Shown here: positions 1 through 64,000 of the stretch, piece after piece
How positions within the stretch are numbered: the first letter of the stretch is position 1
Layout of the letters: the number at the start of each line of letters is the position of its first letter
Source of the DNA: Glaucostegus cemiculus
Taxonomy: Eukaryota
NCBI GenBank assembly: GCA_976551045.1
Contig: CDPCPM010000010.1
Coordinates: forward strand, 20,956,001 to 21,020,000
Length of the DNA: 64,000 bases
Direction of reading: 5' to 3'
Position numbers and translations under genes: made by a program
Notes under the pieces: generated by a model
The model's database searches: none
The model's input: only the letters and a program-made list of their open reading frames with translations
What the model was told of the DNA's origin: nothing

Positions 1-127
1 AACATCACATCCACAAGACTAGACTTGTTTCAGGGCAAGGTGAACCTTCTTTCATTTGATATATAGCAATGTAATCAGCCCACATAACTCACACAGATGA
101 TTCCAATTTAACTTTTCTTCTGTCATC

Positions 128-432
128 TTAAGATCTTTATTAGTCACATGTACATCGAAACACAGTGAAGTACATCTTTTGCATAGTGATTTTGGGGGTC
201 AGCCCGCAAGTGTCGCCATGCTTCCAGCGCCAACATAGCACGCTCGTAACTTTCTAACCTGTACGTTTTTGAAATGTGGGAGGAAACCAGAGCACCCGGA
301 GGAAATCCACACAGACACAGAGAGAACATACAAACTCCTTCCAGAGAGAACAACCTCCTTCCAGAGTGTGGCCGGATTTGAACCTGGGTCACTGGCTCTG
401 TAAAGCATTATGCTAACCACTATGCTATCGTG
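128..432 (-). mobile_element. tRNA-derived V-SINE with Rex1-like 3' tail
   Basis: Reverse complement shows the central V-domain (TGGATTTCCTCCGGGTGCTCTGGTTTCCTCCCACAT) and a tail ending GTACATGTGACTAATAAAG. Homologous to 14109-14365. Confidence 0.75.
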
Positions 433-1659
433 ACTTAGTGTGAACACTAAGATAATGTTGTACAGCTCTTCCTCCAAGCCCACCTTAAATGGACACTTCT
501 CGTTCAGCATCTTCAATTAAATCGTGCACGGAAAATAAATCAATCAATCAATAGCACAGTAGCAATGAAAACAATCCTTGTGCAAAGTATGCAGGCCATG
601 AAAAAACAAGAGGGTGAAAAGATGGATCATTTAGGGAGGAGGCATATAGTGGCCATATTCATGGTTATGCACCTCTCAGCATTCAATTACAATAAACTAC
701 ACCAACCAGCCCAACTCTCGTGGGTAACATTTACATTACATGATGAGCATGAGAAAAAGGAAAACTGAAATACAAAAACAGTTTTCTTTAAAAATTGGCC
801 AATTTGTCAAAATATGACATCAGGCAAACACAGTAATAGAGGAATAGGAGTAGACCATTTAACACCAGCACAATATTTTGATTATTTTCTGTTCTTATAC
901 AGTAGTTTTTAACAACTATGTGCAGAAACCCCAACTTCTGTTTCCAATATTTGTCTTTACACATCATTCCATAAGACTTTTGTTGCTAAAGGTTACATAG
1001 GCAGTTCTCAGATTTAAAACTAACAACCAAACTGGCAGTAATCACATGCAGGAAAAGAATTTCAAACATCCACCACCCTTCGCAAATAAAATTGTTCCCT
1101 AACTTCACCTTTGTGATCTTTTAAAGGCAGTGCCCTCATCATAAATTCCCCATCAGTGTGATTAGGATAGAAAAATGAATATCTTCCTCACCTCAATCAC
1201 TTTTAAACCTTCTAACTTGCAAGAAATAATAACCCACTGGCATGACTATTTTACCCCTTCCTGTATGACATATCAACTCAGTAGAAAATATAAAAGACAT
1301 GCTCTCCGCCATTTTGCAATACCACACTGAAACCACCCAGTAAGATTTTTACCTTGTATATACCTTCAGGTCCCAAGTTTTAGAGATGCTAGAGTGCATT
1401 TTTTTTTTAAGGCGGCAGAAGATAAATTTCAGGAATTTTCCAATTTTGTGCAACTCCGCAAAGCCTTAGGCTCTGTAAGTCTGCAAAAACCTCAACTTCT
1501 GATAGATGATGATACACAGTAGCATAGTGCTTAAATTACTGGACTTCTAATCTAGAAGCCTAGACCACCAATTTAGCAGCATGAGATCAGATCTGTGTCA
1601 CAACAATTAAAGAATTAAAAATTCTGAATTCAGTTAATTAAACAAACTGGACAACAAAA

Positions 1660-2432
1660 CCACAAGATACAGGAGCAGAATTAGGCTATTCAGCCTATCA
1701 AGTCTGCTCCGTCAAACCCATTCTCCCACCTTCTCCCAGTAACCTTTATCCCCCTCACCAATCAAGAACATATCAATCTCTGCCTTAAATACACCCAATG
1801 ACATAGCCTCCACAGCCCTCTGTGGCAATAAATTCCACAGATTAACCACCCTCTGGCTGAAAAAATTCCTAATCTCAGTTTTAAAGGGTCATCCCTTTAT
1901 TCTGAGGCTCCTAGACTCTCCTACTAATGGAAACATCTTCCCTACATCTACTCTATCCAGGCCTTCCAGTATCTGATCAGTTTCAATCAAATCCTCCCTC
2001 ATCCTTCCGAGCTCCATCAAGTACAGGCCCAGAAACATTAAATGCTCCTCATATGTTAAGCCTTTAATTCCTGGGTTCATTCTTATCAATCTCCTCAGGA
2101 TTCTCTACAGGGCCTGCACATCTTTCCTTTGATACAGCACCCCCAAAAAAAAACACTAATATTCCAAATAGTATGATCAACACCTTAGAAAGCATCAGCA
2201 CTACATCCTTGCTTTCATGTTTAGTCCTATTGAAATGAATGCTGACGTTGCATTTGCCTTCTTTACTACAGACTCAACCTGAAAGTTAACTTTAAGGGAA
2301 TCCTGAACTTGGACTCCCAAGTCCCCTTATGCCTCCAATTTCTAAATCCTCTCCCCATTTAGAAAATAGTCTACACCTTTATTCTTCCAACTGAACTGCA
2401 TAACCCCACACTTCCCTATGCTGTATTCCATC
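1660..2432 (-). mobile_element. CR1/HER1-type LINE 3' fragment
   Basis: Minus ORF 1889..2089 resembles the CR1 ORF2 C-terminus (RMREDLIET..GLDRVDVGKMFPLVGESR). Confidence 0.8.
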
Positions 2433-3039
2433 AGAATTTAAAAAGCAAACATTGGTTCAATAAACAAAACTACTGGATTTTCCTTAAACAACACATCACT
2501 GACAAGCCTAATATTAATTTTTAATCAACCATTCAGCCCACTCACCTCCTGAAGACCCAAAGGATGGCAATCAAAGCATGTGCAATAAGTAACCTTGCTC
2601 TTCCCTGCCCAAGGAGATTAGGAACTCTGTAGGATTCCAATGTGGAATATGAATTTAAACAAACCTTTACATGCCAGCCCCATAAAATTAAAATTAGTTA
2701 TAATTAGTTTATACATACAACTGTAGAAGATTTATGACAAAGGAAATGGGGTCAGAAAAAGAAAAGCTTAGATGGGAATCTTGGTCAGCATAGACCAGTT
2801 GGGCTGAAGGGCCCGTTTCCATGAAATCAGGTGGCTCATCATGTTCATGCCAGTTGAAAAAGAGCAACACAACCAAATACTTCTGGCAGCAGAGTCATGG
2901 CCCTTCATTTATCAGTGCTGCTTTAATCACAAGAACTAGCAATTTTGTTAGTGTTGGTTTTTTTTTTTTTACACACAACTATTTCTATATAAATTCAGCC
3001 CTTTAGCAAGTAAATCTAAGTGGAAAGGAGATCTTGCCT

Positions 3040-3800
3040 CTCAAAGTTAATTGTATTTTGTTTTGAGGAGCTAACTAAGAAATTTGACAATGGCTGAGCA
3101 GTCAACATGGACCTTGTCAAAAGCTTTGCCCCAAGTTCTGCATTGTTGGCTGGTCTAGAAGGTTAAGGCACAAGAGAGAAACATGTTGGAAAACTGGATA
3201 CTAAATTGGATTGGTGACAGGAGGCAGAGGGTAGTGGTGGATGAGTGGTTTTCCAACTACCAGTCTGTAACAAGTGGTGTACTGCAGGGATCAGTACTGG
3301 GACCTTTGTTCTTTTAAATGACTTGGATGAGCACGAGGGTAGCTGGTCTAATGAGTAAGTATGCAAAGGTTAAAAATTGGTAGAATTGTAGCTATAAAGG
3401 TTGGCTAAAGATACAACGAGACAGATCAGCTGCAAAGTAAGGCGAATTAATAGCAGAAGTAATAAGTAATTCAGACAAGTGCGAGGTAATGCAGTTTAGT
3501 AGGTCAAATTCTAGTACAACATATAGAATAAATGGCAGGGACTTGGGTGCATTGGTGTACAGAGAGACCTTGGGGTGCACATCCATAGCTCCCTAAAAGT
3601 GGCGACACAGGTGACAGGGTAGTGAAGGTGGCATTTGGTACGTTTGCCTTCATGGGCTAAGATGTTGAGTTTAAGAGTTGGGACGTCATGTTGTAGCTGT
3701 ACGAAACACGAGTTAGACTGCACTTGAACTATTTTGTACAGTTCTGATCACCACAGGGGAAAGATGTGGTAACAACAGGCAGTGTGCAGAAGAGGTGTTG
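3040..3800 (+). mobile_element. Degenerate CR1/HER1-type LINE RT fragment
   Basis: SGVLQGSVLG-like and LYETRVRLHLxYxVQF-like segments. Confidence 0.75.
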
Positions 3801-4754
3801 GTAAATAAAAATTGGTAAATCGGTTTATCATTGTCACATGTAGAGGTACAGTGAAGAACTTGTTTCGTATACAGTTTATACAGAGCAAAAACAATAACAG
3901 AATGCAGAATAGTGTAACAGCTACAGAAAAAGTGCAGTGGGAATAGAACATTTATGAAACCCGGGCCTGCCAGTACTTCCTCTCATTTTTTTTTTAAGTT
4001 TAACTTAGAAAAGCTAACTCAAGCTTTTCTAGCACAACAATCCATCTACAAACAGGTCTATCCGACCTGCCATTGCACCTGCTATTCTATGTAGTTTACT
4101 TCTGTCTGGCCCACCTTCGCTGCCCTATGGAGGCATGTTCCTCCAATGTCATTCTGCTGGTCAAATTAATATGACCAGAAAGAAGAATGAGTTTTCATTT
4201 CAAATGTACAATCAGGATGAGGCTTCAGTTCAGTGGCGATACTCAGCAAATGACATGACTTGGTTCAGGAACTCAACAAGGTCTGAATGCCCCAGTTTAT
4301 TTGTTTACCATACGTCTGCAATGATGAGAGGATGATTAATGCACTTCTTAAAAATAATAGATGAAGATTGTTGGCAAGGTGGGAGGACACAGGTGAGAGA
4401 CAGTAGAGGAGCAGCAAAAATAGCTGGTATTGTATAAAGTGAATGTCAATTATTGAAGTTGTGCGTTGCTTAAATACAACAAACAAATAGAATCTATTAT
4501 CCTTTAACTAACTAAACATTTCTCAGAAGCAGAACACCTTTGATAACTTGGGCATTTTCTTCAGCACAATGAGGCATTTCTGTTTAATATAAATTTGTTA
4601 AGTACTTCTTGCATTACTGCAGTGCCTTTACTGCACTGAATAGTATTGCGCAACATAATTACATATTTATTGTTTTTAAAGCTATGCACCAAGACAAGGC
4701 TCTCATCTTCTGCTGTATCAGTGAATCCTTGGAAGAGTGGATGAATTAAGTATG

Positions 4755-4920
4755 CAATAAAAATCAGAAAATACTGGAACACTCAGCAGATCAGGCAGCA
4801 TCTGTGGAATGAGAAACATTAACATTCCAGATCAAAGACCCTTTATCAACCCTAGGAAAGAGAGAATACAAGTTAGCTTCAGTGGCAGAAATGGTGGGGA
4901 GGATCAGTAGAACAAAGGGA
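4755..4920 (-). mobile_element. Degenerate Penelope-like pseudo-LTR fragment
   Basis: ACTCAGCAGATCAGGCAGCATCTGTGG...GACCCTTTATCA, same family as 34500-34640. Confidence 0.55.
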
Positions 4921-5964
4921 ATAACTCATTTGGTTTCACCCCATCAGGAATAATATAGCAGTTAGAGTAGCAGTTTCCAGATTGGTCCAAGATTGAAACA
5001 GGTTGCTGGAAATGTGAAGCACTTGAAAGTGAGATTTACAGTAATTTGTGCTCAATTTTGGACAGGATCGAAGCATACATATTAATCATTAGGTGTCTGG
5101 CTTCTTGTCTTCATTTTTTTCCTTTCCGTTAATGAAATCAGCCCACAGTATAGCAACAATAATAAGTGAATGGAAAGAGCAATTTCCTACAAGGTATTAG
5201 TCACATAATATGAAACTAAATTAATCACAGAAACAAGCACCACCCAATGTTTGATCCTTATGGCTTTCAAACAAAGTGAAAGCAAATGGTATGCATTTTA
5301 ATTGAAAGTGAAATGAGTGGTTTCTAAAAGTGTAAAATGAAATGTTTTAACTTCAAAAGGATTGACAATCTAAATGATTCAAGATTTAACTATAGTAAAT
5401 ACACTGAAATTCAGTATCTTAATTTCAAAACTTTAATTCATTTTGGATTGCCATCTAATACTATACTTGATTAAACCCAACATGCTGGCTTCTTGATTAT
5501 AAAGAACTCTTCAAAGAACCTCCCCCCCCCCCCACATCTTCAAGTGAATCACTGGCTATTTTGTTTTTTTTTAAATCAGTGTTGCCTCCACTACTGAAAA
5601 ATTAATCTACAGTCTTATTTCAGATTATAATCATAGGTAACGCTTCCAGGTGGTTTGAAAATCAAGACCCATTCTGCAGAAGATTCCAGTCAATGGTCAC
5701 CACCTCAGTGCACCTACAAAACCAGTGACTACACTTCTTGAGTAACTTACTGACTCTAAAGCAATCTTAAATACACAGAAACAAACATTATGTGTAGTAT
5801 TTTGGGATATGGAGCAGACAACTGTAAATTGAACCCATGTTGGTAGGTATTGTCCCCTGGCAAAAACTGTATTAATGGACTATCATATTAAGTGCACGCT
5901 CTGGTTACATGTTTTCCACAATACCCATTGTTCATCATTAAAAATCCATTTTAAGTGCATTTTA

Positions 5965-6310
5965 CTTTGGAGCACCAAGACAACTGCAAGACATACTGTA
6001 CATTAGGCTACTGCTTATCAATTACAGCTCAGTGTTCAACACCATCATTCCCTCAGTACTAATAATAAAGCTTCACAATCTGGGCCTCCATACCCACCTC
6101 TGCAACTGGATCTTCAACTTCCTTACAGGGAGATCACAGTCAATGTGGGTTGGTAATAACATCTCCTCCTCGCTATCAACAAAGGCGCACCTCAAGGACA
6201 TGCGCTTAGTCCACTGCTCTACTCTCTCTGCACTCATGACTGTGTGGCCAAGCATAGCTCAAACACCATCTATAAATTTGCTGATGACACCACGGTTGTT
6301 GGTAGAATCC
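5965..6310 (+). mobile_element. Rex1/Babar-type LINE RT fragment
   Basis: [27 protein letters not shown]...[10 protein letters not shown]. Confidence 0.85.
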
Positions 6311-9299
6311 TCCATGACTGCACGAGAATGTCCACAGATTAATCCATCCAATCATCACACACCCCCTAAAAACACAGGCAACCAATCATCATTAAGGAGT
6401 GGGAAAAAAATTGATAGTTGCCAGTTTTGCAGGGCTCTCACATATCCAAGCATAATCTTATGTCTCAAAACAGCTGAAGTTAACATAAAATTTATTTAAT
6501 TTTGGAATCATCGGTGCAATCCCATCTCAATCCTTATTGATCTGTTAAAAAAAAATCAGTGTTTTCAGCATATCAACAGTATCTTCCATTGATAATCACA
6601 AAGCAACAAGATCTCTCTTTCAAGTACATGTGAATAGTATACTTTCAATATCTATTCCAGTCTTACAATAAAATGAAATTAACGACTCCTGTTCATTCAT
6701 TCTGCAAGAAAATGTTAGGGACACATTTAGAACATGATACAACTTAAGATAAATAATCATTTTCTAAAACATCATTCCACAGAATGGAACTCCAAGATAG
6801 CAGTTATCCATGAAAGCTACCTAATAAATTACTAATACTGACCAACAGTAAAATACAATTGTATTTTTGGATGTGTAATCACACATTAATATATTAAATT
6901 TTCCAGGCTACTCATAAGAATGGATTTACAAAATGCCAAAACCTAAGTGCAATTAATATCTGGAGATATTTTTTGTTTCCTTAAGTGCTCCAAAAGATTT
7001 TCTCAAATTCCAGATAACAATTTTAAAAAGCTGCTGAATATGGAAGAAAGCATTGATCAATAGTGTAATGAAACTATTACTCCAAAGCATAACCGGGTAA
7101 ATGTGAATAATACCTTAGTCAAGTGGAATCAGATACCATTTCTGGTCTTAACTCCTTCCAAAAATCAACACTGAACCAGGTTTATAAACTCGGAAAATTG
7201 TTAGCAGCTAACAAAAAAAAAGAGCTTAAAAGGGTTTTACAAGTAGAGCAAGATCCACTAGGGTCCTCTTATTTTTGAGTTGATAAATGATCGATTTGGA
7301 AGTTCAAAAATCACACCAAAAATGTGCAATAAAAAACCTCCGATTAATAAAAATGCAAATTGTTAATTAATTTTAGGAACTTCTCAATGGACTCATTGGG
7401 AGCCAAGAGCTGGAACCATTATTTCTACCAGAAGATTTAGCTAAAGTTTAAACTTCCAGAAGTGGTTAAGCACTTGTTCACAATAAGTGATTTTTGCATC
7501 CATTCATGAAACTACATTGCACAACCTGAGATTAAGGAAATTATGTGAGAAAGAGGGCCAGTGGGGAGAAGAGAAGAGAAAGGAAGAAAAGTAGAGAGCC
7601 AGAATGAGAAAGAACCAGACCAAAGAGTTTCACTGTTTTTTTTTAATCCATAAACACCATGTGAGATCAACTGCATTACAATGATCTCAGTGACACAGTG
7701 CAAGCATAACAATCATAGGATCCCAATCCCACTTCAGTGACAACACAATGAGAACTATCCATCAGCAGCAGAGAGAGACAATTTGCACAATAATTCTATT
7801 GGAAATCAATTAGCCAGTTTAATAAAAAACACTAAGTCAATGCCTGAAACTAATTTCAAGAGAAGTCTCATTTCTCTTGGTTGCATGTCAAATATTTCTG
7901 CTTAACACAAGAAAAATCATCTTAACAGATGCCTGAAAAGACCAGAAATTTTTCCACATTCTACAATGGCTTAAGTACAGAACATCAATGCTAGACTGAC
8001 TGGCGATGTTTGAGATTACATATTCTGGCTACATATTACCTTCTAACAGACAACCTAATTAAGAATTTGTTATAAATGTTTGTTTATTGCTAAGATTGCC
8101 ACTTTCTGTCAGTCATTGACAGGATTCTATCTTGTCACAAACGTAACACAACAACTTAGAATTCTATTTACAGCTTTAACTGTCGAGAAACAAATTTCTA
8201 TATAAAAAATCCCTGATGAAAAGTTATCAATAAATGTCAACAACTACAAATCACCAAACCCAATTGAATAAGATACCTTCTCTCTAGTACAAAATATTTA
8301 GTTCTTTACCATAATGCCCATTCTCCCATAGTCAAGTCATAAAACATGGGTCTGTGCCAATAGCCTAGTTATCAAACTTAGTCACACTAATTTGCAATAG
8401 GAACCCAAGTATTTCTCATTGGATACTGTTCATATTTTTGACTGAAAAATAATAAGCCTGAGAGTCATAAGTGTTTGTCAGTAACGCTGTTCATATAATC
8501 CCAAAAGTGAAAAGGACTAGAGGGTTTTTGCCCAACATGTCCAAACCTTTTCTCAAATCCTATCCCACAAATGTAAAGCACATGCTGTTTCATCCTGTTC
8601 AACACATCCTCCTCACTAGATGTTGTTCAACTAGTGTACTTAATATTAAAACTATTTAAAATATATTCCAATAGCCTTACGTTAGTTCGATATTCTACAA
8701 TTTAAAAATACTTTGTTAACATTTCAAAAGCCAGTACTGGCAAAACACAAAAAAATATTAATTGTGTCTTTTTTGTGCAGGGAGAATACAAAGGCAATCC
8801 ATGTTTGCTTTTTTTTTAAAAAAACATACAACTCAGACTACATTTATTCCTCATGTACCTTTTTGAACAGTTATTCATAACACCTTTGTCACAGAATTTG
8901 CCTCACATTCTTAAAAGTTTATAATTGGACAAATAGGCAACACAAAATAAAACTGAGAAATCAGATACTTTTTAAATTTGCACTGTTATCTGAAACAGCA
9001 AATGCTGCAAACATCTGTGGAAAGAAAACAGTTAGCATTTCAAGTCAAAGACTCTTCATTGGAATTGGGAAAAAGCGAGAAGTTTTAACATGCAGAAAAG
9101 GTGGGTTCTGTGATGCTTGATGACACCAATGTAGGAACTGCATATATTGCTGCAGGTGGGGCTGAGGTTGCTTTGTGAAATGGATGGTTTGGTTGGTGCT
9201 TCACTTCTTTAGCTATTTATGCCAAGCTTCCAGGCATATGGAATCGAGGTTCTCATTGGCCTTCTGAATGTATTTCCTACACTCTGAGCAATCATAGGC

Positions 9300-9640
9300 C
9301 AGGAATTCACAGGAGTCCGTGAGAATATTGTATTCCTCCCCCCTCCCATACACACATATCCTAGGATCTTTGTAAGAACATTCTTGAATCTTCTACTCTG
9401 TCCATTTGGTAATCTGTTCCTGTGACATAGCTTGGAATAGAGTGTCTATTTCAGGAGGCTGATGTCAGGCACTTGATTGCATGGGTTGCCCAAAAGAACA
9501 CAATGTACGTAATTAGCACCTCAGTATTGGGGACATTGGCCAATAGTGAGCATTAACGTTGATTTGCCTATCATGCCAGTGGACATGGAGGAAATGCAGT
9601 GTTCTCTCTCCAGTGGTTTGTGGCATCTTGTGCTGATCAT
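9300..9640 (-). mobile_element. Degenerate RTE-clade LINE C-terminal fragment
   Basis: Minus translation PDISLLK*TLYSKLCHRNRLPNGQSRRFKNVL resembles RTE PDxRLPKQILYSELxxGxRxxGGQxKRFKD. Confidence 0.6.
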
Positions 9641-12600
9641 CAGGTCTCAGAAACAGAGGGTAGGAATCACTGCTGACCAATTGATCATGCCAAGTTTGTG
9701 GTCTTAAATCTTCAGACAACATTTTCATCTCCAAGGCGACTCCTGAAATATGTAAAGTCATCTACATTGTTTAGTGTCTCATCAGGAACTCTTATTGTCA
9801 GAGAGCAAAGAAAAATTGGCAGAGTACCTTCGTTTCGTGGATGTCAAGTACAAAGCCCATTGGCTCTTGTGCTTCAGTGAACAAATCAACAATAAACCAA
9901 GGCTTGGCTTCAAAATACACACATATGCTAACTCCAGTATGTACTGAGATTAGATCTGTTGTGGACCCATTGATTCAAATCATGGCCTGCATGGTATCAT
10001 GAAGAAAATGTAAGATGGTTCAAAGCTTCTACAAACCATCAAATTTCACTAGGGTGCTCCACAGTCTCTCCCAACAGAGAGTCATAAGGGTTTTTAGTGA
10101 GGTCAGCAAATGCCATCTACAGCTGTTGGTGTTTATCCCTGCATTATCTTGGAGTCATGCTCTACATGGACGGAATCCACACTGCAATTCAGGGAACAGC
10201 TCTGCCTACTGGTAGGAGGCAGTTGAGGTGGTGGTTCCTGGTAATGATAGACTACAAGGAGACTCTTCTGTAGCTACCACAGTAAGATTTGCCTCCTTTC
10301 TTGATGATAGCGACAGCTATGGCATACATGAAATACCTGGTATATCCCCCTCTTCCCAGATGTGGCCGATGAAGTTATGAATTCGTGACTGAAATTTCTC
10401 ATTCCCAAGCTTTGGAACTTGAGGTAAAAATTATTTAGCCTAGGACACTGCCCTGAGGAACTCTGGCAACAATGTTCTGGGGCTGGGAGATTGACCTCCA
10501 ACAACTACAACTATCTTCCAAAGTATACTCCAGTGCTATTAAATGTATACTGGATGGATGGAGGAGGAAATAAGTACAGCACTGGCAGCCTCACAAACTT
10601 TGTGAATCTTAAACACATGCCTCTTGGTATCACAACATTACAAAACAATAGACAGCAGCATCAGAAAACTAGAGGCCAGTTGCCCAGTTACCATGTACCT
10701 ATAAATTTCTAGAACCATGTCTGACAGGCAGCAAGCAATACAATCTTCAGTACGAAATTTGGAGAATGTTATTCCAGGGCTGCTCTTCATACCAAAGCTT
10801 ATCTTCGTATCGATCTTTGGCATGCAAATGAGCCCATCAATACATGCAGTAATCTATTAACCGTATAAGCAGAAATCCCTAGTTTCAGACTCAATTTCCA
10901 TTATGTGGCTGAAAGGCAAATATTCTGCTGGATGCCAAGCAAATAAACAAAATAAAAATCTTAGAACATGGTATTGAACACTAATTATCAATGAAAATCC
11001 TCACTTATCACCGTACAAAAGGAAGGTGATATCATTAAAGCAATTTAAGGTGATTGGACCCAGGAAAATGTCCCGATGAACTCTGGCAATAACATCCTGG
11101 TGTTAGGGTGACTGCATTCCAACAACCACAATCATCTCCTTTGTACACAAGGTACAACTTCAACAGTGCTCGTTGCTGTCTCTAAACTTCCCAATTCACT
11201 TTACAAATAATTACATATTTTTTGTAGTTACTGAGGCAATATAGGAAAGATGCCAACCAATTTGTGTACAGCAAGTTATTGTACAATGAGATAAATCAAT
11301 CTTTAAGGGATAAAAGTACATCAGAAATATTTAATTCATTTTCTGCAAAGTAATATTATGGATTCTCTTACAACCAATGCAGAGAGATAACAAGGTCTTA
11401 GCTTAACATCTCATTTAAAAGATGTCTGACAAAAAAAAGACAATGTATTTCTGGCACAAATTCAACTTGAAGATATCATTGCAGGACAACTAAGACTGGG
11501 AAGTAAATATGCAAGGAAACAACCTTCAAGAGAGCTATGAAATTAAAGTTGGATGAATACCCTTTATTGAAATCATTTCATCCTTAGTCAAAGAGAGGAT
11601 ATAACTGAAGCGAGAAGATGGCATGTTGACTTTATAGGTAAAATTAAACAAAGTCAGTTAAGAATGTTGTGGGAGTTGCTTACGACTCCCAGTAGCTGGT
11701 GTACACTGATAGGACAAGGAAACAAACGAGTATTATCACACCCAAAATGGCACAGAAATGGATTTTAAACTTATTTTTTTTAAAAACCAGCTCACATCAG
11801 AAACATACTGCATATATTGAGTACATACACAAATATGCATACATTCTAGAACCAGTGAGAGGGCAAGCCACATTAAAATTAAATCTGTCTCATTACTAAA
11901 TTAAGTTCAATGGTGCATGAAAATCCATTTTTTTAAAATCAGAAGATCAAAGTGATCATGGCATTTGAAATGGAGAAATGCAAAACACTAGAGTTCTTGA
12001 TCTAAGCAAAGCTGGTTTCAATTGACAAGACTGACTGTCCATAGAAAACCATGCAAATCCACTGAAACATTCATTCACTTCACCACCATTACACGCTGGC
12101 TGTACTGTGAACCATCTGCAAAATGAACTACAATTACTCATCTCAGCTACTCCAACTTCTCCTCAAACCTGCGACTTCCATCACCAAGGGCAGCAGGAAC
12201 ATGAGAACACCACCAGCAAGTACTCCTCCAATTCCATCCTGACTGGGAAATACATCCTTGTTCCTCACCAAAATTAAATATGAACAACAGCAATAGAGAA
12301 AATAATGGATCTAAGTAACTATAATTTCCAGGACCAGATGGTTTCATCCCAGGGTTTTAAGTGGTCATGAACATTGCAGAAGCTTGATCTAGTGTCTTCC
12401 AGAGGTGTCTCAAAAACAATTACTTCAGAGTGGGACATTACAGACATCAGTCAGCTTATCTAACAAAACCAAGAGGGAGAAAGTTGGAAATTACAGTTCA
12501 CTTTATCTTTAATTTGCTGTTGGGAATTTACTAGTACTTATAACGAATTCAGATCACAAACAGAAAATGGGACATGCTCCCCACCTATTTTCTTTTATTG

Positions 12601-14108
12601 AATATTCAACCTAAAAATAGAGCTTGCATGCAAATCTTGATGTGTCTATTTTGCTTAGCCAGCACCAGCTCAGATGCTGTGTGCTGTAATGACTGATATG
12701 GGAATTGTACAAGAATGCATCAACCCACTGAATCCACACTAACCATCAACCACCCATTTTACAGTAATCCTACATTAATTCCATTTTTTTGTTACACTTC
12801 TAGTAGAGTGGCTGTCTCACATCAGAGACCTGGGTTCAATTCTGTTGTTGTAGTCTACGTGAAGTTTGCATGTTCTCTTAATGACTGCACAGATTTCTCC
12901 AGATTCTCCGATTTAAAACAGATCTTAGTTGAAACGTCAAAATTGAAAAACGCCATCAAAATAAATTTTGAAAAATTCCAGCTGTAGGTATGTTCCCTGC
13001 TCAAAGGCTGGTTTCATTAATGCCTCACCACTCAGTACCTCCCCAAGCAATAAAAGAGCAAGAATGCAGCAAATACAAAGGAACTGAACCAAGTGCTGTT
13101 TATAAATGGTACTTTATTCACTATTCTGAATTTTCCAACTCACCCGAGTTTGAAGTATCATATTCAAATTTCCTTACAAGTTTCTTATTATCAAAATGCT
13201 AACAATTTTTAAGTAAAAATGCAATTTACAATTCTTGTAAAATCAGAATTTCAACACTAATGGTCAAGATGCAAGACACTAAACTTCTCAGCATTTAGAA
13301 TCATATCAGTGTAGCGCAGGTGGTCCTCATTCAAGTGAATCCCTGCCATCTCCAAATAGAACATGACGATCCAACTCTCAAGCTTGCACCTCCTGGGCTC
13401 TTAAGAATTTGCAGGGCTATCTAATTCCCCACTGAATACACTAATCATTCAGTTTGCACTATCCCACCAGGCAGCAAATTCCAGATCATGACCACTCTTA
13501 AAAGTAAAGAGATTTTTCCCACATTTCCCTTGTATCTTTCATCCATACATTTAAGTTTTGTCTTTGAATGATCCTTGTAATGAGAACAAGTGTCTATTTA
13601 CTTTAAATGAGTGTATAACCTTCCTTTTGTTTCAACTCTCACATTTACCCTCAACCTTTGCAGCTCAACCCCAGTTCTCCAATCTAAACTAAAAAGCTGA
13701 AATCCCTGGAACTATGGTACTTGCTACCAAATAACTGAATATACAATAAATTAGTTAATATAATACTTCTTTCATAATGGCAGCACAATTCAATTCTGTT
13801 GCATCCATTAAATTAAGCATACTGCAGATAATTCCTATATTTAGCTTGCCTCCATTATTGAGGTGGACTGACTATATTTTCTAGTCATCTGCTGGACAGC
13901 ATGTCCAATATTATTTTTTGCTGAGAAAAAAAACCATGCATTTGCATAATGACAGTTCAAGAACTTTTTATGAACCGAGATACTAATATGCTACAGAATA
14001 GGCTATTTTAAGGAAAGTGCCTTTTCATCATTACAAAATGTTCCTACCAAAAACATTTCATCTCATGTACCAAATAGGAGATAGGCATTGTAATTAAGTA
14101 GAAAAGAA

Positions 14109-14365
14109 GGCAGTGTGGTGGTTAGCGTAATGCTATGCAGCATCAATTCTGGCCACTGTCTGTAAGGAGCTTGTACGTTCTCCCTGTGTCTGTGTGGGTT
14201 TCCTTTGGGTGCTCCAGTTTCCTCTACATTCCAAAGATGTACAGGTTAGAAGTTGTGGGCATGCTACGTTGGCACCGGAAGTGTGATGACACTTGCAGGC
14301 TGCCCCCAGAACACTACATAAAAAGATGCATTTTACTGTGTGTTTCGATGTACATGTGACTAAAG
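14109..14365 (+). mobile_element. tRNA-derived V-SINE with Rex1-like 3' tail
   Basis: A-box-like GTGGTTAGCG, V-domain GTGGGTTTCCTTTGGGTGCTCCAGTTTCCTC and tail GTGTTTCGATGTACATGTGACTAAA. Confidence 0.75.
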
Positions 14366-15299
14366 GTATCATATAAAAAATGAAAATTTTACAAATGTCA
14401 AAGACAGTATAATCAAGTAGATGATTGTAAGTAGATGTTGTAATGTAACTATTAGAAGACACTTTAATGCTCCCTGTAACAAATAAAAGTTTAGCAAACC
14501 ATCCAATATGGAAGGAAGCCTTTTGGTCCATTATATCTGTTCAAGATCTAGTTATACTATATTTAATGTATGAAATCAAGACAAGTCACTTATTAATTGC
14601 AAAGTCAACTACTTGCATTACAGCCACAATCATTGATTTGGAACACAAGAATAAAATCCTTTACAATAATGATTCAGTTTACACTTATGATTCAGTTCTA
14701 AATTTGTTAAAATTGAATCATATTGCTGGGGAAAAAAATCATTAAGCAATCACAGAAAAGGAGAGGAACTAATGACAACCTTGTGGTAGTATTCTTATAT
14801 TTACAATATTACACTAATCTCACAAAGTTTAATCTTTGAAGGACAAATTTCACACAGGAAGAATGAAACACCAGTGTATAGCACATTAACCAGACCAACA
14901 AAAGCAAAAGCTTTAGTAACCTTTTCCCATTAAAAGAAAACAAACTTGTGCTGTCCAGAGTTATATTACCCATAAAATAAAATTAGCTATTGCGGATGGA
15001 TTAGTTATACAAGGTATTTTAATATAGAGTCGAAGTATTGTTTCCAAGGTTTAATAAATTCTACACAACGTTTTGGTTTTCACAACAAAACTCCTTAATT
15101 CAACAGGTTTGCAAAACACTGATTGCTCAAGGAAACAAACAAAGCTCCCGCGCTTGGAGGGCTATTTTTCGTTTGGATTGTGCAACTACATTTTGTAAAT
15201 AGCACTTACAGTGGGTGCTCCATTCGCAAAATACTGATTACACGAAGGGTCAATCTGCATGCATCTCTACCCCCCACCCCCCTCAAATCGTAAGGTTTT

Positions 15300-16250
15300 T
15301 TTTGTCGGCACGTTCAAAAATAAAAGCCCGAGGGACACTCCCTTTAAACGGCCATCGCGTGGTGTCGAAAGTAGGGAATCTCTCTTCAAAAGTGCGATTA
15401 CTGATTGTTTTGAAACAAACAGAAATTACCTGCTGGCTTCTTTCTGACGGTTTTTTCATCAAAACCTGCTTGAAATGCAGGTCCACGTAAGAAGTCATTA
15501 TCCCGGAGGAGTGAGCCGCGGGCTCCCTCACCACATGAAACCAAAGTCTCCGGGAGCGGCGAGACTCGGCTCCCAATGAAAGAGGAGAGAGGAGGTGGGG
15601 GGGAGAAAAAGGGGGAGATCTCACTGGGAAAGCCGCCTTCAATGGAGTTTGTGTTAAATATCCTCCCGGCCGCCGCCTCTCCGCTCCGGCGACTGTCAAA
15701 GTTCACCAGCCGAGCAAGGGACCGGGGCACAATCCAGATTGCGGCCCCCGCTGCCGCACATTTCTAACGGCGACCGACTCCCCCCCCTCCCCCCGGAGCC
15801 ACGGTTCACCTTCCGATTCCCACGCGTCGGGAGCAGAGAAAAAACCCGCCCGCTTCTGCCTGTGACCTTCGGGGAAAGTTTCTGCCCGACGACTTCACTC
15901 CACGGGGCGGGCTACATAACCTGGCGAGGGGCGTGCACCAGGCCCGCCGCGGCTCCTCCACACGCTCGCCCTCCGCCGCCCTGTCAAACTCCGGCGACAA
16001 ACTTCAGGCGCCGCCAACACGCGCAATGCGCACTCCGGGACTTCGCCTCCTGTCAATCAAGCTGCAAGCGATGGCGGTGCCCGCCACCACCTCGCACCGC
16101 ACTCTCTGGTCAACTAACTCTCTCTCTCTCTGTGCACTTTTTATTTCCTCTCTCTCTCTGCCCTTCCCGGCCTGCCGTGGCAGTTATGTGCAGGAGTGTG
16201 TGCTCCACGCCTATTAGACTGCTTGCTGCCCTGTATCAGCGGTAGTAAAA
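15300..16250. promoter_or_regulatory. CpG-island promoter of RAPGEF6
   Basis: Sharp GC/CpG enrichment. GC box GGGGCGGG at ~15904, NRF1-like GCGCAATGCGCA at 16021-16032, PBX/PREP-MEIS decamer TGATTGACAG (minus) at 16050-16059, and further CTGTCA sites at ~15693 and ~15981. Confidence 0.85.
15430..15498 (-). CDS. RAPGEF6: RAPGEF6 (PDZ-GEF2) first coding exon, MTSYVDLHFKQVLMKKPSERSQQ
   Basis: ATG at 15498, 23 codons, CAG|gtaatt donor. Resembles the RAPGEF2/6 N-terminus (MASYVDNSFRQAVMKNPPERTPQ). Assigned to RAPGEF6 from the conserved FNIP1-RAPGEF6 tandem synteny. Exon 2 was not recognised in 1-15429. Confidence 0.85.
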
Positions 16251-16790
16251 ACAGAATATGCTGTAATTGTTCAGCACGTCAGCTAGCATCTGTGAAGAGA
16301 GAAACGGAGGAAATGATTCAGGTCGATCACCTTTCATCAGAAGTTGGAAGATTAGAAATCAATATTTTTAACTTGCACATAAGGGGTTGGGGTAAATAGG
16401 ATAAAAGGAATGTGTGCAATAAGGGTGGAGACCACGAGAAGTTGAATGGAGGTTGGTGGGGGTGGGACAACTCAGTCTGGTGAAAGCTTTGTTAATCGCA
16501 ACCGATCTGCCTAGAGTATTTGTAACGATTGACAAGAGGAGGAAAAAATATATAAACTGTGCCGGAACTGTGAAATTTCACATACCACAGTTACAGGAAA
16601 TCCAAAATAGAAGATAATCTGAATCTTTTAAAATCTACATTGAATCATGTGCACTGCGTTGTGCTGAATCAGAAGATAAGACGCTCTTCCTCAAATTCAC
16701 GTTGGGTCTCGTTGGAATATATTAAGAGATCAAAGACGGAAAAATCAGAATGGGAGTGGAATGGAGGATTAAAGTGAATTGTAGCAGCTG
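16245..16790 (-). mobile_element. Ancient Penelope-like element (ORF C-terminus plus pseudo-LTR) at the CpG-island edge
   Basis: Minus translation HFNPPFHSHSDFSVFDLL..SNETQREFEEERLIF matches the C-terminus of the 33859 GIY-YIG ORF. CTGATGA...GAAT core at ~16314-16340. Confidence 0.65.
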
Positions 16791-17974
16791 TTCCTCTTTT
16801 GCTATTGATTCAGTAAATTAGCTGGGGTCCTTAGTGCCCCTGCCCTCTACTTAGTTTGTCCCCCCCCCCCCCCCCCCCCAGTCTAGCAAAAGAAATATCT
16901 CCTGAGTAGTGCAATGTAACAGATGGGATTATAGGCAACAAGTAAGTGCGTTTCCAAGCTAACGTTCTCACAATACTCTGCAAAGTCTTAAAACGTGTGC
17001 TTTCATTTACATTTGAATGTTTAGGTGTATTTTTTAGACTTTTTTTAAACGCACCAAGTATGTTTTGTGGTTACGCAGCAAGTTAAAACATTAGCATGTG
17101 GCTTAGAAAGTGGCTCGTTATAAGGTCACAGCTGCAAGCCAATGAATTGCTGGCAGCAAACACTTCATTTTCACAAAGTAGCTGGTAAAATTTGACTTGA
17201 AATTTGTACATTTTGATTTTGCGATGTGATCTGTTTTGACGTTCTTGCTGACCTAGAGATCGTGCAAGGCATTTAGTAACCAGACGTAGCGTAAAAATAT
17301 CTGAAGTGGGTACCCCAAAAATAGTAGTTCGGGAAACAACTTGATAATGTATACCGTTAACTAATTAAAACTAAAGAGCAGCAGGAAACAGGCTTGTTCT
17401 AAACTGCGGCATGACCAAACATTTGGTCACCGTTATTAAAGCAAATAGTGGTGAATTTAGAAAGTCATAAAATGGTATAATACAGAAACGGGTCCTTCAG
17501 CTCCCCAAATCTATGCCGACATGAGGACCGTGTGCTTCTATGATAGAAAGCACTGATGGCATAATATTTATTTACCAGTTCGGTTTTGGAATATGTGTTC
17601 CAAACTTCTATCCCCTTACAATTAAATGTTTTTGTTTTGGATCCCAATTTGCAGTACACTTCTTCCAGGATACTTGTACTGAGAAAGGGGAAACCGGTAA
17701 GTCTTCAAACAACAAATCCCAATGTAAGCTACTTGAGGTGACCAGATAGTTATCTTCCATGAGATTTCAATAGTATTTTGCACTTGTTTCTCCTCCCTTT
17801 TGGGAATCTTGGTGCAGAGCAAGCCATGGTTCTAGATGAGAGGAGGAGGACTAAATGAGGTCAATTCATGACCCATTAGGACTTTTACCAGAAGAGTGGA
17901 TAATGTTAGAATCAGACATTAAGAAGTGCTATCAGTGAATTTGGAGAAATAGTACCAGAATCGGATAGAATCGA

Positions 17975-19415
17975 CATTGGTAATTGGTTTATTATTATCA
18001 CCAAGATACAGTGGAAAAACTTAGTTTTGCTTACCATTCATGCAGGTAATTCCAAACAAGTACATTGAGGTAGTATAAGGGGAAAGGCAATAACAAAGCA
18101 GAATATCGTATTGATGTTACAGAGAAAGTGCAGGTGGACAAATAAGGTGCAAAGGCCACAACAAGGTAGGCTGAGAGATCAAAAGTTCATCTTTATTGTA
18201 GAAGAGATCCATTCAAGAGACTTAGAAACAGTGGGATCGAAGCCGTCCTTCAGCCTGTTGGTGTGTGTTTTCAAGCTTTTGTATCTTTTACCTGATGGAA
18301 GGGGGGAATTCACTCTCCACTCTGCTTCAGAGCACCTAGACAACAGCAAAACATGCATCAGGCTACTGTTTATTGAATACAGCTCAGTGTTCAATACCAT
18401 CATCCCCTCAGTACTAATAACCAAGCTTCAAAACCTGGGCCTCTATACCCCCCTCTGCAATTGGATCCTCAACTTGTAGGGAAACCACAGTCAGTGCAGA
18501 TCGGTAACAACATTTCCTCCTCACTGACTGTCAACACAAGCGCACCTCAAGGATGCATGCTCAGACCACCGCTTTACTCTCTCTGCACTCATGACTGTAT
18601 GGTTAAGCATAGCTCAAACACCATCTATAAATTTACCGATGACACCACTGTTGTTGGTGGAATCTCAGATGGCGATGAGGCTTACAGAAGTGAGATGGAT
18701 CAGCTGGTTGAGTGGTGATACAGCAACAACCTCTCACTCAATGTCAGTAAGACCAAGGAACTGATGGTGTACTTCATGAAGGGGAAGACTGGAGAGCATT
18801 CACCAGTCCTCCATTGACGGGTCAGCAGTGGTAAGGGTGGGCATCAAGTTGCTGGGCAGCGGCATTCTCAGAGGATCTATCCAGGGCCCAACACATTGAT
18901 GCAATCATGAAAAAGGCATGCCAGTGACTACTTTGTTAGGAGTTTGATGGGATTTGATATGTCACCAAAGACTCTTGCATATTTCTATAGATGTATGGTG
19001 GAGAGCATCCTGACTGGTTGTATCACAGCCTGGTATGATGCCTCCAATGCATGGGATTATAAGAGGCTGCAGTGGGTTATGGACTCGGCCAGCTCCACCG
19101 CGGGCACAACCCTCCCCACAATTGAGGACATTTTCAAGAGGCAATGCCTCAGGAAGGTGGCATCAATCATTAAGGACCCTCACCATCTGGAACATGCCCT
19201 CTTCTCATTACTACCATCAGGGAGGAGGTACAGGAGCCAGAATACCCACACTCAATGATTCAGGAACAGCTTCTTCCCCTCCATCAAATTTCTGATGATC
19301 AATAAACACTTTTTTGCACAATTTTTGTGATTTATAGATTTTTGTCTTTGCTCTGTACTCCTGCTGCAAAACAAATTTCATGCCATATGTTAGTGATAAT
19401 AAATCTGATTCTGAA
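17975..19415. mobile_element. Rex1-type LINE fragments: minus 3' end (17975-18300) abutting a plus RT-to-tail copy (18310-19415)
   Basis: ORFs 18111, 18461 and 18944 (APQGC.L.P.LYSL.THDC..KFTDDTTVVG; FYRCMVESILTGCITAWY; LPSGRRYRS) and tail AATAAATCTGATTCTG. Confidence 0.85.
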
Positions 19416-20389
19416 TACAAGAATAAAGATTGGATTTTAGAGCATCCTGGAATACTGTCTTCTGGTCTGGTTCCCCTGCTTAAGTAAGGGAGTGCATGGA
19501 AGATTTACTGATAACCAAGCTTCAAAACCTGGACTTCTGTACCTCCCTTTGCAGTTGGATCGTCTGTAGGGAGATTGCAGTTGGTGCAGATCGGTAATAA
19601 CATCTCCTCACTGACTGTCAACACAAGTGCACCTCAAGGATGCATACTCAGCTCACTGCTAAGGAAGTGGAGGAGGGGGGGGAGTGGGCAAACTGGGCTA
19701 CTACTCTGTAGAGTTAAGGGAGGAGTGGTAATCTCATTAAAACATTCAAATTCTTATGGGGCTTGACAGGGCAGGTAGAGACAATGTTTCAAGTGGTACT
19801 GGTTTCTAGAGAACCAGGAGACTGAATGAGAAGAATCTACTGCAGAGTGTAGTGAATCTTTGGAATTCTGCAATGCATGCAAATTATGGGGACTCAGCTG
19901 CTGAACATTTTCAGCTCTGATATCTTGAGTTTAATGCAGGAGAGTGATGCTGAGATAAAAGGTCAGCCATGTTCTGATTGACAGAGCAGGAATGAGGGGA
20001 CCACTCCTATTTCACATGCTCTTATTTTTATAGTACTGATCATTGACTGCCCTTGCCCCTCTAAAAAAGACACTTTGTAATGTGGTCATGAACCATTTTA
20101 ATGCAAAATTGGGCAAGATCTATAATAAGTTGACAATTTGCTACTCCGTTTTATTCAGGACATGTTCACTTAATTACTTAATAGCACTCTTCAAAGGGTT
20201 AAAGCATAAATAGCATGTACACTTCACACAGGCACACCAAGCAGAGTTAATGACTCTAGCCAGTGTTTAACTTTGCACATCTACTATAAATAGAACACTT
20301 GCTGATAGCAGTAGTTTCAGTGAGCAGCATGTGTTGCAATTAACATAAGTCATGCATGTCTGCATCATGTCATGTATTTAGTATAAACC

Positions 20390-20935
20390 ATTAGTTGGGT
20401 TTATTAAAACTTTGGTTAGGCTACATTTGGAGTATTGGGTGCAGTTCTGATCGCTGCATTACAGGAAGGCTTAGGTGAGGATGCAGAAGAGGTTCACCAT
20501 GATGTGTGGATGAGAGAGGAGAGATTGGACAAACTTGCATTGTTTTCTCTGGAGTATTAGAGGCTGAAGGGTAACATGATTTTTTTTTTAAACTATGCTA
20601 TTATGAGAGGCATAGATAGGGTCTTACTTCCAGGATGAAAATGCCAAATACTGGAGGACATAGCTTTAAGGTGAATAGGGGAAAGTTTAAAGGAGGGTTA
20701 CAAGCAAGTTTTTTTTTAGAGGGTGGTAGGTGTCCAGAACATGCTGCTAGGGGAAGTGGTGAAAGCAGGTGCGAAAGCAACATTTAAGAGGCATTTAGAC
20801 AGACACCTGAACAGGCAGGGAATGGAGGGATACACACTATATGCGGGCAGATGTGCAGTTTTAATTGGTGTCATAATCAGCATAAACATCATGGGCCAAA
20901 GGTCCTGTTGCTGTTTTATATTGTGTGTTCTGTTA
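20390..20935 (+). mobile_element. CR1/HER1-type LINE 3' fragment
   Basis: LVRLHLEYWVQF and FKRHLDRHLNRQGMEGY. Confidence 0.8.
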
Positions 20936-22695
20936 ATGGACTTTGACATGATTAGTAGTCTGTAATTCTTTTGTTAACAAAGAAATATTTACAGAAAAAA
21001 ACTAGATAGGGGAAATAAAAACTGAGTATTATGACTTCAGCAGAGACCTGTAGAGATCATGGAATATGATGAAATCTGCATTTACCTCACTCTTCTGGGA
21101 CTCCTCCTGCTACTTGCTCATATTGCTACAGTTGCCTAGGAGAATGTGTGTGCAAAGTTGGCCCATTTTTACCTGGTACTTTCGGAGCTGGGTGAAAACA
21201 TCAATGCAGATTGGAAAGAATTTTGCCACCTTGAGCCAGCACCCACCAAGAATGATTAAAATATAATGGAAGCAAGCTTACAACTTCACCTGTGATTTTT
21301 CCAACAATATCCCTGACAGGGCAATCTATTACTCAAAGTGCAAATTTCTTCCACTTTACATGTTATTAAATGAAATTTGTTGAACAATTTTAAAGCATGA
21401 GACATAAGCATAACAGGCCATCTGGCCCATCAAACCTACTCCAATTTTCTGCCATTTTTCATGCTGCTAATTGTACATAATTAGGAGCCTTGTTGCCACC
21501 TTATTTCAGTCCTCTTGCATTCTTCTCAACCAGCAAAAGAGGTTTTTGTTTTGTAGTACAAGCTATATTTAAATGTTACTAACTGAAGTGAAAATGTAAT
21601 ACATTAATTCAAACTCCCAAAGTATATTTTCATTTTTTCCCAAAACATGATTTAGGGATCAACCTCAACTGATTTTATTGGATTAAATTAACTCATTGTG
21701 AAGTATTTAGCCATAGAGATCAATGCCTGGTGGTTGCTGTTAGCTAAACTCAGCAGGAGCAGTAGCAGTAGTTTTAAGGAAATAAAACGATGCCCCTCTT
21801 CACAAGGAATCACTTTTCAGTAATATCTGCTGAAATGTGCTTATCTATGGAACCATGGGGGAAAAGAGAGTTTGACTATAATACCCACTAACATCTGAGC
21901 TTGTGCTTTAAAACTGACCACGTGAAAAAGTTGAAAAAGACCTTGTAGAGAGAACAGGCTAGACAAAAACAATTAGTTCAGCAGTTTAAAAAGCTGCAGC
22001 TACATTCAGTACAGTTTTTCAACACATATCAGTATTTCACACCTGATACTGATTTCACCAATTTAGGCTGACAATTCTATTCCTATTTACACCTCCTCTA
22101 TCCACCCATAACACCCATCCTTTGTTTACTCAGTTACACCTATCCTTTGTTTCTTTACTTGTCCTATTACCACCCACTTTTTCCATGCACCATCATCATT
22201 GTTATTTAATGATCCTGCTATTTCTACTTGCATCTTAAAACTTGCTTTTAATGTTCTGACTTGTCAGTTAATTACTTTACTTCATCTTAACTTGGCTTCT
22301 CTGCAAATGGTGCCCGATTTGCTGAATATTTCCAGCATTTTCTTTTTGCATTTTGGATTTCCAGTTTCCACTGCATCTATTTGATAATGCTGACATTGAA
22401 CAGAGAACCACAGAAAGGCCATGGATGTGGTGGTTTTTGTCAATCTTGATGGCAGTGCCTCATTTGCACTAATCCAAAAGCAAAATATAGCAGATGCTGG
22501 AAATTTGAACTGAAATGGAGGAAGCTGTATATACTCACTAGAATAGGTAGCATCTGTGTAGATCTTGTATATCTTGTAGCTGCATCTACTGCCTGGCAGA
22601 CAGTAACAGGAGATCACAGTCAGGGAACCATGTGGCATACATTCATGATATAAACAATAATATGGGCTAAAGATTGTTTTAGATAGTTTTGATGC

Positions 22696-25100
22696 GTCAG
22701 ATGCTGGTCCACTAACATTACGGCCCTCACGAAGAAAGCTCAGAAACGCCTCTACTTCCTGCGGAGACTGAGGAAAGCGAACTCCCATCCCTCCGTTATG
22801 AAAACCTTCTATAGAGGGACCATTGAGAGCATCCTAACCCAATGTATCACTGTTTGGTTTGGAAGCTGCTCAGCTGCTGGGCGGAAGTCCCTCCAGAGGA
22901 TAGTTAGGGCTGCGGAGAGGATCATAGGTGTCTCGCTTCCATCCCTCGCAGACATATACAAAGACCGTTGTGTGAGGAAGACCAAAAGCATAATGGCCGA
23001 CCCTTCTCACCCCTCCCATCACCTCTTTACAATTTTGCCATCGGGGAGGAGGCTTAAATGTATCAGGGCAAGAACGACCAGGCTGAACAATAGCTTCTTT
23101 CCGCAAGCCATCAGAACTGCAAACTCTCTCATCCCTCCATCTTCCTTTGTTAACACTAAGAGATACTAGGTGCACAGAAATGCCCCAGCACTTTAAATGC
23201 CTGCCACCAGCCCGTTCACTTTAATAACTATTTATTTATTTACCGGCCATTTTTAATTTAGTCTGCGTATTAATTTAATTTTAACTTCCGTAGTTTTTAA
23301 TGTTTAATGTTTTTTAATGTTTATTCTGTTAAGTGTGTCTGTGTGTCTCTGTTGGTTGTTATTTAATGGGACGAGCACCTGAGGAGGACGGTATCTCGCT
23401 CCTATGCATACTATGTATGTATATGGTTGTGACAATAAAACTGATTCTGATTCTGAATTCCCACTCTGGACATTCTTATTCTCATGACAGTTCCGAATCA
23501 GTTTTATTGTCACTTCCATATACACATTCAGCATGCATGGGAGCGAAATACCATACTCCATAGATCAAGGTGCTGGTCACATTAAAAACAATGAGAGATG
23601 CAAAGACAGAAAGAATCAGAATCAGTTTTATTGTCACAACCATATACATACATAGTATGCATAGGAGCGAGATAGCATCCTCCTCAGGTGCTCGTCCCAT
23701 TAAATAACAAACAGCAGAGACACACAGACACACTGAACAAAAAAAACATTAAAAACTACAGAAGTTTAAATTAAATAAAATACGGTAGGTTAAATTAAAT
23801 ATGGCCAGTAATTAAATAAATAGTTATTAAAGTGAGCGGGCTGGTGGCAGGCATTTAAAGTGCTGGTGCATTTCTGTGCACCTAGCATCTCTTAGTGTTA
23901 ACAAGGAAGATGGAGACATTAACTACATTAGAACTGCAAAAATTAAAAGAGACTCAAATAAAAACATTCTTAGAATGAATGTACTGATGCAGCAGTCATT
24001 GGACATTTAAAGTGCTGGTGCATTTTTATACACATCCTTTGGTGTTGGCTGGAGGGATGAAGGAGTTCATGGTTCTGATTGCTTGTGTGGGGGGGGGAGC
24101 TATTGCACAGGCTGGTAGTCCTTGCCAGGATGCACTGGAGCCTTCTTCTGGATGGCAAGAGTACATAGGTGATAGGAGGGGTGAGAAGGGTCAGACATTA
24201 TGTTTGTGGCCTTTCTGACACATCGGTCCATATATATGTCTGCAATAGAGGGTAGAGAGACACCTATAATCTTCTCTGCAGCTCTCACTATTCTCTGCAG
24301 GGACTTCTATCCAGCAGCTGAGCAGCTCCCATACAAGATGGTGATGCAGTGTGTCAGGGTGCTCTCAATGTTTCCTCCGTAGAACATTTTCATGAGAGAT
24401 CCTGCAGATGCTGGAATCTGAAGCAATACACAAAAAGGGCTGGAGGAACTCAGCAGGTCAGACAGCATCCATGGAGGGAAATAAACAGTTGCCTTTTCGG
24501 GCCGAGACCCTTCATCGGGGCAGATTTCCTAATTCCTGTTTTACTTCCTCTTTCATCCTTTAAATTGATCTTTAGAATTTGCTGCTTTGTTCTGCTGCAA
24601 TACCCCTGTGTCCTCCACTGCCAGATTTTGTTGGATAATAATACTCCTGTGAATTTCAGAACCTTGGGACAGTTTACTACATTAAATGTGCAACATAACT
24701 TGAATTGTTGTGACATTTGTAGTTTTTTTTTTGCAAGCCAATTTCTAAGTTCAACACACACTAGTTCAGGATCAAATAGTTTATAATCCCATTTGAGTCA
24801 CTAGTTTGTATTATTTCAAATGATTTTAATGATTACCTGGCCTTCTAAGTGAGAGTAGATATCTGTGGCTCGAAATTCATTCCCATCCACTATGCTCAAT
24901 CAGAATCAGAATCAGAATCAGTTTTATTGTCACAACCATATACATACATGGTACGCATAGGAGCGAGATACCGTCCTCCTCAGGAACACGTCTCATAGAA
25001 AAGAATAACATAACAACCAACAGAGAGACACATACACACTTGGCAGAATACACAGTACAAAACATTACTCATTAGTTCTTACATAAATAGTTCTTACAAT
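22696..25100. mobile_element. Cluster of Rex1-type 3' ends: + 22696-23460; - 23490-23600; - 23612-23915; - 23960-24392; - 24896-25100; pseudo-LTR at 24398-24520
   Basis: ORF 22798..23169 is near-identical to 49180-49550. Shared 3'UTR ending GTGACAATAAAACTGATTCTGATTCTG. Confidence 0.88.
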
Positions 25101-25539
25101 GCACTGTATGGTCTCACCAGGGCATTCCATTCTGCCTACTATTCATTCTTTGATTTGTTTTTAGCATTAATATAACTTTAGTATGCATTTAGTGGTACTG
25201 AATGGAATTGAATTTCTCAGGCAGGTGAATGATTCACTATTATTTCTATCAAAAGTATTCCCCATGTGACATTTTTGTTATTCACTAAATTGTAATTAAT
25301 TATGATCCCTGAAGCTAGAAAAGTCACATGTCATGTGTCAGTGATAAATCTGATTCTGAAGTAGTAAAAGAAATTGCCCTTTGTGTATAGATGAGTGATA
25401 GAATCTGGGGGTGGATTGTTGGGAATATAGGGTAAATGAAATGACCACAGTGGGATTAGTGTGAAATGGGTGCTTGATTGTCAGCATGGATTTGAAAGGC
25501 ACAAGGGCCTGTTTCCAAGTTGCATCTCTCTGTGACCAT

Positions 25540-25820
25540 CATTGATTACTTATTCATTACATCAAGCACTAATTGCATTTCCTCTTACTGAGCAACTTGT
25601 GGGGTAGTTTATCCTGTCTGGGACTGTATTATTGATTTACATGTGTTCTTGAGTGTTTGAATGTAAGACTTCCTTGACCTTGTTAACTCTGGTCTGAGCC
25701 CTTTTGACCTAATTAAGCTTGCACGCAAGCATCCAGACTTGTGTCAGCTCAAATTCTTATTCACTGGGCTGCTATGATAATAAAGTGACTTAACCATTTT
25801 CTAGCATCTCCTTACTAACA
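25540..25820 (-). repeat. 3' LTR remnant of the provirus
   Basis: Shares TATTCATTACATCA, ATGTAAGACTT, TTAACTCTGGTCTGAG, TTAAGCTTG and GCTCAAAT with the right LTR. Ends ...CTAACA (TG on minus). Left part is lost next to a SINE tail at ~25380-25535. Confidence 0.65.
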
Positions 25821-26729
25821 CATGTTGTTTTGTACAGTTTGTCCCTGTTTGCAGCTTGATTTTCCAGAATATTAATTTTAACCTACTTTTTAAATATTTG
25901 TTAGTCACATGTACATCAAAACACACAGAAAATGTGTCCTTTTGTGTTTAACAACCAATGCCGTCTGAGAATGTGCTGGGGGTAACCCACAAGTGTTCCC
26001 TCCTGTCTTGTACCTGGCACACTAGCCTTGGCAAATCCTGAGTTCCCTGTCCTTTGGTGTTAATCAGGCACATGGATTGAGGGACACGGGCTCATCCAAC
26101 AATCGCAGATTTGATACTAATAACAACCTACTCTTCCTTGTTTTGCCTCTTATACACAGTGTGTACTGCAATTCCACAGCTGACAGCTAAAATTAACTAA
26201 CACTACCAAGACATGGGAAATAATTTGGATCTAGGGATGGATCTCACTACCCCCAAATTCCACAGTTATTCTCATGAAGTTTTAGATCATGTCCCATATT
26301 CTTTAAATCCATCAGGTTTTATTTCAAAATATGGTATCACTGTCAGGACAGTCCCCATGTTCCATGGCCATTTGGGTTATGGCAATTTACCCTTGCAGAA
26401 TTTGCAAACTACTCCACAAAGTTTTGAGGTGCAGAATAAGATTTGCTCTTGTGTAACTTGCAGGGAAGAAAAAGTAAATAAATAAAGACAATTTTGTTGA
26501 TAGTGATGATGTGGCTTTGCATTATGGAGAACTGCAATACAACCTGTTTTCTAGGAACACAGCCCCCTCTTGATTTGGGAATCATCAGTACTACCCTGCC
26601 TGAAATCTCACTTTTTTTTGTTAGTGTCCCAGCGGCTAGGGAATAGGATGCCCTACATGATCTTCATACTGATCCAAATTCTTGCTCAATTGATCAGTGG
26701 TGTTTATATTGACCTGCTTTCTAAATTCT

Positions 26730-27300
26730 ATGTGTTGGTAAATTGGTTTATTATTATCACATGTACTCCCATGCCATCCATACAGATAGTTTCATCACAT
26801 CAGTATATTGAGGTAATACAAGGAATAACAAAAACAATGCAAAATAAAGTGTTACAGTTGCAGAAAAAGTGCAGGCACACAAGGTGCAAGGTCATAACAA
26901 GGTAGGTTGTGAGGTCAAGAGTCCATCTTAACACACTAGGGAACTGTGCAATAGTCTCGTAGCAGTGGGATAGAAACTGTCCATGAGTCTGGTATGTGCT
27001 TTCAGGCTTTTGTATATTCTGCCCGATTTGTGGGGTGGGTGGTTGGGGAGGAAGAAAGAATATCTGAGATGGGGGAGGGCCTTTGATTATGTTTGCTGCT
27101 TTATCAAGGCTACAGGAGGTAAAGACCGAGTCTATGGAGGGGAGGCTGGTTTCCATGATGTGCTGAGCTGTGTCCTCAACTCTTTGCAGTTTCTTGTGGT
27201 CTCAGACAAAGCAGTTGCCATACCAAGCCATGATGCATATGGATAGGATGCTTTCTGTGGTGCATCAATAAAAGAATTGATGAGGGTCAAAGGGTATATG
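26730..27300 (-). mobile_element. Rex1-type LINE 3' end inserted in the provirus env region
   Basis: ETSLPSIDSVFTSCSLDKAANIIK and tail TACATGTGATAATAATAAACC. Confidence 0.8.
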
Positions 27301-27982
27301 CCAATCCATTCAGTCTGTCCCAAAGTAATAGGGACCCATGGTTTAAAGCAAATATTTGGCGTTGTAAATTTGCGTGAGGACTGCATTTTGGTTCTAACCT
27401 TCTAGTGGCACAGTACTATCATGAGCAAGTACAAAGGTGATCAGTTTGGGATACTTTAAACACATTCCTCTGTCTTACAAGACCATATTCATCCTTCATA
27501 TCTTCACCCAATGGTGTGTGCATATAGTTACACAGCTCCTTTGATGACTGTTTATGGGCAGTCTATAGTACTACCATTTTTCTTAATGGCATGATGTCCA
27601 AAGAATAATATTTGAAATGGGTTTCCCTTCAGAGCAGGCCACTGTTTTCCACCTGATACAGGCGATATTGTTGAGCTCCTGATTACACCACTAAGGGAAT
27701 AAGAACGATCTTCACATCAGGGTAGTACTTGCTACCCAGTCTTGAGAATCCCTTTGAGAATGTAGAAATCGACTAAACTTTTGTTGTGTGGGAATATAGA
27801 GGCATGAATTATTGATCTATTTGGGCACCTCATCTTGTTGGATCTGAGCCAGGTTACATCCCAGTGTCCTATTGCCTATTGACCATAAGCATGGCACAGA
27901 ATTCACTTATTCCTGCTTTGTTCTGTTCTAAATCCCTATTATTCAGTAATTTAGTAGCCTTCACATTGCCTTCTACTATTCA

Positions 27983-29280
27983 AGTTAACCTGCCTTAATG
28001 ACTACTGCCTGTTGGTTCTGACATTCCCCTACCATGAAGTGCTTCGCGAGGCTGGTCACAACACACATTAACTCCAGATAACCATGACCCACTGCAACTC
28101 ACCTACCACCGATAAAGGTCTACAGTCGATGCCATCTCCTTGGCCCTACACCAATCTCTAGAATATCTGGACAGTAAAGACACCTACATTAGAGTATTGT
28201 TAATTGACTACAGCACTACCTTCAATACTATAATTCCAAGCAAACTCATCACCAAACTCCAAAACCTGGGACTCAACACCTCCCTTTGCAACTGGATCCT
28301 TGACTTCCTGACCAACAGAGCCGAGCAATCAGTAAGGATAGGCAGCAGCAACACCACCACCACGATTATTCTCAACACAGTGGTGCCCCATAAAGCTGCG
28401 TCCTCAGCCCCCTACTCCCTGTACACTCAGGACTGCATGGCCAGGTTCTTAATTCCATCTACAAGTTTGCAAATGATACCACTGCATTGGATAGTATCTC
28501 AAATAATGATGAGTCAGAGTACAGGAAGAAGATAGAGAGGTTAGTAACATGGTGTCATAACAACCTTTCCCTCAATGTCAGCAAAACAAAAGAGCTGGTC
28601 ATTGACTTCAGGAAGGGGGAGAGGGGTTTGGTGCACATGCTCCTACCTACATTAATAGTGATGAGGTTGAGAGCTCCAAGTTCCTAGGAGTGAACATCAC
28701 CAACAGCCTGTCCTGGTACAACCACATAGATGCCATAGCTAAGAAAGTTCACCAGCGCCTCTACTTCCTCAGGAGGCTAAAGAAATTTGGCATATCTCCA
28801 TCAATCCTTGCCAAATTTTATCAGTGCACCATAGAAAGCATCCTATCTGGATTTATCACAGCTTGGTATGGCAACTGCTCTGCCTGGGACCACAAGAAAC
28901 TGTAAGGAGTTGTGGACATGGCTCAGCACATTATGGAAACCAGCCTCCATGGACTCTGCCTATACTTCTTGCTCATTGGGCAGAAAATGCAAAAGCTTGA
29001 AACCGTGCACTACCAGCCTCAAGGACAGCTTCTATCTTGCTGTTGTAAGACTATTGAACGGTTAACTGGTATGAGAAAATGGACTCTTGACCTCACATTC
29101 TCTCTCATTATGACCTTGAACCTTGCTAACTGCACTGCACTTTCCCCGTAGCTGTGACACTTTATTCTGCTATTGTTATACCTTGTACTACCTCAATGTT
29201 CCATGTAATGAATCTATCTCTATGAACTGTATGCAAGATGAGATTTTCATTGTAGCTCAGTACATGTGACAATAATATTC
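27983..29280 (+). mobile_element. Rex1-type LINE (RT to tail) inserted in the provirus
   Basis: ORFs 28140, 28487 and 28690 ([19 protein letters not shown]; LNVSKTKELVIDFRK; QRLYFLRRLKKFG). Confidence 0.88.
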
Positions 29281-30795
29281 CAATTTTTGCTTTGTTCTGA
29301 TGCAGGGTTTTAACCTGAAATGTCAACGATTCCTTTCCTCCCACAGATGCTGCTCGACCTGCTGAATTCTTCCAGCAGATTGTTACAACTAATGGGTGTA
29401 TGATTAATTTTAGGCCCATGACAGTTCGAATGTGAGGTCTGTGGTTATGTTTATCTTAGTCAACAATGTGGGTTCCTCTGCTGTTGTCAGAGCAGGTGTA
29501 GTAACGGCACTTGTATGTGTTCATCTGTTTGTGCCAAGATGTACACTCCCACTACTTGGCCTTTTACCTGTTGATTCTTTATGCATTTCTTTACACTGGT
29601 GATTTTAGCCATTCCATGTGGTACTGAACTCCAGTTTATACACATCAAATGTTTACTGCCCATTTTCATCCTCTTGACATCCATAGCTCATTATTCTTTA
29701 AAAGACGTACAATCTGCATTCTATCGTTCTCTGTTCTATGGTTCTTGCTGTGGGAATTGTTTTGATCTCCAGGTTCATCAGGATCAGCACCATCATGGTA
29801 GCCATACTAAGAAAGGGCACAATTCTGGTCCACAGCAGTCTATGAAACCAAGTCGATGCACATACAGTACACTGTACATTTTCTCCCTAGACTGAGCTAG
29901 CTTCTTAGTCCTGTGGATCAGTTAAACAGTTTTAATAGCAATCAATGTTTCCTTCCTTTTTTTTATATCCACACCATCACATGTAATGCTGGTCAATATG
30001 CCCTCACAGACATGCGCACAAAGGGGTATTTTGGGTCACCTACCCTTTCCCTATTTTGGACATTGATTCACTGATGCATTTATTCTTTATCCTGCTCTTG
30101 GATATCTTATGCCCTCTCCTTTCTCAGCTCGTATTGTTGGTTATCTAGTTGTCCCTCCTAATACAGCATTTTACTGTTCCCATTTCCTTGCCACCCATCA
30201 ATATTTACCACTACATGTGTAGAACACCCTGTTATTCATTCAAATGAAGCCTGTCAGGTAGGGTGCTCCAAGCAGATGTATGAATGCACAGGGAAGAATA
30301 TCGACCCATCATTGTTCCATCAGTGCTGTCACCTTTGCCAAACTGGTTTTTAACATCCTGTTCATCCACTCGATCATACCTGAGCTCTGGCTGAAAGAAT
30401 CTGAAATCTCTGCCTAACTCCTAACAATTTACACACCTGCCTTGTAAAGTGTGTACCCTGGTCTGAATCCACCTCTGGAGGAAGTCCCCAGTAAGGGATT
30501 GTATCAAATACATATATTTGGGCTTATGTCCTGGTGCCACACAGGGAAATGCTTCCACTCACCTATCATTACTAAACATTATTTCTTGTCCCTCCTGTAC
30601 TGTGAGGGTTGCAGTCTATCTGTAAGTTCTGTTACAGGTCTTTGGATATTAGTTGGCATGTCATTTTGACCTTGATTGGCTTTCCAAGGTTATACTGGCT
30701 ACATATTATGCATCGCTGGCAAAGTTTAACCAAATCTCTTCCCTTCCCATTCCACCACCAATCCCTCATCAATCTGTCATACTTTGCTTGATGGA

Positions 30796-31920
30796 GGCAC
30801 AAGACACTGCAGATACTGGAATCTGAAGCAAAAATTTGCTGGAAGAACTCAGCGGGTCAGGCAGCATCTGCAGAGGGAAATGGACAGTTGACAGTTTGGG
30901 TTGAGATGCTTCATCTGGCATACACTAAAATGAAGCATCTTGACCCGAAATGTCCCTTGGTTGATCTTGAGTCTTAGGCATATTGCCTGTGATTGTGCTG
31001 CTTTAGGGTTTACTTTGAATCCTGCTTTTTTTAATACCTACAAGCTTACAGTAGACAGTCTACATCTTCATCTTCTGAGGTTAAGTCTTGTCCTTCTGGT
31101 GCTTGGCTTATTACAGAGTGGAATATATTAGCCCTGTTATGAAATCCTGTGAAACTCTGGTCCAAATGTGTTGATTCTCTCTTGGCGTGAATGCAATTTT
31201 TTTTGTGTGCTGTGATCCAATGGCATGCACCAGAACTTGTTGGCAATGTCCAGGAGGGTCTCCAATATTGAGCTACAAGAAAGACTGCAGATGCTGAAAA
31301 TCTGGAGTAACACAAAGTGCCGGAGGAACTCAGTGGGTCAGGCTGCATCTATGGAGGGAAATGGACAGTCATCATTTCTGGTCGAGACCCTTCATCAGAT
31401 CACTATTGAGTTACTTTAAGGCCTGTGTAGTCAACCATCAATCGGTATGATCTGATTGTTTTTTTGTTGTGGAAGAAGCAAAGGGCTGAACAAGATGGAA
31501 TCTGATGGGAGAGGACAGTAGACCATTGAACAGAGGGAATAAAGGGAGGGAGGGTGGTGTGGGTGAAGGGCTGGTCATGGGGGAGGGGAAAGTGAAGGGG
31601 TCAGAGGGATAAGGGTCCCTTTTTGCCTCTTCCACCTGTCACCTAGTTTCTCACATCATTCCCACTTCTTCCCTCCCACCCACCTACCTATCTACCCCCC
31701 CACTTGGATTCACCTATCACCTGTCAGCTCGTGCTCCTCCCCCTCCCCGCACCCTTTTATTCTGGCTTCTGCCCTCTTTCTTTCCAGTCCTGATGAAGGA
31801 TCTGAGCCTGAAATGTTGACTGTTCATTTCCCTCCATAGTTGCTGCCTGACCTGAGTTCCTCCAGCATTTTGTGTGTGTTGCTCCAGCTTTCCAGCATCT
31901 GCAGACTCTCTTGTGTCTCC
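30796..31920. mobile_element. Several Penelope pseudo-LTR fragments inserted in the provirus pol (30796-30955; 31275-31400 minus; 31470-31620 minus joined to 31621-31920 plus)
   Basis: Recurrent GCAGATGCTGGAA..GGAACTCAGC.GGTCAGGCAGCATC motif and CTGATGA..GAAA cores. Confidence 0.75.
31785..31822 (+). ncRNA. Minimal hammerhead ribozyme motif (second copy with intact core)
   Basis: CAGTC-CTGATGA-aggatctgagcct-GAAA-TGTT-GACTG. Confidence 0.6.
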
Positions 31921-32699
31921 ATCTTTTACTAGTGCCACCTTGGTGGTGTTTTCATATGGGGATGGATAATTATATTCCTTGTCTTTGTCGTGGTTATAAG
32001 CCTTGCTGATTGTATACCAATCATTAGGACCATAGGATCCTGGGGACAATTGGTACTGGCTAAGAGGAAGGCATTGGTACACCTTTTGGACAAACCCCAA
32101 CATCTTGACCACCGGTAATCCAGCTTTCTCTTCTGTTCCTTCTCCTGCCATTCCTGTTATTTACCTATTGGCTCATCTAATGCTACCTCTCTTCTTTCTT
32201 GTTCTGTTTCTGTTTTTTTCTCAAGATGGTCATTGATCCCTCTCAAATTCTAGTTTTTCTGTGGCTGTTCTTGTTTCTGCTGTTAATTTGTTGGAGGTAC
32301 ACCACTTTCTGACCTTGCTCTGAAGTGGGCACACTCTTGCAACTTAATTTGGTTTGGACTGTTTAGTGTCAGGAGTCTACCTCGTTCTGAGACCCTCCCA
32401 AAGTGAGCAAGTCACTATCGACTTGTACCAAGGAACATCTTGCTGTGCTGGCTTCAACCGGACTGAGGTTCAACTCTGGCCCATAAGTTTGTTGATCCCA
32501 GGGCAGCAGACCACGGTGATTCTGGCTCTTCAACTATGCATGGTAATTTAAAAGGTACTCACAAGGTGGCTCAGCCAGCACTCTTCCAATTCCTCAAAGA
32601 GATCCCATCCCTCTCTCCATTTTGTTGTGGAGTATTTTGCATCAACACCCAACTTGTGGTCTTTTGATCAAACCTTGAGCAGTCTTTACATTACACCAG

Positions 32700-33120
32700 T
32701 GGCAGGATGATTTTTTTCCTGAATTCTGAGAAACTGCTTCCCGAAAATACAGGTCACAAGTCCTTTTGTATATTGTCCTCTAGCATAACATCAGCAGTTA
32801 TTCAGAATGCTATTTGTTCATCATCAATCGCTATTCATTACATCACAAGCAGGAATTATATTTCATCTTATCTGGCAACTCATGGTGTAATTTATTCTCT
32901 CTGGAACTATATCATTTTGATGTGCACATGTCCTTGGGTTGTTTGCATGTAAGACTTTAACTCTGGTCTGAGTCCTTTGAGCTTGTTAAGCTTGTGCCCA
33001 GTCATCTAGAACAGACGCATTGCTATGTTGGCTCAAATCCTTATCTCTTGGCAAGCTGTGATAATTATCTCTTCAATGTTTATGTTGTTTTAACGATTTC
33101 CCATCATCTCTTTCCTGACG
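32700..33120 (-). repeat. 5' LTR of the provirus (~421 bp)
   Basis: Termini are short inverted repeats (plus TGGCAGGA...TCCTGACG; minus (T>C)GTCAGGA...TCCTGCCA). PBS-like TGGTG starts 1 nt inside at 32698. Similar to 25540-25820. Confidence 0.7.
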
Positions 33121-33254
33121 TGGATACAGTAACTCACTTCAGTCAGGGATTGAAAATTGACAATATGTTGACATTTGTAAATTTCATAACTAAATATAAT
33201 GGGCCTGTCCAAGTGAATAAAGACATTGCTCTTTATTCATAAAATATGGGATAT

Positions 33255-34640
33255 TGCAACGCACAGTAAATGCTGGAGGAACTCTGGTCAGGCAGTATCT
33301 ATGGTGAGAAATAAACAGTAGATGATTTGGGTCGAGACCCTTCATCAGGACTGGAAAGGAAGAGAGCAGAAGCCAGAAAAAAGTTGGGGGAGGAGCACAG
33401 GCTGGCAGGTGATGAATTAGTCCAGGTGAGAGGGGGAACGTGGGTGGGGGAGGGGGGAGATGCAAGAAGCTGAGAGGTGATGGGTAGAAGAGGCAAAGGG
33501 CTGAAGGAGGAGGAATCTGGTAGGAGAGGGCAGTAGACAATGGAGTAATGAAGGTGGGGAATAGATGAGCAGATTATGAGGGTGGGGGAAAGAGAAGGAC
33601 GAAGGGAAGACAAAAGGAGGGTGGGAAAAGGGGGGAGAAGAGGGGAGGGGTTAACGGAAGTTAGAGAAATCAATGTTGAGGCCATCAGGTTGCAGACTAC
33701 CAAGATGCAATATGATGTGTTGTTCCTCCAACCTGCGTCTGGTCTCAGTGTGGCAGTAGAAGAGGCCGTGGATATATCCCTGCAACGGCACTAAGTGCTA
33801 CACCTGTCTCTACAACTCCTCCCGCACCACCATTCAGGGCCCTAGACAGTCCTTCCAGGTGAGGCAACCCCTCACCTGTGAATCTGAGGGTGTCATTTAT
33901 TGCATCTGGTTCTCCCAGTGTGGCCTCCTCTACATCGGTGAGACCCGGCGCAGATTGGGTGACCACTTCGTCGAGCACCTTCACTCCATTCACCGCAAAA
34001 GGAAGGATCTCCCAGTGGCCACCCACTTCATTTCCACATCCCACTCCCATACTGACATGTCCATCCATGACCTTCTCTACTGCCACGTTGAGGCCAGATG
34101 TAGGTTGGAGGAACAACACTTCCTGTTCCGCCTTGGTAGTCTCCATCCTGACTGGCTCAGCCATCTATTTCTCTAACCTGATTAACCCCACTTTTTTTCC
34201 CACCCCCACCCCCTTGATTTTTCCCTCATTCCTGTGGCCCCCCTCTCCTTCCTGCTCTTTCCCCTTCCTCACCCTCATGACCTGTCCATCCATTCCCCAC
34301 CTCCTTCCCTTTATTCCATGGTCCACTTCCCTCTCCTATCGGTTTCCTCCTTCACCCCTTTGCCTCTTCTACCTATGAGCTTCTTGCATCTTCCCCCCCC
34401 TCCCCTCCCCACTCGCCTACCTTCCCCCTATCATCTGAACTCACCTATCACCTGCCTGCATGTGCCCCTCCCCAACCTTCTTAATCTGGCTTCTGCCCTC
34501 CTTTCCAGTCCTGATGAACGGTCTTGACCTGAAACATCGACTGTTTATCTCCCTCCATAGATGCTGCCTGACCTGCTGAGTTCCTCCAGCATTTTGTGTG
34601 TGTTGCTCCAGATTCCAGCATCTGCAGAATCTTGTGTTTG
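33255..34640. mobile_element. Penelope-like element: plus GIY-YIG endonuclease 3' part with pseudo-LTR (33779-34640) and inverted 5' arm (33255-33778)
   Basis: ORF 33859..34176 TCESEGVIYCIW.SQCGLLYIGETRRRLGDHFVEHL (GIY-YIG). The minus arm repeats the ORF C-terminus and pseudo-LTR. Confidence 0.9.
34506..34543 (+). ncRNA. Minimal type I hammerhead ribozyme motif in Penelope pseudo-LTR
   Basis: CAGTC-CTGATGA-acggtcttgacct-GAAA-CATC-GACTG: stem I CAGTC/GACTG, core boxes intact, vestigial stem III. Confidence 0.7.
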
Positions 34641-36185
34641 TGAATAAAGTATATTTTTGGAAAACACACACACTTTTTACACTTTGCATGATATTTGCTA
34701 ATTGTATAATATATTGTCTATGGTTTCTATGTTATGTTTGTGTTGCCTAGTTTGCTTGCACTATTCTTTTTGTTTCATCAGTGAATGTTTTGTGTCTGTT
34801 TCCTTTTGCATACTTATCTGCTTGTATTCTTGCTTGGTACTGAAGCTAAACTTCTCCTGTTACAACTGTGATTCTTCTCCTTTTTCACTGCTGCTTCAAA
34901 AAAGTCTTTGGATTCTTGCGTACCTTCATATATTCTTTCGCCATTTTATTACCTGAATTGACATTACTCTCATCTCATTCTTCCATGTCTACTTGCTCCT
35001 CAGCCATACCCCACTAGCAGACACTGTTCAACTGCTTTCCCGTAGTATGGTAAAAACACCAAAGGCACTACACATTTTGTGCTCTCTTCTGATCTCTTCC
35101 CAACCCATTCAGTGAATTCACCCTGCTATCCCTTCACTGTCCTTCAATCTAAGTGTCTAAAATCTTCATCAGCCCTCCTCAACCATTGCTTGCCTTGAAC
35201 TGGAGATACTGTTCTATTTAATCCATCATTGCTCCATTGGTTATCTCTCTAGCTGTAATACCACACATCAAATGCCAATCGACTTTCTCAATTGTAAAAC
35301 TCCCCCTCGACTGTCAGGAGGAGCTAAGAACAGGGCTATGCAGCTAGAAAATGTGGCTAAACACAGTTTAAAAAAATTAATGAAGAATTTACAATAAAGT
35401 TGTTTCACTTCAAAGCATTGAGAAAATCATAGAATCTGATTTGCATATACCAGTCTTAACACTGCTTAACAGCAGGAGAGCTTTAACTCAGTGACACTTA
35501 ACTGTTTACATATAGAATTCTGTTTTAAACATTTACATTAGCAGTTTTTTTGAATGTTTAGAAGGAAATGTCAAAATCATGACATGTTAGATTTATGGAC
35601 AGGAAGTGCATGCCATATATGAGACTTTGCAATATATCATTTGTTTGCATTCAGTTTTGCTGCTCAGGCCTTCATATATGAACTCTTATTTAAATTTCCT
35701 GAAAGGCACATATAAAATGATTAACATTGCATTTCAGAAGATAAAAATATTAATTGGTTTTGTGGTTAAAAGTTGGACACATTTAATCTTGCATCAATAA
35801 GGTGCACTGGAACTCCCTATTTTCTCGGACATGGGCACAATGTAATGTTTGCTATCCCATTATATAGGATTACTATCCTGTGATCTGTGCTGGAAAATGC
35901 ATGGATCTAGTTGTCAAAAGAAGGCAGGACTGATCTCGTTTGTGGAGCTTGTTATTGCCTGAGCTTGTGAATGCAGCGATACCCTGTGACGTATTGGTAG
36001 TGAGGTTGTCCATGGCAAGAAGCTTAGATGGATCTAAATCTTGCATAATTTTAATACTTATCCTCGCATCCTTCCCTTTTCAGCAGTTGGGACCCCTGGT
36101 AGGCAACTTTTCCTTGAATGATCTTTTCATGTTCTAAAATTTAACCTTAATTTTTCCTTTCATCTCAAATAACTGAATATCCTTT

Positions 36186-36315
36186 GAAAAACACTATGAT
36201 GCTGGAGGAACTCAGCAGGCCAGGCAGCATCTGTGGAGAAAAGCAGGCCTGCTGAGTTCCTCCAGCATCATAGTGTTTTTCATCTAGATTCCAGCATCAG
36301 TAGTCTTTTTGTTTC
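36186..36315. mobile_element. Young Penelope-derived mini-element with internal perfect hairpin and 14-bp TSD
   Basis: TSD ACTGAATATCCTTT at 36172-36185 and 36316-36329. 37-bp perfect inverted arms at 36185-36221 and 36246-36282. Confidence 0.85.
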
Positions 36316-38569
36316 ACTGAATATCCTTTTTTTTGAAACTGGAAAACCAAATCAATCAGCATTCCAGATGTGTCTCATCAGGGCCAAATAGTCTTAATGT
36401 TTCTTGTATATCTGCCAACGACGTTAGACTGATTTGTCAGTTGATGAATGTGACGTTAAAATACATTTTAAAATAGTTCTGCACTGAAGATAATTTTTTT
36501 AAACAAAAAAACATGTTGAAAAGAATCATGTTAATCAACGTTGGAAATTGCATCAATGGAAAATGGGGTCTCTATGGAGATCTGTAAAGACTGTTTTAGT
36601 CTTGCTTCTTATGCTTTCCCATGGCTAAAGAGCTTACTATTAACCACAGTAAAGTTTCGTATGTTCAAAATATTAGGGAACTGTTACTATGCCTTGGCGG
36701 GAGTCAACATGTTCAAAGGTGGAGCCAAGAAAATTATGGAGAGTGCAAGTAATCCCTGCAGCAAGTAACAAGGATGCTATTTTTTTGCCCTATTGCCTAT
36801 TCTATTTAGTTCTTTCGGTTGTAAGCTACCCTTTGAGGATTGATTATAAGATAGGCTTCACATTGTCTGGGGAGCAGTTAGAGATGCTGTAAAATCAGTT
36901 ATTAGAACTAAATATTATTATAGGATCTTTCCATTACTTTAGGTTTGGTATGTGGGTGCAAAATTTCATATTTTCTCCTGTATTGTCCATAAAATAGAGC
37001 TGAGAAAGAACTCAATATAGAAAACCTGCATTGTGCAATTGTAAAATGGACAGCAAATATGAAAATCACTGCTCCTCTAAGTCATACAAATTAGAATGCC
37101 CTGGTATGGTCTCAGAAAAGTAATGGCAAGTGTGGCTCTTACAATCAGCCACAGCATTCATGTATGCTGCTGACCCACACCAAACCTGGTATTCTTAAAT
37201 GCCGTGGGGGCACCTGCAATTGAAAGACTATTTGATAATCTGATAAAATTTGTGCATTTAAAACAAAATGTGCTTGACTTGGTAGCAGCCTATGGTGAAT
37301 TGTACTCTTATTATTAACTTGAAGATGGGGAAAAATATTACAGGTCTCACATTGCAGAATTCTTCAGTACAGTAGTTGGAAATAAGTGAATATAACAAAA
37401 GCAATGTTTTCATACTGGTATTTGAAAAAAAATTAAACTGTTACATTTTGGGAGTTTTCCCCTTAATGGAAAAAAATTGTACATTATATTTAAATATTGA
37501 GGTTTAAAAATGAAATGGGAGCAGTCTTAAAAGATTTAAGCCTATGGCCATTTTTAAGTATTAAAGCTCGATAAACTAGTTGTGGCAAGTTGTACTCCAT
37601 CCTGATTTGAAAATACATTACCAGTCTTTCATACTCATTGGGTCTAAATCCTGGCACATCATCCCAAACCGTACTGTAGGTGGACCCATGGGCTGCTTTA
37701 GTTCAAGAAGGCAGCTCACCACTGCTTTGAAATGCTGATGGGAATGGCCAATAATGTTGGCCTTGCCAGTTTCAGCCAGATTTTGAAAATGAAATATGTA
37801 TCTAGGACTGAAACAATGACAGTTCATTGATTCATCCCAGATTTATCAAGCCAGGAAGGCTTCCATTTGTTTTACCTAAAGCTGCATGTCACAACAATGC
37901 CATGTGGAGTGATTTGTATACAACTGTCCCTTGGTATTTTTCTGGTGAAGTTTTGCTGCTTTTATTTAGAATGGTTGCAATGAATTCTATTTCTTGAGTA
38001 TTTATGACTTGGTTTGGCAAGAGGCAGTTTGCTGAGAATTGTATTTACCCAGTTCCAATCCAGCTCCTTGGCTGACATCATGCAAGTGAGAATCAGGGAG
38101 AAGAGGTGAAACTTTCAATGACTGATCGTAATCAGCAGGGCAGCTCTTACAAGAGTGAGGACATTTACCTAGCCTGACAAGGTGAGGCAGGATGTCTAAT
38201 GTAGTGAGGAGAAACTTGTTCATCAAACCAAATTTGTTACAGTAGATTCTCTCAAAATATCTTTCAATGACATTCACTTTTTGGGGATATAGCACAGACA
38301 ATACCTTGATGTGTATTGCATTGAATTTAGTAGATTACATATCTTATTTAAATAAGTTCCCAGTACCTAGAGAAGTTTTAAAGAATTTTCATAAAAATTG
38401 ATCCCCAAAATATATATTTGTTAAACTAAGTGCAATGGTGACCTATCTAAAGAGTGACAATGGAATATTCTGAAAAGCAAATTGCATTTCAAGATTTTCT
38501 CAAATAGTTGGCATTAATTTATGATGGAACTAGTGTTAAGCAAAATCTGAAGTTGGGTCAAATGACCAA

Positions 38570-40979
38570 CCATAATGTTTTTTCTTCACGTATTTATTGC
38601 ACAGAATTCTCCAAAAGTAACAAATGGTTAATACATAGTGCACACTGAAAGAAGAATATTTACAGAATGTCCTGGACGTTTTGTGCAGTTTAGACAACTT
38701 CCATTTGAGTCAAATAAATTAAAAATACTGTAAAAGACGATTACAATTGACAAAATATTAAATACAATATCTTGCTTTTAAACTCAGCATTCATGTTGCA
38801 ATTATTTAGAAATTACTTTAGTTATCTTGAAAAATTACACAATCTCCCTTAAGACTTTAAAACCATAATGCATGAAAGAAAAGCTTTGTTTGTACAAACC
38901 TACTGCTTTTGACTACAGTAGAGGATGAAAAATTAAGTATTCCTCCCAAGCAATCCATGTATCCCTTATTAAAGTAAACTCATTTGTCTTTTTAAATTGT
39001 ACCTTGCAATGTGCACATTACTACCTCAACCAAAAAAAAAGGGTTTTTATTGTTAGCCAATGCCTTTATGGAAATTTCCTTTGATTAAGGCTGTGATTAT
39101 AGTAACAAAATCAATTCATACTGTAGCTGGCTCAGACTCTATGCAGAACAAATTCCAAAGATATTTACTTCAGCAACATTGTGATGGGTTTCAAAAGGCA
39201 CTCTTTTTTTTTAAACTTGCCCTCTCAGACTTCTTTCTGGCTAGGATTTATTTCTTCCCTTTCCATCTTTCTCTATATATTACATCTTGACCAAGACAGT
39301 AAATGATGTCTGCAATCCTAGCTTCTGCTAGTGCTGCCATAAACACCAATTTTTCCCTCTTCTCTAAATGGCTTTAGCTGGGATACTCTAATTACAAATA
39401 CTGAAGTGAGGTAAAAAAAACAAAGATGACTCTTGCTGCATACAGTATGGACACTGGTACAAATGAGTTCCAATGGAAAATATTAATAAATCTAACTCTT
39501 CCCCCGCCCTCCCCCCCTCCCCCAGAGTGGATGGCTACTTTTAAAGATTTGATTTACTTTGGTTTATTGTCTGCATTTCACCCTCTTACTGCTATGCTCC
39601 TGAAAGATTTTACTTGTCATAGTAGTGGTCAACTGGATTGCTAAATGATATCCTTGCCTAACATTCCTAATCCATCCTCAACCTGGTTGGCACTGGGTTG
39701 TGAGGATATGAAAAAGTCTTAGAGAGATTACTATATTTTAAAAATGTTGAAAAATACTGCATAAAAAATATTGTAGTTAGGATCATGTACAGAATTCACT
39801 ATGGACATGAAAATACGATTGTCTCTTCGCTATATTTTCACATGATCCACTAGGAATGCATTAATTTATCCAAATCCAGAACCACATTTTGAAGATAATA
39901 TCCTGTTCTCACCATTTTAATTAGCTAAAATTTACATTTCTTCCACTCCTAATTTCTTTTGTGAGCTCCACCCACACGTGGTGCCAGTGCCTGAATGGAG
40001 TATTCTACTGCATCACTTAGCACCGTGAGCTGAATAACAGACAAATTACAAATAAAAACCAGCTAAACTAGAAATTTGGTAGCAGGGAAATGAGAGCACA
40101 ACAATTCCTTGGTGCAGAATTAACTGAGGTAGTACAGCATTGAATTGATTTCCCCTCCCCATTACAAATCATTTTCAAATGATAAGTTTTGGTCAGATCA
40201 CCTGACTGAAGGTCTGTTACTGATAGAAATAAATGAATATTGAATCTGTGACTGATCTTTCCTATATGATTTTATCCAACTTGTTGCATCAATGCTTAAA
40301 TTTTAGAAAAGTGAAGCAAGAACAATCACAGATAACAATTTATCTAATTAAAGGCAATGATTAGCATTGTTCAATTCTTGTCAGTTACATCAATGTATTT
40401 AAAACATTAAAACAGACTTTTTTTTAAGTTTATTCTTAAGTGGGTTTTTGTAAAAGTAAACATACAAAACATCTTTCCAAATACTCTGTCCATGGAGTAC
40501 AAAAAATAAAAATGCGCAAATATGTGCAGGTTCAGTAAAAACAGGAGGAGTTAGTTCGACTTCTCTGAAGTCAAAAAATTTCCATACATGCAACATCATA
40601 GTTTGTCAGAAGAAAAAGCTGAAATTTCTTGCTCTTAGTTTCAAAATGTGGTTGTTCAAATACCATTTTAAACTCTGGAAAAAGAATATTTCACTATCCC
40701 TTTTTGGTCTCCCCTTCCAAAACTTTCTATTTGTTGTAGACAGTTCAACAGCATTGAGAAAAGTGACTGTTTTGCTCTATAGCAGAGTCTTTTTTTTCTT
40801 CCACCAGCATGATATTCTTCTGTGGCATTTTCATGCAGCTAAAATGCAGAGGGCCTTGCCATATAAGACAGGAATATAGGATTACAAGCATGGAAAATGT
40901 CAATATTTTGGTGCTGTCTTCCATTCTGTGCAGTCATTTCCTTTTCCAATTGTTTAGCACAACTTGGCAATTGAGAAAT
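38570..40979 (-). other. FNIP1: FNIP1 3'UTR (~2.4 kb)
   Basis: AT-rich stretch after the stop with no recognisable TE. AATAAA on minus at 38598-38593, Pumilio element TGTAAATA (38664-38657) and several miRNA seed matches. The 3' end is inferred. Confidence 0.65.
38593..38598 (-). terminator. Putative FNIP1 polyadenylation signal AATAAA
   Basis: Plus-strand tttatt at the distal end of the TE-free 3' region. Confidence 0.55.
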
Positions 40980-41058
40980 TCAAAGCAATATCTGGGCCAC
41001 ATATGGAGAATGAGTGCTTGCTACAGCTGCCAGCAAGGGCAGGTCACTGGATTCAATC
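40980..41058 (-). CDS. FNIP1: FNIP1 terminal coding exon, [25 protein letters not shown]
   Basis: ttgtAG acceptor. Canonical FNIP C-terminus with TGA stop at 40982-40980. Confidence 0.97.
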
Positions 41059-41429
41059 CTACAATGGAAGAAGACGTTAGTACTTTTATATCAGAATCCA
41101 GAAAGCAAACAAGATGAGATATTTCTGTAATCCCTCATCTCATCCATTTGGCAATTTTGCATAAGATCCCCATTATTTTTTTAAAATAATAGCTTGCCAG
41201 TCTGTATTCTGTTTTAAATTGACAGACATATGCATGCTTTCCATAATAACACACACTTTAAAGTTTGATCTATCTATTGTATTTTATTCAAAATTAAGTT
41301 TGGCAAGCCTCTGGCTCTTGAACTTTATTTAGTCCAGAACTTGTTTTAATTCATTTCAGTACTATGGCTGAATAAATCAAGTTTTTAAGCAAAAATCAGT
41401 TGTTTACACCCCTGGAAGATATTTGTATA

Positions 41430-41700
41430 CAGTGGCACAGCTCGTTGTGTTGCTGCCTCACAGCCCCAGTGACCCAAGTGCAATCCTGACTTGTCCTGTC
41501 TGTGTGGAGTTTGTATATTTTCCCTGTGATCCCTTGGGTTCTCACTGCCCACCCCCAAGCTTCTAGTGTGGTGAGTATTAGAACCTGGGGAGAGTTGATG
41601 GAGATGTGGACAGAATAAGATGGGATTAAATAAATAGGTGCTTGATGGTTGGTTTCGACTTGTTTGGTCAAAGTGCCTGTTTGTGTTATATGACTCAGTC
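41430..41700 (+). mobile_element. Degenerate HE1-like V-SINE with CR1/HER1-type tail in the last FNIP1 intron
   Basis: GTGGCACAG..GCTGCCTCACAGCCCCAGTGACCC..TGTGTGGAGTTTG..GGTGCTTGATGGTTGG..GCCTGTTT. Confidence 0.65.
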
Positions 41701-42080
41701 AGTCTTAATAGGAGCATCATGTAATGTGCTGCTCTGTCAATCATTCCCGAAAAGATTTTAAGTTCAGACTCTGCCTTCACTTGCAGCAAGACAGGTGAAA
41801 CAATTGACAGTGGAGGTCGGAACAGATAATCTTGGGATCTTGCTAGCTTAAATGACTTGACTGATATCAACCAAACTAGGTTCGTATTTTGCTGCTGAGA
41901 GCATGCCCAACAATTTCCTTCTGCTATTTTCGGTATTTCCAAATACACACTAACACTCACTAGAGGAAAAAGCAGGTGGATGAGCTGCTTTCTGTACTTG
42001 GTTTCTTCTCATGTGGAAGTGAAAACAAAACAGCTGAGGTAATTACACAAGTCACTGCTTGAAATATTAAAACTCCTTAC

Positions 42081-42196
42081 CCTAATACCATGCCCAATTC
42101 CTTCACATGAACTCTCATTTGGCCCTTAAGATATTCTGACAACATCTTGCTTTTGAAATACAGTTCCTGCAACCGATCTTCAAGGTGCATTATACA
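42081..42196 (-). CDS. FNIP1: FNIP1 penultimate coding exon (116 nt), [39 protein letters not shown]
   Basis: catAG acceptor and GG|gtaagg donor. Near-identical to recalled FNIP1. Phase 0 to 2. Confidence 0.97.
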
Positions 42197-43585
42197 CTAT
42201 GTAGAAAAAAAGATTAGTTCAATATTCTGTACGGAAGAAATCATTGTCATCTAATATTTAAAGTAATTTGAATTTTGAATAAATTCCATCCCAGCCTGAT
42301 GCAATGAAATACATAAGTCTTTATGAACAGCTGGTGAAAATGGTAGGAGAGAAGGGCAGCTGTCCTTTACATGAAAATCAAATCTACACCAAAACTAATT
42401 ACTGGAACTTTGAAAGAGAAGAGCCTCAACTTATTTCCTGGTGTTGTGAAGCAAAGATGCCTTGAATTGAAGGTTAGTGTTATTTGGGGACAACAGAGCA
42501 GGAAAAAACGCTACAGAGTTTCATACTGAAGAGAATACAATTGTACTATGACCAAACCTCACTTTACCAGCAACTATTCACCAATCTGACCAGATGACGA
42601 CTTGATATCACACTTGCAGTCTAAAAACCCTCTGGTGGAGTTTTTCTTATTCCCAGATTTCAAACATCTCAAAATCCATATTTATATAGTTGGTCTAACT
42701 AATTAGGAAGAAAACTATTTTTCAAACATGAAGCACAATGAGTTTTTTCACTTCCATCCTCTTTTCAATTTGTCCATGGCTCCTAACCCACACGATTTAT
42801 CCCCATCCTTTAGCTACTTGACCAGGTTTCCTCTTTTGGCCATTCAGCTGCCAAACTCATTAGCCGCCTTTCTCTGGTGTATCTCCAATTTAACTTACAT
42901 TCACTGCTTTAAAGAAAACATTGGCTTCTCTTCTGTGTGTACCATCCTTCCCAAAGTGGATTAATGTAATACTGTCTCTCACATAAACAGGAAGGATGGA
43001 GGCAGGAGTTTGAGGATTTTTTTTTGTTCCCTCTCCATGAGATCTCAAATAGGAGGGTTTGTTACTGTTTCAGATGTTCATGTCATATATTGGTAATAGA
43101 CTCCTAAGATGGGTTTACACATTTATTAATCTCCAGTGGTTCCATTGAGATGAGTGATCAACCACAATTGTGGAGTTAAAGGATGATGGAAGCTAGATGC
43201 AAACATAATCAACAGTAGCAATGATATTCAGCTTACCCCAATAACACAACAAAACTGGAGTTCAGTGTTAATAGATGGGCAAGTGAAAAGTTCTCATTGA
43301 TGTTTAAACAAATATTTCATTTAATTCTGGTGTAGATTTGAATCTCTAAAGAAAAAAAGTCCTCCTTTATGCTGGATTCAATTTACTTTTCTTTTATCTA
43401 CTTCAGCTATTTCCAAGATGTGCAGTTCTATGGACACTCTGAAACAAAAGGCAGAACTTTCACTATCTATATAAATATTAAAGCTTTTTTATTCTTGCAA
43501 GCTAACAGGATCACTATCCTGTTTCTTCTGTATCTGAATAAATTTCAATTAAGGTAACAGACCCTCCTGGTCTTGAAATACTCAC

Positions 43586-43786
43586 AAAGTTTGGAGACAG
43601 ATTTAGTTTGTAGAGTTGCAGGGTGGAATGAAGCAGGTTAGATACTAAACTGGATACAAGTACTTCTTTCCCAAGTTTGTTGCTGTCCGTGATGCGCCTC
43701 TGGCTACTTGCAACCTGGACTGTCCACTTATCCAAATCCGCAATAATGCAAATGGCTTCTGCTATAGGTTCATCTAACACAGGATG
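43586..43786 (-). CDS. FNIP1: FNIP1 coding exon (201 nt), [31 protein letters not shown]...NLSPNF
   Basis: ctcAG acceptor and TTT|gtgagt donor. Highly conserved FNIP C-terminal domain. Phase 0 to 0. Confidence 0.97.
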
Positions 43787-44479
43787 CTGAGCAGAAAAAG
43801 CATTGTTTGGTTAACATCCTCCAGTTGAGGGCCTTAAACATAATGCATTTCTAAAATAATGTCTTCATAGCATCTCATCTATCTTCAGAAATGGAGGAAA
43901 ATATTCCATTTGTTTTATTATTCTGCTAATTAACATTTCCTTTTTGTCTTGTAAGATGGTGGTAACATGGTCCTTTGTAAATGAATTGCACAAATAACAT
44001 ATACAAGGAGGAATGGTGGCATAGAGATTAATTTGCTGTACAATTTACTGTACTAATAACATTGGTCAGAGCTAATGATCTGAAGTCAAATTCCCACCAC
44101 ACTATCTGGTATGTTTAAATTCAATTGATCAAATTATCTGGAACCTAGTCTCAATAAAAGCAACAATACAACTCGCACATTTGATCTGGAGAAGGAAATC
44201 TGTTGTCCTTTGGAAAGCAAGATACTGCAGATACTGGAAATAAAAAAAAATTCTGGAAACACTCAGATCAGGCTGCATCAGTGGAGACAAAAATAGAGTT
44301 AATGTTTCAGGTCAATAACCAGAACCTGGAAATTTAGAAAACAGGAATGTTTAAGCTACTGTTTCTCTTGTCATAGACTCTGCTGCTCGTAATTCCTGTG
44401 ATGTTTAAGTGAAACTTTTACAATAATGTGGCTCATTTCTGACTGCTCTCTGAAATAGCTTAGCAAACCATTCCAGTAT

Positions 44480-45205
44480 TATAGATTGTGAATTCTGGTA
44501 GGACAGAGTAAAGGGCAGGAACCTTAGGGAAGTTGATACATGAAGGGATCTAGTGGTACAAGTCCATACCTTGCTGGAAGTGGTGACACAGGTGGATAGG
44601 GTCGCAAAGATGGCATTGGAATGCCTACCTTCATGGGCCTAAGCATAGAGTACAAGAATTGGGATATCATGTGGAAGATGTACAAAACATTGGCTTGACA
44701 GTACTTGGAGTATTGTATACAGTTCTGGTTGCCACACTACAGAAACGATGTGGTAGCAATAGAGAGTGCAAATGAGATTCACCGGGTGTTTCCTGGAATA
44801 TGGGACTGCATTTATATCGAGCAATTGGATAAACTGGGTTCACTCTCATTAGAACATCAGAGCTCAAATGATGACCTTGGGTTAATAACATTAATGTAGG
44901 ATCAGAATTTTTCCCCAGGGCAAGGGAGTCTGGAACTAGAGGGCACAAGTTTAAAGTGAGAGGGGAGAAATCTAAAGGTGATCCGTGGGTTACGTTTTTC
45001 CACGTAGGGGGTGGGTGTTATATGGAACAAGCTGCCAGAAGAGGTGGTAGAGGCCGATGCAGTTACAACATTTTAGGAGGTGTTTAGACAGGTACTTAGA
45101 TAGGAAAGGCTTAGATATGGGCTTAATAAAAGGTGTAGACAGGCATCAGGGTTGGCATGGATGAGGTGGGCCCAAGGGGCCCATCTCTGTTCTCTATTAT
45201 TCTAA
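44480..45205 (+). mobile_element. Degenerate CR1/HER1 3' fragment
   Basis: LEYCIQFWLPHYRNDV and TRGHKFKVRG. Confidence 0.8.
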
Positions 45206-47036
45206 TGAATCAATACTCCTTTCCGAACAAGGAACATAAAAGCAGCAAGGATACAGAATGTACTTGGAGGTGGGGGAAAGGATTACATCAGAGAGATGGG
45301 ATTAGGCTGTTCTGTCATTCAGGATGATTATGACCAACCACCTATATCAATGTCATAAGCATGCTCTCCCCTTACACCTATGCCTTTCATGCTGAGAAAT
45401 TAAGCTCCTATATAAGTGGTTCTAGCTCTGTAGGTGTGAGAGTCGCTCAGAAGCATCACCACTAACCAAGTTAGCTATAAAGTTGGGTCTGCAGCAAGTG
45501 CTCATTAAACCAACATTAGAAAGAACCTTACTTAACCATGTCCTCACCAATCGATCTACTGCAGTTGCATCAGTCTAGTATAGAGCAAGGAGTGACCACT
45601 GTACCATTCTAGTGAAGAGGGTCACTCCTTCACATGCAGTACCACTGTCTTTTCTAATGGGAAAGATTTAATCTATCCAGGCATCTGAGTTCTGAGGACC
45701 ATCAGACAAATCATATTCCACCACAACTTGTAACCTCACTTATCATTACTGATAAGCCATGGAGTCAACTCTGGTTCAATGAGTGTGGAAGGACACTACA
45801 GGAGCAGCATCAAGCATAACCCAAGATCTCAATTTGACAAATCAGCAACAGAATATAGGCATGCTAAACATTAAGAGCAGTGTACAGGTGTCACCATCAA
45901 AAAGAGAGCATACCCATAACATTCAATAACCATAACTCTTTGACCTTTCCCATAAAGTCTGCTCCTATCCCTCACCAAGGCTGTGGTAAAGTATTTAGTT
46001 GGGGGAGGGGGAATTATGATGCTACTATGCAGGAACTTGAGAGCGTAAATTGGGAACAGATGTTCTTGGGGAAGTGCACAATGGAAATGTGGAGGTTGTT
46101 CAGGGAGTACTTGCATGGGGTTTTGGATAGGTTTGTCCCATTGAGGCAGGGTAAGGATGGTAGAGTGAAGGAACTATGGTTGACAAGAGACATAGAATAC
46201 CTTGTGAAGAGGAAGAAAGAAGCTTACCTCAGATTTAGAAAGCATGGATCAGACAGGGCTCTGGAGAGTTACAAGGTAGCCAGAAGGGAGCTTAAGAATG
46301 GACTTAGGAGAGCTGGAAGGGGAGATGAGAAGGCCTTGGTAAGTAGGATTAAGGACCACCCCTCCCCCCCTGCCCCAAGGCATTTTACACATACATGAAG
46401 AAAAGGAGGATAACTCAAGTGAGGGTAGGACCGATCAGGGATAAAAGAGGAAACGTGCCAGGAGTCTGAAGAGGTAGGGCAGGTCCTTAATGAATACTTT
46501 GCTTCAGTATTCACCAGGGAGAGAGACCTTGACGTTGTGAGAATGCCGTACAACAGGCTGATATATTAGGGCACGTCAACGTGAGGAAAGGGGATGTGGA
46601 AGAGTGGGTTAGTAAGTTTGCTGATGACACAAAGGTTGGTAGTGTTGTGGATAGTGTAGAAAGTTGCTGTAGGTTACAACAGGACACTGATAGGATGCAG
46701 ATCTGGGCTGAGAAGTGGCAGATGGAGTTCAACCTGGAAAAGTACGAAGTGATACACTTTGGAAGATTGAATTTGAAGCCAGAGTTCAAGGTTATTGGCA
46801 GGACTCTTAGCAATGTGGAGGAATAGAGGGATCTTGGGGTCCACGTCCATTGATCCCTCAAGGTTGCCATGCAGGTCGATAGGGTTGTTAGGAAGGCGTA
46901 TGGTCTGTTGATCTTCATGAGTTGGGGTATTGAGTTCAAGAGCCGTGAGGTAATGTTGCAGCTCTACAGAACTCTGGTTAGACTACATTTGGAATATTGT
47001 GTTCAGTTCTGGTCACCTCACTATAGGAAGGATGTG

Positions 47037-48694
47037 ATAGAAGGCAGAGGGTGACAGAGGAACTGAAGTGGATTGACATTAGGAAAGAAATGGTGATGGG
47101 TAGACTAATGGGACTGAAGGATGACAAATCCCCAGGCCCAGATGGTCTGCATCCCAGGGTACTAAAGGAGGTGGCTCTGGAAATTGTGGATGCATTGGTG
47201 ATCATTTTCCGATGTTCCTTAGAGTCGGGGTCAGTTCCTGAGGATTGGAGAAAGGCTAATGTTATTCCACTTTTTAAGAAAGGAGGGAGGGATAAAACGG
47301 GGAACTATCGTCCAGTCAGCCTGACATCTGTGGTGGGGAAGTTGCTAGAGTCTATTATTAAGGATGAAGTAACGACATATTTGGAAAGCAATGATAGGAT
47401 TGGGTCGAGTCAACATGGATTTACCAGGGGCAAATCATGCTTGACTAATCTACTGGAGTTCTTTGAGGATGTAATGAGGAAAACAGACGGGGGTGAGTTG
47501 GTGGATGTGGTGTACCTCGACTTTCAGAAGGCATTTGATAAGGTGTCGCACAGGAGATTGGTGGGTAAAATTAGGGCTCATGGAATTGGGGGGAGGGTAT
47601 TATCATAGATAGAAAACTGGTTGGCTGCTAGGAAACAAAGGGTAGGGGTGAATGGATGTTTCTCAGAATGGCTGGCCGTGACTAGTGGGGTGCCACAGGG
47701 CTCGGTGCTGGGACCGCAGCTGTTTACGATCTATGTTAATGATTTAGATGAAGGCATTGAGAATAACATTAGCAAGTTTGCTGATGATACAAAGTTGGGT
47801 GGCAGTGCGACATGTGTAGAGGATGTTAGGAGGATTCAAGGTGACTTGGATAGGTTGGGTGAGTGGGCAGATACTTGGCAGATGAAGTTTAATGTGGATA
47901 AGTGTGAGGTTATCCACTTTGGGAGCAGGAACAGGAAGGCGGATTATTATCTGAATGGTGTGGAGTTAGGTAAGGGGGAAATACAAAGGGATCTAGGAGT
48001 CCTTGTTCATTAGTCACTGAAAGTGAATGAGCAAGTACGGCAGGCAGTGATGAAGGCTAATGGAATGTTGGTCTATATTACATGGGGAATTGAGTACAAA
48101 AGCAAAGAGATTCTTTTGCATTTGTACAGGGCCCTGGTGAGACCACTCCTGGAGTATTGTGTACAGTTTTGGTCTCCAGGGTTAAGGAAGGATATCTTGG
48201 CTATAGAGGGCGTGCAGCGTAGGTTTACGAGGTTAATTCCGGGGATGTCGGGACTGTCTTGTGCTGAGAGATTGGAGAGACTGGGATTGTACACGCTGGA
48301 ATTGAGAAGATTGAGAGGGGATCTGATTGAAACATACAAGATTATTAAGGGATTGGACAAGATGGAGTCAGGAAATATGTTCCAGATGTTGGGGAAGTCC
48401 AGGACCAGAGGGCATGATTTAAGAATAAGGGGTAGGCCATTTAGGACAGAGATGAGGAAAAACTACTTCTCCCAGAGGGTTGTGAATTTGTGGAATGCAC
48501 TGCCTCGGAAGGCAGTGGAGGCCAATTCTCTGGATACTTTCAAGAAGGAGCTGGATAGGTTTCTTGTGGATGAGGGAATCAAGGGATATGGGGACAAAGC
48601 AGGAACAGGATATTGATTGTTGATGATCAGCCATGATCTCAAAATGGCGGTGCAGACTCGAAGGGCCGAATGGTCTACTTCTGCACCTATTGTC
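47037..48694 (+). mobile_element. Young 5'-truncated CR1/HER1 LINE with RT domain
   Basis: ORFs 47051, 47621 and 48023 are one frame broken only by two TAG stops. KSPGPDG, NYRPVSLTS, YLDFQKAFDKV, SGVPQGSVLGP and KFADDTKLGG. (TATTGTC)n tail. Confidence 0.95.
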
Positions 48695-49797
48695 AGTCAA
48701 AATTGGTGAAAACATCTCAAGCACCATCACACTGAGCACTGGCTCCCCTCAGGGTTGTGTGCTCAGTCCGCTCCTGTTCACCTTGTTGACCCACGACTGT
48801 GAGGCCAGATTCAGCTCCAACCGCATTGTTAAATTTGCCGATGACACGACAGTGGTGGGTCTTGTTACGAATGACGATGAGTCGGACTATAGAGAGGAGG
48901 TGAACCAACTAGCCGTGTGGTGCCATGACAACAACCTCTCCTTGAATGTGGATAAAACCAAGGAGATGATAGTGGATTTTAGGAGGGGTCATCGTGTGCA
49001 CACCCCGCTGACCATCAACGGGTCTGCTGTGGAACAAGTACGCAGCACCAACTTCCTGGGGGTGCACATCACCGACGACCTGACCTGGTCCACTAACATT
49101 ACGGCCCTCACGAAGAAGGCTCAGAAACGCCTCTACTTCCTGCAGAGACTGAGGAAAGCGTACCCACACCCCACAGTCATGAAATCCTTCTACAGGGGGA
49201 CCATTGAGAGCATCCTAACTCAATGTATCTCTGTTTGGTTTGGAAGCTGCTCAGCTGCTGGGCGGAAGTCCCTCCAGAAGATAGTTAAGGCTGCGGAGTG
49301 GATCATAGGTGTCTCGCTTCCATCCCTCGCAGACATATACAAAGACCGTTGTGTGAGGAAGACCAAAAGCATAATGGCCGACCCCTCTCACCCCTCCCAC
49401 CACCTCTTCACAATTTTGCCATCAGGGAGGAGGCTTAAATGTATCAGGGCAAGAACGTCCAGGCTGAACAATAGCTTCTTTCCGCAAGCCATAAGAACTG
49501 CAAACTCTCTCATCCCTCCATCTTCCTTTGTTAACACTAGGAGATGCTAGGTGCACAGAAATGCACCAGCACTTTAAATGCCCGACACCAGCCCGTTCAC
49601 TTTAAGATCTATTTATGTAAGAACTAATGGGTAATGTTTTGTACTGTGTATTCTGCCAAGTGTGTATGTGTCTCTCTGTTGGTTGTTATGTTATTCTTTT
49701 TTTTATGAGACGTGTTCCTGTGGAGGACGGTATCTCGCTCCTATGCGTACCATGTATGTATATGGTTGTGACAATAAAAACTGAGTCTGATTCTGAT
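48695..49797 (+). mobile_element. Young 5'-truncated Rex1-type LINE with uninterrupted RT-to-stop frame
   Basis: [44 protein letters not shown]. Flanked by TATTGTC at 48688-48694 and 49798-49804. Confidence 0.95.
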
Positions 49798-51038
49798 TAT
49801 TGTCTATTGTTTTAGAGAGGGTGCAGAGGAGATCTACCAGGATGCTGCCTGGATTGGAGAGCCTGTCTTAAGAGGAACTGTTGAGTGAGCTAGGGCTTTT
49901 CTCTTTAGGGAGGAGGATTTGGAGAAGAGAAGGATGAGAGGTGACTTGATAGAAGTGTACAAGAGGCACAGATCGAGTGGACAGTCAGAGACTTTTTCCC
50001 CAGGGCGACAATGGCTAACATGAGGGGCATAATTTTAAAGTGATTGGAGGAGAGATAAGGAGGATGTCAGAGGTAATACTTTTGTTTGAGAGTGGTGGGT
50101 GTGTGGAATGTACTGCCAGCAGAGGTTGTAAGGGCAGATACATTAGGGATATTTAAGAGACTCTTAGATTGACACATGAATGATAGGAAAATGGAGGGCT
50201 ATGTGGGAGGGGAGGGTTAGATAGATCTTGGAGCAGGATAAAATGTCAGCACAACATTGTGGGCCAAGGGGCCTGTACCTATGTTCTAACACAATTTTCT
50301 ATCATTTATATCTCGTGGTGGTGGGTCTAAAGCTTAAATGGTTCAGACATGTAAGTACCATGGTTGATGAGCAGTCAGAGGTTGGTTATCCTTGGGTAAA
50401 TGATTTGCTTCAAATTAACCTAGTTGATGACGATACTATCCAAGCGGAGTCGATTTCTCTCCATAGAAGCTGCCTGACTTGCTGAGTTCCTCCAGCACTT
50501 TGTATTGATCCAGACAGATCCTACCAGTATACCTGGCACCAGATTAATCACCCTAAACATTCAGTCCCCCCCTCCCACCCCCAATCACTGACACATTTTA
50601 TCTGAAGTGTGCATAGCACCAAGGCTTCTTCAACATCACCTCTGGAATGTGCAAGAAGCACCAGTACCTACAGGCTCTGCTCCAGTTATTCACCATTTTA
50701 ACTGATGGACATTCTTCCTTACCACTGGTGGGTTTAAATCCTGGGACTCCCTATGCAGTAGCACTGTGGAAGTACCTTCATTATAATGACTGCAGTGATG
50801 CCCATGTCCCAAGTGACTCAATTAAAAAAAAATCCGGTAATAAATTATATTAGTGTTTAAATTAAAATTATCAAGAACAGCCTCATCTCCCAATAATTAT
50901 TCAACTGATCATGGTGATTTATTAATGCAAGTTAACGATGGTTTGTTATAGCAGTGTCAGTGACAGAACTTTTCTAAAATAGAAAACTTTTGAAATGGAT
51001 GTTGTAAAATGAAATGAGTAGAACGGTCGATGACGTAC

Positions 51039-51207
51039 CTGAACAGCATGTGTTAAATCTGATGACAAACACTGTTTCAACTTCTCATCGCTGCCTGTTC
51101 CATGCAGAACAAAGTCTGACACATAATGAGGACAATAACCACCAAAAAGAGACCTCCCAAAATTTGCCATGCTGGGTTTGTTGCAGTTTATTTCAATTGC
51201 ATTTGAT
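51039..51207 (-). CDS. FNIP1: FNIP1 coding exon (169 nt), [56 protein letters not shown]
   Basis: ttatAG acceptor and CAG|gtacgt donor. FNIP C-terminal NFGRSLxGGYC motif. Phase 2 to 0. Confidence 0.96.
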
Positions 51208-51774
51208 CTATAAGGGAGGGAAAAGGTACAATTAAATGTAAGTATCAGTAAAAAGTTGAGCAGCTCGAAGTCTGCTGCTTGGTTAACCTTTCTGAAGTTG
51301 AAACCCATATTGCAAGAAACACAATGTGACTGGAGATATTTTGCAGCCAATGACTTATTTTCAGTCAAACACGGGTCTACAGTATAAAGATTAAATCAGG
51401 GATATATAAAGATGTAACCAGGTTAAGCCCTTGGATTTCTTCTTTCACAATTAAGAATTAATGAACTGTCCTATCTCACTCCGGCAAGATAATTTTGTTA
51501 CATACAAGTGATTAAAAGTTGAGTTATTGATGCTGCTTCACCCCTAGAAGTATGTGTGTATAAATTCAAGTGTCATTCATGAAGAATGAAAACTGACCCC
51601 TGCTTCATAGGTTTAATGGAACTGGTTATAGGCAGAAATATACAGGCTTTAATAGTTTATCATGTCCAGAACAACAAAAAATTAGAAGTTTTAGAGGTAT
51701 TCAGGGTAATAACAAAGCACAAAGCTTGTGCTTAACTTGATTTTTGTTTAAGATAACTTTTGCAGGCTTGTTAG

Positions 51775-52010
51775 AATCAGGTTTATTATCACTGATGTAT
51801 GTCTTGAAATTTGTTGTTTTGTGGCAGCAGTACAGTGCAAGACATAAAAGTTACTACAAGTTACCAAAAAAATAAATAAATAGCGCAAGAGGAATAATGA
51901 GGTTCCGTTCATGGACCGTTCAGAAATCTGATGGCAGAGGGGAAGAAGCTGTTCCTGAAATGTTGAGTGTGGGTCTTGAGACTCCTATACCTCCTCCTTG
52001 ATGGGAGTAA
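51775..52010 (-). mobile_element. Rex1-type LINE 3' end
   Basis: LLPSRRRYRSLKTHTQHFRNSFFPSAIRFLNG and tail GATAATAAACCTGATTCT. Confidence 0.8.
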
Positions 52011-53862
52011 TAATTGATGCAAGATAAACCTACAAGCCAAGAGTTTTAAAATTAATACAACAGCAAGGTTAGCAGGGTAGGGACATGGGAGAATGATTAA
52101 CTGAAATTCATCTCTCCTCAAATGACCTTCTTCGTACAGTATTCTTCAGAATCTAATTAGTAAGGAAGCAGGTTTGTAAATCATTAGCAATATTTCACTT
52201 TGTCACTGCCCAAAGGAATTTGAAATGCACAGCTATGGGTTGCTTTACTAGGAAATGTTCCACCAATGTAATTTATCTACTTGAAGGAGTTTTGAACTAT
52301 GAGACACCAATAAACTTCTGTCTTGTCTTTCACACAGTAAACATTTTCTCAACTTTCAATTTCTAATAGTTAAAAGTACACTATATAGAACATCTTGTAC
52401 TTAAAATAATGGAACAGAAACGCTCCAAAATACTCATTAAAATGCAGCAAATAAGTCCTAGAAACATTCAAGTTATAGGACTGGAACAACATTGGTAGTT
52501 AAGTTAGTCACTGAAACTAGCAGAATGCACTGGTCAGCAGTAGAAATAGAAAACTATAAACAATAAATATCTCAAATCATGTAGAATACACAAGCTCAAC
52601 TTTAATTTGTTGAGCCGAATTCACTTCCGCTCCAAGGCAGTAAAGCTCAAATTCTAAGACTGTCCCAGTCTAAAATACTGTTTTACTTATTGGTAATACT
52701 TTCTCCCCCCCCTCCCCACTAGAATCCCTAAATGCACCTGCTGCATCCAGCCGGTGGCTATTCTGTAGCCGCACACACATATATTAGATGACTGGCTCCC
52801 AATGAAATAGCACTGACTAAAACTGCAGCTGAAAGTGAGATCATTCTTTGGAGACTGCCATCACACCCTTGCCCAACAGCAATAGGTTTTGTTGAAAATG
52901 CAGTAGGCGAACTTTGCCTCTCACTAAGTAATCTCTTGCATCTGCACTACTTGATTGCCTGTTGCCACGTCACAATCATGTCAATTACTCCCTATTATGA
53001 CATTTTATGTCCATATTTATAGGTGCTATTGTCCCAACAATAAAATTAATTTCCTTCACTGCTGAGAAATTTCATATTTAGAATCTATTTTCTAGACTGA
53101 AGCAATGTCAGTGTTTTCAATTAATCTCCACACATCTCTAGAACGGCCACATGTAGACAATTGCTGCACATTTTAAAACAGTAGATAACCATTTGGAAAG
53201 GGCATGGTTTGGTTTAGTCAAACATAACAGCATTGTCATGTGATTAGAGTCAATCCACTGCACTGAACCAGACTTTGGATTCAGTGACAAATAGATCCTG
53301 CTATTATGTGTGACCTGTGTACAAATAATCAAATAAGATTTCTTTCTATCAAGCAGGTGGTTCATTCAGCTTAATCTGATTTAGTAATTAAAACAAGATT
53401 TTGTCCATGATTTATATTTTTTTTTAAGTCAACTCATTCAATTTCTTGCACTTTCTTGAGAGCAGCAAATCACTCTGGGGAAAGGTTACATGGGCGAAGG
53501 CTGCCTTTCTTATCATTACAATCAATCCTCCATGATGAACTTTATTCAAGAACTTTAAGCTATTGTATTTGGTGGTAAAGGAAGGCTAGAAGGTGTTCTG
53601 ACTTTATTTTCATTGGAATGTGGGCACTGAGTAGGATGTATTCAGAGGGTTGCTGGTGAGTTTCTTACCAAATGAGCCATCCCCACCTCGCCCTGCCCTT
53701 CCACCCAAGCACAAAAGATAATTTCAAATTCATCTCAACTTTCCCAAATAATACAACTCAACAAAAGAAATCTTATTTGATTATTTGTACACAGGTCACA
53801 CATAATGTACATCTAAATTTAGTACAAGATTTTCTTGTTCAGTACAAAATGTTTGTTCTTAC

Positions 53863-55222
53863 CCGGGAAAAGGTATCTGTTCCAGCCAGTCATCCTGCTC
53901 TGTACTGTAGTAACTATGTCTGGACAATTCATGCCCTGCATCCTCATTTTCACTGTCACCCAAGGCACTATCTGAGCTTTCATTTCTGGGAATATCCCAC
54001 TCGATCACAGGTGGTGCTTTTTTCTGTGAACGGTCTTCTGCACAGTGGTTATGAATAGAGGCCTTGTCCCTGGTGTCCTGCTCAGCAGAACTGAGTGCAT
54101 GTGATTCTAAATCCATTGAATACACTTTACAAGTGCAAATGCAACTGCTCCCATTCAGGCCACATTGCTGTTCATTGTCCTGAATACCAAGTCCCAGATC
54201 CAAAATATTTTGCTGTCCAACTTCTTGCAAATCCTCTTTAGGAAGATCATCGATGGTCTTTGCTTCTATTAAATTACCTTCATTAAAATATTCATCAAAT
54301 AGACTCAAGCTTCCTTCATGTGAAGGATCCCATTCATAACTCTGTGTATTGGACAATATTTCCTTTATCCTATTTGTTTTGTTTTGGCCCAGAGTTTTCT
54401 TCGATAACTCTTCCTGTGCTCTTTTTTTAAGCTGCTCAATGCCTTTCTGTAGTGCCTCACTGGTCTCTTTTCTCTTGGCTTCTGTATCGGAGTCAGGTGA
54501 GAGTGATTCACCAATCTGAAAAGTAACTTTTTGCATTGAACTGGAACAATTCTGGAGATGATTTTCACTACACGGAATAGGAGGAGGCAACTGTTTATCA
54601 GGAGGCTGTTTCTCGATTACAGGTTCTACGATGAGACTTTGGTCTACAGCTGCAGATCCGACAGACAGCAACGTTTCAGTCTTGGTTTCCTGCAGAGGGT
54701 GTATGCTTTCTTTGTATGGCTTGATGGCATTTTCTCTGCAGACAGCTGGCAAATTTGCAGTACAGCTACTTGGACCACAATTTGTTTCCCACAAATTCCT
54801 GTGAGATTGCATCAGTGCACCATTTGAACCACTTGCCTCTTCCTGCCTGTTAATATCTTGGTGTTCTTTTCTAGGATGAAGGGGGCACTTCTCGGTCTGA
54901 GGGATACCGACAGCACTGTTTTGCGAAAGAGCGTTTTGGTTTTGCAAAATGGTTGGATAAAGGGAACTTTTATTCCGGTGAAGCGTAACCACGACGTACT
55001 CGGACTCTTCTACCTCCCCTTTCTCAAGGGACGTGGTCATTACTGACTCGCTCATTTCAGAATCACCATCCCCTTCCACCACTAGCTGGGTTTCCTGCAG
55101 CTCTGAGCATCGAATGAAATAGGTGAGGAAGTGCAGCAGCCTCTGGACCAGCTCTTGCCGCTTGCCAACTACCACCGTCCGGGCTAGTCTTACAGGAGAA
55201 CCTATTGCACCATGCAGATCAA
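53863..55222 (-). CDS. FNIP1: FNIP1 large coding exon (1360 nt)
   Basis: Lies within ORF 53859..55229. gacAG acceptor and GG|gtaag donor. Motifs GAIGSPVRLARTVVVGKRQ, LTYFIRCSELQET, LEKGEVEESEYVVV, HRNKSSL, SLFDEYF and WDIPRNESSDSALGDSE. Phase 1 to 2. Confidence 0.97.
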
Positions 55223-56174
55223 CTGTCACAAAAATAAATAGTTAAGCTTAGGAGAGCAGTTTTATTAATTGGGGAAGGGGGGGTGGGGAAGAGAATGTGA
55301 AGATATTGATTAAGATAAACCAACAGCAGGGCTTTGGAAAAGTTCTTTTCCCATTAGCAAAAGAACTGCGCTTCCTCAAACAGAATATGAACAACTCTAC
55401 AATAATGTAATTCCTCTCCATAGTTTTCTGTTAAGCACCCACACAACACGAGTTTTTGTTTTGAATTTCCCATTGTGGCCTCCAATGCAATGGAGTTCCA
55501 AAATATTAAATAACACAGTGCCATGTAAGGTTTTGTCAATGGATGGGAAACCATAGGGAATCCGTTCTCAAAGTCAATTTGAAATAGATTAAGAGTACTA
55601 AGATTTTACCCTAGTCTAACTTAAATGAATCTAGGTTCCACTGCAATGCCACCTCTCCATTCTATTGGTACATGATTTCTCGGAAGCTTTCGGCTACAAT
55701 TAGAAAAATATTGGTTTAGCAATTAGAATTTGATCTTTAAAAAAAAATCAAAGCTACAGTAGTCGCTGTTCAAGGCAATAGATGTTGGTGAACAATTCTA
55801 TATGCACCATGTAATGCATTTAGGTTAAAACTGATACAAAGACCAAAATATTATATAAAGAATCAGAGACCAAGAAAGTAGTCTTTTGTAAATTTTATAA
55901 TCAGGAAGTTTTAGCAATTATAGAGCTATAGAACATTAAATATTATGTACGAGTTTATATTGTTAATCACATAGCTAAAGATTTATTATGCACAACACTC
56001 AATCAAGTACAAATTATGTGCAATTCATCCTGATCAACAGTCATTAGAAATAAAAGTGTCAAGTCAATTGCCCCTAGGAGCCTGAGCATTAAATAAGATT
56101 ATGGTTGAACTTTTATCTGTGGCATTTTCCTGCACTAAATCCCTGTCCCTTAATAACTGGAAAAAAATGTCAAA

Positions 56175-56400
56175 CTGTGTTGAATACACCTAGCAATTGA
56201 GCCTCTGAAGCCTTCTGGGATGGAGAATTCCAAAAATTCACTACACTGAGTGAAGACATTTATTCTCAGTGCAGTGCTCCATGGCCGACCCCTGATTTTG
56301 ATATCATGACCACGGGTTGTGGACACCTCAGGCAGGGAAAATATCACCCCTACATCTACCCTGTCAAGCCCCTTAACAGAACATTCGCAGAGATGCCCTC
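56175..56400 (-). mobile_element. Degenerate CR1 3' fragment
   Basis: KGLDRVDVGVIFSLPEVSTTRGHDIKIRGRP. Confidence 0.7.
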
Positions 56401-56607
56401 TCCTCTTAAGGCAAGGAAAGCAGGCATAGACATTAAACTGCAAGCTCAACAATTCATGTTATCTACTGTATACTTGACCATTTGATTAGATTTTCCTTTT
56501 TATTAAAGTAGGTGACTTGCACAGCTGAAATGGGTTTAATCATGAAACACATGCATTTTTAATGATTGTCCAGTTTGCAAGTCTAACTTATATTAAAAAA
56601 AACATAC

Positions 56608-56777
56608 CTAATTGGGCCCACAGAGGATTATAGGGGTTTGATTTTGAAAGCATATCAACACTTTGAGAGGAATGTTTTTCCAAGAAAACCTTAATAGGTG
56701 GTTGACCATTTGGCATAACCGTAGGGACCCAGGCGAGATGATTCGTGAGCACAGCAGTAATGAGGGCAGGTAGAAAT
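56608..56777 (-). CDS. FNIP1: FNIP1 internal coding exon (170 nt), [56 protein letters not shown]
   Basis: atcAG acceptor and G|gtatgt donor. [19 protein letters not shown] is FNIP1-type (FNIP2 recalled as [19 protein letters not shown]). Phase 2 to 1. Confidence 0.96.
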
Positions 56778-58349
56778 CTGATTAAAGACAAGATAAACAT
56801 TTAAGCAAATTAGATAAATCATATACATCTATGCAACTTGTACATTTAATAATAAGCACACAGTTTACCTCATAGCAAAGGATGGTAACACCAAAGAAAT
56901 ATATCATGGCATCATTTCACTGAGAGAGACTACAATAGAAGAGGTTTAAATTCCAATCTGTCAGTCTCCTGCTCTCATTCAGATCAACATAGGGACAAGA
57001 AGCCCTATAAATACAGACATATTGCTGAAGAAATTTTGAACTTTAGTAGTTCAAGCAAAAAGTTCAGAATCAACTATCCAAAATAAAACTCTGGAATCAA
57101 TAAAGAAAGCTACCTTTTAGTTATTGCATAGCAATAAGAATATGCAAGCTAAACACTAAATGAATATTTTGGAATCAGAAAACACATAGCTGTGGAACCA
57201 CTCACAAATGACCAGGACTCTAATCACCTTGTGGAACTTCAGGATTCAAAAGAGCCTAAAAATGCCACAACCACACAAAGCTCCAACCCTTACCCACAGC
57301 AAGAGGAGTTATCCCCATGTGGCCCTTTGATTATCCTGAAAATAGGCCATGCACCCATGCAAGCAATTAAGAGACTTTTCTACCTCTCTCACGCAAAGAT
57401 GGCAAGGGGCTTACAGTGACTGGGAGTGCATAGGAAGAAATAAATATTGGTCACAAACAAAATAGCAAGAATTATTTACCTTGCTGGATACTGAATAGTT
57501 TTTTTTAAAAAAAAACTTATGTATTTCTGTATAGACAATAAATACCCTGAGATTCAAATTGATTATGCAGAGAGTGCAGCTGACCTGGCTTTGAGTGAAC
57601 TAGGATGTACTTCAGGTAGAACTGAGCATTTGAAATTTCAAGATCATCATAATGTGCCTCTCTGTGGCAAGTTCTAAAGTGGTTAGGAATTGGGTTAGTA
57701 TACAAAAGCAAAAAGAGAGAGAATGTGTAGTAGGTTTTTTAAAAAAAAACACAATCACAATTTAATTACAATAGTTAAGATACTTTTGTTTTTGTAATTT
57801 TTCCTGCTTGTATTTTTTAAGAGGGGAAGTAATCGACTTAGTTTTTTTTAAAAGTGCAATTCCCAGTTCAACCACCAGATGGGGAACAAGAAACATTGGA
57901 CTGAGCCAGAATCCAATTTTGCCCATTTAATGAACCTGGCCTCCACACTTTTCCACCTCCCGTCCTCCATCACTGAACCGTTGTAAGGGGAAACTACAGT
58001 GAAGCCCCTACCCTGTCACTCCATTACATATGCTTAGAAAGCATGGATTAATTTAAAAGCGCAATTGGTTTTGGCCATGCAACTTTAAAGATTCAGTCAA
58101 GTCAAAAGTCATTTTAAAAAATGTGGAAACATATCTGCAGTCCCAATAACATGCAGTACTCCCCAGTCCTGTCAAACTACAGATATAATATAGCAAGCAA
58201 AAGACCAAATTCCCACATCCCCTCAACACTGCTGGCAATAGGTGGGGGGGAGGAAGGTCAATTTCTCTTTTATTAGCTTCATTTCAAAAGAATCATCAGG
58301 GAGAAGGTCACAACAGGAGTGGGAGCACATCTTGAGAACAGTGATCACA

Positions 58350-60740
58350 ACTCTTAAGTTTTAAGATAGATAAGACCGGACCTTGGGGAAAGTGCTAAAC
58401 TGGGAAAAGGCTAATTACAACAGTATTAGACAGGAGCAGAGGAGAGTAGATTAGGAGTCAGTGTTACTTGTTATGTTCGCACCTGACATGTGGGAGTCAT
58501 TTAAAAGGTCAGCTGGTCAGAATTCAGGACGAAAGTGTTCTTGTGAAGAAAAGCAATAATGGTTTGGTTTGGATTGGAAACCTTAGATGACAATAGATAT
58601 TGCAAATTTAGTAAAAAAGTAAAAGGAAGCATTCGTAAAAATTGAGAAGCTGAAATCAGACAGGGCCCTTGAGGAACAAAGGAAGCAGGATACAACTTAG
58701 GGCTAAAGGAGTCCATGAAATGTTGTTGATGAGTAGGATTGAAGGAAAATCTCAAGGCATTTTATACACACATTAAAACAAGAGGGTAGCTAAGTAGAGG
58801 GTAGGCCCATTCAAGGACAAAGGAGAGAGTTCATGTCTGGAACCAGAGGAAGTGGGTGAGGTAATAAATGAGTACTTAGCATTGGTATTCACCAAAGGAC
58901 ATGGAGAATAGCAAGGTCAGGGAGGCATATGCTGATATTCTAGGCCATATTGATATCAAAGTGATGGTGGTGTTGGGTCTCTTGAAGAATGTTGAAGTGG
59001 ACAATTCCCATGTCTTGATGAGATCTATCCCAGGTTACTGAGAGAGGCAACAGAGGAGCTTGCCAGCGGCCTTGAGAGAGGTCTTTGTATACACTTTAGG
59101 CACAGGTTCTTAGGGACAGGATTTACTCACCTCTGGAAAAGCGTGGACTCATTAAGGATAATCAGCAAGGTATTGTGCAGGGGAGGTCATGTCATACAAA
59201 TGATTGAATATTTTGAGGTGACGAAGATGACCTAAGGGTAGGGCAGTGGATGTTATGTACATGTACTTTAGTGAAGCATTCCACAAGGTCCCTCATGGTT
59301 GGCTGTTCAAGAAGATTAAGGCACAAGGTATCCACAGAGACTTGGTAGATTGGATTCATAGAACATAGATACCTACAGCACAATTCAGGCCCTTTGGCCC
59401 ACAAAGCTGTGCCGAACATGCCCCCCCACTATTAGGCTTACCCATAGCCTTCTACCTTATTTACCTCCATGTACTTATCCAACAGTCTCTTGAAAGACCC
59501 TAACGTATCCGCCTCCACCACCATCTCCGGCAGCCCATTCCATGCACTCACCACTCTCCGAGTAAAAAACTTACCCCTAACATCTCCCCTATATCTTCCC
59601 CCCAGCACCTTAAACCTATGTCCTCTTGTGGCCACCATTTCAGCCCTGGGGAAAAGCCTCTGACTATCTACCCTATCCATACCTCTCAAAACTGGCTTGG
59701 CCATAGAAGACAGGGCAATGGTGGATGGATGTTACCCTGGGGTCTATGTCCAGTGGAGTTCCCTGGCGATCAGTGCTACACTTTTTGTTTGTGATATATA
59801 ACTGACATGGACAAAGACATAGATGGGCTGATTAGTAAGTTTGCAGACGACGTAAGAATTGGTGAACATGTGGATAATGAGTAAGGCTGTTAAAGGATAC
59901 ATTAGGAATATAGATCAATTGGAAATTTGGGTGGAGAAATGGCAGATGGAGGTTAATCTAGACAAGTGTCAGGTGTTGCACTTTGGAAGGTCAAATACAA
60001 GTAGTGTACAGTAAATGGCAGGTCCCTTGGGAGCATTGCTGTGCAGGGGGACCTTGGGGTGCAAGTCCACAGCTCCCTGAAAGTGGCAACACAAGTAAAT
60101 AGGGTAGTACAGAAGGTGCACAGCATGCTTGCCTTCAGTCAGGAAATTGACTATAAAAGTTGTCAAGTCATGTTGCAGCTGTATAAAACTTTGGTTAGGC
60201 CACATTTGAAATATTGTGTGCAGTCCTGCTCGCTGCATTACACGAAGGATGTGAAGGCTTTGGTGAGGGTATAAAAGAGGTTCACCAGGATTATAGAGTA
60301 TTAGCTACAAGGAGGAATTGGACAAACTGGGGTCGTTTTCTCTGGAGTATTGAAGGTTGAAGGGCAACCTGATACAAGTACACAGAATTGCTAGGCATAC
60401 ATAAAAGGTACTGTAGATAGCCAGGGGCTTTTTCCCTGGGTGGGAAGTGTCAAATACTAGAGGGAATAGCTTTAAGGTGAGGGGGGAAAGTTTGAAGGAG
60501 ACTTGCAAAGCAAGTTTTATTTTTACACAGAGTGGTAAATGTCTGGAACACACTCCCAGGGGAGGTGGTGGGAGCAGATACAATAGCAACATTTGAGAGG
60601 CATTTAGGCAGGCACATGAACAGGCAGGGAATGGAAGGATATAGATCATGTGCAGACAGATGGGATTAGTTTAAATAGGCATCAAACATTCATGGGCTGA
60701 AGGGCCTATTCATGTGCTGTACTCTTCTATACTCTATGCT
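58350..60740 (+). mobile_element. Degenerate CR1/HER1 LINE interrupted by an inverted young CR1 3' end (59358-59687, minus)
   Basis: Plus: SKFADD and LYKTLVRPHLKYCVQ. Minus ORF 59438..59704 [36 protein letters not shown]. Host sequence rejoins as TGGATTCA|AAACTGGCTTGG. Confidence 0.85.
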
Positions 60741-60945
60741 TTATCTCATGGCAGTAATTGTGGGTATCTAGTCACAGATGTTCTGACAACAAACATTTTG
60801 ACATGCATAAGGGAAATGGAAGAGAAGGAATGGGAGGGAAACATTTAACAGAAAAGTTTGAAAGCAACAATTAAATGTTTCGCATCTTTCCTGCAAACAT
60901 TACTTCTCCTTTCAAAAGGTGTGAAAAATGTTCTCAATACTTAAC

Positions 60946-61092
60946 TGGTTCTTTGAAGCTTGCTCCATCAACAAAGCAAATTCTCTCATGAGCTGTTGAC
61001 AAAGAAGGTTCTTTTCAGGAGCCCCAGACATCATAGTCAACCACACAGGCTCTGCAATCCTTGGCATTGTGTAAAGATTATGTATCGCTGTC
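60946..61092 (-). CDS. FNIP1: FNIP1 internal coding exon (147 nt), [49 protein letters not shown]
   Basis: aattAG acceptor and CA|gttaag donor. Conserved FNIP motif [19 protein letters not shown]. Phase 2 to 2. Confidence 0.95.
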
Positions 61093-62656
61093 CTAATTTG
61101 GGGTCAAGGTATGGGAGAGAAAATGGTCAAGTTTTTGCGATCTGCAAAGATCAATTTTTTTTTTACTTGAAAAGACAGAGTTTGTGCACACTTTATTTTT
61201 CCTCATTCCAGCCATAATATTTAAACAAAAATTGCTGTATCCACACTGCTGGAGTCACTTAAGGCGAGTTGTTCCTGTACAATATCCAAGACTGTCCAAA
61301 TATATAGCATATCACGCACTTGTTGTGGTTAGAAGGCTGACTATATTTCACTGAACAACATTCTACTTTCTATTCTTACAGCCTCTGGCATAAACTGCAA
61401 CTGATATACAGTCCCCTGAAAGCTATCACATTCTACTGGCATTGGACCAGCAGACATATGACCAGTTGAGAAGAAATCTAGATCTCGGGCAATTTAGTCT
61501 GCATCCAAAAAAAAAAGTGTTCTCCACAGCTGCTGCAATTCTTTCATTTCAAAAGGGAAAATGTTATTTTTCTGTCTACAAGTGCATTAACAAAATAGTC
61601 TTAAGTTAAAAGATCTTCCACTTATTTCTAAGTTTGTTTGCTACAGCAGGTTTATCCAAATGTCACAGCACAAAGTCTGAACAAACAGCCAGATTTTAAA
61701 AAAAAATGCTCTTCATACATAATTCACAGAAATATTTCCAGTTATAAAGGTTGTTGGCAGTTATGTACTACAGCAATTCATTGTCTATAAATAGCACTGG
61801 CAGCAAAGTATCAACAGGCATGTGTAACTACAGTAGCTGTGACAGCAGTTAGGTAACCTCTGACTCAAGGACAAGACCCCAGAAAAACCCTCAGCTAGTA
61901 TGTCTGTTCCTAGTTGAAAATGCTTGATGCATTTGTAGCCATTTATCAAGCTTGATTTTGGTCTTATTCCAGACTTCTGTAAAAATGAAGGTGCTTTTTA
62001 CAGCTGATTTGTACTTTGTAAAATAACTCATTGATAATATCATATCCTACATTGAAACAAGTCATCCTGAATTGAACATGTGTAGTATAACAAAGTCATA
62101 CTTTTGCCAGGCAGCTCTTAATACGTCATCACCAGTTGGGGGTCTAAATTGGAATGATAATTTTACCATGAAATGAAAAAAGCTCAGCTGTTATATAGCT
62201 TAGAAATCCTTTTGTGAATTGAAGTAATAGTAGATTTGATTAAGTTTAAGAACATCAGTGATACAAAACATTAATTTACCATACTGAATTTCACAATTAC
62301 ATTTTCAATTTGAACCAGAAGTCGAATGATTTTGATATCCAACTAATTTAGCTAAATTAAGAACGATAAACAAGTGTAAATTATTAAGACCCAAATTGGG
62401 TAATAAAATACATGTGGAATGGTTTATTAGTGTGCCGTTATCTGACTACCTTACTGATTTATGAATGGTATGCCTTGCTAGAATCATCACTGCATCAGCC
62501 GAAAACTGGAGAAGGCAATCAAGACTCAAATGTTTATTCTTTCAGGATAACAAGTTTTAAAATGCTGCAATATAAATGGATCTTAACTCTAAGCAAGACT
62601 TCTGTAGGGATACAAAGACAACAGAACATGATATATAAGTATATTAAAATATTCAC

Positions 62657-62742
62657 CTGAATTCATTTAAAGCATCCACAATTCTATTGGAACTCACGAC
62701 ACGCTGGTTTGTCTCAGAAATTCTATTTCTCATTTTCATAGC
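62657..62742 (-). CDS. FNIP1: FNIP1 internal coding exon (86 nt), AMKMRNRISETNQRVVSSNRIVDALNEFR
   Basis: cttttcAG acceptor and AG|gtgaat donor. Translation matches recalled vertebrate FNIP1 AMKMSRRS...NRIVDALNEFR. Phase 0 to 2 fits the next exon. Confidence 0.93.
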
Positions 62743-64000
62743 CTGAAAAGAACAAGAAATCCAACTGTTAAGTAAGTTATACTAGTGATTTATACCCTTT
62801 TGCAACATGTTTAGGGAAGGTTATAGCTTTATATAAGAATGGAAGGTTCCAGATCAACCTGTTAACACTGCTTTCATAAGGCTTTATTACTCATGCATCA
62901 CGTTCTGCTCAATAACTATGCAAATATCTAATGAAATCTTGGATTTTAACCAGCATCATGATCTATGAGTAGGTAGAAGCTATTTAGCAAGAATGCATTT
63001 AATTAATTGTTGCTGAAGTTCCTTAGAATGTTTGAAACACTATATATTATAATTTTGTGACCACATCATCATAGAACATCATGGACAGGAAAGTTTCTAT
63101 ATAGCCAGTTCAGCTCTTGGCCAAGGGCACTTTTACCTTGGCAGCTGATGAATACTGCCTGCCAACCAGACACCTTGGCTCAGTGGCTTAATGCAAAGGT
63201 TGTAAAGAGGGAGAATCCTCTCCCCGATTGTTCACCACACTCTACGTTCTCAATAGTGCAGCATTTATTTAGCAAGATATAGAGGCGTTCCAACCTGGTC
63301 AATGTTTTGTGAGCAGCAATCTGTGCAGCTCATTACACTTAACCGTTTCATGTTGCTGTTCTTCCCTCAGAGAAACTTAAAGCAATACATGAGTTTTTTG
63401 GTGGATAGCTATTTGCAATCCTTCCAATGAAATAAAGGGTAGAAAATAGGAGGTATTTTTGAAGTTATGTACCTGCCAATGATGATGTGGAAGCAGCTAC
63501 AAAAATGGATAAAATCCAAGTTACTCAGTTGACTAGTTACTCTGTCTAATCAAACCAGCAGAGGTAGATGTGTCACTCAGGAGAAGATTTATTTCCACTT
63601 TACTCCAAATAGATGCAAGTCTCTATTAGGTCATATAGCCTATCTAGATAAGAAGGAAGTGTTCACGTAATATGTTCTAACAGGAAATGCAATTAAAGCT
63701 TACTCAACTGCACCACTTCTCTGTAGACACTTGGAAATGATAAATGATCAGTTCTGGCAATCCAAACACAGAAAAATGAGGGTCTCCCATGTGGGAACAT
63801 GGATGAGGCCTTTGCAGATTATCAGCTGTCTAATTAAAACAAATATTAAATCCAAGGATGGATAGCTGGAGAAGAATTAACAAACTTCATCATGCAATGG
63901 AATAAGTACTTGTTTCCAATTATTTTCTAGAACTGAATTCAGCTGATTTCATGAGGTCTTTCAATCCTCACATAGAGGAAGTGTCAAGCTGACTGTTCAC

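What the first reader, a model, noticed from the sequence alone, without database searches (positions are those of the whole stretch)
25540..33120. Hidden ancient env-bearing provirus with spuma/lokiretrovirus-like pol between RAPGEF6 and FNIP1
Seen: two diverged direct repeats ~7 kb apart; the right one has short inverted ends and an adjacent PBS-like TGGTG. Between them on the minus strand, scattered across frames and split by at least six later insertions, are colinear remnants: RT (LLDIANKFWCMPL ~31220-31260; GFHNRANIFH..DVDCLL ~31050-31155; KKAGFKVNPK ~31005-31035) and integrase (CQRCIIC ~30700; WGLPPEVDSDQGTHFT ~30440-30490; QSSGMIEWMNRMLK ~30345-30390). Established: LD[LI]ANxFW and SDQG are foamy-virus-like rather than gamma/beta-retrovirus signatures, and lokiretroviruses are a sister lineage of retroviruses that I recall from lampreys, bony fishes, amphibians and reptiles. 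Inference: this may be a chondrichthyan member of that group or another deep-branching lineage. It is almost invisible in the ORF track.
Basis: partly seen in the sequence, partly recalled or inferred. Interest (0 to 1): 0.85.

Follow-up and report, generated by a model that had tools for sequence, protein, structure and literature searches.

The report
Dead shark-type retrovirus, not a lokiretrovirus
This is a long-dead, heavily broken retrovirus copy lying between two host genes and shared with related species; its enzyme remnants group with deep-branching ordinary retroviruses rather than lokiretroviruses, and its sister copies carry an envelope gene likely related to that of snakehead fish retrovirus and, more distantly, to measles-type fusion proteins.

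Summary
The provirus is real: two LTRs (72% over 249 nt, E 1e-27), colinear RT and integrase remnants far above shuffles, and at least eight nested repeats. Two details fail: the 5' LTR runs on to about 32627, so the TGGTG at 32694-32698 is inside it and is no primer site, and env survives detectably only as one short membrane-proximal motif. It is not a lokiretrovirus: RT and IN trees reject that grouping (p-AU 0.004, 0.0017, 0.0009). It belongs to a distinct deep clade of canonical, class III/SnRV-grade retroviruses, with 53 env matches in this genome and env relatives in horn shark. Family Env resembles snakehead retrovirus Env (weak but repeatable), and by eye loki Env and paramyxovirus F; my folds were too poor to prove the F fold. 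Three other species carry the same insertion. Clade III ERVs are known to be common in cartilaginous fish, and this scan reached the same reading twice on other genomes. Interest is modest; the family Env, not this copy, is the prize.

The parts
32627..33120 (-). 5' LTR, about 490 bp; begins at the family TG-type start (here CG) and ends in CA
   Evidence: six other copies at 68-77%; five stop matching at about 32627
32602..32620 (-). Candidate primer-binding site (TGG-starting, a few bases after the LTR end); tRNA not assigned
   Evidence: position; not tested against tRNA genes
31926..32600 (-). Leader/gag-position DNA, too short for gag+protease and not recognisable
   Evidence: 7 of 7 gag/PR queries at chance; present in three other species
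31465..31925 (.). Nested host repeat
   Evidence: hit by up to 15 of 40 fetched loci
30996..31447 (-). Broken reverse transcriptase remnant, interrupted by a repeat at about 31265-31405; catalytic motif degenerate
   Evidence: 83.5 bits vs shuffle max 27; trees
30800..30930 (.). Nested repeat at the place where RT thumb, tether and RNase H are deleted
   Evidence: spacing of RT and IN
30261..30799 (-). Broken integrase: part of the zinc finger and the catalytic core
   Evidence: (Integrase_H2C2 E 0.036), (130.8 bits vs 20.5), tree
29390..30250 (-). Internal DNA at IN-tail/env-start position, unassigned; two pieces match same-LTR copy L066
   Evidence: 71% and 76% DNA matches; at chance as protein
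27985..29385 (+). Nested non-LTR retrotransposon fragment plus a short repeat
   Evidence: (RVT_1 E 7.5e-4, plus strand)
27312..27984 (-). Env-position DNA; 65% match to same-LTR copy L066, protein not recognisable
   Evidence: E 8e-16; single copy at DNA level; chance
26740..27310 (-). Nested LINE-type 3' fragment
26330..26600 (.). Further medium-copy repeat
   Evidence: contig depth 70-360 against about 15 beside it
26201..26262 (-). Env remnant: tryptophan-rich membrane-proximal motif and start of the transmembrane helix, as in family Env
   Evidence: the matching place in L066 also hits the profile (E 0.002)
25890..26000 (.). Very high-copy nested repeat
25822..25870 (-). A-rich purine tract at the polypurine-tract position, shared with three to four other 3'-LTR copies
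25534..25821 (-). 3' LTR, cut short by a repeat at about 25335-25536; the missing 190 bp were not found in 20000-26100
   Evidence: (K2P 0.28 to the 5' LTR over 279 sites)

Best explanation
This is a dead, internally deleted provirus of a deep-branching canonical retrovirus family, likely of class III/snakehead-retrovirus grade, that integrated once between two host genes before several present species split and has likely decayed neutrally since. Shown: LTR pair, colinear RT-IN order, one env motif, nested repeats, the same insertion in three other species, placement outside loki and Gypsy. Inferred: the parent was an infectious virus with gag, PR, RT, tether, RNase H, IN and an Env (all present in sister copies L040, L042, L034); it entered cells by a furin-cleaved class I fusion protein of the SnRV/loki/paramyxovirus-F type, reverse-transcribed from a tRNA primer, and integrated with TG...CA ends. 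This copy makes no intact protein and has no shown function.
For: RT tree: window pieces with P0001, P0002, L042 at 99/91 (37 rows) and 96/94 (27 rows), inside a canonical-retrovirus clade at 95/98 and 100/99. IN tree: with P0002, P0010, L034 at 98/97. Score ranking on the RT remnant: P0002 83.5, P0001 74.5, P0003 56.5, P0004 54, P0005 47.5, SnRV 46.5, epsilon-like 41, foamy 31.5/28, gamma 30, gypsy 26, loki 24.5. Family+SnRV not rejected on RT (p 0.073) or RT+tether (p 0.35). Sister copies hit both RT_RNaseH (tether, E 0.002) and RNase_H (E 3e-12). Family Env vs SnRV Env: 0 of 200 and 1 of 200 shuffles for an N-half and a C-half piece, colinear; mean z 2.3 over 10 pieces against 0.9 (F), 0.4 (foamy), 0.5 (gamma/delta). 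Contigs of organisms B, C, D cross the 5' LTR/flank junction at 91-93%. Clade III RTs are the majority in Chondrichthyes (2843 hits in 6 genomes; PMC11089739 passages).
Against: The family is never sister to SnRV in any best tree; the base of the canonical clade is a polytomy, and on IN family+SnRV gave p 0.024 (though that constraint wrongly left P0010 out). SnRV IN scores only 35 bits on the IN remnant, below loki (57-59). Env-to-SnRV similarity is weak: 4 of 6 pieces not significant, profile tests 18 and 10 of 300 shuffles, hhalign probability 6.8%. Window RT fills only 33% of columns. No named ERV-L, fish foamy-like ERV or cartilaginous-fish foamy sequence was in the trees. LTR-LTR distance (0.28) is no smaller than distances to other copies (0.21-0.34) and no target-site duplication was seen, so one integration is inferred from anatomy.
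Confidence: 0.75

Rival explanations
1. A chondrichthyan lokiretrovirus.
For: Family Env matches the order and several motifs of Loki-Bsp Env by eye: basic cleavage site then fusion peptide, a 'V.NVG..Q' strand, an 'L..C....HW.CP...CGL' block. Dual RNase H. Loki RTs also carry DIANGFW and some loki INs SDQGTHF.
Against: Family+loki rejected on RT (p 0.004), IN (0.0017), RT+tether (0.0009); loki lowest on the RT remnant; diagnostic RT motif differs. The loki rows were two unnamed proteins labelled by that motif.
Confidence: 0.04
2. A basal member of the foamy-like (clade Tu) retroviruses, whose Env is also F-related.
For: Best solved-structure matches of sister RT L042 are foamy Pol (E 1e-20); family+foamy not rejected on RT (p 0.056); foamy Env shares a structural core with F (PMC11468914 passage).
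Against: PDB holds no SnRV-grade RT, so that ranking is biased; foamy scores 28-31.5 bits on the RT remnant; IN test p 0.025 (biased constraint); family Env is about half the length of foamy Env and shows no similarity to it (z 0.4).
Confidence: 0.1
3. A recombinant: class III-like pol that captured env from a lokiretrovirus or a paramyxo-like virus independently of SnRV.
For: Env and pol trees are often incongruent in anamniotes (bioRxiv 10.1101/2021.11.23.469661, abstract and parts 1-2); CmiERV lineage I has a similar RT grade but a gamma-type Env with ISD and CX6CC (read by eye from supplement); P0158 vs six F proteins mean z 3.9.
Against: N-half family pieces resemble SnRV Env more than F (z 3.9-4.8 vs 0.5-1.4), which fits shared descent with SnRV.
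Confidence: 0.15
4. Not one provirus but pieces of two integrations, or the env end belongs to another element.
For: LTR pair as diverged as unrelated copies; no target-site duplication; gag and most of env unrecognisable.
Against: Same strand, canonical order LTR-RT-IN-env motif-purine tract-LTR; copy L066 with the same LTR matches five internal stretches in the same order up to its 3' LTR.
Confidence: 0.06

Closest known systems
Snakehead retrovirus (SnRV), unclassified Orthoretrovirinae; clade Huo / class III of Xu et al. 2018
   Same: RT motif type, dual RNase H, RT-IN order; family Env weakly but repeatably similar to SnRV Env in both halves (L115, 10,688-nt contig whose RT equals the SnRV row; length as in PMC12193657)
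   Different: Not sister in any best tree; integrase distant (35 bits); family Env lacks SnRV's long N-terminal part as far as seen; no accessory ORFs seen; primer site does not match the one after the L115 LTR
CmiERV lineage I of elephant shark (Han 2015, PMC4422223)
   Same: Chondrichthyan ERV that clusters with SnRV; similar RT grade (P0005 matches its RT by eye)
   Different: P0005/P0074 form a separate clade; CmiERV-I has a gamma-type Env with ISD and CX6CC, this family does not
Lokiretroviruses (Wang and Han 2021, PMC7947760)
   Same: Tether plus RNase H; Env with basic cleavage site, fusion peptide, coiled coil, TM and, by eye, shared motif blocks
   Different: RT and IN reject the grouping; loki reported in 0 of 6 chondrichthyan genomes; no smc gene seen
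Foamy viruses (Spumaretrovirinae)
   Same: Nearest solved RT; Env known to share a core with paramyxo/pneumovirus F
   Different: Low RT, IN and Env scores; separate 100/100 clade; sister copy L046-type and SnRV-type gag features not foamy-like were not tested
Unnamed public proteins P0001, P0002, P0010 (pol) and Heterodontus francisci 'uncharacterized' P0158, P0159 (env)
   Same: Closest relatives found: 44-56% identity to window pieces; 40-42% to family Env
   Different: Intact or near-intact reading frames; their genomic context could not be fetched (contig look-up closed)

Membership tests
Retroviridae (canonical) | RT inside the canonical retrovirus clade, outside Metaviridae | tested here: met
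   95/98; 100/99
Retroviridae (canonical) | LTR-gag-pol(PR,RT,tether,RH,IN)-env-LTR | tested here: met
   full order in sister copies L040/L042/L034; this copy keeps LTRs, RT, IN, one env motif
Retroviridae (canonical) | tRNA primer site just after the 5' LTR | tested here: inconclusive
Lokiretroviruses | RT in the loki clade, sister to canonical retroviruses | tested here: not met
   p-AU 0.004, 0.0009; loki rows labelled by motif
Lokiretroviruses | Loki-type integrase | tested here: not met
   p-AU 0.0017 (constraint left P0010 out); 57-59 vs 131 bits
Lokiretroviruses | Env similar to Mononegavirales F (PF00523) | tested here: inconclusive
   PF00523: no match over cut-off in the genome or in 23 pieces; hhalign to 34 F proteins E 0.04-0.33, and the foamy-vs-F positive control also failed (E 0.15); P0158 z 3.9; by-eye match to loki Env
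Lokiretroviruses | Dual RNase H | tested here: met
   sister copies; shared with all retroviruses, deleted in this copy
Spumaretrovirinae / clade Tu | RT and IN within foamy clade | tested here: not met
   foamy 100/100 clade excludes it; sister position not rejected on RT (p 0.056); fish foamy-like ERVs not in the trees
Spumaretrovirinae / clade Tu | About 1000-aa Env with leader peptide; accessory genes | tested here: not met
   family env spans about 1.6-2 kb in L040/L078; z 0.4 to foamy Env
SnRV clade / clade Huo (class III) | Pol clusters with SnRV | tested here: inconclusive
   not in best trees; p 0.073, 0.35 on RT, 0.024 on IN
SnRV clade / clade Huo (class III) | SnRV-type Env (no ISD/CX6CC) | tested here: inconclusive
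   best of four Env classes, mean z 2.3; 2 of 6 pieces significant; profile test not significant
Gamma/epsilon ERVs (class I) | RT with gamma/epsilon; gamma-type Env | tested here: not met
   p-AU 0.046; 100/98 clade excludes it; no ISD/CX6CC seen in family Env pieces
Metaviridae (Gypsy) | RT within Gypsy, single RNase H | tested here: not met

The most novel reading that the evidence does not exclude
Sharks and rays harbour an undescribed deep clade of canonical retroviruses whose Env is homologous to SnRV Env, to lokiretrovirus Env and to paramyxovirus F. With foamy Env already F-like, that would make an F-type fusogen the ancestral retroviral envelope, shared by loki and canonical retroviruses, against the published preference for independent Env origins (PMC9040795), and would make gamma- and beta-type Env the later replacements.
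Probability: 0.4. Interest if true: 0.6.

Novelty: new member of a known kind. Interest (0 to 1): 0.33.

Why it matters
This copy is an ordinary dead insertion, useful as a dated marker: it is fixed in at least four species that differ by 7-9% while its LTRs differ by 28%, so it is roughly three to four times older than their split. The family matters more. Wang and Han 2022 argued that canonical and loki Env share no similarity and arose separately (passages). A canonical clade with a loki/SnRV/F-like Env makes that claim directly testable with intact relatives such as P0158. My searches found no paper stating that SnRV-grade Env is F-like, but the foamy-F link is published, the library lacks most subscription journals, and two earlier unchecked notes of this scan say the same.

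Tried and rejected
DNA searches of the own genome with IN and env-position DNA found only the window. Two early queries were in the wrong frame and are void; the L042 row in the first tree was also out of frame, so that tree was replaced. Protein search with the broken IN found nothing. AlphaFold models of family Env were poor (mean pLDDT 45.5 and 38.0); Foldseek gave 0 matches at E<=0.001 in BFVD and PDB, with pneumovirus F rows only at E 0.28 and 2.9-4.1; the wide structural search was busy. Env profiles hit nothing in PDB sequences or among 138 viral ORFs at useful E. ESM Atlas gave viral glycoprotein clusters at 0.85-0.89, below its bar and not F. Global hhalign was uninformative. Related-locus scans with P0003 and P0158 found nothing. 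No RNA holder was listed; in two RNA runs of organism C (18% and 24% read) no reads lay on provirus-specific bins 25560-25834 and 26000-26329, a weak sign of silence only. Rest of the 3' LTR and a target-site duplication not found. The J Virol letter on cartilaginous-fish foamy ERVs is not held.
Full report
Observation. The two repeats align at 72% over 249 nt, E 1e-27; over 279 aligned sites K2P is 0.28. A search of the 2.85-Gb own genome with the right repeat gave 8 matches of 8 candidates: the two window LTRs and six others at 68-77%. A TGG-starting candidate primer site follows at 32620-32602; I did not assign its tRNA. The 3' LTR is cut by a repeat at about 25335-25536, and a purine tract shared with other 3'-LTR copies precedes it. 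All quoted RT and IN motifs are in place. Frameshift-aware scoring with repeats masked gave 83.5 bits for RT and 130.8 for IN against shuffle maxima of 27 and 20.5. Tether and RNase H are deleted and gag/PR are unrecognisable (7 of 7 queries at chance). At least eight repeats are nested in it. It lies on the same strand as its neighbours, about 8 kb past the last FNIP_C exon and 10 kb before a RAPGEF-like first exon (label recalled; which paralogues these are I did not test).

The family. The IN piece matched 104 places among 150 scored of 423 candidates; I fetched 40 ten-kb stretches. Sister copies show the whole plan: L040 has gag, protease, RT, tether, RNase H, IN and env; L042 has RT in one frame. 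An env piece of L040 matched 53 of 78 candidates. All copies examined are broken. The env has a basic cleavage site followed by a glycine-rich fusion peptide, long helices, a cysteine-rich beta region, a tryptophan-rich membrane-proximal motif and a TM helix, and no ISD or CX6CC. Public relatives: P0001 and P0002 for pol, P0009/P0010 for IN, and two Heterodontus francisci proteins for env, which is why I infer a cartilaginous-fish host. In the window only the membrane-proximal env motif scores (26201-26262); same-LTR copy L066 matches five internal stretches in order and hits the env profile at the same motif. So the env of this copy is probably of the family type, but most of it cannot be read.

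Placement. References came from an IMG/VR scan (32 retrovirus genomes; foamy, gamma, delta labels inferred from size and RT motifs, L115 identified as SnRV from its RT and its 10,688-nt length) and from unnamed proteins, of which P0095 and P0105 carry the loki RT motif of the Wang and Han supplement. Window RT pieces group with P0001, P0002 and L042 (99/91; 96/94 after dropping 10 of 37 rows) inside canonical retroviruses, with loki and Gypsy outside. AU tests on RT: with loki p 0.004, gamma/epsilon 0.046, foamy 0.056, SnRV 0.073; on RT+tether of intact relatives: loki 0.0009, SnRV 0.35. On IN the window groups with P0002, P0010, L034 (98/97); loki 0.0017, foamy 0.025, SnRV 0.024, all biased because P0010 was left out of the constraint. 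The deep forks are open, so 'SnRV grade' is a best fit and not a shown clade. It is not Han's CmiERV lineage I: that RT matches P0005 by eye, a separate clade, and its Env is gamma-type (supplement part 1).

Env type. Against SnRV Env, one N-half and one C-half piece beat 200 and 199 of 200 shuffles, colinearly; four other pieces did not. Over ten pieces mean z was 2.3 for SnRV, 0.9 for F, 0.4 for foamy, 0.5 for gamma/delta; P0158 alone averaged z 3.9 on six F proteins; profile tests were not significant. SnRV Env against 34 F proteins gave E 0.008 over 150 columns, while the known homologues foamy Env and F gave only E 0.15, so these tools barely see this relation. By eye the family Env follows the printed Loki-Bsp Env block by block; I could not score that. 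Folds failed. F-type Env is thus likely, not shown.

Age and state. Contigs of organisms B, C and D cover the internal DNA and LTR and cross the LTR/flank junction by 70-109 bases at 91-93% identity (3 of 4 runs laid; the fourth held one 146-base piece); organism C also holds the 3' LTR with the same truncating repeat and the env end. With the two rates quoted by Han 2015 the LTR distance gives 64 to 640 million years; the upper value is impossible, so only 'tens to a few hundred million years, three to four times the species split' is safe. The pair is as diverged as unrelated copies (0.21-0.34), which fits one old burst.

Literature seen. PMC7947760: parts 1-3 of 4 and supplement passages (loki in 0 of 6 chondrichthyan genomes; the supplement is held cut). 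PMC4422223: part 1 of 2 and supplement part 1. PMC6001957, PMC9040795, PMC12440569, PMC11468914, PMC12583693, PMC11089739, PMC11521997, PMC12193657, PMC12287698, PMC13709493 and bioRxiv 2023.10.26.564294, 2024.03.17.585361: keyword passages only. bioRxiv 2021.11.23.469661: parts 1-2 of 6; bioRxiv supplements are closed and could hold related Env sets. SnRV-related ERVs in a chimaera and abundant clade III RTs in Chondrichthyes are published; foamy Env is published as F-related. Searches returned no paper that calls SnRV-grade Env F-like. Two earlier unchecked notes of this scan reach the same reading on other genomes; I saw them after forming mine and do not count them as support.

Verdict. 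A real, old, dead provirus of a deep canonical retrovirus clade of cartilaginous fish, not a lokiretrovirus. New member of a known kind; interest 0.33, carried mainly by the family's Env.

Noticed in passing
L050, L051, L052 (G000 C12, C288, C54): A second decayed ERV family in this genome whose RT and IN group with Astyanax Gag-Pol P0004 (97/96 and 100/99), apart from gamma/epsilon and from the family studied; L050 has its own LTR pair at 80%.
   Followed up: partly
P0158, P0159 (Heterodontus francisci): Annotated 'uncharacterized' proteins that are the C-half of this family's Env behind an unrelated-looking 70-85 residue start; could be gene-model artefacts or expressed env remnants.
   Followed up: partly
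L115:6131-9532: SnRV Env aligns to paramyxovirus F over 150 columns (E 0.008, hhalign), better than foamy Env does; no paper found saying so.
   Followed up: partly
G000 C115:5011123 and 5029348; C140:8959854, C34:585480 and 5921107; C13:12010511 and 12066153: Env matches with identical scores in pairs or triplets, probably segmental duplications or assembly repeats of old copies, not recent activity.
   Followed up: no
window 15283-16250: GC-rich island with a RAPGEF-like first coding exon on the minus strand (label recalled), 10 kb downstream of the proviral 3' LTR on the same strand; no RNA sign that the LTR acts as a promoter.
   Followed up: partly
window 47027-49550: Two near-intact non-LTR reverse transcriptase stretches back to back inside an FNIP intron, on the plus strand.
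   Followed up: no
window 22798-24393: Nested inverted repeat arms (233, 114 and 159 nt at 80-95%) just left of the provirus, likely MITE-like or head-to-head repeat copies.
   Followed up: no
window 33226-33250: Organisms B and C carry the flanking repeat in the opposite orientation or form right after the shared flank, a lineage-specific change beside the provirus.
   Followed up: no

Follow-up and report, generated by a model that had tools for sequence, protein, structure and literature searches.

Minimal hammerhead ribozymes (min-HHRs) in Penelope-like elements (PLEs) were described by Cervera and De la Pena (2014, PMC4209133); most sit alone in truncated copies, and pairs of motifs 100 to 700 bp apart and on opposite strands were also reported. 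Cleavage of minimal hammerheads as dimers is credited to Lunse et al. in the review PMC6765202. In Anolis carolinensis, the intact Poseidon element PAc (Frangieh et al. 2024, PMC11167929) has a ribozyme shown to cut with protein help. [quoted passage not shown]

Here, we analyzed a stretch of 64,000 nucleotides from the ray Glaucostegus cemiculus (the window), for which a preliminary description had proposed a cluster of minimal hammerheads carried by Penelope pseudo-LTRs (pLTRs). We consider the motifs to be passive, neutrally decayed remnants of such pLTRs, none of which is expected to cut RNA here, a reading to which we assign a probability of about 0.88.

A Penelope-like element and its remnants

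The attribution to minimal type I hammerheads in Penelope pLTRs was borne out by a GIY-YIG open reading frame (ORF) directly upstream of the best motif and by the architecture described in the available text of PMC4209133. This ORF (33760 to 34176, + strand) is the 3' end of a Penelope-like coding sequence, in which a Cys motif is followed by an endonuclease domain (PF01541, E value of 0.0047 and 17.6 bits, under the curated cutoff of 22.6); the same domain was matched, also below cutoff, in three of the four relatives that were scanned. Identity to six proteins, five of them from rays, ranged from 57 to 71%. The part inside the window corresponds to the last 140 to 190 residues and includes no reverse transcriptase part; upstream in the relatives, a YIDD/YVDN motif could be seen by eye, with no Pfam reverse transcriptase matches. 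The motif at 34506 to 34543 (+) sits 330 nt past the ORF, and alignment places the remaining copies in this pLTR segment as well.

The ORF and this motif belong to element A (33256 to 34637), a 5'-truncated PLE with a plus arm at 33760 to 34637 and an adjacent inverted copy as the minus arm at 33256 to 33773. The arms are 75 to 82% identical and meet at a palindromic junction (approximately 33771 to 33780), and direct repeats of 10 bp, starting at 33213 and at 34640, are a possible target site duplication. Element B (31469 to 31916) combines a plus arm (31622 to 31916) with an inverted, more 5' piece (31469 to 31615), and element D (36186 to 36314) consists of two inverted pLTR tips that lack the hammerhead, with a 14-bp direct repeat at 36172 and 36316. 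No convincing target site duplication was found at elements B and C. The 3' ends of 15 fragments fell mainly into two classes about 30 nt apart, six at reference positions 34597 to 34612 and six at 34632 to 34639 (three lay elsewhere); this spacing matches the published "tail," as the inverted arms match published inverted structures. Between 28500 and 37000, no tandem arrays with periods up to 500 were detected, and self-comparison gave dispersed and inverted copies. In a related species, DNA depth in the pLTR bin was approximately 5,800 times the unique-bin mean. Contigs of a relative cover the flanks and the junction of element A, so the insertions appear to be shared and old.

Two further readings of the copy ends and the motif's surroundings were rejected. 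Copying from cleaved RNA templates could not be argued from the two copies that start after the cut site, as they begin approximately 5 to 14 nt past it, one of them at a palindromic junction. A splice acceptor at the 5' arm of stem I (pyrimidine tract plus CAG, 80 to 88% pyrimidine) was discarded because the whole 3' region is already 81% pyrimidine and the truncated copies lack a common upstream exon.

The proposed clustering between 29296 and 34543 looks like an enrichment when copies are counted (6 of 11 motifs within 5.25 kb, P = 0.005), an impression that is lost when insertion events are counted instead (4 of 12, P = 0.41, or 5 of 13, P = 0.12, under another grouping). Further analysis favors five insertions in the cluster, and we no longer treat clustering as a distinct feature once copies are grouped in this way.

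We propose that the pLTRs of an abundant ray family of Penelope-like retroelements contain a minimal type I hammerhead. By analogy with the literature, the motif of an active element would most likely cut once two tandem pLTRs pair as a dimer, the palindromic ACGU forming helix III and the element's protein perhaps helping. Judging from the ends of the copies, reverse transcription would begin approximately 60 to 100 nt past the cut site, and 5'-truncated insertions longer than approximately 125 nt would consequently all carry the motif. An intergenic segment of 5.3 kb would have received five insertions, some as inverted pairs, that then decayed without selection, chiefly through CpG deamination.

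Condition of the hammerhead motifs

The motif was recovered at or near all 10 places for which it had been claimed, and an 11th, older copy with four core lesions was added at 44296 to 44333 (-), in an FNIP1 intron and in sense. A profile seeded with five copies and run on the 64-kb window gave 14 matches at E values of ≤1.3e-4 (five of them the seeds) among 22 listed up to an E value of 10, and none in the reversed window. The pattern CTGANGA-13 nt-GAAA occurs three times in the window versus a mean of 0.21 (maximum, 2) in 100 dinucleotide shuffles. Searches for family copies in viral contigs and metagenomes gave no matches; 53 loci found with a looser pattern were attributed to chance, as none extends much past the 20-nt pattern (best profile score, 13 bits).

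Three places had been described as having intact core boxes, of which two stood. A complete catalytic core (CUGANGA, GAAA, and UH) is found in the best copy (34506 to 34543, +) and in a second one at 31785 to 31822 (+), with predicted cuts after 34538 and 31817 that had been placed correctly; the other nine copies have core lesions. All 11 core nucleotides are retained in these two, stem I is a perfect 5-bp helix in each, and the helix III strand of one complements that of the other, observations that count against reading them as fossils. The first has C.U at 10.1/11.1 and CA at 15.2/16.2, and the second has a weak stem II (G.U, G-C, A.C, and U.G), UG at 15.2/16.2, and U at position 17; it alone passes a strict hammerhead descriptor, in a shifted 3-bp register. 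The G10.1-C11.1 pair is thus missing in both (C.U and G.U, respectively) and is present as G-C in three copies, each with core lesions, and otherwise only in the inferred family motif. The third place (31366 to 31398, -) keeps both boxes but carries U16.1>A and a G.A mismatch at 10.1/11.1 and lacks the 5' arm of stem I; it belongs to a short solo copy (motif 31366 to 31403, homology 31281 to 31398) that begins at C3.

Among the remaining younger copies, the inverted arm of element A (33316 to 33353, -), which is the antisense partner of the best copy, carries G12>A and A15.1>U. A copy at 30885 to 30922 (-), head to head with a short plus-strand fragment from 30930, has U4>A, G12>A, and A15.1>C; that at 29292 to 29329 (+) has A9>C; and a short solo copy at 24486 to 24523 (-), also beginning at C3, has U4>C and U16.1>G. 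Older copies are found at 16307 to 16345 (-; A15.1>U, without stem I), within the decayed 3' end of a PLE that also has an endonuclease remnant (16618 to 16800), at 9029 to 9067 (-; U4>C, G5>A, and U16.1>C), and at 4816 to 4854 (-; C3>U, G8>A, and A13>G). The motif does recur as had been described, but the leading CAGTC 5' arm is found in only 3 of the 11 copies. Most copies other than the two core-intact ones have helix I broken beside the core or lack it. An extra nucleotide between A9 and 10.1 is A in 10 of 11 copies, and the palindromic CG at 15.2/16.2 that would form helix III of a homodimer is present in none (TG in six, CA in four, and AG in one). This case illustrates why searches for the boxes alone overcount intact ribozymes among repeats that have decayed at CpG sites.

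Could the motif be a chance look-alike inside a repeat that was never a ribozyme? No Rfam hammerhead family matched at an E value of ≤10, whether the whole window or only short segments surrounding the two core-intact copies were searched. The Rfam listing for the window held low-scoring families unrelated to hammerheads. Covariation among the 11 decayed copies (two-sided change in four of nine stem I and II pairs) was not above that of shuffles, 103 of 500 of which reached that and the score. Against this, 71% of stem cells pair versus 15 to 44% in slid registers, and the read consensus of a further related subfamily, taken from loose ends at 36248, keeps GGGU/ACCC, GAAA, and CG despite changes at N7 and in loop II. 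The inferred family motif, moreover, has all four sequence-readable PLE traits (core boxes, the extra nucleotide after A9, G10.1-C11.1, and palindromic 15.2-16.2) and occupies the pLTR position expected of such a hammerhead, and we regard a chance resemblance as improbable.

The pattern of mismatches is consistent with neutral decay of a former ribozyme. In a small test on seven younger copies (70 core cells), measured against the majority consensus of the same copies, the core differs at 7 of 70 positions versus 31 of 330 downstream (Fisher P = 0.82), and CpG sites are kept in 5 of 28 cases. Neutral decay predicts 1.7 core-intact copies, and 2 are observed. C11.1>U outnumbers G12>A by 7 to 2, the direction expected of selection, without reaching significance (P = 0.18).

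Transcription and possible cleavage at the locus

The last coding exon (40983 to 41057) and 3' untranslated region (UTR) of FNIP1 occupy 38584 to 41057 (-), with UTR RNA depth stopping near 38584, and the coding part of RAPGEF6 exon 1 lies at 15430 to 15498 (-). No later RAPGEF6 exon is found in the window, and positions 1 to 15429 are therefore intron 1. The cluster is approximately 4 kb past the FNIP1 3' UTR and approximately 14 kb upstream of RAPGEF6. No RNA run was listed as containing this stretch, a result that speaks neither for nor against transcription. In two RNA runs of a related species, chosen for sharing the species label of the best DNA match (tissue unspecified, 18 to 24% of each run read), mean depth was 0.02 over 14 unique bins versus 9.8 and 15.7 over the FNIP1 UTR, and none was seen on unique DNA past 38584. 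The five places listed with piles of read ends do not include 34538 or 31817, but ordinary RNA-seq of a relative is unsuited to revealing such cleavage.

The suggestion that same-strand copies on one transcript pair and self-cleave found no support at this locus. In one version of it, the two core-intact copies would rescue each other as a heterodimer and cut a shared plus-strand transcript in vivo. Neither copy has lost any part of its core or of its stem I arms, and CpG decay on opposite strands (AUGU and ACAU) gives them a perfect 4-bp Watson-Crick helix III. Used in relative terms only, because the inferred family motif itself lies 15.6 kcal/mol above its minimum-energy fold, folding energies put the isolated active heterodimer at -5.0 kcal/mol versus -3.6 and +4.2 for the homodimers, with a gap to the minimum-energy fold of 14.3, no worse than that of the family motif. 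However, CpG decay makes such complementary strands common (8 of 55 copy pairs have them), and stem II is damaged in each copy (for comparison, the dimer of the family motif scores -19.3). A distance of 2.7 kb separates the copies, which are antisense to both FNIP1 and RAPGEF6, and each of the three unique bins in this interval has zero RNA depth in the two runs of a related species. In a modeled plus-strand transcript, the 34506 copy pairs with the intervening antisense arm at 33316 to 33353, which should sequester it at a cost of 69 kcal/mol to the active fold. Even intact minimal hammerheads are weak as dimers or cut only with the element's protein. We therefore consider cleavage by such a heterodimer highly improbable. 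If true, with TG- and CA-type copies numbering in the thousands per genome, "decay-complemented" heterodimers could amount to a hidden category of RNA cleavage sites across sharks and rays.

Scarcely credible is a role of the minus-strand copies in cleaving or processing host pre-mRNA (RAPGEF6 intron 1, an FNIP1 intron, or FNIP1-RAPGEF6 read-through), since, although 8 of 11 copies lie on the sense strand of both genes, two of them in RAPGEF6 intron 1 and one in an FNIP1 intron, all eight have one to four core lesions and an incomplete or absent stem I, and the related species shows no RNA depth past 38584 on unique DNA. The earlier placement of degenerate minus-strand copies in sense within RAPGEF6 intron 1 applies only to 4816 to 4854 and 9029 to 9067, with three core lesions each; 16307 to 16345 lies approximately 810 to 850 nt upstream of the ATG, and the remaining minus-strand copies then named are intergenic. 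For the passive remnants that we favor, nothing suggests a function at this locus.

Comparison with described elements

This ray family is added to the known Penelope elements with minimal hammerheads and has little significance otherwise. Because the literature on these PLE ribozymes, in the text available to us, contains no demonstration of cleavage in vivo, the family would gain in importance should heterodimers of complementary decay products prove able to cut, or should genome-wide copy ends turn out to record the start or cut point of the element's RNA.

The ray copies resemble the PLE min-HHRs of PMC4209133 in their type I order, lack of a stable helix III, location in the pLTR, extra nucleotide after A9, and short helix I. 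They differ in host, as the available text names no cartilaginous fish, and in helix II, which has 4 bp in the ray motif versus 7 to 8 bp in Schistosoma; each ray copy also lacks at least one defining min-HHR trait. With PAc (PMC11167929), as far as its accessible text goes, the ray element shares a pLTR hammerhead and two insertion ends giving a 30- to 40-bp tail. Both also retain the motif uncut, which would be expected of copies templated by unprocessed RNA. Unlike PAc, the ray ORF has a Cys motif, recognized by eye, before the GIY-YIG domain, an order that points to a putative Neptune/Nematis type. From the retrozymes (10.64898/2026.07.22.740005, in the part available), the ray copies differ in being dispersed and inverted rather than in tandem array, and they share with them type I hammerheads from PLE pLTRs and many solo inactive monomers.

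Motif copies and the place of the cluster between genes

All 10 copies of the minimal hammerhead motif listed in the preliminary description are present in the window, and an eleventh was found at 44296-44333 (-). A profile built from five copies gave 14 matches at E<=1.3e-4 (five of them the seeds, three without the hammerhead part) and none in the reversed window. The two core boxes with a 13-nt spacer occurred three times, versus 0.21 in shuffles. No Rfam hammerhead model matched at E<=10, either in the whole window or in short stretches around the two best copies, 34506+ (34506-34543) and 31785+ (31785-31822).

With 96% identity to the Pristis pectinata protein and 86% to the Mobula one, the FNIP1 ORF at 53862-55241 (-) indicates that the window comes from a ray. 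Exon tracing placed the last coding exon of FNIP1 at 41057-40983 (-), and stranded RNA depth in two runs of a related species stops near 38584, which puts the length of the 3' UTR (38584-40980, -) at about 2.4 kb. An exon of 23 codons (15498-15430, -) aligns with the beginning of RAPGEF6 proteins from elasmobranchs; comparison with three of these proteins found no later exons in the window. Because of these positions, the cluster at 29296-34543 is located between genes, ~4 kb beyond the end of the FNIP1 transcript and 14 kb upstream of where RAPGEF6 translation starts. A short way upstream of the RAPGEF6 CpG island is an old 3' end of a Penelope-like element (PLE) with an endonuclease remnant (16244-16840, -). 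LINE remnants with reverse transcriptase (RT) matches were also seen at 47027-48616 (+), 48627-49550 (-), 22693-23169 (+) and 28116-28535 (+), the first inside an FNIP1 intron and with long frames interrupted by single stops.

Insertion anatomy of the carrier elements

The motifs are carried by pseudo-LTRs (pLTRs), the ends of PLEs. In element A (33256-34637), an ORF at 33760-34176 (+) shows a weak GIY-YIG match and 57 to 71% identity to six longer proteins, of which five are ray proteins. Downstream of it come a pyrimidine-rich stretch and then the pLTR, whose motif is at 34506. The ORF also occurs in public ray proteins named "divergent protein kinase domain 1C" and "mucin-2", where gene prediction has probably taken in transposon sequence. 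The PLE 3' end is present a second time, inverted, at 33256-33773 (75 to 82% identity depending on the alignment) and abuts the plus arm at a palindromic junction. A second inverted pair, made of pLTR sequence, lies at 36186-36314 and is flanked by a 14-bp direct repeat. This pair forms a small, strong hairpin with the repeat as target-site duplication, and was the source of the top spurious Rfam matches. Inverted 5' copies, a 30-to-40-bp tail, junction palindromes and short duplications are among the reported marks of Penelope-like insertion (PMC8557442, PMC3846280, PMC11167929). Among 15 fragments, six end at element A positions 34597-34612 and six at 34632-34639. In DNA reads of a related species, the pLTR bin was ~5,800-fold deeper than unique bins, which gives a rough minimum for the copy number.

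Five of 13 insertions (29294+, 30798-30956, a solo copy at 31281-31398, element B at 31469-31916, and element A) fall within 5.25 kb (P = 0.12). An alternative grouping gave 4 of 12 (P = 0.41), and counting by copy instead of insertion gave P = 0.005. A published review describes a tendency of these elements to insert next to one another (PMC6765202).

In the copies at 24519 (-), 31398 (-), 30918 (-) and 29297 (+), homology ends at the first core nucleotide, element A position 34510-34511. Three are independent short copies that start within 1 nt of each other and have unrelated upstream DNA, while the fourth loses homology at the same position. The post hoc chance of this shared start is 0.001 to 0.19, depending on assumptions. 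Possible explanations are the RNA start of the element, a splice site and a subfamily boundary. Across the pLTR bins (29200-36628), the family-wide RNA sense/antisense ratio was ~1.0 to 1.8 in both runs (DNA reads, ~1.0 to 1.1), an excess that may derive from family transcription elsewhere. In the stretch 34514-34637, an ATG within the catalytic box lies 111 to 123 nt before the long 3' ends, near the spacing between ORF start and RT initiation given for an Anolis element (PMC11167929); in 34506+ its frame stops after 21 codons.

Decay of the copies

Read in register, 9 of the 11 copies have one to four core lesions. Three cores had been described as intact: the one at 31366-31403 (-) carries U16.1>A and lacks stem I, while 34506+ and 31785+ do keep the whole core but have a damaged stem II (C.U or G.U at 10.1/11.1, with an additional mismatch in 31785+). 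CG at 15.2/16.2 is found in none of the 11 copies, 10 of which have TG or CA. Among the seven younger copies (the four older ones, with different flanks, were excluded), 5 of 28 CpG sites remain; outside CpG sites, 7 of 70 core positions are changed versus 31 of 330 in the downstream pLTR (P = 0.82). Two core-intact copies were seen versus 1.7 predicted under neutral decay, and stem covariation among the 11 copies showed no excess over shuffles. The tolerable change C11.1>U is more frequent than G12>A, a loss of the general base (PMC6155905), at 7 versus 2 (P = 0.18); this one result points away from neutral decay. Overall, the decay looks neutral.

A possible heterodimer and comparison with known hammerheads

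34506+ and 31785+ carry ACAU and AUGU, which are mutually complementary, and a heterodimer would therefore gain a perfect 4-bp helix III absent in either homodimer. As isolated active folds, the heterodimer reaches -5.0 kcal/mol, the homodimers -3.6 and +4.2, and the inferred family motif -19.3. Such complementarity, found in 8 of 55 copy pairs, is an expected outcome of CpG decay on opposite strands. Use of this heterodimer in vivo is highly improbable: the two copies lie on the strand opposite the host genes, and neither RNA run had any depth over the three unique bins of 390 bp that lie between them. A contig of the related species covers 31893-33201, inside this interval. Over 14 unique bins, mean RNA depth was 0.02 versus 9.8 and 15.7 over the FNIP1 UTR (a relative's runs, tissue unknown, 18 to 24% of each run read). 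Moreover, in a modelled plus transcript (31700-34700), the antisense arm at 33316-33353 pairs with 34506+ over its length, and imposing the active fold on that copy costs 69 kcal/mol. In published assays of an intact PLE motif, the monomer was inactive and dimer activity low (PMC4209133). Cleavage of an Anolis PLE is described as protein dependent and dispensable for insertion, with RNA-seq reads lacking ends at the site (PMC11167929).

From the literature, the hammerhead of an active element would cleave as a dimer, and uncut motifs would be carried into 5'-truncated copies. Among titles on hammerheads, we found none devoted to ray Penelope hammerheads; a 2026 preprint describes related retrozymes in one chondrichthyan genome (bioRxiv 10.64898/2026.07.22.740005). 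A family motif deduced from the copies would have a 5-bp stem I, CUGAUGA, an extra A, a 4-bp stem II capped by a tetraloop, GAAA, CG and UC; in the read consensus of a further subfamily, N7 and loop II differ but the pairs of stem II, GAAA and CG are retained. Three traits listed by Cervera and De la Peña for the PLE minimal hammerhead, namely, an extra nucleotide after A9, G10.1-C11.1 and a palindromic 15.2-16.2 (PMC4209133), appear in this putative family motif. The ray copies are a further instance of the known PLE hammerheads, in decayed form.
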